Positions 1 to 64,000 of a stretch of DNA of 64,000 nt are shown in pieces. Numbering within the stretch: the stretch's first letter is position 1; the number at the start of each line of letters is the position of its first letter. Source of the stretch: Botryllus schlosseri (lineage: Eukaryota); assembly GCA_051294905.1 (NCBI GenBank), contig CM119371.1:12154001-12218000 (forward strand). Direction: 5' to 3'. A program made the position numbers and the translations under genes. Under the pieces are notes generated by a model. It was given only the letters and a program-made list of their open reading frames with translations, was not told the DNA's origin and searched no databases.

Positions 1-375
1 AGGTAACATTTTGGAATAATTTGACTGGTTCAGCCCGTGAGCGATATGAAGGTTTGAATCGGGCCAGCGACGCAAGTCGAGTTTGACCCCCTGATCTAAA
101 TCCCACCCTCATATCATGACAATTTCATTCAGACGCCAGCATGAAATAGAAAATATGTCTGCGATCGATGATGGAAAAATCAGGCTTCGATGCACGATGC
201 GTTTTTAATTGACGAATAGGTTATGAGTTTACTGCTGGAAGTCACGCTAGTTATAGTGGACGACTTTGAACTCGCATGTTAATTATACGGTCCGTGGAGC
301 ACTCACTCGGGCCAGACATGCATCTTGCAATTTACATACGACATATTAATTCAAGTGTTTTGTGCGTTTACTCAC

Positions 376-683
376 TTGCGTTCTTTCTTTCAGACACGCC
401 GTAATGATCGCCACAAGATCATCGTTTATGTTGCAGTCATACAAACCCAAGTACATCAGACTTTCACTCCTTGCTGCAAGCGATCCAACGATATGAGCCT
501 CATCGCGACTCAATGAGATCTGAGATGCAATGATATCAGAAATTTGTCTCATAAGATCGTCTTCTCCTGATTCATAGATTGCTGTATACAGTTCCATGCG
601 AACGCGCTCGTTGTCCTCATTCTCCTTGAGTTGCGAAAGAATCTTTACGGCGAGAAATCGTTCTCTCAGCGACCGATTTGAGA
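376..683 (-). CDS. NLR-like gene, exon encoding HD2-like region and first LRR-like repeat
   Basis: Translation ...RVRMELYTAIYESGEDDLMRQISDII...IVGSLAARSESLMYLGLYDCNINDD resembles the NLR HD2 (LELFxCLYESQ) and RI-type LRR (LxxLxLxxCxI) patterns. Acceptor tttgcttgacag at 684 (phase 1) and donor CAA|gtgagt at 375 (phase 0). Phase matches the NACHT exon donor. Confidence 0.8.
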
Positions 684-1996
684 CTGTCAAGCAAATATTG
701 CACCTCACTATATGATATTACAATTGAGTACACAGAAACCACAGTTTTCACAGAAGAACAGCCAAGTGGACGGATTGAAGGCACCTTTGCCCACATATTC
801 TTGACTCGGACACCTGTTTACACAACGACACAATGAATTCAAGACGCTATCTCATTAGTGAAATATCGAATCTAAAGTTGCATCGGTAAAATTTACAATT
901 ACCCGTCGGAGATTATTCGACTGCCTACGCGACCTAATGTACGCATGCCGACAGAATATGAAAAATTTCTGATTGCATTGATCTCTTACTGCATTGTGAC
1001 CGTATAGTGCGAAAGAGCATGAATTCAGTAAGCTCGTTGGATCCATGCCCACCATATTGTCAAGCGTTTTAGATTGTTTTCCTACAATTAAATTCCTCGA
1101 AATTATTTTGAAACTTAGCAAAATAAATATTTATTACAAGCATTCTCAGTAGGAAGAACAGCGACTTGGAGCCATTCGTAAAAGTTGCATTACATCACAA
1201 TATATTACGTATACATGTTGATCGCATATATTTTATCGCCCATGCACTAGATTTCAAATTTCTACCCGTTCAGCAAGATACTGCAGTCTGTTAATAACGA
1301 CTTGTTTATTTGTTGCACTCATTAGAATACATATTGCATTCCAATATCAAATTTTCAAGCATACTAGCGGCCATCCCGATTCCGTAACTACCTTGGTTCA
1401 ATTCCATTTATCGCAAAGCCACAGAAGCTGTGTTCACCTCATTTTTCGGAGACAGACGTTTTTAAAGCACAGTCACCGTCGCTGTAAGGCCATGAGCAAT
1501 ATGAGCATCTTTTTGAATTTGCACATATATACCAAGGAAAATATGACTGGCGATGCGCACAATGATTTGAGTATTCTAATCCGAATTGAGAAGGCCTAAT
1601 CAAATAGCACAAGATTTTTTAGAGTTCCGAAATTATATGCCTCAATACACTGAGAGTTATGTTATCCTCGATAATTATAGTTTCGAGGAACGTGGAAGCC
1701 TTGAAACCTCAAGTGCTTACATCACAACATCCAAAACGAAGTAGTAGTGCGAAGCTACGCACGCTATCGGGCATGATATTTATGTGAGGTCGTAATAAAA
1801 CTAGGGCATGGTATGGTATGGAACGAGGGTTTTTCATACACCATACTTGCCTTACTCTCTCCATACCATACTTGCAATTTTCCATACCATACCAACATTG
1901 TTCCATACAATACTTGAAACATATTCCATACTTTCAGATACCTCAATATCATAAGTATAGTACCTTTTCTAGCACCTGAACTATTGATATTTCTGA

Positions 1997-3814
1997 CAGG
2001 GCATGGTATGGTATGGTATGGTATGGAAGTATGGTATGGTATGGATCGATATTTTGGTATGGAATATGGAATGGAAGATTTTAATCTATGGTATGGAACG
2101 ACATTTCCATACTTCCATACTTTGATGTTTTATAGATTTTATCGTGATCTGTGCAAGCTTCATGAAGCGTACGTTGTTCGCTGTTCACGGAATACGATCG
2201 CTTTTGTTATGTGTGAACGTAAACTATTGAACGCTGTGTAGGAACAAATAGGCCTACACGCTTATGCAACGGTTTTAGGAGCATTTGGAATGACATTATT
2301 TAGTGATGTAATAATGACAACAGTAATGTTGATCCTATATTCTAATAGAATCTATTGAGTCTAAACACGACGTCTCCGAGCATAGTCTATCATGTGACGC
2401 AATAATTGGTAATGTAGGCTACTCCAACTAAAACTCATTCCTTGAGTGACGACAGCTTACAAGCAATCATGATGTAAGGTACTAAATGCTCAATGTGATT
2501 GATAATTACATTTCTTCTGAAACATTGTCCGCACATTTATACTATTTACATACCGAGATATCTTATTGGTCATATTTCAAACGCTCTCGAATTAGGATTA
2601 TAGATCAGCTAGTGGGATAAATATATAGTTTGAACTTCTCGCCACGCTAACCCCAACCAAATACTGTACTAATACTCAGGCAGATCGCTGCAGTATTGAT
2701 CGCCTGCAGCCGGGATATTTTATGGGTGCGCCTATATTTTAAATTATGAGCGAGTAGTTACTTCAAACTTGCATGTGCCTCATGCCAATGTGCCGGACAT
2801 TCGATGATATTCTTGTGGAGCAGGGGCGGGTAACTTCTTCAGTTGGCGGGCCGGATATAGGAAAATTAGGAACTTGGCGGGCCGGATTGCTGAATGGATC
2901 AATTATTCGCCCATATATACAAGGAAGAAATTGTATTTAATGAATGTATTTTGTCGACTGCAATGTCACTTCAAAGCCATTTCTCGCCCATAATGACAAT
3001 ACAATATGGATTTGAGAACAGCATTGTCGTACACGTGCAGGCACCGCAATGTCTGCTTCTCTCTGATCAACTAACTCACGGTGCAATCCTTGATTAAGAT
3101 TTAAAACGTTTGATAGGCCCGGCACCCAAAATTTACCAAGATATCAATTCATTAGGGTTGAGTGCATCGTTAGTGCCGATAATGCAAGTCTTCTCGCTTC
3201 GACGAACTTACGCGTAAGCTCCACTCTCGTACGCTGCGCAGTGCGCACACCTATATAATAACATACAGTCACTAAAATTTGACGTTTAGGCAAGTAGTGG
3301 GGAATCTCGGCAGACTTGGGCCGCGGGCCGGAAGACGGGAAATTGTAAGACGGGAAAGACGGGAAATTGTCCGCGGGCCGGACAAAATATTGTTGGGGGC
3401 CGCATCCGGTCCGCGGGTCATATGTTGCCACTCCCTTTTATGGACGGTCCTAGATAACAATCAGCTGACTATCTCATTTTTCTCGTGGAAGCTGTAGAGT
3501 AGACGTACACGGCACCTCACCATCGTGAACTAAATCTCACCAAAACATACTCTGTAAAACTACGTATTACCAGGAATTAGATTCGCATCACGGCTAGTTT
3601 AAGCAATAATGACATCCGAAATATCAATAATATAGGTGCTATAAAAGGTACTATACTTATGATATGGAAGTATTTGAAAGTATGGAATATGTATCAAGTA
3701 TGGTATGGAACAATGTTGGTATGGTGTGGAAAATTGCAAGTATGGTATGGAGAGAGTAAGGCAAGTATGGAGTATGGAAAATTCTCGTTCCATACCATAC
3801 CATACCATGCCCTG
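1997..3814. mobile_element. Second copy of the same (TATGG)n element, inserted in inverted orientation inside the first
   Basis: TIR CAGGGCATGGTATGG...CCATACCATGCCCTG; perfect TSD ATTTCTGA at 1989-1996 and 3815-3822. Confidence 0.9.
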
Positions 3815-4994
3815 ATTTCTGATGTCATTATTGCTTAAACTAGCCATGATGCGAATCTAATTCCCGGTAATATCGTTTTACAGAGTCTGTTTTGGTGAGG
3901 TTTAGTTCACGGTGGTGTGGTGCCGTGTACGTCTACTCTACAGCTTCTGCGAGCAAAATGAGATAATCGGTAGATTGTTATCTGGGACCGTCCATAAAAG
4001 GGACGGGCAACATACGGCCTGCGGGCCGGATGCGGCCCGCTACGTGATTTTGTCCGGCCCACGGACAGTTTCCCGTCTTACATGATAATGTGGCCCGGGG
4101 CTCCAGTCTCCCGAGATTTCCCACTACTTGCCTAAACGTCAAATTTTAGTGACTGTATGTTAATATTTACGTGTGCGCACTGCGCAGCGTGCAAGAGTGG
4201 AGCTTACGCGTAAGTTCGTCGAAGCGAGAAGACTTGCACTATCGCCATCGGCCTTTATGATGTACTCAACCCTAATGAATTGATATCTTGGTAAATTTTG
4301 GGTACCGGGCTTATCAAATGATTTGAAATCTTGATTAAGGATTGCACCGTGAGTTAGTTGATCAGAGAAGCAGACATGGCGGCTATGACAATACTGTTCT
4401 CAAATCCACATTATGTTCGTCATTATCGGCGAGAAATGGATCTGAAGTGACATTGCTATCGTTACAATACTTTCATTAAATTTGATTTGTTCCTTGTGTA
4501 TATGAATGAATAATGTATCGATTCAGCAATCCAGCCCGCCAAGTTTCTCATTTTCCCGCCGATTGGAGAAGTTGTCCGCCCATGCTCCATAAGAATATCA
4601 TCGCATTTCCGGTACATTGGCATGATGCCGATGCAAGTTTGAAGTAAATATTTACAAATAATTCATAATATAGGCCCACCCATAAAATATCCCAGCTGCA
4701 GGCGATCAATACAGCAGCGATCTGCGTGATTATTAGTACAGTATTTGGTTGGGGTTAGTGTGGCGAGAATTACAAACTACATATACCCCACTCCCTGATC
4801 TATAATCCTAATGCGAGAGCGTTTGAAATATGACCAATAAAATATCTCGGTATGTAAATAGTGTAAATGTGCGGACAATGTTTCAGAGGAAATGTCATTA
4901 TCAATCACATTGAGCAATTAGTAGGCTATGTTGCATCAAGATTGCTTGTAAGCTGTCGTCACTCAAGGAATGAGGTAGTTGGAGTAGCCTACAT

Positions 4995-7186
4995 CAGTCG
5001 TTCTCAACCGCCGGTCCGCGGACCGGTGCCGGTCCGCCAGACATTTTGTAATTTTATACTTAATAGCAAAATGAAATAAGTAGAAGGCTTATAAATGGAT
5101 AAAATGAGCAACACATCACATTTAAAACTGAATAAAAACATCCCCATTTTATTCGTACTACGCATTTCGTAGTACGTTTGGTTGTAGTGGGAAATGAGCA
5201 AAGGGGTTTGTCCCGACTCCGAAACGCTTCTTCTCTCGACATTATCGAATCGAAGAAAAATACTCAAGTTGGGGTATTCCCGGGGCTCCCCACCTAGGGG
5301 TCACGACCCCAACGGGTCCGTTGACCTATTCTACGTAGTCGCGGGCACAGAAATTAAATACCAATGACCATTGCAAGAATGCCATTAAACCGGGTTCTAT
5401 CGGCAGTTCATTTCTGAATATTCTAGTTCATTTTGCAACATAGAAAAAAACGACCTCGGAAAAATGCGAACTTGGTAAACAAGGTATCGGGTCAGTCGAA
5501 GGGTCATACTAAAACGCCACTCACTCTAACGTAAGGTTGGCATCTGGCCACCTCTATTAAAATTCAAATGTCTTGAGGCTAGAAATCAATGGGATGGTAA
5601 TTTTCCTTCCAGGAAAACTATAAGTGACCGATAGTGATATGTGTTAACATAGTGGTTCTCAAACTGGGTCCCGAGGTTCGTTTGGGGTCTGCGAGAAATG
5701 TTCCGAAAAATTCAAACAATCCGAAAAAAACTAAATTTTGGAATATAAAAATATTCAGGCAAATTATTGTTAAATCAAACTCGATGGTAGCCGACATAAT
5801 ATCATTAATCAAGATAAAGTAGAATATTTTAGTGCTAAATTATTCAATTTTAAATTTGAGTTTCGCCTTGCGCGCTTTAGTTTCACTACGCATTTCTCAA
5901 TTTTATTGTGCGTATTCCCACCCAGGAACAAAATACGCATAGATTTACAGAATTGAAATCTAAAGAATATTCCTGCATTCGCAATGATGCGAGCATCGCT
6001 TAAGGCCGTTGAAATACTTTAATCTAGGAACGCGTAAAGCGTGACTGCATTATCGGCATTCCGGCGCTGAACGTTACGCGTCACGACACACTACGACATA
6101 GACCGGTTTTGCCAACAAACGACTTCACGAGAAGTGCGCTGGAAAATATCACTGGCGGCATGTTGGCCGGAACCGTCGATATTGATCTGTTCAGGCACTG
6201 AAATAGTCGTCACGGAATAGTCCTAATCTAAGCCGCGCGCGGAGGAAAATAATTCTCCCAGTGTTAAAATGCGAATTGCAAAATGATTTTTTCTCCAATA
6301 TTATTCGATTAGCCACAATAATTACCTGGGTTTACGAAATAACAACATGCTTCAACAAATTAATTACTGTAATATTGACAAAATGTATACTCCCTAAAAG
6401 ACTTCGCGAAAGGGTAGTATTGAAATTACCGGATGCGATAAGAGGGGTCTGAAGAATTCTTTCCCAGAAATTAAATTGATCGCCCTTTGACGACCAAGCC
6501 CACCGTTTATGGGTGTTTGCGTTAATTTGGTAAGGCGCCGTGAGTCATACAAAAGATTGCGAAGCGACCGTTTCGTGAAGTTTTCGTAAAAGTTTGAGAA
6601 CCAGAGTTAACAGAACAAACAAACACCTTGAGCGCGGCCGAGCAACTTAGAAATTGTTGTCTGCATTTCGCGCGACGTAGAATTTCACGTAGCAGTATTC
6701 GACTTCTTTGACTCGATATAGATAGAAATCGTTCCAAAACATGAATGTATTGGTATATAGTCTGGGACGGAGAACGAGATTGATACGCACATGGTCGTCA
6801 AGACCATAGGAGTACGTTTGGGCGGGGGGAGTGATCACCATTTTTTGTAGTCAGCACGCCAAATTGAGAGGTGAGGTCGCGGGACATTTTCAAAATGGTA
6901 TCAGGTGTCTTGAGGTTGCGACCATAAAAGGGTTGGGCTCCCCTGTTGTAGTCGGTTAATCCAAGGCCTTCGGCCTTCGGCACACTACCACATAATTTCA
7001 TGAATGCCGTCATGAACACAAATTAAACTCTCAAAATGTCACTCTCTAGTGGCATTACAAAAAATGGTTGCATGCTTTTATCGCAATTGCAATTCGGGTT
7101 TATTCAATTTTTGAAGATCCACCGGTCCGCCGACTATTTTTTGAAATTTTACCGGTCCGCGAGCTCAAAAAGGTTGAGAACCACTG
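4995..7186. mobile_element. Non-autonomous hAT (Buster/Charlie-like) element
   Basis: TIR CAGTCGTTCTCAACC...GGTTGAGAACCACTG; perfect TSD GCCTACAT (4987-4994, 7187-7194); the empty site is visible in the sister copy at 2412-2419. Confidence 0.9.
5650..6604. mobile_element. hAT-type element nested in 4995-7186
   Basis: TAGTGGTTCTCAAAC...GTTTGAGAACCAG; flanks tgttaaca/agttaaca; right TIR is degraded. Confidence 0.6.
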
Positions 7187-8056
7187 GCCTACATTACCAA
7201 TTATTGCGTCACCTGATAGACTATGCTCGGAGACGTCTTGTCTAGACTCAGTAGAAAATAGGATCAACATTACTGTTGTCATTATTACATCACAGGATCA
7301 TGTCATTACAAGTGCTCTTATAAAACCGTTGCACAAGCGTGTATACTGTATATGTTCCTACACAGCATTCAATAGTTCACGTTCATACACACACGACAAA
7401 AGCGATCGTACTCCGTTAACAGCGAACAACGTAAGCTTCCTAAAGCTTGCACAGATCACGATAAAATACCAAAGTAAGGGAGTATGGAAATGTCGTTCCA
7501 TACCATAGATTAAAATCTTCCATTCCATACCATACTTGCATTGTTCCGTATTCCATACCAAAATATCGATCCATATCATACCATACCATACTTCCATACC
7601 ATACCATACCATACCCTGGATAAAACTACAGCATAGTCGCTAAGTCTAGTGTGGTCGGTATGATCGAAAATACCAAATTATGTTCATGTGGTATAGAAGT
7701 AGTACTATTTTCCTTGTGGCTTTGCGTATCATACAGTTAGTGGTGATGCTATGAGTGATACTTGAATACTCGACTAGACTTGTCCAGCCTATGAATAGAA
7801 ACGCAACGCTGGAATCCACAATGTCATTTGCTGCTGAGCAGCGTAAAACCAGCATAATCAGTACTCCTACAGATGGTGATCCGAACGTTAACAGTAACTA
7901 AGCAGATCTTAAACGATAACAGATTCCAAAAATATAATATTTGAGTCCTGCCAGGGCAATGAAACCACCCCGAATAGCACTGAAAGTCGTGAAATTGGCA
8001 TTGTTCGAGCAATCGGACCGCCACTACACCATGACAATAGCAATGGCCTATCGGTG

Positions 8057-8320
8057 GGTCGAGATAGCGCAGTGGTATATTCCGCGGCTGCAACACCAAT
8101 GGGTTGCGGGTTCGAGTCCGACCAAGGTCGACTTCAGAATTCCTACACCTAAGTGTTTAAGGTTTTTCTAGGCTCCTCCCCGCCGTCTCATCCGCGTAGC
8201 GTTGTCTTACAAAAAGAAGTAAGCCGTGCAATAAGTTGAGATGGAATAAAAAATGAAGAATTTCGGTCTGGTGTAAATGACCATTGTATTCGACAAACAC
8301 CACGAATACCTCAAAAGAAA
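8057..8320 (+). mobile_element. tRNA-derived SINE
   Basis: A box TAGCGCAGTGG (8065-8075), B box GGTTCGAGTCC (8109-8119); body and tail (tgtaaatgacca...aatacc) shared with copies near 40450 and 56675. Confidence 0.75.
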
Positions 8321-9896
8321 TGGCAAATTGCGTCGAGCGATTGTTCGGAACAATGAACGATCACAGTTGGTAAACTAGACTCAAACCGTAAGACTCAGCT
8401 CACAATTGAATCACTCCGATACTTAATATATGAAAAGACCACACTCGCTCCTAGAGGCGGATAATTCACAGCCTTGTGTTTAATGGGAGTTTTCTTATGG
8501 ATTCATATTTTATCATATGATTTTGCAAGTAGCTCATAGGCGTATTTCGTCGTTATGTACCTGGCAAATTGTAGCCGCCGTACTGCCCTAAGGTGTCGCT
8601 GTGGCTCCTTCACACTCCCGCCCAGCAAGGAAGTGGACTCAGTGTCATTGTTACCTCACAGCGGTAACTTGGTTTGACGTATCGTGGTGTAGGCCTAACT
8701 CACTGTTTCGTGCACGTGCGTTAGTGGTAGGATCGTGCTGGCATTAGTTCACTTGATAGAATAGGATTAGTAAGGCTCTTGCATTGCTAGAATATGGTTA
8801 ATTCATTCATTGTCTCACTGTTTTGATATCTTGTTACAGTCAAAGTAAATCTATAAATATAAAAAAAAACGGAAGACACATTGTCAAGTAAGATGCCTTT
8901 TATTTGATTAGCCTAGGACGTACTTGCCAATGCTTATTGTATTTCATTTTTAATAGAAAACACGCACCAACAAAGCGAGTCTTTTGCTCTGTGCCGAAAG
9001 GGAATATAAGCAGCCAGATATTTCAATCCACCCTGTGGCGCGATCTGTGGGTTGCGGCTACACAAATGAATGCCGGCAATTCAAGATGTGATCTAACCGT
9101 TAGGCCTATTAGTGATATCTCGAGGAAAGAGTTATGTCGTATACTGCCCAAAAATAGGAAAATCTGACATAATCATGAACAGTGTCAGTTCAAATATCAC
9201 AGTAATATAATTTTGTTTTGCGGGTTTCGCAATTTACAAATGACGAATACGGTTTCACTGCATTCTATCTGTCTTGAAATTGAATCGATGTTCTTGGTAA
9301 ACGTATTCAGGAGATAAATATGATCCTTCTGCAGTCAGAGATGCCACTCCTGGGTTTTCCCACCCAGATCTGGGTTTTTCGAGCATCACCTGGGTTTCTG
9401 GGTTTTTGTGCTAGAAATCTGGGTTTTTTCAACATCATGTTTGTCAGGTCAATTTTGAGGCGCAAAATTGATTATTAGCTTGATAAGATCTTATAACATC
9501 GACGGATTGTACTGTGATTGAGTCTAAAGAGACCCATTTACTATTAAAATGAGAGGTCTTGGCGTGATGAGAGAGCTTAATTGAATACTGACTACTAGGT
9601 CACAGAAAGTCATTTTCACAAGGCAACTCTGGAGCATTTGTTTTGCAATTTAAAACGATTTAGGACTTGAATGTTAGCGCTGCAACAAATTCGTTGTGTG
9701 TCAGTAAATAGTATGTAACTGCTGTAAAGTATGCAATTAATGCACAGGAAAGACCAAATGTTGATCTAACTAATTAACCATGTTGACATCAGAGTATATT
9801 CATTTTCAACAGGGACACTCAAAGAGACAGTTTGGGCACCCGGGCAAGTTATTATTCTGAGGGAGAGGGGTTTGTCAAATTCAAATGTACCCTTAA

Positions 9897-10841
9897 CCCT
9901 TTTAATGGGGGGGGTCACTGGTGACCCAAGTTCAAGTTCATCCCGCAATTTCTCCAGAGATATATGTCGTAGCGGACTGCTTTTGGTTTCTATGAAAAGC
10001 CTGCTATCTTCTGATTAATATGATACCTAATTTGAAGGTACAGGGCATGAAAATTTTCGAATACCGACGATCTTACATGAAGAGTTCGGCTGAAAATACC
10101 CATACCTAAAATTTCCAGATATTTTCCGAGTGGAAAATATAGTCAGAAATTCTGCCAGAACATAGGAAGTCGACTTGTACGGTATTCTGTGTGATTTATC
10201 ACCGTTTGGAACATCAAACCTTGTTCTGGGGCGTTTTCTGAGGGGGTTTGGTAATTGTGGTCACGCTTCGGTGATTTTCAAGAACATAGCCAAGTTCAAG
10301 ACGGAAAATGAGTCATAAACTGGTTTACTATGCCTGCAAATAGTGGGATATGACAAGAGAAAGTATACCACGTTGTTTTATGCCATTAACCGGGTGGTAG
10401 GGGTCCGATTCGGTATTGATCTTGAACTTGACCATTATGACCACTCACTGACCACGCCCATATGTAAATTTTTCATGTAATATTGATTTTTCGATGTCTG
10501 GCGAGCCGCGCGGTTTACGGTCATGGTTGACGGCTTGTTTGAAACCAGGCAACGGTGGCTACGCACTGAGGCATCATTTTTGACTCTCTGACGCCATCCT
10601 GGGGGCCAGAGGGGAGAAATGAGAGAGAGAAAGAGATTTTTCAGAGAAAAAGTTTGTATATTTAGTCGTATAAAGAACCCTAGACATGGCATGGGGTGTC
10701 GATCGAGGGTGGAAACGGTAGACGGCTATACTCCGGCCACTTTTAAACTGGAATAACTCAGATTAAGGTCTTGGTGAGGTCACGGTATGAATTTGAAAAG
10801 TGATGGTCAGTTCTGCAAAATCGGACCCCCCATTAAAAGGG
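9897..10841. mobile_element. Non-autonomous piggyBac-type element
   Basis: TTAA on both flanks (9893-9896, 10842-10845); TIR CCCTTTTAATGGGGGG...CCCCCCATTAAAAGGG. Confidence 0.85.
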
Positions 10842-10886
10842 TTAATTTCACGATATTCATCCACCACATTTTTGATACGTTGTGGC

Positions 10887-11381
10887 TAGGGCTGGGCAAA
10901 ATCGAGTACCCGAGTGATTCGATTCTGAATCACGTAAAATGCTTCGAGTCGAGTCGAGTAATCGAGTACCACTCATTATGACGTCATAACAGAATGTTAT
11001 AAGTCAGAGTTCAATTAGGTACCTTTAATGCGACCACAAAGAATATAATTCCTGTTATCCATCACATTAAACATAATTAGGCATTTTTTTCGACCATACC
11101 GATTTCATTGCACTCGGTGACAATATCGTGTCACATTTCCAGTAACGTTCGTAGGTTTGTACTATATGTTACGTATGCTACGATATGGCCAATCACGATT
11201 TCCAGGCTTCAACAGTGAAAATTAGTATCGAAACTATAATTCTCGTTGATAAATTAACTTTCAGTGGCGAGGAGCGTAGAATTTCAGTACTCGAAAAAAT
11301 CGTCTTTTACTACTCGACTCGAATCATTAAAATTAATACTCGATTCAGATTCGAGTACTCGAATCATTGTGCCCAGCCCTA
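10887..11381 (+). mobile_element. ~0.5 kb hAT-type MITE, TAGGGCTGGGCA family (copy 1 of 5)
   Basis: TIR TAGGGCTGGGCA...TGCCCAGCCCTA; perfect TSD GTTGTGGC; TCGAGTA subterminal repeats. Confidence 0.9.
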
Positions 11382-12887
11382 GTTGTGGCAATAACTATTT
11401 AGTAAAACGCAGCATTATGGTATTGATGTCGGAAATATGATTTATAAATTTATTTTATAATATATCACAATTAGTCCATATGTATAGGCTACCGAAATAT
11501 CTATATAATTTCATCCGTATCGTTGGGTAGTCGAAACATCTGGAAGCAATGAATCAGCCAATCTTTCGCAGAAGAAGAACAGCTAATTGCTTTACGCAAC
11601 GACCGTATTCTAGGACGCTGCTTCTACAGAAAAAATAGATGATTTTTTGTCGTCTACATCCCTAACCATAATCGATACAAAAGCAATCAAGATTATCTCA
11701 ATCTATGTTGGTATAAACAGGCACGCAGCCATCGTTTTTAAAACGTGAAATATTTGTAAAGCGACATTTCTATTGTGGTGCAATCTGGATAAGTTAGGGA
11801 ACCACTGCGGTAAATATATACGAATGTTGACGAATACACTACAATATTTTGATTACCGAAATAAATTTGGGGGTATTCGAGCTCCAGTTACGCTACGTCA
11901 CTGTGTGCGATTTGAGTTCAGTTTATGTATAATTCCGATATTTCGAATTTCACTAAATTGCAATTGATTGAAAAACTGGGAAAGCGACGGAACGACTTGG
12001 TATCCTGATCACGTCGAGTAGCCTATACGCTGCCTGAGTAACCCAGGCCTACGTCTTTTTGTGTCTGTGTATTGCGGGCATTAAAGTGTATGGGTTCAAC
12101 GTTATCGTCGTCAACTTGAGAATAGGGATTGTCTCAACCCTGAAATATCGCTATAATGTATTTAGAATTGCTTTTGATACGTCATGAAAGAATTTGAAAT
12201 ACAGCAAAGCTAGCAGATGAAAGTAAAACGTAAGCATGCTGAGCACAGATATTCGCAAACCTTGAAGTTGAATTTCGTGGAGTCTTCAAGTGACCTTGAA
12301 CGAAACGAGTTATCCGAGTACATGACTAATATGTGCGTCCGTTCTTTTTCGACTAAACATCCCAGATAAAAGTGCTTGTCCCAGGTTTAATGAATCGAAA
12401 GCTATTTTTAATCTCTCTGGTCAGCTCACAGTCACTGGAACTACCCTAAAATCATCCTCATCATAGATGAGGATTAGCATTGTGACAAACATTACGAATA
12501 TATAATAAACTACGTATTGACCCCCCCCCCCCTCCATACCGAATACCCGTAGCAATGTGTCGAGAGGAAAGCATCATATTTCGATGAATTTGCTCATTTA
12601 ACTGAGCAAAATGTATAGTATGAAAATGCACAGTTGGGATTTCAATATCAAGGGCTAAAACTTCTTCTATGTTCGTATAACTGTCATTGATGACTCTCAG
12701 TCACTGTTTTGCAGCTATATCATATAAATTTGAGTGAAATATAGGATCTGGGTTTTTCTGGGTTTTTTCAACGTCCAAATCTGGGTTTTTCCAAAATATC
12801 TCAGTGGCATCTCTGTCTGCAGTGAATCATGCGAAATCAAGTTAATCAAGCGAATCACAAAAAACTATATTCTCTGATGAGACCTAC

Positions 12888-14330
12888 CTTCATGAAGATC
12901 ATCCGGCGTTTCGTCGTATATGATGCCGCACACGAATCTGCGGACGTCCGACCATCGCTCTTTGTGCAAGTGTTTAGAGTTGAAGCTGATGAACTTTGTA
13001 CGCGTCATTTCGACTACAAAGCCCGCTGCGAGGAATTCCTGGAGACTTTGATGGCAGAAGTAGAAAATGAAATTGCCATCCAACAGATTGCAACTGAGGA
13101 GGTTATTTCCTGGAACCTTCATCACGAGATCTCGAACTTCTTCTTTTGAAAGTCCAAACTTCTTCAAATCATTTTCAGAGAATGTCACTCTACCTTCTTT
13201 CATGCCACGATATGCCATCGCTTTCAATTTGTTGATAACTCCGGCGATTGCATCAGCCTTTCTGATGTTTTTCACGCTACTTAGAGTGGATATAATTTTT
13301 TTGTAGAGTCCTGTGATCGTCTTAGGAGGAGCTTCGTTCGGATTCTGGGCCATGATCACTGCGGTTAAGACTAGAAAAACGGGAATGGAAACTAAATTGA
13401 TCAGCCTTGGTGACGTCGTTTCCATCTTCTCCCATGCCTCATCCCCATGCTGATGTATTAGAAACACAAAAAGCTTCTTTGCGTCATCTAGGGTCAGACC
13501 AGAAAGTGTGATGATGTCGGCAGGCCGAGCTTTCGCGGGCAAATCCGAGACTTGGAATTCCCGGGAAGAGAAGACGATCTTCGTATCAGCGAGTAGATTA
13601 CGTGAGAGGATATTGTACATTATCGTTGCTGCTTTGGCTGGAGTATAGGGGTTTATGCTCTTGTGACCATGTCTGTTAATTTTCCAAGTAGCCTGATCCA
13701 AGCCGTCGAAAAATAGTACTGCCTCTGATTGATGTTCGAGCAACCACTGATACGCATGTTCCTCGTCGATCTCATCCTGAAAGAGGCCACCGAAGAGAAA
13801 TTTAGATGGTTTCATGGAGCCTTCATCTCGCATTCCTTTTATTTCTATATAAGATATTAATTTGTACTTGAGCTTAGAGGGGCTGACAGTTGCATCCGCA
13901 TTTGTCAGTGAATGGCCTAAAGTTTTTCTGGCGATTCTGCGCATGAGAGTGGTTTTTCCAGATCCAGCAGACGCAACGATAGCAGTGATAGAACTTCCTC
14001 CGTTGATAGCTTGTTGCAAAACTTCATCCAGCTCGATGAATTTGTTGTCGTCAACTTTTTGTCGAAGGAATCCGAACTCCTTTCTCAACTGATTTTTTAC
14101 AACCTTTTTCTTTTGCCAGAAGAATAATTTTCTTTTTACTGCAACTTCCATTTCCTGCACCTCTTCATAATTGTCTTTGAAATATTCTGACTTTGTTACC
14201 CTTCTCATCTGGGGATGAACATAGAAATCAGGTTTGCTGAGGTCGTAGGCGCCGATGTCTTCGAGGATTCTGTCCGTCGACTTTTGAGACGCAATATCGT
14301 TTATGCATTTTATCAGGGCTGAAGCTTTTT
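12888..14330 (-). CDS. NLR-like gene, NACHT NTPase exon (pre-NACHT linker, NACHT, HD1, winged helix, start of HD2)
   Basis: Lies within an uninterrupted 497-aa ORF. Walker A ASAGSGKTT, Walker B LFFDGLDQ, sensor-1 IVFSSRE, IPVFL, winged-helix YFCHQSLQEFLAA, RWSDVRRFVCG. Acceptor tattgttatcttccag at 14331 and donor G|gtaggt at 12887, both phase 1. Confidence 0.92.
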
Positions 14331-15929
14331 CTGGAAGATAACAATATTCGTTCTTCATTATATTTTATGAATAGAAATGATTGGAGAAAAGCTCTTACTA
14401 TTTTTTGTTATTATTCTATATAACCCAGCACCTAGGTATTCAAGAAAGATATAGAGATTTATATTGTGAATATTGCAGAATCTTGTGCCGGGATTCTCAA
14501 CCTTTGTTCAGCAATTGCCCATTTTGCGGTTTTAAAACGCCATGTGGTCCACCTCTTATCCTAGAGTCATGATCCTGTTTAATTTGCGGTAATCGCCGCC
14601 GCTGATATGCCTATTCGTCTAACATGTGCGCATTTTTCTCATACTAATCATGTTTCAATTTATACCTCTATACCAGGATCGGTCAACCTGCGATTCCAAT
14701 ATATTTCCACTCCAGCGACAATTCTGATGGGAGGTCAAGATATATAACAGCATACAAGAAAGTGACTAATAACAATTGACCCACGCAAAGATCCATCACC
14801 ATTTATAACTTGTCCTAAATTTTCGAAAACACCCGCTCCATCAACTCTACCGTTTAATATGAACACATGGACCGAGAAAAATGAATGTTTGATAGGAATA
14901 TGCGAAATTTCTAATATGAATTGGAAAATTCATAGATGATTCCCAAACATTTTCGCCCGAGGATGACTAATCCCAGCCAATGTCATAACATGACCAGTCA
15001 CCACTCGCGATTTCGGTGTGTATACTGAGCAGACATGAATGAATAAATTAGTCTTGAGGTCACCGGAAATGGATACTGCACAGTTTCAACATTCCAGTAG
15101 GTGGTAGGTATTTCGCGTCCAGTTTATAACGACCATGCCCTGGTATGAGGCCGTGTACAATATGGGATTATGGGTGTTTTGACATGCGGTCGTCATTGGC
15201 AAAAAGTTTGGCCACCCCTGCCTGACCTGGGCGCTCGTGAAATCACAGTGAGCGCGACGAGAAGTTTTAAAGTAAATAAATATCCTTCAACAAACGGCTA
15301 ACGAAATGATTTTGGACGCCTTTGCGCTACCCTAATTAGGGGTTTGGGGTGCGGCAGTTACGACCCCGGTTGATTGGTGGATAATCCGAGTATAATCAAC
15401 GAAAAACTCCAATAACTCCCCTTCTACTAGTTGGAATTGAATCAAATTTGTTTTGCATGGTCGCTGAAGACAGCTCAACAATTTCATGGGGTTGACGTTA
15501 AAATTTGAATTTTTTTTAATTTTCCTGTTTAAATTAAAAAATTCAATTGGATCTGCGGAGCCCTATACCTGTAAGAATTGAACCAAATTTGGTGTGCCGC
15601 GTTTTTAGGGTAACCTGACGATTTAAGAGGTGACCGGTTTAAATCGGGGAAAAAAAGTTATTTTTGAACATCCCTAGCCGGGGGGTGATGAGGTATGGCC
15701 CGCTGTCTGTATTGAATTAATAAATGCTATTCATATCCTTAAAACCTCAACTCCTGTCACAGTTACCAACAATTTGGATATACTGATATAAAGCTGGGCT
15801 GGAAGTGGACAATTCATTTATTTCAATTCCTGGATTGATCAAAAGTCATAACGCATAACAAAACCAGATAACTAAAAATATGTAACATGAAAATCACTAT
15901 CAAATTATGCGTCTTTCGCATCAACTATC

Positions 15930-16250
15930 CCATCAAATCCAAATGTCACAGCTCTATTTCTTGTTAAAGTGGAAGTGACAAACCATAATACATATTGGAG
16001 CATATGATGACATATAGGCCTACTGTGCTAACCAACTTTTCACCTCTTCATTGACGACAGTATTGGCAAACGATTTTGAAATCTTTTTCATGTGAGATTC
16101 ATCCCCTGTCTTCTCCAGAGACCTGTTTAATGTAGCTCTACCAATTTTGTATTGACGGCGTGCTTCTCGTTTTGATACCTCCCATCAGTCCAATGCTTTA
16201 ACTTTTCGTATTGCCAAGCTCAGATCTGATTATGAAAACTGGCCATTTTG
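15930..16250 (-). pseudogene. Degenerate pogo/Tigger-like transposase N-terminus (psq-type HTH plus start of CENP-B-type HTH)
   Basis: Hand translation FS*SDLSLAIRKVK...VSKREARRQYKIGRATLNRSL...EEVKKLV...MYYGLS with in-frame stops. Boundaries approximate. Confidence 0.5.
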
Positions 16251-17698
16251 TGGGTTTCATGATTTACTCGCAAGTGATTGTATATGGGGGGGGGGGGGGA
16301 TAAGACCAACGCCTTCTCCATTGTAGAGATATATATATTTAAGAGGATCAATCAAATATTGAATTCAGGTATATGATGTGCTGCGCCATACCCAGCCTAT
16401 TGAGGTATGGACCAGCGTGCTGAAAAGCCCACACCTCAATCACTCCATCTTGGGGATTCTTACCATAATTTCAAGATCCGAGAGATTGACAAAGCAATAA
16501 AACTATTCTCTATAGATAGCATATTTCTATAGCTTTCACACCATAAACAAGTCTAATCCAAACATGCGCATACGTAAACTCAGACCAAAATTCTTAATTT
16601 TCAAATAAATTTACTATAGACAGCAAAAATTATTTATCCCTGGCCGCGGGTTTGCCAGTAAAGCAATACCAATTTGAAATCGTGTGTGATTTTTAGTTTG
16701 GGCGATTTCCATATCTTTTGACATAGCAGATAAAGGAGGTCACGAAATAGCATAACGTAATGAAGTCAATATACCAACGGGTCCGCCTCAAAATGTTTAA
16801 TTAATATTTAGGGGACCGATCTTTTCCACCACACCTCATTCAGCTCTACCGGTAAATCTGATTACGCGAGCAGAGAGGGGATAAAAAATTGATAACAAAA
16901 TATATGCAATTCCCGATCATATTTACCGATTCAAACACGAACTATATAAATTGTTCGCGCTTCGCGAGTTTAGTCCAAATAGGGCGATGCACTAAACAGT
17001 ATACCCAATGTAGCTCATAAGTAGCGGGGAAAATGGTTACAGGCTCAGCGGGGCTGAGGGGGGTTCATCACCGTATGGGGGCCCAAGATCAACGTTTTTT
17101 GTCGGGGCTGACGAAGTGCTGTTACGGTCCTGGTGGGGAATGAAGGCTCGGAATAAATCTGAAGTGGGGAATAAAAAAAATGGTTGGGAACCATTGCTCT
17201 GAACAAGTCGAAGATGGGAGGGGAAACAGCGAATTTTGTCCCCTGGCTATGACAACCTACGGCCAACAGCAACGACAATAATTTCGATTATATAATAACT
17301 GGAAGTCAATGCTGAAGTATCCAAGTATTCCGGCAGTGTCACTCGTCGTATGCCCTTGAAAAAGATGTGCTTGAACTGAAATGCATTTGATGTAGAATTA
17401 TAGATTGATGGTAGGCCTATACTTCGGCAGTTCGTATTATTGTAACATAAAAATAGCCACAATTGCAATTTATTATCAATTATAAACTTCCTATGGAAGT
17501 ATACGGCATCACCGAAGCGAATCGTAATGTATTGAGGACCTAGCACAGAACATTCATCTTTGAAGTCGCTCTGACAATGTGTGGCCTTGAAGTCATTGTA
17601 CAATGCACATAATGTACGAGTAACATGACTTGATTGTAATATTGGATTTAATGTTCTGATAACACGACTTCCATAGGTACAAGACATACTATGTACAT

Positions 17699-18188
17699 TA
17701 GGGCTGTTCAAAAATAACTCTTTTTCCTGATCCTTGCTTGCTACTTGATTATATCGTTAGGTAGCCTTAAAAAACGACTTACACCAAATTTGAATTCATT
17801 CTAACCAATATTCGCGGGTTTCGTACAGTTTGAAAATTTTGAATTTCCGTTTTTCTTTAATAATTCTTGGATTATCCACCGATCAAGGATATCCATAGAA
17901 TTATCAAAGAAAAACTGAAATAACTCCGCTTCTACGGCTTGGAATTGAGTCAAATTTGTGTTGCATAGTTTTTGAAGACAGCCCAACAATTTCGTGGGGT
18001 TGTCTGAAAAATTTGAAAAAAATATTTTTGCATTTTTGGGAAATTCAAAATTTTCAATCCGTACGAAACCCGCGAATATTGGTTGGAATGAATTCAAATT
18101 TGATGTTTGTCGTTTTTTAAGGCAACCTAACGATTTAATCGAGTAGCCAGCAAGATTCAGGAAAAAGAGTTATATTTGAACAGCCCTA
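17699..18188. mobile_element. Palindromic MITE
   Basis: TAGGGCTGTTCAAA...TTTGAACAGCCCTA with long internal inverted arms; flanks atgtacat/aggtacac; related sequence at about 15330-15676. Confidence 0.75.
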
Positions 18189-19525
18189 AGGTACACAAGC
18201 TAGCATATAAAAATTCGTTCTCCACTTCTCTGTAGTATCCCATTCACCAAAGAATTGTTTGAAGCGGGGCCAGAATAACAATATTATTCCCCACCATATA
18301 GTTGAACTAAAACCGCAAACACATAGTGGATGCGGGGATTAGATCGTTGAGTTTCTCAAAGTGAGAGTTATGCGCATTCCGAACCCCGAATCGGGGATAG
18401 CTCAAAAGGGCCCAAAATTATTTCATGGGTTGGTTGTTGGCTGAGATTTATAGAACTTGAAAATTTTCTTCGCGCGATTTCGTGTCCCTTAAGGCCTGTG
18501 TTTAAATATGATTGGTAAGAGAAAAATCCGCCAATTTTAGAGAGATAGGAATATCGGCGGCGGCTATTACCACACATTAAACAGGACTCTGACTCTGGGT
18601 AGGATAACAGATGGGCCACAGAACATCTTGAAGCCAGAAAATGGGCCACGGCCAAAAGAAGGCTGAGAACCCCTGAATAGGTTAACAGGGTTGAAACAAT
18701 AGGGCTGACAAAAATATAGATTAGTCGGTAGTGAAGTATAAGAAATTTCTGCAAATGGTATATTGAATTTTTCATTGTTATGGAGATTGGCATTGGGACG
18801 CAAAGTTGGCCAAAGTTGCGGATCCTAAGAAAAATACATTGTTATTGTACTGCGTGCCAGGTTCCACACAGAGCCTTATTAGAAAATGATATGAATTCTT
18901 TTATTTTCTTCGATATCCTTCGGAATATTATTTCCGCAACGAGCAAAAAGTACGGTATTTGAATAACTTCTCAACTGTTTTAGATGGATAACACTGGTCT
19001 ACACAAGATTTCAGGTTTGGGTTTTGACAACTGATCTTAGCTAATTTTGGGGCGCTGAATCCGAAAATGACCTCAGATTTTCTCCATCACATCACGGTTT
19101 TGAGATATGAAATATCTCAGATTAAAAAAAAAATTCAATTTTTGACCCCCCCTCTGTTGTCAAAACAAGGGATTCTGATGTAATAAACACTGTTTTACCT
19201 GCAATAATCTAGCTTTAATTAGCAAACAAGCATTCTATATTTGATTCACACAGATTTGCGTCGTCTTTATTAAAATTTTATGCCCCGGAATAAAAAATAG
19301 GCATGCAAAAGAGCAACCATACTAAAATTAAACGGTACATCGTGCTGACGAACATATCGATAGGACAGTAACAATGTATTATCTGAATTATAGCGTAGAG
19401 TTCGCACAATACCTACATAGACATTCCAATGATGTTCAAAAATTATGAAGACACAGACTTGGGCAGGGCGAGTTCAGACACAGTAAAAAAACGCTTTCAT
19501 AATATATGAACTCTTCACTTATAAG

Positions 19526-19980
19526 TAGGGCTGGGCAAAATCGAGTACTTGAGTGATTCGATTTTGAATCACGTAATATGCTTCGAGTCGAGTCGAGTAA
19601 TCGAGTATCACTCATTATGACGTCATATCAGAATGTAATATGTAAAAGTTCAGATATGTACCCTTTACGTGCCCACAAAGAATATAATGGCTGTTATCCA
19701 TCACATTAAAGATACTTTGGTATCTTTTCGACCATACCGATTCCATTGCACTTGGCGACAATGTTGTGAGTTGATCATGACTTCGGCCAATCAAGGTTTC
19801 AAGGCTTCAACAGTGAAAATTAGTATCGAAACTATAATTCTCGTTGATAAATTAACTTTCAGCTGCGAGGACCATATAATTTCAGTACTCGATAAAAATC
19901 GTATTTAACTACTCGACTCGAATCATTAAAATTATTACTCGATTCAGATTTGAGTACTCGAATCATTGTGCCCAGCCCTA
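19526..19980 (+). mobile_element. TAGGGCTGGGCA MITE (copy 2), nested in the Chapaev3-like element
   Basis: Same TIRs as copy 1; perfect TSD CTTATAAG. Confidence 0.9.
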
Positions 19981-19981
19981 C

Positions 19982-20830
19982 TTATAAGCTTAAAAATGCT
20001 CTTTTGATGGACTTTCTTTTACGATCAGCATCTGGAATTTCTCTTTTCAAACTCCAGCAATAGTCGACTATCATACGAAAATCCAGGTACAGCTGGCGAC
20101 TGTGTCCTTGTCCTTGCCTGTAACGGATTTTCACGGGTGTGAGAAAGAAATTAATCCAGAAATCCCGCCGATCTTGATAACGGGCCTTCGTAATTTTAAT
20201 ATCTTGGCGTAAACGTTCACCCTGTTCTCCACTAACTTTCCCAAATTTTTTTGGAAACTCATCCGCATGGTTCTTCAAAGCGTCAACTTTGATGTTCATC
20301 CTACGTCCCAAATCTTCAAAACTAAGCAGTAGCTCCTTTTAGAGATCTTCATAATTTTCTGATTTTCTCTTTCCCGAAAAACAGCACCGAAAGCATTCGA
20401 CGATCTAGCCTCGAATGGCAACATTGATTACGTACCAGATTTTTAGCCTTTTACAATTGCCTAATGTGAGGTCCATTGAAAATGCCGGTTCTTTTTTCTC
20501 TTCGCTGAGACCAGAAAAAGCATAACATATATCATTAAAACACCCCCCTTCACAATCCAAGTTAGATGTAAAGAGGAGACAAGAGGATCCTTTTGATATC
20601 AACAAACTGATCACATGATATTTTTGTCTCCAGGCGTCAAGGTGAGCCAGTGCTGATCCTTGACCCTGCTGTCCCAGTAGAATAGGAAACAAGGGTAGGC
20701 TATTCGGTGTAGCCACTTTGTTGCCCCAGCAAAAAGTTCACCATTTTCAGATCTAGACATATGAGCCAGCCATGGTCATGGTACTTGAACTTTTCGAGAA
20801 CGGTTTTGATGTTCTGATACTCTCATTTCC
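19982..20830 (-). pseudogene. Transposase remnant of the Chapaev3-like element
   Basis: MNIKV...FPKKFGKVSGEQGERLRQDI...RYQ...MIVDYCWSLKR, and upstream YHDHGWLICLDLKMVNFLLGQQSGYT; interrupted by stops, deletion and insertion. Confidence 0.75.
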
Positions 20831-21265
20831 TTGTTCATTGCGATAAAATGTCACGCTTGTACCAGCTTTGAGAGTTGCTCTTTTGCATGCATATTGTTTA
20901 ATCCAAGGCATGAAAGTTTAATAAAGACAACGCAAATTTGTTTGAATATAATACTGAATGCTTGTTTGCTAATTAGAGCTGGATTATTGCAGATAAAACA
21001 GTGTTTGTTGCATCAGAATTCCTTGTTTTGAAAACAGAGGAGGGTCAAAAATTGATTTTTTTTTTAAAGGGGAATATTTAATATCTCAAAAACGTGATGT
21101 GATAGAGAAAATCTGAGGCCACTATCGGATTCAGCACCCCAAAATTAGCCAAAATCAGTTATCAAAACCCAAACCCGAAAAAAAGTTGAAATTTGTAGAC
21201 CAGTGTAATATAATCATGCATTTTAAATAGTCTGACCTCAATACAACAGACATTGGGCTACTCAC

Positions 21266-21341
21266 CGCTTATTTCGGGCGATATTGATGTAGGCTTGACA
21301 TCAGCGACATCAGAATTGTTATATTTACCCCCTTCTGCCAT
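21266..21341 (-). CDS. NLR-like gene, probable first coding exon (MAEGGKYNNSDVADVKPTSISPEIS)
   Basis: ATG in good context (aacATGG), strong donor G|gtgagt in phase 1 matching the NACHT exon acceptor, upstream acceptor attatatattttcag at 21386 with in-exon 5' UTR. Not in the ORF track because it is too short. Confidence 0.65.
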
Positions 21342-21685
21342 GTTCTTGATAACCTGGTACTAATTAGCTAGGGTATATGACAAAACTGAAAATATATAAT
21401 AACATTCTGTGTTAGGGGTACCATACGGAGAGAATTTGTCCTCTTCTTTTTACTTTTTTGAAAGTGTCCTCGGACGATGCCCAAATGTAGGCTACTCTTT
21501 TTTGAAGAATTATGCTTCAATATATGGCAAACTTCGACTGAGATACAGTAAATCCGCATTGAAGTAACGAACGCTCCGGCGGCTATTTCGAGAGGTGAGC
21601 CGGAAAGTCGGCCTTATTTTAGTCAACCGACCACGAAGTGAGAAAAATTTACCATTTTATCATGATTTCATCCGGTATTGCAACG

Positions 21686-24583
21686 CAGGGCCGAGGAGTC
21701 GGTAAATTTTAGCACCGACTCTAACGCCACAGATTTTCAATGGACCGACTCCGACTCCGACTCCTGAGTCTCTAGACGTACCGACTACGGCTCCGGCTCC
21801 GACTCCGACTCCTGAGTCTTTAAAAATACCGACTCCAACAGTATTACCAATTTACTTCGAATGACTATCATATGACCATTAAACATATGCAAGCATATGA
21901 TTAACGATGACATGCAAAATTGTTTCATTGTGGCACAGCTCGAATTATTTCCTTCGACATATTTCCTTTATTTTTTCATATTTAATCAATTTTCATAGCA
22001 TGGACTCTCTAACAGTGTAGAGATCAAGCCACTACCGTCGAGTCACGAGTCATTTCGAGTCATTGCACATTCAACTCCAGTCAAGTCGAGTCAATCGATT
22101 TTCAAAGGTGACTCGAGTCAAGTCAAGTCACTCGATTTTTGGAGGTGACTCGAGTCATGTCGAGTCAAGTCAAGTCACGAGTCAAGTCACATTTCAAGTC
22201 AGATTGCCTTTTCGATGTAGCCTATGTATGAGGCATGATTACGTCATTGCAATTTGCTAGGTCTCTGAAATACAGTTTGAGTGGTCATTGATTCCTAACT
22301 GATGAACGAATAAAGAGTTAGATATACACGCAAGAAGGCGCTTTATCGCTCACATATACGTAGAACTGTTAAACTAGGTAATTGCATAGCCTCAGTTTAT
22401 AGCTGCCAGTCAAAATAGAGAATAGAGAAACGAATTGATAAGATGTAATACGTTACCCATTTACAAATAGATATGATACCATTCGAACCTGCGTCAATGG
22501 TTGAAGACTATATAAACTATATTCGACTTCAATTTCAATAAAACAAGCGGTTTGGTTAAGGTAAGAACAGAGAACAGAAGTATACATTTTGTTATTCTAT
22601 TACTTTACCACTAGAGTTACGACAACGTCAGCTTATGAGCTTCGATCACTTCGTTTGCGTTCAATTTATTTGTGAGAGAACAATCAAGGCTTGGTGAAAC
22701 GCACGGTCATTGAATGATTGGTCGCTCTCGCGGGTTACACAAGAGTTTCGCGAACAATCCGAGCATATCCAGGATACAGTGATTTTTATCGACACCGATT
22801 ACTTGATGACTTGAAATTGACTCGTGAATTTTGCTCCGAGTCACGAGTCAATCCACATTTCTGATACGCCGAGTCAAGTCAAGTCATGCGAAAAAGGTGA
22901 CTCGCGTCATCCCCACACTGCTAATAAGTAATAACCTAATATGCATGAATCATTCGAACACGACATAGCCTACATCCCATACTGTATAATTAAGATGTAG
23001 ACAAAACAATCGAAGTGTTGCTCTTGTGTATGATTCAGCAACTAATACATAGATGCTTCATAATAATTTTCTCATTACACACTGTACTGATTCCAATCAC
23101 ACACAAGTCTCATTACTAACAAATAGAAACGAAATTTAGGAAGTAGTCAAATAGCATATGTCTAATCTACATACACTGAGTCAAGTATTCAAATACAAGG
23201 ACTTGCAGTCTTTCGTAATCATTTGTTCGACCCAAGCAGCTAAGCTACACCACAAATATTTTTGATTTTGTCAAGTGGGAAGGAGCATATGGTTATATTT
23301 ACATCAATTTTACAACCAGACGATATATTTGCTCCTTCACAATATCCTGATATAATTCAAAAAATTGCATCAATTTGTGACTGCATCGCGAAGATACATA
23401 TTGCTTCTTTCATACTCTTTGCAACTGAGTTGTATTTTGCAAATAATGTTAAATTCTACCTATGTCCGGGTTGGCCAACCTTTTGGGCCGAAGGGGTCGC
23501 ATGAGATTTACGAACCATTGCGCGGGCAACTTGAATGTTGAAAACCCTTTGTTTAGTCGCCTGATAGGAACGAACCGAATTCGGTAATATTGAAAACAAG
23601 ACTTACATGACTACGTTTTAAAATTGATAGTAATTATGTCATGAAAACTCAGTGTGCAACTGTACAATGTGCAGTCATGCCCTGGTCGTGCGAAGAACGA
23701 AATTTTGCACATATTGGGGGTTGCCTATGTATAGCAATATGCTCATTTGGCTACGAAAGGAATATTGGGCGTTTTAGACATAGCAATATCGACGGTTTCG
23801 GTGAACATGGATGGCTCTGTCATTTTCCGCAAATGTTTCATCGCCGACGATCTCGCTTCGAGCGCACAAGCGAAGTACCGTGTTGTACGACACGTTATCT
23901 CCTAATTGCGTGTATAGTTAGACTCAATTCTGTAAATTACGCGTATTTGCAATTCCTAGGAGGGTTTCCAATACTAAATGCAAGAAAGAAGCAAAGTGAC
24001 AATATATCATGCGATGTGCTAAGAAAAATTTCAAGTCAAATAAATCTGCTACGGAATATTTTACTTTGTGGTCATATACGAAGATCTGCGCTGAATGTGG
24101 CTGGAGCATGCACGGTTACGCCAATGCGTCGAAACTGATGTTTTAGTCATCATCAAATTTCGCGGTCAGGCTAATCAAATATTTGTTGGCCTTGCAATTT
24201 TACCTGATGTTATAACTAACTTCGAGAATTACCTCGCAGGCCATACAAAACCTTCTCGTGGCCACATTTGGCCTGCGGGGCACGGTCTGGCCGCCCCTTA
24301 TCTGTATCGTTACTAATACCATTGATTCATAGTACATAAAAATCCTACTATATATATTATTAGTAATTTAAAAGGTATCTTTGAAAGAAATTGTTCACAT
24401 GATAAAGAAGTCGGAGTCGGAGTCGAAGTTGGGGTCATTTTCACTAACTCCGACTCCGAGTCCAGTTAGTATTTTTTCACGATTCCGACTCCAGCCACCA
24501 CAGTTATCACGACTCCGACTCCATCAAGCAAAAATTAGCCAAACTCCGACTCCGACTCCACCGACTCCGACTCCACAGCCCTG
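21686..24583. mobile_element. hAT-type element with (CCGACT)n subterminal repeats, carrying nested insertions
   Basis: CAGGGCCGAGGAGTCGG...CCGACTCCACAGCCCTG; flanks attgcaacg/attgcaag. Confidence 0.8.
22013..22920. mobile_element. ~0.9 kb element with GAGTC/TCAAG subterminal repeats
   Basis: CAGTGT...ACACTG ends; colinear with the reverse complement of 43724-44627. Confidence 0.8.
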
Positions 24584-24790
24584 ATTGCAAGCCTGAAAAC
24601 GTTGAAAATGTGTCCTCTTTTATTTTTTCCAAATTATGGTAACCCTATTCTATGTTTCTTTTCTGAACAACAAGCTAATATTATCAATCCTGAGCACAGC
24701 GGGCTATAGAAGACCTGATCGATTATTGGAGCAATTGTCTCCTGTCAACAGTCACATGCTGCTTATGTCGAATAGATATTGCGTGATGAC

Positions 24791-25164
24791 TAGGGCAAGT
24801 TTCTGCAACTTTTTTCATGCAACTTTTTTCGATTTTTCATGCAAATAACTTTTTACTGCAAATAGATAGATCACTCGATTATTTCACTGGCGTTTAAATT
24901 TGAGGTCCTTTCTGATTTGACGTACATATTTAGGCTAGACCGCCGAAAATTATATTTTCACTGGGTCAATTTTTTCGGGCTATTGATTTTGTTGAACTCG
25001 CCTACACTGAACTTTGATACAGTGCCTTGTATACGGACTGATTCGAGTATCTCATACCCAAATAATTTCAAGGAATTTGTCCATAAATGCAACTTTTTAG
25101 TGCAAATTTTGTGAAAAATAAACGCAACTTTCCACAGATTTGACTGCAACAAAAACTTGCCCTA
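24791..25164. mobile_element. hAT-type MITE
   Basis: TIR TAGGGCAAGTTT...AAACTTGCCCTA; perfect TSD GTGATGAC. Confidence 0.88.
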
Positions 25165-27361
25165 GTGATGACTATCCGACTGCGGGAAATCATTTCCAAG
25201 TTCAACAACGAATTTATATAAATAATCATGTAACTGCTACATTTTCAGAGTCTGCGATTTTAAAACTTATCTTCGTAGTTTACGGAGTGGAAGTTATGAT
25301 AAGTGAAATGCAAGTCGTAAACCGACAGTGGTCGGATATAATTGGATTGGAATAATAATTTTTAATATCATTACTTTTCTTCATATGTGTGTGTTGCACA
25401 ACTTTGTTGTTTACAAGTAGATGTCGACCGGGTTTGGTCACAAACCATGAGTCATGAATCGCAATTTGAGATGTGAACAAAGACAGTTAACGATTTTCTG
25501 AGATTTTCTGATTTTCTGACAAATCGAGAGTATAGGCTCATTGTCATGGTTGTGGCAAGATTGCTACAGTAGGGAGGAGCATGATAAAAAAATTCCATAA
25601 AAGACTAAAGATTTCTATACCATACCATACTTGCATATTTCCATATCCGATACCGATACTTCGTTCCATACCATATACCCTACCCTGCCCTGGATGTGGG
25701 GTTGTGTTTAAATCAAATGGTTGTTTAAAACACTTTGTTTAAAACAGTGTTTTAAACAGAGTCATTTAAAAATGTGCTTTTGTTAAGTTGTATAATTATG
25801 CCATAAGTGTGTAAATACGTTCCAAAAACATGCTCTATGAGCCTACGGACGAATACCACCCGATATAACCGACGTATACGATATAGAATGGTTGGAACTC
25901 GCGAAATAGTGGGTTCAACGGTACGGAATGTATATTCAGATGACGGGTTGGAAGCCTATTTCGCTAAAGGAGCTATATTTACCCTATATTTTCAACTGCC
26001 GATGTAAATACACCATGACGCCACAATTGAATATTCGTGACGTCATTGCTTAAAAAGCACTACAGCAAAAAACATGTTTTAAACAAGAGCCTTGTTTTAA
26101 ACATGTTTATTTTGAATTGATTTTTGTAAACACAACCGAACCTGTATGCAATAATAAATGAGTATGTATCCACAATTTTCGATTACCCCACCTCCTCCCT
26201 TAAATCTACCGGCACATCTGATCACATGGATTGAGAGAGCTGGAAAAAAAATATAATAATATATGCAATTGCCAATATCATCGACCAAATTCAATTATGA
26301 ATTCATGAAAATGTTTACGCGAGCCGCGACCAGCTAACCGGGGCAGAAACAGCAACTCGTCAGGCCTCTCCCAAAATACGTTGGTCTTGCCCCCCCCCCC
26401 CCATAGAACGATAAATCAAACATACCCCACCCCGATAATGATACAACTTTTCGCCGCTACTTGTTGGCAAGATTTGTTTAACTCATTTCAGTGCGTCACT
26501 TAATCCAACCCAGGGTTTGACAATTATTTTTATCCGCAGGCCAAATGAGAAGCAGAAAATGCGCTGGCGGGGCGAGTCAAAAAATGTAGCCGTGTTCTCC
26601 AGCGAATTGATTTTATTTCTAAATTGACGGCTGTGAATTACACTGTTATTCAATGCTGCTTAGTGAATATGTCTGTGTTGATATTAGGGAATGAAAAAGT
26701 GCCGGTTAATCACCAAAAAGGAATATTTATTAGTTACATACTGAAGAATTAAATGGATGCCTCGAACGAAACTCGCATGATGCGCAAATACCAAGCTACT
26801 CCAGGAAATGCCGGACAATACTGACAACGTAAAAAAGTATTCCTACTGTGCAGAGCAGCAAAGCGAGGATTACACCATACTTTCTCAGCGATTGTCCGTT
26901 TTGGCCTGATGAAGATTAGCGATGAAAAATGGCACTTGCTCGTTATCAGGGATAAAAAAAGAAACGATTGAGGATTCCAATTATACCACTACTGACAACA
27001 TTGTATTGTAACTCCTCTATAAACTAGTTTTCAACCCTGGAGCTACTACACAGCTACATTGTGTAGATGTTCGGATCCAGGAATACCAATAGAAATCCCG
27101 TTGCCGACGAAATAACATAAACCAGTGGTAAAGAGTATTTCAAAGTGTCAAAGTAACGAGAAATAACGGTATTTCATAAAAGCCTATAGGGTCAATCAGA
27201 GCAATAATACAAATCATGATTATTTTAATTTTTTTTTTTAGTCATAATAATAACAATAAAAGAACATGTCACGAATGACGACCATGCTAATCGAGGAAAT
27301 GCAGCATATCGCATCAACTCAATAACGCGCGGCTGGGAATTACCATCCGCATAGTTTAAAA

Positions 27362-28253
27362 TAGGGGTTGCAAACATACGTCCCGCCAGACGATTTCATC
27401 CGGCCCGCGAGGCCATTCTGAGTAAATTAAAAAAACATCGTATCATCCAGCAAATTTCCAACAGAAGTTGAAATTGTTAGTTATAAATACTTTGACGCAA
27501 ATAATTATATTTCATCAAGACGGTAAATGTCGAGCATGTTCAAGCTCATGTTTCTAGGCGATAACCATCTGTCGACAGTGTTAAGTTCTCACTCTTGAAA
27601 GTAACCATAAGGAACACGTCGGTGACATTGTCATTGCATTATTCTGAGAAGGCAAAAATTGCACACTCTGTTCGGAACTTTCAGGCAAAATGGATCGAAT
27701 AATAGTTATATATCCACAGAGGCGGAATCGCTTCATGTAAAATACATGGAGACTGTAATAGCTACACGATGAATATAATTCAGATTTATTTGCTCACACT
27801 GCTGTTTACCTTACTTTGACCCGAAAAGCACCGCAGCCCCAGAGAAACTCGAATGATAAGTTGGTTGGTGATATAAAAATAATAGAGCACGTGCTGTTAA
27901 CAATATCTTGTGTCAGGGCCAACGACGCATCACGATCAAAACAACGGGAGCACAGAAATATTCCAACTTGTATCGTCATCAGAGCCACTGCTTGAGTGGT
28001 TTGTAACAGTAGTCAATCGGCTGATTATCGTATTTGTGCCAATTCCAATTGCTGCGAATGAATATGTTTCTCGAACAGAGCCCATAGTTTTCGTGATATA
28101 ATGTATAATACTATTGTGCTTGGAGTTGATGGCATTCCCGTGAAAACAAAGGTATGGATTTGGAGGTAATCTGTAATCATTGACTAGGCCGGCCGGCGAG
28201 CGATCAAAACTTTTGAATCAGGCCCGCGACCCAAGTTGAGTTTGACCCACCTG
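27362..28253. mobile_element. Non-autonomous hAT (Buster/Charlie-like) element
   Basis: TAGGGGTTGCAAAC...GTTTGACCCACCTG, GGCCCG subterminal motifs, perfect TSD GTTTAAAA (27354-27361, 28254-28261). Confidence 0.75.
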
Positions 28254-28275
28254 GTTTAAAATGTTTAACCTCACC

Positions 28276-28670
28276 CAGGGCTGTGGAGTCGGTAAATTTT
28301 ACCACCGACTCCGGCTCCGACTCCACACATTTTCAATATACCGACCCCGACTCCGACTCCGACTTCTGAGTCTTTAAACGTACCGACTCCGACTCCGACT
28401 CCTGGGTCTTTAAAGGTACCGACTCCGACTCCGACTCCTGACTCCGACTCCAGCATTATTACCAATTTACTTCGAAAATTATATGCTACATTGTCGGTTG
28501 AATGACTATCATACAACCATTAAACATATGCAAACATATGATTAACGGTGGCATGCTATATTGTTTCATTGTGGCACAGCTCGAATTATCCACCATGCAA
28601 TTAACATGAAAAAAGATTTGCTAAATATCCTTCTTTTTCAAGTTTTTATAACATGGATTCTTTAATATCG
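28276..28670. mobile_element. Left part only of a (CCGACT)n element
   Basis: Colinear with 21686-22010; breaks off abruptly at the RT fragment that starts near 28679. Confidence 0.8.
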
Positions 28671-28678
28671 GTCAATAT

Positions 28679-29230
28679 ATGGCCCACTTTTTCAACTTCA
28701 TGACAACAAATGGAGTCTACCCGAACTATCTAAAAAACGCCAGAGTAGTCCCTGTACACAAAGCTCGGGATAGAACTAATGTCACCAACTACCGTCTGAT
28801 ATCCGTTCTCCCATGCATCGGGGTTGTATTCAAAAAGTTGCTCCTCTCCCGCCTATCCTCATTCCTCGCCAAAATGTCTGTCATTACCCCTCAACAATTT
28901 GGCTTCCGAAACAAAGACCAAACCGCTCATGCCCTCCTAACATTGGCCGAACTGTATTATGATATCTCAGAGAAGCGAAATTGGGATGTAGCATTTTTCT
29001 CGATCTAAAAAATGCGTTCGACTGCGTAGATCATAAAATTCTCATCTCGAAATTGGCGCGTTACGGACTCCGGGGCCCACAGCTTGAGCTCATGAAAAGT
29101 TACCTCATTGGATATCCACAAATAGTTGCGATCTTAAACACCTTGTCCTCTCCTCAGCTGGTGACCTGTGTGATGTACCCTAGGGCTCAGTACTTGGACG
29201 AGTCCTCTCCACCTTATATATTAACGCCTA
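28679..29230 (+). pseudogene. CR1-group LINE reverse transcriptase fragment
   Basis: LKNARVVPVHK...NYRLISVLP...QQFGFR, frameshift, IFLDLKNAFDCVDHKILISKLARYGLRG, then a degenerate VPxGSVLG...LYIN. Confidence 0.85.
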
Positions 29231-32200
29231 TGTCGATGCATCGATGGAAAGTGGCCATCAGTCAATGATATATGGAAATTCCAATAGTGAACTCCCCGCT
29301 CATTTCGTTGATATTCGGCGTTCCAGGTCGCTCTGCAGTTTTGACGTACTTTGGCTTTCGCCTCAGCGAGGCTAATTTCGTCTGGAAGCGTCTGAGAGGG
29401 GGTATTTTCGATATCGGTCCTGGCAGCTTGCCAAGCCAATTTATCGGCTAACTCATTACCAGCGATATCAGCATGCCCCGGTACCCAGGCCAGGACAACG
29501 ATGGCGCCTTTCTGAACCGCTCGATTCAGCAATCGACCACATTCAAATATAACATTCTGCGTTTGCTGTGCCTGCAAGTTGGTCATAGCGGATAGTACAC
29601 TCAGGCTGTCCGAAAGAATCACATATGTTTGATGGTATGAGCCATTCTGGCAGATCCATTTTAGAGCGTGGAGAATGGCTTGTGCTTCTATAGAAAATAT
29701 TGACTTTAGGGCGGAACACGGCTGAGAAAAGTTTATCATCAGCGACGGGATGGTAAATGCAAAACCGGCTCCTTCTGCTGATTTAGAGCCGTCAGTGTAT
29801 ATTTCAGTGGCATCATTATATCGCTCGAATATTAAGTCCAGGACTATGGGTTTATGTGACAGAGGTGCGATATCTTTTTTAATGATTTTGGCAAGGTCTA
29901 GATCAATGGTACGTGATTGCATCAGCCATGGAGGAAAATCTGGAAGAGTTTTTCTTTCCAGGACAAGGTTATTCAGAGACTCGACATTAGTGGCGATGTT
30001 GAAGGTAATGAATTTTGGGTTCATGAGGCTATATATCTCCTGCCAGGAGTCTTCAAGCACTACTAATGTTAGGTGTTCGTGAGCCTGGTAACGTCTAAGG
30101 TGGCAGCGATAGTTAAGGCTTAGCTGTTTGTGGCGTAGATGGAGAGGAAGTTCGTCACATGATGCTTCCAGTGCACAAATGGCGGTGCTGCGCATTGCGC
30201 CGCAGCAGAGGCGGATAGCTTGATTTCGTATGGTGCGTAACTTGTACAGATACTTTTTTGGGGCGAAGTAATATGCTGGTAACCCATAGTCAATAAGTGA
30301 GCGTATCAGCGCCCTGAAAAGCTGCAGCAATGGTTTTTTGCTCGCTCCCCATGTGGTACCAGTCACGACTCTGATTAAATTCAGTCTGTTGGCGCACTTT
30401 TTGGAAATCGTATCGATATGTTGCTTACAGTTCAGCAATTTGTCAAACGTGATACAGAAATATTTGTAGGTGTCGACAAATTCAAGTTCATGGTCACCAG
30501 TTTTCAAGATGAGTGGAGGAATTTTCCTTTTCTTCGTGAACAGCATGCCTACGGTCTTGGCCTTACTGATGGTAAACCCCCATCTGGAACACCAGTCGCT
30601 TATTACATCGAGTGATGATTGAATGGAAGACAAGAGGGGCTTGATAAGAAGACCGCTATCCCAAACAGCGTAGTCATCTGCGAACACCGCATGTTCAGAC
30701 CGATGACCTAACGAGCTCGGTAAATCATTGATCATAATCGCAAACAGCAGAGGGCTGAGAACGCTTCACTGGGGTATACCGTTCTGCTGTACGTAACTGT
30801 CGGAAAGAGTGTTTCCTACGGTCACCTGGAAAGTTCTGTCAGAAAGGAAATTTGTAATCCATCGGTGCATGTGTCCGCGTATTCCGAGTTGGTATAGTTT
30901 GTACAGAAGTGCGTGGCGCCACACCATGTCGTAGGCTCGACTTATGTCTAAGAAAACCGCTACCACCGACCGCTGATGATGAATATTCTTGTAAATCGTG
31001 TCGTGGAGACGGAGTATGTGGTACTGGGTGCTTCGACCACGCCGGAAGCCGGACTGTGAGGGGTGTATCAGATTTTTCGACTCCAAATCCCATCTTAAGC
31101 GATTGGTGACCATTACTCCCATGACTTTACAAATGTGATTCGTGAGAGATATAGGGCGGTACGAGTCCGCCGAGGTAGGATCTTTGCCCTTTTTGGCAAT
31201 TGGGCAGACTATAGCATGTTTCCACGAGACTGGAAATTTCCCCGTCTCCAAGGATGCATTGTATAGTTTCAAAAGATCGGTGCGACCGGAGGATGATAGA
31301 TTTTTTTTAACATCGCATACCCTATGGAACCCTCCCCGGGTGAAGTGGATTTTCGGGTTTTTCGGGTACGCAAAGCTTGATTTAGTTCGTCAAGAGTGAA
31401 TTCGATGTTTGTATGTTCGAATTCCTGTGCCGATCTGGTTCGTTGTCAGCGGTAAGATGAACCGTGTTTTCAAAGTTAGCCTTCGTTATACGAAATCCGG
31501 CTGGGTAGTTGTCGGAGCTGCTCGTTTTAGCGAATTGTGAAGCCAGTGTATTAGCTTTGGTTTTGTTATTTTATGAAATGGATCCGTTCAACTTCAGCGT
31601 TAGTATGGAATTGAACGCATGCATCCCCGACATAGATCGCATAACGTGCCATACTTTCGATATCTGTGTACGGGAGTCCAGTGTACCACAAAAATCCTCC
31701 CAGCATTTGCGTTTAGCAGAAAGGATGGTTTTTCGACATTCGGCTCTCATACGTTTGAAGGCGATCACGTCTCGAATGTGAATAGTACGTTTCATTTTCA
31801 AGTAAGTAGCCCTTTTCGTGCGCACAGCACGAGTACATTCCACGTTCCACCAAGGTACGGCTATTTTCGTTGATATTTTTGGACGTGGGATCGACTCTCC
31901 CCCCGCTAAAAGTAGGCTATTTGTGAAATGGCGGTGGAGGCCTTCAGTGTCCCCCATAGCAACGAAGTTGGATTGGAGGTGGAAATCCGCAGCAGCCGAG
32001 AAGGCTGACCAGTTCGCCTTACTGTAATCCCATCTTCGTTTTGATGAATTGCACGACGCCTTATTATTGTATGTGATCTGGACTACAACGTGATCACTAC
32101 CTATAAGCTTGTCGGTTACTGTTGTGGCACATCTCGCCACAATATCCCGAGACGACATCGACAGGTCAAGAAGTGACCAGCGATGGAGGGCATCACACGC

Positions 32201-32725
32201 TATATTCATACGAGTGGGTGACGATGAATTCAACCGGACAAGGTCGTTTCTATCCATTATTTCGCAGAGTTGGTTGCCACGTGCATTTGTCGATTGACTC
32301 CATAAAGAATGGTGCGCATTGAAGTCGCCGCATATAATGGAGCGTGATGACAAAGAGTCAAATATCCTAAAGTCACTAGCTGTAGTTTCACAGTCCGGGG
32401 GTATGTAGACGTTGCATATGTTCAAGTTCCCTACTCGCACACATAGTACCTCAGAAACGGATGACGAGACATTGTTTGAAAGAGACGCATTGAGCGATGC
32501 TCGGACAAAAGTGGCAATGCCGCCCGAGTGCAACGTCTTATCACGGCGGAATAGTTGGTACCCACCTAGTTTTGGTGTGTACTTTTGGACAAGATGGGAT
32601 TCTTGAATAAGAATAACGTATGGTGGAATGGTTAAGGTTGACAAGTAATGCTTAAATTCGTGTAGTTTGCGATAGATGCCCCTGCAGTTCCACTGTAAAA
32701 GGACTAAAGAGTTGTGATTATCTAT
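29221..32725 (-). pseudogene. LINE ORF2 (AP endonuclease - reverse transcriptase - RNase H), disrupted
   Basis: QWNCRG, IQESH, GDFNAHH, GSDH (APE); YRPISLT, QSGFR, FLDISRAYD, GIPQ*SVLSP, FADD (RT); YTDGSK, SIEAQAI, ILSDSLS, WVPGHADIAGNELAD (RNase H). Stops at 31571 and 30766, a frameshift near 31300-31480, and the expected start codon reads ATA. Confidence 0.93.
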
Positions 32726-33691
32726 TTAAAGTGTTATTTGACGTCTTGGAGGGAGTGTCTTCGGTTTCCGAAGCTTTTCGTGACATTCTTCAAAGAGACT
32801 GGGTCAACAGAAAATCCCAAATATTTGCTGGCAGCTTTGGCTACAATATTATATAGAACGGTACCACTATCGCTAGATTTGTAAGCAGTTACAGTTATCT
32901 TAACGATTTCAGCAATCAGCGCGAGGAGGACTACGGGGTCAATAGAAGCAAGCCCGCTTGTTGCGTTTTCGACTGTGGGGTTGGCAGCAGTTCGAGAGGG
33001 TGGTGGTTGTCGCCAGTGGCGCAGGTCACCGTCGTTGGGTTGTGGGGTGGTAGGTCTGCAACTCCGACCACGGGTTAGTATATTCCTATAATTAGGTCAC
33101 TGCGGGTATGGCTTCGAGATCGTGTGTGCGTTAAGTCTGTTGGGGGCAGGATCGTCTACGATTACCGACTCATGGTACTCGGACATGGACTCGGGAGTTT
33201 CCTTGGGTTGTGCGAGGAACATATGATATCCCTCTCTAAGAGCATTAATTTTTGCTTCTTCCTTATATATTATGCAACCGCCATATGCAGCGCTGTGTTC
33301 CGCGTTGCAATTTACACATTTTGTTGTTGTTTGAACAGTCATCGTACGTGTGATCACGGCCACCGCATTTGGAGCAGCAACGTTTTCCGCGACAGTGCTT
33401 GGCGACATGCCCAAAGCGATTGCATTGGAAGCATCTCGTTGGCGGTGGATTGTATTGTCTGGTTTTAAAACGGAGATAGTGGAACATAACGTGCGATGGA
33501 ATCGTGACCGTGCCATTTTTAGTTTTTTTGGTGAGCCTTTTCACATGAATTACATTCATGCTGCGAAAACTTTCTAAGAGCTCCTGTTCAGATATTTCGA
33601 CAGGTACTCCGGGGATAACTGCGCGATTTGCGTACGGTCTGGGTTGAAAGATTGATGTCTTAATTTTAATGTTTGTCGATGCTGACTTCAT
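32726..33691 (-). pseudogene. LINE ORF1, gag-like with zinc knuckles, frameshifted
   Basis: CFQCNRFGHVAKHC, CSKCGGRDHTYDDC and (after a frameshift) CVNCNAEHSAAYGGC; AVIPGVPVEISEQELLESF N-terminal block. Confidence 0.88.
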
Positions 33692-33721
33692 TCTAATGCA
33701 TCAACCAAAAAGTTGATAAAA

Positions 33722-33805
33722 TGCGAACAACGGGACTTGAACCGACGCCCAATATATCACCATGATCAGGGAATAGCAGCCTGACTAACTGAGCTACTCG
33801 GAAGG
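33722..33805 (-). promoter_or_regulatory. tRNA-like RNA polymerase III A/B-box module abutting LINE ORF1
   Basis: A box TAGCTCAGTTAG (33796-33785) and B box GGTTCAAGTCC (33743-33733), followed by T4 and T5 runs. No convincing full cloverleaf. Confidence 0.65.
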
Positions 33806-34481
33806 CTCAGGCGAGTGAGGTGACGATGATATTGAAACAAGTCTACGCGATTTCTCAAAAGTGAAAGAGAAATTTGTTTTTCGTTTTCATGTGACGTGAT
33901 ACATAATCCTTCCCATGGTGAATGACCACGTGGTTGTCTTACATATCCATTTCAGCATTCAAACAAGGCATTACTGAGCTCTATACCTTTACGCAGTCGA
34001 ACCCACCGCGACTGGGAAGTTTTCGTTCTCAACATTACTCACGGCCGCCGCTGATTACGTCATCGCAATAGAGGCAACGCGCCTTGTAATTAGTGTTTAT
34101 TTGGCTTTGCCTGGCCCAGTTATATAAGTCCAAATCCGTGTTACTGATCTTATAGATACTATTGATCGCACATAACTAACAAAATGTTCAATTTGCAGCT
34201 GCACAAGGCCATCGTAAGTAAATATAAGGCCTTGTTTGACACTTCTCATAGGCGCGCGATTTCTCGTGTTGCCTCATTTCATATCAGTTTGAAACGTGTT
34301 CTACACATCGAATGTAAGATGCAGGTTTGTCATCATATTGGCATATGATCAACATCTATTCATTGAAGTCTACAGTAACTTCGTATAACATATATAAAAC
34401 GGATGATTCAACTGTCTGTATGATGTTGTTATTACAGGCGCGAGTACCGTAGGCTACTCGCGTAACTTACACACCCATGTC

Positions 34482-35811
34482 CAGGCCGTGTTATTTTTGG
34501 CATTTCAGGAGCCAGATGCCAAAACTGCCAAAAATAAAAATTTGAAAATGCCAAAAATAACACGGCCTGCCAAATGGTGCATTTCGTTCATGGTGTTGTG
34601 TTAACAGGACCGCGTTACAAGCGAGAAGAGCGTTTGTGAAAGGCAGGTTTCTTAATCTGGGTTCAGCCCACCCATTAGGGGTGAAAGCATGGTGTCCTAA
34701 ATGGTGTGGGCACAGCGAGATTGAACGGCTGACTGCATTTGGTTTATATCATACTTTCCATTTGTCCTAAGGCAATTTTACGACTATTTTTGACCGGCTT
34801 GCCGAGCGCTAAATTTGATAAAACGGGTATCAATGAGAAGCTACCGCAGTACTGATTATTAAAATATAAATTATATTCTGCTCAGGGAACTGGAACCCCC
34901 AAAATCAACTACGATTTTTGCATTGTGATCGAGTTGAACATTGTGACGCAACAAACTGTGTGGCTATTTCCGAGCTGCATAGTCTCGTTTTGCCAGACAG
35001 TCTTGTTGCGTCAATGTTCTTGAAATAGCTAACCTTCCCAGGACTCTTCCATGCGAGTTGGTAATATTAAAGCCACCTGAAGTGACAAAAGTCCTCAGAA
35101 AATATATCGGTAGACTGAAAGAGAAACGATAGTCGGGCTACTAAATAGAATGTGTAGAGAGACAACACAGGAAACTCCTGGAAAAGGATCGGGAAGAAAA
35201 TTCTTTCCGCGATGAGATCGATGGCACTGGTGAAGTGATCTATTTTCATGATGCATGGAAGCCGGTTCGGCCCTCCAAAGATTTTGAAGCTCTGAAAACC
35301 TTTTGTGGATGACTGGCAACATTCTTTCCCTCAACGGCTACTGCTGAAGCCGATATTTCCCAGATTCGCTGGGCGAGAAATTAATTCAGGAGAAACTTGG
35401 CTGACCTGAGTTTGGAAGCACTGTTACAGTGCAAACGATTTAAGTCTATTCAAAAGCTGTAACAATCAACTGTGGAGCGTGTTTGTTAGGCTTTCTTTCT
35501 TTTTTTGCTTATTGGCATCGATTCCGATCGATACTGTACATTTTGTGGTTTCGTTTGATATTATTAACCTATGAAATCGTTAGGTTTTTTTCTTCTTCTT
35601 ATTGTTCGTAGGCACTGATTATACGTGGATGCTGCAAATTTTGTGGTGTCTTTTGACAAACTGGCCCAAATAAAGCGTTTTTGTGACTAATTCGAGGCTG
35701 AAACTATCTATTTAGAGGACGATGCCAAAACTGCCAAAAATAAAAATCGAAAAATGCCAAAAATAAGTTATTTTTGGCAGTTTTGGCATATGCCAAAAAT
35801 AACACGGCCTG
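34482..35811. mobile_element. Non-autonomous TIR element with GCCAAAA repeats
   Basis: TIR CAGGCCGTGTTATTTTTGGCA...TGCCAAAAATAACACGGCCTG; perfect TSD CCCATGTC; an extra right-TIR copy ends at 34569. Confidence 0.85.
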
Positions 35812-36559
35812 CCCATGTCTGCAGTGTTTAGCACTGGCGTCGGGTAACTTATGTAAGACCAACCTTCGTGATACTGACCTTGTTGAAGTGTTATGGACTG
35901 CATCTAACTATGTGTGTGACATTCAACTGTATAAGGCAATCGTAAGTGAATGTATATGGCCTTATGCGGCAATATGCTCAGTGCTCACGCGTGCGCGGCA
36001 TTTTCACGTAACAGAATATTGCGATATTTCACATCAATTTGAAGCGTGTTCTATCCAACTAATTCCCGATATTATGGTTTCAATGAACTCTTGCGATCAA
36101 CAACTACTCTAAAACGACAACTGTGTCTGTTTACGACGCGTAGAACGAAAGATATAAAGGATTATAACCAGGGTTGCCATCGACATGGACCCAAAAATAA
36201 GGACGGTCGAAAAATTAGATTAGCATTAAAAAGCGTTTTTGTGCATACTTTGTTTGTATTTATACGAGCTTCGGCATATCACATGCAATTCATCTTATTG
36301 CTAATAATTTCGTCATTTTAATTCACCACGAGACTGCGATACAATGAAAGATAGGAAGGTGTCAAAACGACTTGGAGTAGTCTTCGAAATCAGACCCCCA
36401 CCTGGCCTAGGCGATGTTAAAAGGAGGCATGCGCACTGAATGAAAAGTAAAAGAAGATACTATAAAAGGACGGGAGACAAAAAGTGGCATGTGTCGGAAG
36501 CCGAGATCGATATGTCAGGTCGTGGTCCGGTAAACAAGAGGGCTGACTAAGATTTATTC

Positions 36560-36990
36560 AATATAAATTGTTTGTACTTCGACTTGAATGCGGACAGGGC
36601 TTGCTCGATGACGGTCGGATAGCCGGCGAGATATTGTTGTACAAATTGTGTCCGGCATATTTGATTGAGCGATGATCTTTTTTGTCTACCATATGGTAGT
36701 TGTGCGACGTGGACTGGACGCGCGTGTGTCGTGCATATTTGATACCGAGGTAAAGAATTTATTGAAGATTTTGGGGCAGTGACACTGATACATAAACTTG
36801 GTTATTTCTAGTTTCCGCATATCTTTTATATTTAGAACACCAAATATTTTGAGCAGTGATTTGCATGATACGCATCCCGGTCCCTTTGGGGCCCTGGCTA
36901 TGATACGGAGAACCTGATGCTGTGGTTTTTGCAGTGGCTTCAGTCCGCTAGCACTGGCAGCCTCTCCCAACAGATAATGCCATATTGTTA
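36560..36990 (-). pseudogene. CR1-group LINE ORF2 C-terminal fragment
   Basis: YGIICWG, then LKPLQKPQHQVLRII...SCKSLLKIFGVLNIKDMRKLEITKFMY...HDTR, typical of CR1-group 3' ends. Confidence 0.7.
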
Positions 36991-37107
36991 CTTTGATTGG
37001 AATACTTTTGCCAGAAACAATCCGCTCCAGCCACTATTTGTCATTAGAAAGGGTCTCATGAATCTCACGACAGCTGAGGTCTAGGTTTACCTTTACTGGG
37101 ATTAGAC

Positions 37108-38504
37108 CAGTGGCTCCCAACGTGGGCGATTTGGCGGTCTAGGGGGGCGACAATGACGAAGGGGGCGAGAGGGGAGCGAAAATGGACAAAGGGGGCGACG
37201 GGGGGCGAAAATAGCGAAGGGGGCGATAGAGGGCGATGACTAGGGCCATTTTTAAAATGACCGTAAAAAATCAATTATATGACTTTAATTTATGGAAAAT
37301 ATGACTTTATATGACTTTATGAGAAAATAGTGTATTTTTACATGTAACCAACGTCACTCATGGAACTGACGAGTAACACATACACAACATAACAGTAATA
37401 CGCATCCATTTTTATTTTAAACCACTGTTGTAGTACAGTTTCATGTAGTGTGGAATGTTGGAGTCTTTAAAGTGACAATTTGGACATAAAAATGACTTTA
37501 GTAAGGAAAATGAGCGCTCCGCAGACGCTGATGTGGGTTTACACTTCTGCAGTTTTGCATTCAGCGCTGGTGAAATGTCTTGCCTTTGTAGCTTCATAAT
37601 TTGTTTCACATCGATTTTGTCCAATCGCTTCTTAATGTAATTTTTGAGCTCCAAGCGGATCTTTTCTGAAATCAAGGGCATTTAGATCAGCATTAGCCTC
37701 TCTGATGGTGTACGTACAACTTTCCATTTTCAGTATCAAGTTTGAAATATTGTTGTAGTGGAGGCATATTTCGGTGACCAATTCTTCAATTATTCATTAT
37801 AGTGGTGCCCACCATAAATACTATTTTATTCAAATCCAAATGTATTTATATATAAGTAGACCAGGATAGTGCCTGTTAGCCTGCCTGCCCACTGACTGAA
37901 CTTCAATTGACGTCCTACTTCAGTGCACAGAAACATATTGTGTAGCTACACAATGCAATGTGTGACCTCATAGGTCTGTGACTGTAGCGTTATGTAGGCT
38001 AACCTTACAGCTTGCCTTCGTTCAATCAGAAATTGCCCTACTTTATTAGTGCTTTAGTGCTTAATTGCTTCACCGCTTATGTTGGCACTTTTTATTTAAA
38101 GTATACAACAACATGACTTTATAACTCAAATATGACCTAAACAGGAAAATATGACTTTATAACTTTCCTAATATACCCCATAGGGACGTGGTTTTCGCGC
38201 CAAAATTGATTTCACGACTTACTGATGCATAGAAAAAAATATGACTTTAATGACTTTAAATGGCCCTAGCGATGACGCGTCAAAACAGCTGACCTATTTT
38301 TTTTAGTTAGTCAACCCACGAAAATTTAGTTACAACAGTGTCAAATTAGGCTTTGAGCCGTAAAGTTGACCTTTTTATTTTTTAGTCAACCCGCCGGTGA
38401 TTACAGTTTGTATGCCCAATCTTCGGTACACAAAATTTGGGGGGCGATGATCGGTGTGGAGCTTGAAAACGGGGAGATGGGGCGAAAAAAGTTGGGAACC
38501 ACTG
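37108..38504. mobile_element. hAT (Buster/Charlie-like) MITE with GGGGCGA repeats, interrupted by 37241-38268
   Basis: CAGTGGCTCCCAAC...GTTGGGAACCACTG; perfect TSD GATTAGAC; uninterrupted sister copy at 47190-47545. Confidence 0.88.
37241..38268 (-). mobile_element. Deleted hAT-like element retaining a transposase C-terminus
   Basis: TIR TAGGGCCATTT...AAATGGCCCTA; perfect TSD GCGATGAC; ORF 37412-37681 contains PTSASAERSFSLLK (hAT dimerisation-domain-like). Confidence 0.85.
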
Positions 38505-39367
38505 GATTAGACTGTCATTTCAATCTTACGTCAATGTGCGTCCGATGCTGTCAGGCTGTTTCTCTTGAGCTGCACTCTCGTTTTGCCGGACAGAATTGTT
38601 GTGTCACAATGGAAAATTTGAGGATGATTTTTGGGGTTCTAGGGCCGTAAAATTGCCTTTGGCCAAATGAAAAGTATGATGTAAATCCAAATGCAGTGAC
38701 CCGTCCAATCTTGCTGTGTCCACACCGTTTTGGGACTCTATGATCTCACCACTTAGAAGTCAAATCCTATGGTGTGTACACGCCGGGAGTTCTTTCCATT
38801 TCTAATGCCATAAAATCTTGACGCAAAATCATTATTTTAGAATATTATGTAATATTATACCAGAGGTAAAGGAACGAAGTTGTGTAGTTGTTGAAAATAA
38901 GACAAAATAAGGACGCAAGTCGAAAATAAGGACATGTCTTAGAAATAAGGACAGTTGAGTTTTCTAAGACCTGACCTTTGAAAATAAGGACAAATCTTAG
39001 AAATAAGGACGGTATGACAACCCTGAATATAACATTAGCGTCCATTCAGGCGAACTGAGATACACATTGTATTTTGCGGGAATTGTTTTTCTGTATTCAA
39101 TCTGCATTTTGAACAGATTATGCGGTAAGGCAGATCTGAAGAATATTGGTGCAATAAGCTCTGTAAGGATTAAGTCGACATTGCCATTGCATTGAGAGTT
39201 TATTCTCTATACCAGTTGTGAAATTAAATACGAGTCGTGAAATTACATATATTATAGTTTTAACAAGTTTATATGTCATACATGGTAAATATATTATCTG
39301 AGTGGCAACTTAGCTGGGACACGCTATTTCATCATCATAAATTCTACTCAGGCTTTTGATTGAAGTG

Positions 39368-39815
39368 TAGGGCTGGGCAAAATCGAGTACCTGAGTGATT
39401 CGATTCTGAATCACGTAATATGCTTCGAGTCGAGTCGAGTAATCGAGTGTCACTCATTATGACGTCATAAAAGAATATGATGCCAGTTATCCATCTCATA
39501 AAAGATACTTGGGTATTTTTTCTACCACACCGATTTCATTCCATTGGTGATAATGTTGTGGGATAATTAGTAACCTTCGTAGCTTTGTACCATGTGTTTC
39601 GTTTCGTATGCTACGATACCGCCAAACAAGGGTTCAAGGCTTCAACAGTGGAAAATTAGTATCGAAACTATAATTCTCGTTCATAAATTAACTTTCAGTG
39701 GTGAGAAGCGTATAATTTCACTACTCGAAAAAATCGTTTTTTACTACTCGACTCGAATCATTAAAATTAATACTCGATTCAGATTCGAGTACTCGAATCA
39801 TTGTGCCCAGCCCTA
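39368..39815 (+). mobile_element. TAGGGCTGGGCA MITE (copy 3)
   Basis: Same TIRs and body; TSD imperfect (tgaagtg on both sides). Confidence 0.85.
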
Positions 39816-40449
39816 TAATGAAGTGTGATATCAAATAATGAGGAAAGTAGCCAGTGGAAGATATGTGCATGAATATGTGCAAAACCCCATAATGCTATGC
39901 TATCTTGTCGATATGTAATTATGTTACATACGGTAATAAACACTATTAACACTTCGCTTTTGCTGTTCGCAAACTGTTCTAACTGCCTTTGTGACGCTAT
40001 GTTCATAACAGCAGTATAGGTTTTACAATTTAGCATAAACAATACTAACTTGACAGTTCCTGTACCAGACTGCATACTCGTCGCATATGCTGTCACTTTC
40101 TGCACGAAGCTCGGGGATTGCGTTACATCGCTGCGAACGGATTCCTGTGCGGTGTACGATCTCACATGTCTGCATTCTAAACCGATGACGCGCGAGTCAG
40201 CGTGCAATTGCTTCTACTGTGCAAGTAGTCTGATCGATTATCGAACTGAACTAGATAAATATGCTATTACTTTGCATTTCACTACAGACATCCGATGCCA
40301 CGCGCCTTAATAGCGTGACGTGTGTATTCCAAGAATAAACATTTTTGAACTGCATCACTGACGATACCTCTTAGTTCACAATTCACATATATACCGCCAC
40401 CTGACGGCATGATAATCCACCTACACATTCATAAGATACAACTTAAGGT

Positions 40450-40715
40450 CATATCAGTGGTGATTAGTTTACTTGTATAATTCACAGCAGCAACGGCAAT
40501 GGATTGCGGATTCGAGTCCGACCTCCGACGGTGGTCCACTTCAGGATTCCTACGTATGTGTTGGAAATTTATCTAGGTTCTTCTTCGCCATATCGGCCGT
40601 AAAAGCCTGGAAGTGGATCGTGCTATAAGTCGGCAGCCACAGAATAAAAATGAAGGAAAATGGCCTGATGTAAATGACCACAAAAGTCGAAAAACACTAT
40701 GAATACCATAAACAA
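40450..40715 (+). mobile_element. Diverged copy of the tRNA-derived SINE
   Basis: B-box-like GATTCGAGTCC; body and tail match 8057-8320. Confidence 0.65.
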
Positions 40716-41153
40716 CAAAGCTATAATGTTTATGTGTAATATATTTGTATAAACTGTATCAGTTTATTCAAAACCATATATACGAGATTTGATAATGACT
40801 TGAAATGAAATGAATACGGAACACATTAGCAGTCTTTAGAAAATATTTACCTTGGTATAAATCAGGGGTTCCTTGGGAATCTATGGTTCTTTTGATGACA
40901 TATGACTCTCAGAGAAATATAAAATGTGATTTATTTCGTATTAATGAAAATCAAATTGAAAGCAAAATCAAAATCTCTTTCAAATCTGCTTTGTTATTCT
41001 TCATCAGAAATACACATTCGTGCTGTACTTTGCACGGTTTACATACAACGCATGTAACGCATCTCCCAACTTTCTATGATTCTCATAAGGAAAATACTAG
41101 TGAAACGAAATGAGGAATATGGACTACAGCTAATACCGAAATTTCAGATCAGT

Positions 41154-42153
41154 CGGGTGGTAATGACTAGGGCTGGGCACAATGATTCGAGTACTCGAAT
41201 CTGAATCGAGTGTTAATTTTAATGATTCGAGTCGAGTAGTAAAAGACGATTTTTTCGAGTACTGAAATTATACGCTACTTGCCACTGAAAGTTAATTTAT
41301 TACCGAAAATTATAGTTTCGATACAAATTTTTACTGTCGAAGCCTTGAAAGCTTGATTGGCCGTATCGTAGCATAAGAAACATTTAGTACAAAGCTACGA
41401 ACGTTACTGGAAATAGCACATTTCCGAAGCCGTGATCATCTCACAGCATCGTCACCAAGTGCAATGAAATCGGTATGGTCGAAAAATACCAAAGTATCTT
41501 TAATGTGATGGATAACAGGCATTATATCCTTTGCGGTGGCATATAAAAGGTACATATTTGAACTTTGACGTATTGCATTCTGTTATGACGCCATAATGAG
41601 CAATACTCGATTACTCGACTCGACTCGACGCATATTACGTGATTCAGAATCGAATCACTCAGGTACTCGATTTTGCCCAGCCCTAGTAATGACTTGAGTC
41701 ATATCTCGACTCGAATCGCGATTTTTCAGTGACTAGACTTTCGTCGACTCGATTTGAGGCAATTTCTGTAATGACTCGACTTGTACTCGAGTCACTACAC
41801 ATGACTCAACCAAGTCATAAAACTCAGGACTCGGACGGCCTAGACAGGCATTTCGTTGTAACTTCGAAAAATAGTAGCCTAGGCTAGGCTACCGCATAAT
41901 GCTAGGCAATAAATATCAACTGAACATAGTTACAAAAAGGTGAGTTGAACATGATTGACCTTGAAAATGAACAGGTAACACAATGACTTGGACTCAGACT
42001 CGAGTCTCAACACTTTGACTATATGGACTAAAACCTTTGAACCCTGACTATGACACGGACTTGACTCGGTGGTGAATTGAAAATGACTCGAGTCAAAACT
42101 AATAAAGTAGAATTGATTATGACTCGGGACCTTGTGACTAGATTACAACCCTG
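41154..42153. mobile_element. GACTC-repeat element (sister of 58366-58899), left end interrupted by a MITE
   Basis: Right end GATTACAACCCTG; body colinear with 58366-58899. Confidence 0.7.
41168..41685 (-). mobile_element. TAGGGCTGGGCA MITE (copy 4, reverse orientation)
   Basis: Perfect TSD GTAATGAC. Confidence 0.9.
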
Positions 42154-42370
42154 GGATTTGGTAATATTTGATAGATCACGACACAAGAGCAAAATTGATT
42201 GATATGGCCTCGAGAAATACTATTGACACGCTGACTTCGAAAATATCCGCCAAACAATTTCGAGAAATTAAAAAATCGACATGGTCCAGCACAGGGGTTC
42301 TCGGCCATTTTTTGACTGTGGCCCATTTTCCGGTTTGAAAATGTTCTGTGACCCACCTGTTATCCTAGAG

Positions 42371-43151
42371 CAATGGTTCCCAACCTTTTTGTCTTCATTC
42401 CCCACTTCAGATTCATTCCGAGTCTTCATTCCCCACCAGGACCGTAACTCTACTTTGTCAGCCCCGCCATAAAAATTTTGGTCTTGGGCCCCCACAACCC
42501 CCTCAGCCCCGCTGAGCGTGTAAGCTTTTTCCCTGTGCCCAATAATCAGATATTCGGCAATACGAAATCGCGCAACAAGCGCGATAAAAATTTCGAAAAA
42601 GTGGCATAAATTTTAAAAAAATACTTGAATTGATGTTAATTCACGAAATAATTTGGACCCCTTCGAGCTCACCCCCCCCCCCAATCGAGGGGTTTGGGGT
42701 GTGGCAGTTACGGTTCAGATCCCCACTACCCAGCACTTTTGTCATCACAGAGCAGCTATTTGCTGGTTTGAATACACAAGACACCCAACCACACCAGTAC
42801 GCAAGACAATCGCCTATAACTGCAACATAAAACGTATTGTGAATAGACACCAGTAACGCTCAAATTTTCACGAAATCGTTATTTCACGTCACACTAGTCG
42901 TGCTGGATGCGTTTGTGACGCCATGATTGGCCATCCAGACTTAAAAATGAGGTTTGTGAACAACACGCAGTATAATTTTCGATACATAGACCTACATTCC
43001 AGAGCAGTTAACTGGTAACAGTAGTTGCGCATGTGTCTCCGTGAATATGTAGACTTTCCTGTATATAATTTTGATCAAATGCGTCTATTCCTCACCAGAA
43101 ACCATTGAATTCTCCACCAGTGGGGAATTCCCAACTGTTTGGGAATCACTG
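42371..43151. mobile_element. hAT (Buster/Charlie-like) element
   Basis: CAATGGTTCCCAA...TTGGGAATCACTG; perfect TSD TCCTAGAG; empty site seen near 14560. Confidence 0.85.
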
Positions 43152-43723
43152 TCCTAGAGTAATAGTCCTGTTCAATCAGTGGTAATCGCCACCGCCGATA
43201 TGGCTATTTCTCTAAAATATGCACATTACTAATCATATTTAAATATGTGCCTGTATGAACATGAAATCGCGCGAAGGACGACGAAAATTTTAGAGTGGAA
43301 TAAATCTCCAACAAACATCCAACGAAATAATTTTGTGCAACTTCGTTCTCCCCCAATTGGGGGTTTACGCGTGGGAAAGTTACGGCCCTGCAAGATTGTA
43401 TCACTCTTGTGTACATCCACTGTTCCACTCATGTCGCGAAACCCAATGAACCAATCCCTGCATCCACCGCGTGATTGTCGTTTTAGTTCCACAATGGTGG
43501 GAAATAATTCAACCAATAACCATTATAGGTCCACTTCAAGCAATTCTTCAGTGAATGGGATACTATACAGAGAAGTGGAGAAAGATTTTTTAATATGCTA
43601 GCTGTACTATGTACTATGTACAATGTACATAGTACAGCTAGCAGATTAAAAAAACTTGAGTCGTCCCAACACTGGATTTAATACTCTGACATCGCAACTT
43701 CAATAAGTACAAGACATACTATC

Positions 43724-44627
43724 CAGTGTTGGGATGACTCAAGTCATGACTTGACTCGAGTCAGACTCGAGTCACATTTTTCGAATGACTTGACTTGACT
43801 CGAGTCACTTTGCTAAAATGACTTGACTTGACTTGACTCGTGACTCGGAGCAAAATTAACGAGTCAATTTCGAGTCATCAAATAATCGGTGTCGATGAAG
43901 ATCACTGAATCTTGCATATGTTCGGATTGTTCGCGAAACGCTGGTGCAACCGTGAGCGCGACCAATCATTTAATGATCGTGCGTTTTACTGAGCCTCCAT
44001 TGTTCCCTCACAAATAAATTGACCGCAAACGAAGTGATCGAAGCTTACAGCTTACGTTGTCGTAAACTAATATAGTAAAGTAATTATTCTCTGTTTTTTA
44101 CCTAAACCAAACCTCTTGTTTTATTGAAATTGAATTCGAATATAGTTTATATAGTCCTCAACCATGGGCACAGGCTCGAATTTATCATATCGATTTGTAA
44201 ATGGGTAATGTATTGCATCCTATCAATTCGTATCTATCCTCTATTTAGGCTGGTAACTATAAACTGTGGTCTAGCAGTTCTACGTATCTGTGAGCGATAC
44301 AGCGTCTTCTTGCGTGAATATTAAACTCTATATTCGTTCATCGGTTCAAAATCAATGACCTCTCAATCTGTTTTTCAGACAGCTTTCAAAATGCAATGAC
44401 GTTATCATGCCTCGTGCTTCGAAAAGGCAACTTGACTTGAATTGTGACTTGACTCGTGACTTGACTTGACTTGACTCGACTTGACTCGAGTCACCTCCAA
44501 AAATCGAATGACTTGACTTGACTCGAATCACCTTTGAAAATCGATTAACTTGACTTGACTCGAGTCGAAATGGGCAATGACTCGAAATGACTCGTGACTC
44601 GAAGGTAGTGACTTGATCCCAACACTG
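43724..44627. mobile_element. GAGTC/TCAAG-repeat element (inverted sister of 22013-22920)
   Basis: TIR CAGTGTTGGGAT...ATCCCAACACTG; right flank attaaatc, left flank rearranged. Confidence 0.85.
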
Positions 44628-46653
44628 ATTAAATCCAATGATACAATCAATTCATTTGACTCTTACATTATGTACAATGGTTTCAAGTCAGGAAATTTTT
44701 AGACCGACTCCAAAGAGGAATGTGCTGCGCTAACTCCTCAATCCATTACGATTCGTTGCGGTGATGCCGTGTAGGCCTACTTCAACAGGAAGTTGAAAAT
44801 TGATAATAAATTGCAATTGTGACTATGTTATGGTATACTATAATACGATCTGCTGAAGTACCGTAAATCTACATCAAATGCACTTCAGTCAGAGTTTATT
44901 GCACACCATTTTCAAGGGCATACGACGAATGACATTGCCTGACTACTTGGTTACTTCAACATTAACTTCCAGTTATTATATAATCGAAACTATTTTCGTT
45001 ACTGTTAGCTGATAGGTTGTCAGAGCCGGGGGGACAAACGCCGTCGTTTCCCCTCCCATTTTCGAATTGTAGATTGTGACTCTATACGTGCCAGTCTCAT
45101 CATAGTCGGATGGAAAGCTTTATGTGGCATACGTATAATTCGATAATATGAATACATTTTTGAATATATGAACATAACCAATATAACTAAACTTTCATCA
45201 ATTCTACAATTTTCCAAATAGCTCTGTAGCCCACCTCAAATTACTCGTGGCCATGGCCCACCCTTTGAGAACCCCTGGACTAGCAGCAACAAAATAACAA
45301 TAAAAATTAGCCTACCTATTTCGGCGTTCCAATTATTCACTACAAAACCCGAATTCAACGGCTGTAACTAAGTCACATGGTTCCAAGTCACAAGTCAATC
45401 TTACTTTACTGTTATTAATGGAATTGAGTCATTTCGACTGCATAATTTAGTCAAGTCCAAGTCATGGTGCAAAGGATCGCGCTCGAGTCTAAGTCATTAT
45501 GTTTACTGTTCAAGTAATTTTCAACGCAATTTTTACAACACTGCTCGTTTGATATCGAATGCCTCGCATTCATAATGTGCTGATTTCTATTATTGTTAGC
45601 AATTTCTGACCTCAATTTCGATGTACGAGTACCGATAGACGAAATACCAATAATATGGAACTTTACTATTGTTCGAATTTACAATGAAAATACCTGTCTC
45701 AACTATCCTAGTTTCGAGTCATATGACTTGGTCGAATCATGCGCAACGACACGAGTACAAAAGGAGTAAGTCGAGTCGATTGATTTTCAGTTTTCAAGAA
45801 AGTAACTCGAGTAAGGTCGACTCATCGTGCCAACCTTGCCAAGTTCCAGCGTTATATGTTGTCAAATGGTGCAGCAACGTACTACGCATGCATCAGCAGG
45901 TTGTTGTCTATGGAGTCGGAAGAAAACATCAACTTCCACACTTCTATCAATTATTTTTTTCTGGATAGATTCCTCAACTCCGGCTTACGGCAAAAGGTGC
46001 AAGTGTGTTTCGAAACGAGATTCAAACACTGTGCGTCTGCCAGTAGTGCCTTTGTTGATTTATGGCCTCTCCCTCGAAGCCGATGGTCCTTTGGCTCACG
46101 ATACTTTTGCCCCACCATCTAGTATCCCGAAGGGATCTTTGGTTTCCGCGCTGGTCGTAGCGTCGAAGCTGCCTTGAAACGGAAGTCTAGTTGGATATGA
46201 GGAATCTGCTGACCGGGTCGATCTATTCAACGTTATGTGTTTTCTTAGGAGAGACCGAATCTTCCGGTGACTTTCTCTTCAAATGTTGTCAGTTGGGATT
46301 CGATTTAGGATCGGCATCATTCGACGACTCAAATTCCTCCTTTGTCTTCTTCTTTGTGACACATGTCGCTTTACGCTGTTCTTTCATTCCGAGCTTTCCT
46401 AGAAGATAGGAATCGGTTGATTTGACCAGGAAAAATAGTGGCCGTATCACAGAATATTGGTATACTTTCAAAAATCTGAAGGAAATATTAATTCAAATGT
46501 TCGAGTCGAGTAGTGAGATATGATTTTTTCGAGCACTGATATTAAGCTTGTTGCTACTATAGAATTGATTAACCGATTGGCACTAGCGGGTTTTTCCGAA
46601 CAATTTTGCTTCACTTTTCAAAACTGAAAAACACGACCTCAACGGGATGCGAA

Positions 46654-47133
46654 CAGGGCTGGGCAAAATCGAGTACCTGGGTGATTCGATTATGAATCAC
46701 GTATTATGCTTCGAGTCGAGCCGAGTAATCGAGTATCACTCGTTATGACGTTACAACAAAGAATATATTTGCCTGATATCCAGCACATTAGAGATACCTG
46801 GTATTTGTTCGACCGTACCGATTTCATTGCAAACTGTAACAATATTGTGGGGATATCATGAATTCCGAACTACGGTATTTCCCGTAACGTCTGTAGCTTT
46901 GTACTAGTACTTCAACATGTTTCATATATTGCAATACGGCCAGTCGTGGTCTCAAGGTTTCGACAGGGGGAAATAATATCGGGGAAGCATAATTTTTGTG
47001 GATAAATCAACTTCCAGTTGCAATGAGCGTATAATTTCAGCACTAGAAAAAATAGTCTTTACTTCTCGACTCGAATCATTAAAATTGATACTCGATTCAG
47101 ATTTGCGTACTCAAATCATTGTGCGCAGCCCTA
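46654..47133 (+). mobile_element. TAGGGCTGGGCA MITE (copy 5, more diverged)
   Basis: CAGGGCTGGGCA...TGCGCAGCCCTA; flanks gatgcgaa/gatgtaaa. Confidence 0.8.
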
Positions 47134-47189
47134 GATGTAAACTGGAATACATCGTTGGACTCAGAATATCCACTTCTAAACATCTACGC

Positions 47190-47545
47190 CAGTGGTTCCC
47201 AGCGTGGGCGATATCTCCCCCCAGGGGGCGATTTAATGGTCTAGGGGGGGGGGTGAAGGGGGCGATAGGGGGGCGAAAATGGACAAAGGGGCGAAAGTAG
47301 CGAAGGGGCGATAGGGGGGCGATGACGCGTTAAATGGCTATATTGGAGTCAAGTTGGAGAAATTACCTTTTTTTTAGTTGCAAAAGCGTGAAATTCGACA
47401 TTGAGCCTGACCTTTTTTTTTTCAGTCAACCCGCCGGTGATTACAGTTTGTATGCCTATTTTCTCGCTTCGCAAAATTTGGGTGGCGATGATCGGTTTTG
47501 AGCTTGAAAAGGGGGTGATGAGTCGAAAAAGGTTGGGAACCACTG
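47190..47545. mobile_element. hAT MITE with GGGGCGA repeats
   Basis: CAGTGGTTCCCA...TGGGAACCACTG; perfect TSD ATCTACGC. Confidence 0.9.
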
Positions 47546-48019
47546 ATCTACGCTATGAAACGCAACGAGAACAGTTCAACCGCGTATGTATATAGCCTAG
47601 AAGACTAGAAACCTTGTAAAAATGTACATTACGGGTGTTGAAAAATGACTTTTTTTCTCACATTGTGCTGGTTACTTGATAAAATTGTTAGGTTAACTAA
47701 TTAAAGCCCGTACATTGAATTTGGTTCAATTCCAACCAGTAGCCAGATTGCTACAGGAGAAGAACGTTTTATTAATTATTATATAAATATAAATTAAAAA
47801 AATTAAAAAATCTGTTCATCCCATGAAATTGTTAGGTTGTCTATGGAAACGAAGCTCATCTCTAATGTACATTTTGGCTACTTCCTTATAGAGTCCACTA
47901 CGTAAACCTAGCGCGAATATATACGTGCTGTTAACTACGACAGAGATAACATCTTTCAACACGAGAGACTGATTTTTCTCAACTTATGCAATCGATACGA
48001 TCAAAACACTATTCAGCGT

Positions 48020-48280
48020 TTGACCGTAAACCGCAGACTGATTCATGCGTCAGCCAGGTATTTAATAAGAAGTAGAGGCCGCATTCTTGAAGACAACATT
48101 GTCAGAATGAAGCAACACGGTGTGTCACCAGCAGTGTACGCACAACTTCAGTGTTGTCAGCCAAAAACTGCTGCTGCTGAACGTTCGTTCTCAATTCTTG
48201 GTAAGCTATTTAGTAAGGATAGACACTTTCTACCCGATAATGTGGGGAAAGTATCTATCGTCGTACTACAACAACAAATT
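48020..48280 (+). pseudogene. hAT-like transposase C-terminal fragment
   Basis: QLQCCQPKTAAAERSFSILGKL...RHF aligns by eye with the 37412-37681 peptide. Confidence 0.65.
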
Positions 48281-48860
48281 TTAATTTTTTCTACTATAAC
48301 ACGTGATGTAACTACTGAATTTAGTTCAAATAAGGTAAAAATTTGTCAGATTCAAGTCAAAAATGTTTTTCAGGCAAAATTACTTCGTAACGACTGACAG
48401 CTCCAACCAGAAATGAAGATAAGTAGTGCAATTTCAACATAATATGGGAAACAGCTAATTTGCATACGTGAGGTCGGAATTTGGGTAAAATTTTGAGTTT
48501 TTCAAGTCAAAATCTTCCGTTTTTTAGGTGAAAAAATAGACCTAGGCATGAAATTGATTTCGTGTCTTAATGACGTCATGGATTTTCGATCGTGACGTGA
48601 CAGTTGACATTGGTGTTTGCCTCTTTGGGCATGACAATTGGAAATTTAGGGTCAATATGGCTCTTTCGCCGATAAAGGTTTCCGACCCTTGGGTTATAGA
48701 ATGAAGTTACTACGTTGTTTTCTGATTGCAATGGCCAACCCCAATGTCTCATCTGCTTTGTAACTATTTATATCAGAAAGAAATACAGTGTTTGCCACTA
48801 TTCCACAAGGAGGCACATTAAATGGTCAGTAACAAAACGTGATCAAGAATTATGTCACAG

Positions 48861-48932
48861 ATTGCGTTTGATCAGGCCACGCAACTTTTCCCGAACCTCA
48901 ACGATGTCACCTCGAGTCTTAGCGAGGAGCAG
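48861..48932 (+). CDS. Candidate upstream exon of the single-pass membrane protein (IAFDQATQLFPNLNDVTSSLSEEQ)
   Basis: gtcacag acceptor, CAG|gtaaac donor, 72 nt, open, phase 0-0. Confidence 0.4.
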
Positions 48933-49358
48933 GTAAACGGACATTTGAGAATGGGCATCGAATACGACGATTTTTATCCTTTGTGAGCTCCTCATATTCG
49001 CAGCTAAACATCGGGTTCGTATCATGATACAAAATGACAATCCACCTGTGTTTGCATTGCTTTGTGTCATAGCGGTAATAGCTAGGATATTTTAATACGC
49101 CATATCAGCAATGATTAAAATCGATAAAAATGTGATATTTGCGAAATAGCTGCCATGTTTGGAGGACCATTAAGTGACCCTGTTTGCAAGTTTGGCTATG
49201 GGGTGATAACGAGACAATTCCTGCTGAATGAAATACCTCAGATTCGGGGAAACCCTACTCAACGCGTTCGATACGCGGAATACACAAAACCAATGGCGAA
49301 ATCGTAACTTTTGAGTATATACCTATTAGTTATACGACGATCTCGCAATCAAACACAG

Positions 49359-49445
49359 GCTGGAGATAGGCCGATTGGGCATTACGAAGATACAGACGCC
49401 GAGGCGTATCTGCGTGTTGAAGCGACCGACAGATTCAATACTGAC
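49359..49445 (+). CDS. Candidate exon (AGDRPIGHYEDTDAEAYLRVEATDRFNTD)
   Basis: acacag acceptor, weak GAC|gtaaac donor, phase 0-0; read-through hits TAA just before a stronger gtgagt. Confidence 0.35.
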
Positions 49446-49675
49446 GTAAACTTTCAATATTCCCGACAATCATAAGTGAGTCACAGAGAAGAAATTTCCT
49501 TTTTTTGCTTATGATATGATATATACGTAGCCTGAGTTTGTTTGCGGTTGATTGATAGCTCTCAGGCGACAAATCAAATCCCACAACAGTATAATGAACA
49601 TGTGACAGACGGACAAATTGTCGATGATTCTATACAGCAAAACCGCTTACTTTTTTTTAGGAAATATCCACATAG

Positions 49676-49844
49676 GACACCCAGTATTTCACATCAAATG
49701 TTACGGAATCGACAACAATACAGACGTCAACCACTAACGCCAAGCTGCACGGACCAAAACGACGCAACAACCAAACATTCACTGTCGAGGGCGAAGGCGG
49801 TTTCACAACTGTCATCAACAACTACGCAGTAATTCATATTGGAT
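49676..49844 (+). CDS. Membrane protein exon: Ser/Thr-rich stalk and start of the TM helix
   Basis: DTQYFTSNVTESTTIQTSTTNAK...NNQTF...NNYAVIHIG; sequons NVT and NQT; donor T|gtaagg in phase 1 joins 51390 to complete a hydrophobic helix. Confidence 0.6.
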
Positions 49845-51389
49845 GTAAGGTCGCTTTGATGTTGCTATTTGCAGGACGTCGGTCGCGCAATTAGCAAATT
49901 ACCTAGCTTCTTGGCAACTGCTTATGGTAATAAATTCTCATTTTATATCTTCCTCGTAGGGTTGTGAACGTATCAAAATTTCACGGCGATATTAATTTGC
50001 GACATTGCTATTTGAGATGTGTCTGCGCCGTAAGTGGTCGCTACATTTTTTCATAAAACGCGCAGGAATATTTGGCATCGTATATTCGTATTGCGGCAAC
50101 AAACACTGCGTACTGCTCACTCTGTGTGCAGAGACCGGATCATTTCAGCTGCTGATTGCAGCAACATAGAATGATATGTTCGCAGTAAACACGATGCTCG
50201 ATTTTCACTGTGAGATAAGACCTTATCTAGTCGATAACTAATAATATAACGAAGGTGTATAGCGGGAACCGTAAATGTATTTCTCATTCGGATATTTTAG
50301 TGATGCCCAATCTATAGTAATACTATTAGAATCTGTTGACTGTCAAAGTCATTACGGGGACTGATTTTGAATGCTAGCTACATCCACAACCAGTGTATAG
50401 CAAGTACTGAGTTGTGATTAAATTGATGAAACGAGTAGCCCATATGAATTAGGCAATAAAGGTATGCACACGTCCGTGGTAAAGGGATACCTAATTAAAC
50501 AGTGACCATGGCATGTTTATGATCTGAACTCCGTAGATTTATTAGAGTTATTGGTAGCAGTAGCACAGTAGGTCTGATTTGCTGTAGAGAGGGAGAAGGG
50601 GATGTTCGTTTTCGTCTGCATCATCGAGATGCTTTTGACGATGAAAACGCGATACGACCGGTCATCTAGTCTGTAACCCCGTTTCTTTCTCTTCCATACT
50701 ATCCGTGGATGCGGATTGCCTAGCAGGATACCCGCGGATACCAGTCTTCGAGTCTTTGGTCAGACGCGGCCGTGGATCGAATCAAAGACCCTACCGATCA
50801 AGGAGCCGGACGCATCACCACTACACTATCTTGATCGGTAGGATAAGAAGACTGCGAGATGTTGGAACAGATTAGAAACATTGGTGATTTCGTGACGACT
50901 ACGCCATGCGTTCAATGAACATTAGCCCAATAAATAGCGGTGTGTTCGCGAGAATAGTTACCGCAGTGTTCACTAATTCGCAATTAAGCATTATTATTAC
51001 TGCAATAATCGAAGCTCATACCGCTACAATCAATACCGAATTTATGCTGTTATCAGATTATCCAGTGGCCGTTCACTACACGAATTACGAATATACAACG
51101 ATAATCGTTTATGCGTGTTTTTTCCCAATAAAGTACCAAATAATCTTGCGGAGCCTACGCATCTAACACAGCAAAGTGTGAAATGACTTCCCTAAAACAT
51201 GTTGCTACGTCACAGGCCTAAAACCGAAGATTGAAATTCAGAACTTAGCGATCTGCACCTGCGCAGACGATATAGTAGTTTGCCAACTAGTCGATCGTTG
51301 CTATGCGCAACTAATCCAATGACGGCAGTGATGCCAATAGCCTGTTACACTAGATTCTTACTTCCCACCTCAAGTTATTATACTTACAG

Positions 51390-52155
51390 CGCTCCTCGTG
51401 TTCATTGTATTGTTGCTGTTCGCTCTCATCGCCGTCTGTTGGAATGTGCTGAAGCGCTCCAGCCGCGCTTGCTATCCGATTCAGCCTTCGTTCTCTGCCG
51501 GGACGCTGGGTTCGATCCCGAGCGGGCTGATGCACGGATTTCAGCAACCGTTGGGCCTGAGGTATGGCTCGGGCACGTTCGGACGCAGTGAGTATCCGCC
51601 CAACTTTAGCGACGCGATGAGCAGCAAAGGAAGCGTACGTAGCTCATCCAGCAACGCAACCAGCAGAGATAAACAGCGGGAAAGGCTTCATCTGTCTTTC
51701 ACGTCGGGCGGGGCGATTTACTCTGCTGGTTCTGGGCGTCAAAACTCAAAGAGAACAAGGATATCTCTCGCTGAGCTCGCTAAGCAGCAAACGCCCACGA
51801 GCGAACGGAATATGGGCTCCAAAAAGCCGTCGACGTCTTCTCTTCTATCATCTACATCTTCGACAACCGGTATCACGGCTGTTCCCAGCGTGGTTCAGCC
51901 ACTCCCTCCTATCCTGCCGGAGCTTCCCCCTGGATTGGCAATTAGCGGAATGTCGAATGCTAAAAGAAATGCGAGTCGAAACACCGGTCTTACTTCTGAT
52001 GGGGATGATATAAACTCTCCAAATAGGGACCACATTCGAGCACGTTACGACAGTGTAAGCGGTCGACCTGCAGACAGACCATATGCGTGCGAAGATGGAA
52101 ATGATAACCGAACCAGTCGACTGAGGGGATCGCCTGGTGGGACAGGAAGGTCGAG
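51390..52155 (+). CDS. Membrane protein exon: TM helix and proximal cytoplasmic tail
   Basis: Acceptor ttatacttacag; LLVFIVLLLFALIAVCWNVLKR; Ser-rich and PLPPILPELPP segments; donor AG|gtaagc in phase 2; GC-richer than its flanks. Confidence 0.85.
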
Positions 52156-53098
52156 GTAAGCATGAATACACTCACCGTTTCAGAAAACTTTGTGAGTTTT
52201 CAGATCATAAATGCATAGGAATAAAAGCAGTCATTGTTGGCAATGAAATAGGAGTGTTAGTAAAGCGGTAAATTGATAGGTAATTACAAGTAGAGGTCGT
52301 TAATTCGGAGACGTCGAATATATTTCCATTAAACCAACCAGTTCAGCGGCAGACAACGTACAGCCCCCACGGGCACGCACCTGGATTTTAAGGTGCCCGT
52401 GGACAGATTCTGGTCTTACACGACAACGTGACCCGCTGCCCACGGACTGCCGCAATGCCACGGACCGCCGCAATGCCACGATACTTGTTTGCCACGTAAA
52501 GTAGTGACTATATACGTCACTGAGTAATTCCAAGATTGCCAACCTAAATAAGATGGCTATGAAACTGCTTGATCTGTTTGGCGCCTAGATATATTTTCGA
52601 CCATGGGCATTAACAAGCCAAAGCTGCGTTCCAATATAACTGATGTTCACATGCACTCGTGCAGTCGTTACTAAGGGTCGACAAACTTGCAGCATGAGTT
52701 GAAAGAACTTTTCGACAGCTTTTGTGTCTTTGAATTGAATTGAAGTACCCTACGTTAATGAATACATTGAATACTGTTTTGGTCTCGCTGCATTACGCTT
52801 GAAGCTTACAATAAATACCATATATTCCGTTCATAGGTGGACGAATCCGCGATTAATGTATCGAGTCAGGAATTCAGCCAGTCAAGAACTGAATTTCTCC
52901 ATATCATACTTTCCCAAAATAGATAAGTTTCCCGCCCTTAAACTAGCTATAAGTTTACATTGGACTAATCAACTGGCTTTTCTTCTTACCGCGAAAAGCA
53001 AATGCAGATTAGATGCGACGTAGGCCTAGGCTATTTCATGCCTTGTTTTGAATATTCGATTTCAGACTAAATCCCGAATACATTCCATCACATTAGCT

Positions 53099-54321
53099 CA
53101 GGGGTTCTCAACTTCTCTTATACCACGGGCTGCATTTTAACAGTAAAAGACGCTGCGGGCGCAGAACATTATTACCATGTATTTGTGGGCTACCATTAAA
53201 TATAGGCTACCGTAGCCCATTTACCAGTCGTATACAGGCCGGTATATGCACCTTTGAACTCTTCTAACAGAGAACCAAACTCTCTGTTTAAAAGCGGAAT
53301 AGAGATGCCATTATCACATTGAGCTCTCAGTGATATGAGAAGAAATCTGGCGTTCGGGGTCATTTCTGAGCAAACCGATCAACCCTTCTCCTTTCATTCC
53401 ATGGCGTGGGCCCTGCCCCATTAATTACATAAGTTAGCTTTGTCAACTTGATGTTTTTCGCTAGTCCCCCTTTCACGTTGGCTCAGCCTGCATTTTCTCT
53501 ACAAATATGTCCATTCTGACATAATGCACCCAGATAATTAGCTATACAAAGGCTGTAGAGTCGGTGAATTCATCCAATACTAGGATAAAGTAGTCTACGT
53601 GACAACGTGTTTCAGAACATGCGATAAAAGATTGACTGACATTGCTGTTACTCATGGTTGAATCTGACAGCTGTAGCTTCGACATGTCAGGTTATGTTGT
53701 CATAGTTGCTAAGTTCCGGAAATATCAAATACTCGCAGAGTTTTATTGAAATCACACCTTCTCTAGCAAATTTCTTGGGTTCAGCGATATTCCCAGCAAT
53801 TTGGGACGATGTTTCTGCCACGCCGTCGGCAATTTTACATTGCCTCAAAATATGGATTACTGGGCTTGACACCTAGCTAGCAACGTTATTTATAAGATCG
53901 GTCGATATAAATAACTCCAGAAGAAACTGTCGTATTTTAAGCTTCTACGCTTCGTTACGACTTACGAAAACTGTTCTTCGAAAAACTGTTCTTCCACAAG
54001 TATGACACAACCGTCTTCAATTTATATCTGAGAAAGCAAACCCTCTTTAAAAATGTACTACGTAGCGGGATTGTCGTGAACCAGAGTCCAACCGAATACA
54101 GATTCAAAACAATAACAAGCAAATATCAAGAGATCAGAACACATCAAAAATGATTAATCAAACGAACTAGAGACGGTGCGATAAGAGAGCTAAGCAGCTA
54201 AATTAATATCCAACAATACCTTGTCAGAAATAATTGCGTTCATAATGAAAGATGTCGCGGGCCGCAAAATAAACGTGAGCGGGCCGCATGTGGCCCGCGG
54301 GCCGCGGGTTGAGAACCCCTG
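53099..54321. mobile_element. hAT-type element in the membrane-protein intron
   Basis: TIR CAGGGGTTCTCAAC...GTTGAGAACCCCTG; attagct on both flanks. Confidence 0.8.
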
Positions 54322-55052
54322 ATTAGCTAATAGTAGAAGTTCGTGATATTTATACTATTTCTTCAAAGTGAGAATACCAGCATATTATCTTACAATAGCT
54401 TTTTTGTGGAGTTGGCCAAATCAGTCAGCGTAGCAACTCATCCAGAGGTAGTAAGGAAGCCGTAATGTTTTGATCAATAACAAGTATAAGTAGCAATTCT
54501 CAGGCCGTTATATACAATTCCAGCGAACGTAGAGAACGTAGTAAACGAAAGGCCCGGAGAGTATTCAAGTATGTCCGAAAAGTAGATTTGGACTAAGGTA
54601 GCATACTTTTGGCATGTTATCTTAGCGACTAGGATAAAATAATTTATGACCACAAGTACGATACCGCATGGTGTCTCCACCACACCACAAACAGGTAAGA
54701 TCTTTGAAATGATATTCAGTGACTGTGAAACGGGGCTTAAGTCACGCGATGTTGTGACAATGTCTATCACAAAAGTGTTCTGAACTCAAAACTAAACTAC
54801 TGCTCTAGAAGTACTGGGAATAATATAAAACAAACCACTTGAGTAAATATTGCGAATAAGCTAAACCTACGTTAGTGTCCGAATAATGTACTTCGTTGCT
54901 GATCGCCTTTGCTCATTTGTCGACGGTATAGGAAAATAAATCCAAACTACAGTGCCTGCTTACGAAAGGGTTTGGTGGAGGACCTTTGCATACCGGACTC
55001 GCACTGACAGAACTATCAATTACACAGTTTAATCGATTATGTACTTTTGCAG

Positions 55053-55719
55053 CACCGGACGTCATAACGACCAGTATCCTCACGAGCGAAACGGCATTGA
55101 GAGTATCCGCGGCGAAGTTGTTGCTCCGACAGAGAATGAGTATTGGAGTGTAGCGAGAGAGGGCGAGTCACTCGCAATGCCGATGACCTCACCTATGAAG
55201 AGTTACAACCCAGCATGCAGTCGTGTTGCTACTGATTCCAAAAATCGACTGAACTCAGATCGGTCTACAAATTCCACGGATAATGAAATAACCGAGTCCA
55301 ACGATAGAGTGTTGCATAACAACGAACCCGATGCCATTATCATGGGTGCAGAGAGTAATGTTAACGATGCGAATACTGTATTGAGCCACCGGGTAAATAC
55401 AGGCGACTTTGAAATTGGTCAAGACGAATGCTTTGAAGAGCCTGTATATAATTCTATCGATCCAGCTGCCGCTGATCTTCCAAGCCGAGTTGCATGTAAT
55501 TTAGATCAGCAAGAAGGCGAATACGATCACTTGTACAAGGATTCCAAAGGTGGAATATCCCCAAGAAGCCATCAACCGTCTGCAACGCTACAGATCAAGG
55601 GCGACAGTGCAGCCCGGAGGCACCATGACTACGAGAGCATTGAGTTAGGGGACGATGCGCAACGCAAGGATCGAGATTGTGTTTCGAAAGATACTGAAGT
55701 CTCGCAAGGTGTCGCTTGA
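55053..55719 (+). CDS. Membrane protein terminal exon: acidic tail with tyrosine motifs
   Basis: Acceptor gtacttttgcag in phase 2 matching the 52155 donor; EYWSV, VYNSI, EYDHL, DYESI; stop TGA; AATAAA at 55843. Confidence 0.85.
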
Positions 55720-55842
55720 GGGACATCGTATATTTTGACGCCTGAAAGATTATTGTCATCTCGGAGAAACTTGTTCGCTTTGCTGAACCGTCATAGTGGC
55801 GAACTGGATGTAGGGACCGCTCGCATTGTATGAAGCAGGTCA

Positions 55843-55848
55843 AATAAA
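55843..55848 (+). promoter_or_regulatory. Possible polyadenylation signal
   Basis: AATAAA about 125 nt after the stop codon of the terminal exon. Confidence 0.35.
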
Positions 55849-56674
55849 ACTACTAATGGACGACAACGTAAAAAGACAACAGATTTTCAGCGCGTCCGTG
55901 AATTCCGGATTACTCTGAAGTGTGTTGCTCATTAATCAGTGAATATTATCACCCAATGACCTGATGATGATGAAAATTGCAAATTTTCCCAGCAAAGTTA
56001 CAGTTATAGTCACACTCACGAAGAGTTCAGAACAGCGCGGGCTTGTAACGTTATTAGCCTGGCGGTAAATATCCTATTGTAAGTACTCGTCAAGTTACCC
56101 ATCCCAACGGAAATTACCGCTTATCTAGTTTCCAGTAGCGGAGTTTTCTTTTACCCAATATCCGTTACTACCGACTACAGCGTCGCGACGTGAACTGTGA
56201 ATTTCGCGATATTTATCATCGCAACACACTAGGTCGTGAAAAACTTGTGTATACGCCACATTTACGTAGCTATAAAAGATACGCGTAGCAGCCCCACCGG
56301 GATGTTGATAAAGTGACGATACTAAAAAGTTACCAATACAGGATGCTATCAATCATTTGTAGCGATAAAGCACTGGTACGCCTCATGGGTATTCATGGCG
56401 TTAACGGGCGGTCAGCTCGTTTATAGTTTAATGATAGATGTATTTATACGCCCAGTGTATCAACATATATTATTCATGACATGTGATCCATGAGATGTGA
56501 TCCATAATCGGAACTGCCGCCTAACCCGTCACTAAACGAAATAGTTTACAGTTCATATTGACGAAGTCGTAAATCTCACAACGCTAAATGTCATACCAAT
56601 AATGTTTCTCTTTCGTTCATCGCTTGTTTTTCCGCCTTTACCAGGGCTTTTATCATCAAGGCACTATAGGCAAG

Positions 56675-58050
56675 TGTCGAGATAACATAGTGGTGTAATC
56701 CACAGCGGCAACACCAATGGGCTATGAGGTCGGCTCCAGAATTCATATCCAAGTGTTGGAGGTTTATCTATAGCAGTGATTCTCAACCGGGGGTCCACGA
56801 AGCATTTTCAGGGGGTCCGCGAAACCTCGAAAATTGCAAAATGACTGATGTCCATAACATAGCCTTTTCATATTACGAAAATCAAGAAGCAGTTTCGCTT
56901 CTAAACTGGTAATGCTTCAGTAAGCACATCAACAGAATGTCCGTATGAAACTAAATATCCTACTGTGTAAACTCATTTTAATTGCCAAATTGACAATAGC
57001 CTACTGAAAATTGTTATGTTTTTGATCTTGTTAGAGCAATAACTCATACGACGAGGTTGCAATATGAAATCAGTATATTATCAGCAGAATAACTTTAAGG
57101 CAGCGACACGGTCCAGAGTACAGTTAAACGAAAAAAAAATAGACAACAGAACACAGGGTATAAATACGAAGCACGACACACGAGGAAATAATGATTTGCG
57201 GTAATTACTAATCCTAGACTAATACCAACGTAAAGTGGACGAACATAAGAAAAATATATTGCTGTTTAAAGATGTTTTGTTAAGGTTTGTTGAAAACAAC
57301 TTTTTCCTGGTCTGTTTCAAAAAAGGGATTGAAACCTATTCACAGAATCCATTTTCTCATGTGATATACATAACCACTACATAACCACTATTTCAGAATA
57401 TCTTGAAGTTGAGCTGCTATATAGAAATGACTAGTATGGAAGTGATAATTTCATTGATAAATCCGTTTCTCAATTTTGGTGTCATATATGTTGCAATCGT
57501 GCTCAAAGGTGTCGTCGGAAGCGCCAGTTGTCGTCGGAAGGGTTAGGCGCCGCCACATACCTTTGTCGAAATGGAATATAGGCACTCGTTCATAACAAAT
57601 CGAAGGCGTGAATTTTCAAGACACAACCACATATTTCAAGAAATTAGAAATTCAGCTGCAAAAGTCTTTTCGAAATAAAAAATCCACCCAGTTTCTACAT
57701 ATAGTAAGATATTATTCAAGAACGGTCATTTTGTTGCTGTTTATCACTAGCCTTGAGTTGATATTTGCGCAAAAAAGATGACGGTTGCACGACAATTGAG
57801 ATAAATGTAAACTAAAGACTTCGGGGGGTCCGCGAGGTCCATCACGGACCAAAAGGGGTCCACGAAGACAAAAATTTGAGAACCACTGATCTATAGGCTC
57901 ATCCTTTCCATATCATCGGCGTAAGCGGTGTCTTAAAAGGCCTAGAAGTGGGCCGCGCAACAAGTCGGCAACTATGGAATCGAAACACGAAATATCGGCC
58001 AGGTGTAAATGACCATTGTAGTGGACAAACATCATTAATACCACAGACAA
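56675..58050 (+). mobile_element. tRNA-derived SINE split by a hAT element
   Basis: 5' part 56675-56773 and 3' part 57889-58050 rejoin to match 8057-8320. Confidence 0.7.
56774..57888. mobile_element. hAT (Buster/Charlie-like) element
   Basis: CAGTGATTCTCAA...TTGAGAACCACTG; perfect TSD ATCTATAG. Confidence 0.9.
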
Positions 58051-58365
58051 CATGTCACAATAGGTCAATTTCCAATCGTACTCCTAATCAATGGTGCAAC
58101 CAGGAGGCGAGACGAGGCTATGCGCTCACAATTCTTCCCCAAGCATCATAATATCATCCACGATCACAATTTAGGTCAACATGAGTATGTATGGTCACGT
58201 GATTGTTAAATTCCACGCCCAACATTCTCTTTCGTTTCTCCCAATTTTTAATCCTAGCTAACCCCATGCTTCCAAAGGGCGCAAAGTTTCTTTCAGTGTC
58301 GCGTGGTCAATAGCTAGCTATGGTCATTGGTCACAACGTTGTATGTGCAATTATTCCGCTGGGTC

Positions 58366-58899
58366 CAGGGTTGTAATGACTCGTGTCATGACTCGACTCG
58401 AGTCCGACTCGAGTCACGATTTTCTGATGACTCGACTTGCGTCGCGACATTGCGTCGCGACATTGCGAGTGACTCGAACCAAGTCATATAACTCGAGACT
58501 CAGACGGCCAATGCCGACATTTTATTGTAACTTCGAAGAATAGTAAAGAAACCACACTATTGAGAATTCATCTATCGATACTGGTACTTGAAAATTCTAC
58601 AAGAAACTGCTAAAAGTGAGCAACATTAGCATATTATAAATGCGAACCATTCGATATCACCAAACAGAGTTATCAAAAGTGGGATAACAAGACTTAAACT
58701 GGAAAATGAGAAGTCAACACTATGACTTAGACTCGGACTCGAGTCATTATACCATGACTCGGACTTGATACTCTGCTCGATGACTTGGACTCGAACTTGA
58801 CTCGGTAGTAAATTGAAATGACTCGACTTGACTCGAGTCAAAGCTTAAAATGGGAGATTGACTTGTGACTCGGAGCCTTGTGACTTGGTTACAACCCTA
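58366..58899. mobile_element. hAT-type MITE with GACTC repeats
   Basis: CAGGGTTGTAA...TTACAACCCTA; perfect TSD GCTGGGTC. Confidence 0.9.
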
Positions 58900-61800
58900 G
58901 CTGGGTCTAGCCTTGAGAAAGTGCAAAATTACGTACGATATTTCGCATATGATACCACTCAAGCGGTCATTAGTTTTCTTCTGTACAGTGCTTTATAGTG
59001 ACTCGATTACGCCATTGAAATATGAACGAATATGATATTTGTGATGAATGAAAAGTGCCCTTGTCATGTGTTCAAATGGTAATTAGTGATGGGAAAATTC
59101 AGGCGTGGTAGTCCTACGGTTAATTTAGTAATATGTGTGATCAGAACAGATAAGCGCACAGCGGACTGTGTAAAGGTGTAAAATAAAAATTCGTTTAACT
59201 CCTCTCTTCATACTCACCGATTGTAGATAAGATACAAATACGCATAACACATGACATAATATTTGCATTTAATTTCATTATCCACTCAAAATATAGACCA
59301 GGATGTGAAGATTAAGAGCGATACAGTAAGGTTGAACAAAAGTCATATAATGGGTATTATGAAATTGAGTGGGGATCTGCGTCAGCGAAGTCACGAAGCA
59401 TCTGGATCGTTATACCACAATGCGAGTGGTTCTAGAGCATGGGCTATCAACCGATTCTTATCTCCACGAACAAAGCAGCAATTACAATAGTATCAGAGCA
59501 AAAAAGCCATATCATTTTAAACGAATTTATAATTACTAATTATTGTATTATCACGGTTATTGTGTGCTGTATTTACATCATTTTATAGTTTTAACTACCA
59601 GTTACTGTATAAAAATGGTGTTTATTAATTTTTCAAAATTTTGAAAAATAAGGGTGGGACATAGATTTTCTGAAAAATAACCGAAGGGGGCCGCGGTGTA
59701 AAACAGTTTGAGTACCGCTGATCTAGAAAAATGACAAATGCAGTCTCATGACACTCCGCTATAGAGCCCGACTGATATAGTATTTTCTGAGCCAAAACCA
59801 ATAAAACTAGCACCTTCACCGATAACAGCGATATATTCCGCTATGGTTGTAACCATGTCACAAGGTTCCGATGCACATTTCAATCCCACTTTTATGGTTT
59901 TGAATCGAGTCAAGTCGAGAATAGCAGAAACGATGTTTATTAATAGGCCTACTTAATACTCGTAGAGTCAAGGGTGGTGATTGGCTTGATAAACAGCACA
60001 TCTTCGTTTCGACATCTTCCTGTTCATCGCACTGTACAGTTCTGGGTTTAAGTATTTATTCCTAACCTACGGATAGATGCGCAGCTTCGATACCCAGAGA
60101 GGTCTACTGATGACGCTGCTAAAAGCAGCATAATCGGTAGCCCTATAGCTAGCGACGCGAGCGCTCATATTTAATAATACTAGTCTTAATCGAAAGTGTA
60201 GCACTGATTCCGAAAATACGGCCAGGGCGATGAGGCCACCCCTAAATAGCCCTCCAGGTCTGTAAATCGGCATTGTGTCGAACAATCGCTTGACGCAATT
60301 GGCCATGGTTCTGGTCGTTGTGTAGCGGCACTCCGATTGGTCGGAACAATCGGCTTTGACGGCTATTTCAGTGCTGGTCTCTTGCCATTGCAAAATTTTA
60401 ATATGCATATGCAAAATTGGTGTGATAGTAGCTTTCGATTAACACCAGTATTATAGCATTTGAGCGCCCTGGTCGCCAGCTATAGGCCTACTAATTACGC
60501 TGCTTTTAGTCGGTTCAATAGCAGTCCTCTCTTGGTATCCGGTTAGTCGGTTGGTAATCTGTAGTTTAGGCGGTCAAAATAATAACCGCATATTGTATTG
60601 TAAAACATGTTTACTCGTGTGACAATTCAATTGTAGTACTTCATAAGCATTTGAATTTATAAATGCTTCCGCACAGCGAATGATCAGCCAGGTACTTTCT
60701 AGTGTTTATATGTGGGTTGTGTTAAATATTTCGTTACCGAATATGCTATTTGCATGTGCTGCTTACCTAGACTTCCAAGAAGTTACCGTTTTTGGTCCAT
60801 AATAACTGATCTACTGAGTCAATGCGTATTCAAGACTAGTTTTCAGTTCAAGTGAGAACTTTTGTCTAATACGCGAAATAGAAACTCACTGAACCGATGC
60901 TTTGACAAGAGGTTTTTGTAACATACTGTGTATCTCTCTTGCGGTGATGAACACGGTGCTAAATCAGATCATAAGTGTTGCCTTTATAGGTCTAATCCCG
61001 CGAAAATAATTGAAGTTGCTAGACAATCAGGTGATTATTATGATCGGACATTTTATGTGCCGCATCTTTTCGAGACATTCTATCGCATTTTCATGGTGTC
61101 AAATAAATGTCGCGCTTTGAAATTTCTTGTATGTCAGTCAGACCTCACAACATTAAATTACGTGGTATCTGTAGAATATGTGCGCTATCACATGCTGTCA
61201 CGAATCAGTTCCAGTATTGAATTGAATAAATATTCTATCAATCACAGAAGGAAATTACGCCCAGGAATATCGGTCACATGCAGGAACACTGTGTCAGATT
61301 CCTCATGCTTGTTACAGCTATTCGTATATTGTGAATTCGTTTACACCACACAATAATTGTTGATGGATTGTACCATGCGTATATTCATCAATTAAATGAG
61401 CCGTGATCACTCATTGTCACGTACAATACACCTCATGAAATGAGGGTCTAATTACTAACTGCGATTATCGACTGTGTAATATATTGCAACAATGCACGGA
61501 GCTCATGGTCGGTTCTGTTGAACATAAACTGGAAACTGAAACACATTTCAATTGAATTACACTTCTCTCCATTCGGAAGGTTTTGATTAGGTCGTAACTT
61601 TATTTTGACCCAATCTGTGGGTGTCCTATCGTTGGAGAATAGTGAATAACTAGTAAGCCTCTACTTGCGTTAATTAGTCTTTGTAATCTTAGTGTAGATT
61701 ATGACACTCATCGGATGATGTCCGCTGTAGTGCGGTTTATCGTGTTTAGAGTCGTGTCTCAGAACGAACGAGTTGTGGTAATTCAGCTTCTACACTCATA

Positions 61801-64000
61801 TAAGTTGGAAAATGTATTCATATTGAGGTATAACCAATTGTGTTCGACTGCCACTCGTGAGGGATGATCTTCAGTAACTAGTAGAGAAGTGAAAAGGACA
61901 TGGCATATCAAATATTATAAAATGTAGCGTCACATGCATGGAAATTCCTATATTCGAGGCTAACAGATGAAATAAACTCAATGTTTTATTTCTAGTTTAT
62001 ACACAAACTCCTTCTGTTGACACAAACCGGGTTGGCGTATTTGGATAATAGTATATTGTCAGGCACACAAATTAAAATATGATCGGCCTCTTCCGACAAC
62101 GCGAAATCGGTCGTCTCGATAACTTTTCGCATATTCAAATGGTTGCCAATGGATGAACTCGTGGCCGTTGTCTTTTTTGACTCAAGTTTCAACGATGACA
62201 CACAGGAACATATATTCAAATATCTATTTATCTCCTGTAACTCAAAGAGTCTCTTCATATAAGTTGGTTTAAAACTGTGAAATGCAGATAATGCACATAT
62301 GCATATAATTTCATTCACTTAATGATGATTATGTGTAGCATTTGCTGGCGTGATAATACGCATTTGTTCTCTAACGCAGTGTTGAATTATTTTTCCTCGC
62401 TGTATCCTGACGCAATCCGCTGATCTATTACGAATCATAAATGTCAAATGTATATGTATGCCTATTGCCTAGCGACGAATTGATAATCCACATTATATTA
62501 TAAGGAAATGGTAATCACGCACAGGGTGCGGGCAAGCGATAATAGAATGCGTTTTGGCGAACGGTAAGTGCAGGATGATTCGAACACCTGTCTGAATTGC
62601 TATCATTAAATGTAATATTGTGATTTCGCCAACGGGGCCTCTGCCTGATTTAAAGATATTGCTTTTCGTATCAGTCTGAGATAAAAATACGGGTTGCAGC
62701 TTGGTGTTATTAATATCGAAGTAGGCTACTTCAATTTTCATGAGTACATGAATAGATCATGATGTTTGCATTATCAGATCTTCATATCGTAAACGTGGAT
62801 TGATCATATTTTGCGCTCAAGATATTGAATTTCTCGCGAAATTGCCTTACGAGCAGCAGGTATTTTTTCGCAACAGAAACGACCATATATCCCCAATACG
62901 CCATAGGATATGATAAACCCAATTGAATTCAACTCGCAGTCATTTTTATCTACATTGCAACCATATCGAGTTGGCAATTTTTACGCCACATCTGTTTCCA
63001 CTATTGATAGTTTGCTGATCATAATATTTACACTTGCATTCATGAGCGCATTTTTGACGACGCGGCTTGTGCGCGCGTCGCGACAGAATATTTTCAAACA
63101 ACGGGAATGATGCATACAAGACTTTTACCAGCAGAAGTTTACTTGACTATTTTCAGCATATCAACCAAAATAGAGTTTACGTTTGGTGTCACGCCAAAGA
63201 CGATAATATCGGCAAAGAAGTGCACCGTTGATGGCCTACTTAATAAAACGACTCTCCGACGTATAAACACAGTTCTGTCATGGTACCAGATAATTGATTT
63301 TATTGCGACTCAAGTCAGCTCTGTCACGATACCGGATAATGAATTTAAGTTATACCTAAAGAAATACATATTCCGGTAGACGGCAATGCTCAAAATATCG
63401 TTATCAAGATAAAATATTTGCACTCATAATTAGTCATTTGAGTTATCTCGGAAAGTATTTCCCTCGAGTCATCTGCTGCGTATTTCTCGGAAGATTATGT
63501 CTCTTGAGCAATTATCGCACAGCCAGCAAATCGACTTGTAAATCGAGAAATAACATTCTCATTTACGCAATGGAATGGCGCTGAGTGCCAGAAATGTTAT
63601 TTGGGTAAATATACAAGACGAAGGAACGATTCTTATACTCTTATACTATGCGAATGTATACATTACGTAATTGCAAGTGGTCGTAATAAATAGAGAATTC
63701 AGTTAGGCGTCAAATATTCTCGGTTCACATGGAAATTGCCAACCAAATTTCTCACGCGCAATAGTTAGGTCTGTACACAATGATTCAGTCCGGTGATAAG
63801 AGTATATTTATTCGAGTAACAAACATATGCTCCTTCCTACCACATTTTAACAACGAAAAATATAGCTAATATTTCTAATACATTATTTCCTCCATCTCAG
63901 CGTCGAAATGCATGCTGCACAAGTTTACGAAAATTCACGGAACAACAATTCCGTCATGTAGTGATCGAGCTTCACAATGGTCACAACGCGCAACTGAATG

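Follow-up and report, generated by a model that had tools for sequence, protein, structure and literature searches.

In the present study, the NLR gene on the minus strand at positions 376..21341 of the window (the whole stretch of DNA analysed, 64,000 nucleotides) was found to be a 5'-rearranged, otherwise ordinary copy in a lineage-specific NLR expansion. Judged by its sequence, it belongs to a massively expanded NACHT family that is specific to its lineage, in a tunicate-type genome, and its short front end comes mostly from the loss of a small exon (exon 1b) that other members have kept. The absence of a death fold is a trait of the whole MAEGG-type family and not a special design of this gene. 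A new receptor design is not supported for the locus, and the result obtained there is mainly a correction. Taking the evidence jointly, we lean towards an ordinary MAEGG-type NLR paralogue with a chimeric and exon-1b-deleted 5' end, which is probably coding or only recently disabled.

Gene structure and the NACHT module

From 5' to 3', the genes of this family are laid out as exon 1, exon 1b, a large NACHT exon, an HD2/first-repeat exon and a multi-exon tail. Exon 1 has 25 codons and a MAEGG start, exon 1b has 49 codons and a conserved motif (consensus SATLAEGENVNLKFTKSSVNVVAGDQINANKIVYNIT), and the large NACHT exon carries a pre-NBD segment, the NACHT, a winged helix and HD2. The features of the window copy are as follows:

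18542..28259, minus strand: subfamily-B-like 5' block, reaching from the upstream region through exon 1 into intron 1
21266..21341, minus strand: exon 1, the family's first coding exon; 25 codons from the ATG plus 1 nt, peptide MAEGGKYNNSDVADVKPTSISPEIS, GT donor, phase 1
18808..18826, minus strand: exon 1b remnant; AG acceptor (18825-18826) and first 17 nt (18824-18808), followed by unrelated sequence
14331..15152, minus strand: subfamily-A-like end of intron 1; about 80% identical to what immediately precedes the NACHT exon in copies A1261 and A3740
12888..14330, minus strand: exon 2; from the pre-NBD segment through the NACHT NBD, HD1 and winged helix into HD2; 481 codon positions, phase 1 at both ends
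684..12887, minus strand: intron 2; 12.2 kb, enlarged in comparison with close paralogues by insertions (approximate positions 1138-8314, 8570-9062, 9334-12855; from collinear blocks)
376..683, minus strand: exon 3; rest of HD2 and first leucine-rich-repeat-like turn; phase 1 in and 0 out, GT donor, no stop codon
1..375, minus strand: start of intron 3; the gene extends to the left of the window

The first-pass annotation had joined three minus-strand exons in frame (76 + 1443 + 308 nt = 1827 nt, 609 codons), and we could confirm that they are stop-free and bounded by canonical splice sites. These sites are G/gtgagt for the donor of exon 1, ttatcttccag/A and G/gtaggt for the acceptor and donor of exon 2, and ttgcttgacag/T and A/gtgagt for those of exon 3. 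The exons and their joins in that model were correct, but the gene is not complete in it; exon 3 has a GT donor at its end in place of a stop codon, therefore the gene goes on past position 1. The boundaries and phases of the NACHT and HD2 exons match those of the family.

Exon 2 lies within an open frame of 499 codons and holds a Walker A motif at about 13948-13974 and a Walker B motif (FFDGLDQ) at about 13693-13719. In Pfam it matched NACHT (E 9.9e-14, 51.9 bits against a cut-off of 26.7) and NOD2_WH (28.4 bits, cut-off 23.1), and the profile search also matched it to NOD2 and NLRP3. Residues G124, K125 and D208 were invariant in 29 homologues. The AlphaFold2 model of the exon (pLDDT 77.2, pTM 0.78) had NOD2 5irm as its best Foldseek match (E 1.6e-16), and VIA-align superposed it on NLRP3 7vtp_A over 373 residues (Z 31.5, rmsd 3.4), with Z scores of 28.6 for NLRC4 and 28.1 for NOD2. 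By Pfam and by the fold of this model, exon 2 is a NOD2/NLRP3-type NACHT module with the NBD-HD1-WHD-HD2 fold of solved NLRs. An in-frame ATG just 5' of the exon 2 acceptor, seen in the window and in 3/4 close paralogues, was judged to be incidental intron sequence.

The HD2 sequence had been described as continuous across the junction of exons 2 and 3, and homology supports this junction: 10/11 Styela clava proteins were colinear across it (for example P0002, residues 176-595 in exon 2 and then 607-708 in exon 3, by tblastn) and the NLRC4_HD2 matches of these proteins spanned the boundary. Intron 2 is 12.2 kb long in the window and about 1.1-2.5 kb in five close paralogues, and the extra 7.2 kb at 1138-8314 is built of repeats, dispersed and nested in one another (first-look candidates 12,507; at least 168 matches, on many contigs). 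Paralogues of both exons are numerous in the same genome. The counting of paralogues proposed earlier gave at least 91 NACHT-exon matches, with 89/214 candidates scored, and exon 3 had 137 matches.

To the left of the window, collinearity with paralogues reaches about 15 kb. The motif scan, the splice and ORF conservation scans and Pfam together left a single solid candidate for the next exon; it is 105 nt long, of phase 0-0, about 3.4-3.5 kb left of position 1, and its splice sites and open frame are kept in 6/6 paralogues. Of the 114 ORFs downstream, not one matched a Pfam LRR family, and the only LRR-like turn recognised is the one at the end of exon 3.

Loss of exon 1b

Instead of the 49-codon exon 1b of the family, the window copy has its acceptor and 17 nt only. 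In paralogues B1624 and B1869 the exon is intact, with 147 nt and phase 1-1, and in comparison with B1624 the window copy is without about 1.64 kb around it and carries 46 nt in that place. The acceptor of the remnant is strong and intact; if it were used, an in-frame TAA at 18778-18780 would be reached after 14 codons, and there is no in-frame donor.

Several findings point to exon 1b as a real exon. Searching the whole genome with its peptide gave 87 matches, none with a stop and none inside the window. All 20 copies fetched had an AG acceptor and a GT donor (at 147, 144 or 138 nt) with 48 or more open codons between them, and the pooled pN/pS was 0.30 (190 pairs). For 73/87 copies, moreover, an exon-3 copy of the same strand is found 2.7-75 kb downstream. 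Conversely, 73/137 exon-3 copies have no exon 1b detectable within 80 kb, so that genes of the family may often lack it and tolerate this, unless the search is simply insensitive.

Outside its lineage, no sequence relative of the exon 1b motif could be detected (Pfam, profile search). Pfam gave no match at E<=10, the ESM Atlas gave weak leads only (top score 0.87), and AlphaFold predicted the peptide to be disordered on its own (pLDDT 52). Searched as a profile against 1.84 billion representatives, it found 12 proteins at E<=0.001. Two of these are unrelated repeat proteins and ten are short ORFs of 40-124 aa; in the eight of the ten that were inspected, the ORF lies around the same exon. A full-length spliced product with exon 1b was not among the representatives in this search. 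A resemblance of exon 1b to the N-terminal repeats of the Styela proteins was considered and rejected, the best Styela E-value of the HMM being 0.39 in a 35-sequence set.

The peptide is conserved and its hydrophobic residues alternate; one might speculate that it is a signalling or oligomerisation motif acting in the role of a death fold, and that the window copy is a "headless" paralogue which damps or redirects its full-length relatives through co-assembly of NACHT modules; we regard this as a long shot. Analogues of such a motif could be found in fish NLR-B30.2 genes, in their N-terminal peptide exons. Fungal and bacterial NLRs have short amyloid-forming motifs, which are a further possible analogue.

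A 5' end from another subfamily

Sequence comparison shows that the locus is also a chimera, in which the promoter and exon 1 resemble subfamily B and the body resembles subfamily A. Exon 1 with its flanks is 93% identical to copies adjoining subfamily-B NACHT exons, and the NACHT exons beside those copies have only about 50% protein identity to that of the window. Compared with subfamily A, the NACHT exon of the window shows about 90% nucleotide and 84-87% amino acid identity, while subfamily A's own exon 1, a 73-nt version of identical phase in two paralogues, is only about 70% identical to exon 1 of the window. The 5' block is collinear with paralogue C1:1624250 at 84-92% identity (blastn) and is broken up by a 2.2-kb high-copy insertion at about 18992-21205; word depth over 19170-20503 far exceeds that over exon 2. 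The breakpoint between B-like and A-like sequence falls between 18542 and 15152. The acceptor context of exon 2 is kept in 4/4 subfamily-A copies examined, and a search of the window for a second 5' end showed neither a subfamily-A exon 1 nor a copy of exon 1b.

Two rearrangements set the 5' end of this copy apart. The promoter and exon 1 of one subfamily now stand ahead of the body of the other, and a deletion of about 1.6 kb took away 130/147 nt of exon 1b and the donor of that exon. Both exon 1 and exon 2 have phase 1, therefore skipping of the remnant would keep the frame and give an in-frame protein. The predicted product would have the 25-residue leader fused directly onto the pre-NBD segment, without even the short N-terminal motif of the family, and it may be a STAND ATPase sensor that oligomerises when activated, like NOD2 or NLRP3.

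The MAEGG first exon itself is, judged by its copies, a family-wide feature. The query of exon 1 and flanks (191 nt) gave 40 matches in the same genome, the window copy included, and the exon was intact (ATG, 25 open codons, phase-1 GT donor) in 32 of the other 39.

Search for an effector domain

The statement that no recognisable death fold precedes the NACHT was borne out. Pfam found no death-fold, BIR or other domain there, and exon 1 with the first 115 residues of exon 2 had no match even at E<=10 (CARD, PYD, DEATH, DED and BIR included). Structure prediction of the N-terminal part, which had been recommended, agreed with this; AlphaFold gave one confident helix followed by low-confidence segments, and no six-helix bundle. 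Scanning 14331-21265 for additional exons, likewise suggested earlier, was productive as far as the exon 1b remnant (18808-18824) is concerned, but it gave no death-fold exon. Among 71 ORFs of at least 40 aa on both strands of intron 1, there was no effector-type Pfam domain and nothing above cut-offs. When compact paralogue introns, as short as about 2.3 kb, were compared by tblastx, exon 1b alone emerged and nothing further was conserved or open.

It could be argued that an effector exon, death-fold or other, was missed because it is split over small exons or lies far upstream, and ORFs shorter than 40 aa as well as exon-split domains do escape the ORF scan of intron 1. Against this, an in-frame TAG stands at 21360-21362, 21 nt upstream of the ATG, hence exon 1 has no in-frame upstream extension. 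The layout of exon 1, exon 1b and NACHT exon is kept with its phases across dozens of paralogues, the compact introns hold nothing else, Pfam detects no such domain in the intron ORFs, and the relatives in Styela are also without a death-fold domain. A missed effector exon is thus extremely improbable.

The approximately 115 residues before the P-loop are not an effector domain gone missing; their position is that of the FISNA/pre-NBD segment of solved NLRs. Residues 1-4 of the model align with NLRP3 residue 133-135, NLRC4 residue 97 and NOD2 residue 198, which come directly after the respective effector domains. FISNA (PF14484) had no Pfam match, and the pre-P-loop segment aligns from NLRP3 residue 134 on, as judged from range ends only.

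The first-pass annotation had read the gene as a sensor-only, decoy or novel-N-terminus NLR. Such a gene, a purpose-built effector-less receptor (sensor, decoy or regulator) whose minimal N-terminus is a functional design, would fit the undetectable effector domain (Pfam, intron ORFs, AlphaFold), the in-frame joining of exon 1 to exon 2, the purifying selection on the NACHT exon and the failure to detect exon 1b for roughly every second exon-3 copy. However, the short N-terminus was traced to a visible deletion within a conserved exon, no distinct conserved architecture was seen, and the 115 residues are an ordinary pre-NBD segment; we consider such a design improbable. The earlier reading is unsupported because these residues hold the position of the standard segment, because a short N-terminus without death fold is the norm across the family and exon 1b is deleted here, because the locus recombines two subfamilies, and because the window edge cuts the gene and the two RNA runs, at uninformative depth, showed no joint of exon 1 to exon 2.

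Coding status of the window copy

Exon 2 had a dN/dS of 0.23-0.33 against 7 close paralogues. Its private changes in the window copy, 17 synonymous and 17 non-synonymous, correspond to an omega of about 0.27, an average over the entire private branch that is compatible with recent inactivation; five intact paralogues with private changes had 0.23-0.63. These values suggest that the NACHT exon has been under purifying selection on its own branch, therefore the copy is probably coding or was disabled only recently. The copy may still code, and an early stage of pseudogene formation is the other possibility.

A search for RNA data sets containing exon 2 listed none. Window positions 12500-32499 (20 kb), a stretch which excludes the exon 2/exon 3 junction and the tail, were compared with two bulk RNA runs, about 6% of each being used, and with two contig sets. 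RNA depth over exon 2 was 0-1.4x in the two runs, too shallow to inform either way. Most reads (883/890 and 240/241, about 98-99%) fitted the stretch only partly, and the 21266/14330 joint was absent from reads and contigs at this uninformative depth. The contig sets resemble genomic DNA, and one contig crosses exon 2 into intron 2.

As an early pseudogene, the copy would have had its body parted from a working N-terminus when the 5' end was rearranged and exon 1b lost, and its open exons would reflect a young lesion. The destroyed exon 1b with its retained acceptor, from which a premature stop is predicted if it is used, agrees with this, and so do the lengthening of intron 2 by repeat insertions and the near-zero, mostly partial RNA matches of exon 2, at uninformative depth. 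Decay does happen in the family, as 6/91 NACHT-exon copies have stops. On the other hand, exons 1, 2 and 3 are all open with canonical splice sites intact, the private omega of exon 2 is as low as or lower than that of the five intact paralogues, and the skip from exon 1 to exon 2 is frame-compatible. We therefore hold inactivation to be possible but doubtful.

Comparison with known systems

The closest named relatives are the Styela clava NLR-like proteins P0001-P0011, with 29-37% identity over 92-99% of exon 2 (E 1e-80 to 1e-64); among their source names are "NACHT, LRR and PYD domains-containing protein 4C-like" and "protein NLRC5-like". They share the order NACHT, NOD2_WH and HD2 with the window gene and have no Pfam effector domain ahead of the NACHT. 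Unlike it, they have N-terminal low-complexity repeats of 137-470 residues, and their C-termini match ribonuclease-inhibitor-type LRRs, whereas downstream of the window locus no LRR was recognised (114 ORFs, Pfam). With vertebrate NOD2, NLRP3 and NLRC4, the fold is common over the whole of exon 2, and both Walker motifs (A and B) are found together with the histidine context of the winged helix; however, identity is only 13-21% and no CARD or PYD stands in front. The X of the invertebrate "NLRX" genes reportedly means that no N-terminal domain was recognised. These genes, so labelled in Yuen et al. 2014 (PMC3879445), also have a NACHT without recognised N-terminal effector domain, as is common outside vertebrates, but they belong to other phyla and are likened to the window family by domain make-up alone. 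A full-text literature search of limited extent did not turn up a paper dealing with NLR expansions in tunicates or with the N-termini of these NLRs.

The conserved layout of exon 1, exon 1b and NACHT exon is a by-product at the level of the family and is more useful than the result for the locus. The lineage-restricted 49-residue motif of exon 1b, with at least 87 copies, is a concrete candidate for tunicate NLR signalling without death-fold domains, and natural exon-loss variants offer a way to test this idea.

By its organization, the zebrafish NLR-B30.2 family, with its N-terminal peptide exons, is the closest analogue. Passages of Howe et al. 2016 (PMC4852459) describe it (fish NLR-C) as a very large lineage-specific expansion, some groups of which are without death-fold domains, and in which a single large exon holds a pre-NACHT extension, NACHT, winged helix and helical domains. 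According to the same passages (PMC4852459), small family-specific N-terminal peptide motifs, one exon each, replace death-fold domains or stand beside them, and N-terminal exons are shuffled among NACHT subgroups. The large expansion, the single large NACHT exon and the small N-terminal peptide exons are alike in both families. In contrast to the zebrafish motifs described there, exon 1b occurs once per gene, unrepeated, and is without detectable outside relatives; the window gene has no Pfam FISNA match, no B30.2 domain was seen, and the host is a tunicate and not a fish. The joining of two subfamilies at the window locus resembles the shuffling reported there, and the locus illustrates exon shuffling and 5' swapping among tunicate NLR paralogues, in parallel to zebrafish NLR-B30.2.

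Results

In the present study, three minus-strand exons (exon 1, 21266-21341; exon 2, 12888-14330; exon 3, 376-683) were joined into a stop-free frame of 1827 nt, that is 609 codons, and every splice site was canonical (gtgagt, ttatcttccag, gtaggt, ttgcttgacag, gtgagt). Exon 2, the NACHT exon, is contained in an open frame of 499 codons, and exon 1 is not extendable upstream because an in-frame TAG lies 21 nt before its ATG. Exon 3 ends at a GT donor without a stop codon, and therefore the gene exits the window on its left side; the three-exon model of the first-pass annotation holds for its open codons and splice sites but not as a complete gene. A candidate tail exon left of the window (105 nt, phase 0-0) was conserved in 6/6 paralogues, and Pfam recognised no LRR among 114 downstream ORFs. 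The junction of exons 2 and 3, proposed to restore HD2, gained homology support, since 10 of 11 Styela clava proteins match the two exons colinearly and their HD2 matches run across the boundary point. RNA runs gave almost no depth over exon 2, and most of their reads matched only in part. Numerous RNA reads terminate at 16299 and 27239 with poly-G or poly-T stretches absent from the genome, probably artefacts of sequencing or priming at repeats.

Exon 2 was matched in Pfam by NACHT (E 9.9e-14, 51.9 bits, cut-off 26.7), by NOD2_WH (28.4 bits, cut-off 23.1) and weakly by NLRC4_HD2. Its AlphaFold2 model, made from an alignment of 29 sequences, reached pLDDT 77.2 and pTM 0.78, and with this model Foldseek returned rabbit NOD2 at the top (E 1.6e-16), followed by NLRP3, NLRP2, NLRP5, NLRP9 and NLRC4. 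VIA-align gave Z 31.5 and rmsd 3.4 over 373 aligned residues against NLRP3 (7vtp_A), Z 28.6 against NLRC4 and Z 28.1 against NOD2. These alignments start at model residues 1-4, corresponding to NLRP3 133-135, NLRC4 97 and NOD2 198, the positions immediately after the effector domains of those proteins. For this reason the ~115 residues before the P-loop are by position the ordinary pre-NBD (FISNA-position) segment and not a degenerate effector, an equivalence that is positional and taken from the range ends. In the model, this segment has one confident helix (residues 2-16), then low-confidence parts, and no six-helix bundle; neither it nor exon 1 had a Pfam match even at E<=10, in agreement with the earlier view that no death fold is recognisable before NACHT. 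That an effector exon is nevertheless hidden at the locus seems to us extremely improbable.

The closest named proteins to exon 2 were NLR-like proteins of Styela clava (29-37% identity, 92-99% of exon 2 covered), and the remaining close matches were unnamed single-exon ORFs from assembled contigs. None of the Styela relatives has a Pfam effector domain before NACHT; their N-termini consist of 137-470 residues of low-complexity repeats. In nine of these proteins (P0001-P0009), the repeats before the NACHT region have units such as ...TNITGSTVQD...AENVSVV..., for which Pfam holds no family. The paralogue count called for by the first-pass annotation came to 137 exon 3 matches and at least 91 exon 2 matches (six with stops) in the 495-Mb assembly, the latter being a lower bound with 89 of 214 candidates scored; the window itself is G000:C1:12154001-12218000. 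Two NACHT exons, L006 (G000:C1:1261654-1263093) and L007 (1282607-1284046), lie 21 kb apart with identical scores and zero private substitutions, and appear to stem from a tandem segmental duplication that copied an entire NLR gene very recently.

A 191-nt query of exon 1 and its flanks matched the genome 40 times. Of the 39 other copies, 32 retain the ATG, the phase-1 GT donor and 25 open codons, and seven are defective (GC donor in two, AT donor in one, ATG lost in three, deletion in one). Judged by this conservation, the MAEGG exon 1 is no accident. By comparing compact paralogues, we found a second conserved exon (exon 1b), ~150-350 nt 3' of exon 1 where both adjoin closely, of 147 nt (49 codons, phase 1-1) with the consensus SATLAEGENVNLKFTKSSVNVVAGDQINANKIVYNIT... 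A peptide search recovered 87 copies, all of them free of stops. In each of the 20 that were retrieved, an AG acceptor precedes 48 or more open codons; the GT donor lies at 147 nt in 17, 144 nt in two and 138 nt in one, and pooled pN/pS was 0.30 (190 pairs). A same-strand exon 3 copy lies 2.7-75 kb (median 17.7 kb) downstream of 73/87 exon 1b copies. Exon 1b was detectable within 80 kb for only 64 of the 137 exon 3 copies; either the search was insensitive or many members are without it. No Pfam family covers the motif and, among 1.84 billion representative proteins, it has no significant relative beyond short ORFs around that exon; alone in AlphaFold it gave pLDDT 52 and no confident fold. 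A likeness to the Styela N-terminal repeats was rejected, as the exon 1b HMM had no match there.

Blocks and elements at the rearranged locus
From 15152 leftwards to ~15 kb beyond the window: subfamily-A-like block, collinear with the other subfamily
18542-28259: subfamily-B-like block (upstream region, exon 1, start of intron 1), collinear at 84-92%
29221-32725, minus strand: broken non-LTR retrotransposon upstream of the NLR gene, with three adjacent open frames encoding an AP-endonuclease domain, reverse transcriptase and RNase H

In the window, exon 1b is reduced to its acceptor and first 17 nt (18824-18808), beyond which the sequence is unrelated, offers no donor in frame and reaches an in-frame TAA after 14 codons. 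Compared with the subfamily B paralogue B1624, ~1.64 kb is absent and 46 nt stand in place. Paralogues collinear with 18542-28259 have NACHT exons only ~50% protein-identical to that of the locus, and those of subfamily A reach 84-87% protein and ~90% DNA identity; the locus is a chimera of two subfamilies. In subfamily A, the NACHT exons are preceded at 9-22 kb by a 73-nt exon 1 (MAEGGEERISG...) and an exon 1b proper to that subfamily, and no copy of either was found in any part of the 64-kb window. Upstream of exon 1, the segment 23466-24261 has ~64% nucleotide similarity over ~850 nt to sequence just 5' of the B1624/B1869 NACHT exon and carries a 175-codon plus-strand ORF without a Pfam match; it is possibly another repeat.

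Intron 1 holds a high-copy insertion of 2.2 kb, and intron 2 was enlarged by nested dispersed repeats to 12.2 kb, against ~1.1-2.5 kb in five close paralogues. At 1997-7618, inside intron 2, a ~1.8-kb element adjoins its own inverted copy, and between the parts of this element a 2.2-kb one is inserted, which has copies of up to 95% identity on other contigs.

Discussion

Exons 1 and 2 are both phase 1, so if the exon 1b remnant is skipped the frame would stay open, and the predicted protein would have its 25-residue leader joined to the pre-NBD segment. In exon 2, dN/dS was 0.23-0.33 against seven close paralogues, and its private substitutions (17 synonymous, 17 non-synonymous) gave an omega of ~0.27; the coding body was therefore constrained over most of its separate history. 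We consider it reasonably probable that the locus is a 5'-rearranged family member, still coding or disabled only recently. An early pseudogene, to which the truncated exon 1b and its TAA could point and with which the constraint on exon 2 has to be reconciled, is possible, with a clearly smaller chance. Of the effector-less design proposed in the first-pass annotation, the lack of a death fold stands; this lack is not special to this gene, being common to the whole family and sharpened here by the deletion, and a purpose-built effector-less sensor or decoy is quite unlikely.

The locus itself is of modest interest, and what most deserves pursuit is the exon 1b motif shared across the family. 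Full-text search found no paper on tunicate NLR expansions. In the zebrafish NLR-B30.2 genes, as described in PMC4852459, one large exon encodes NACHT together with the Fisna extension and the helical domains, short N-terminal peptide motifs particular to the family each lie on a single exon, some groups are without a death-fold domain, and N-terminal exons have been shuffled among NACHT groups. This is the closest analogue of the tunicate family, which differs in having its own unrelated N-terminal motif, lost in the copy at this locus.
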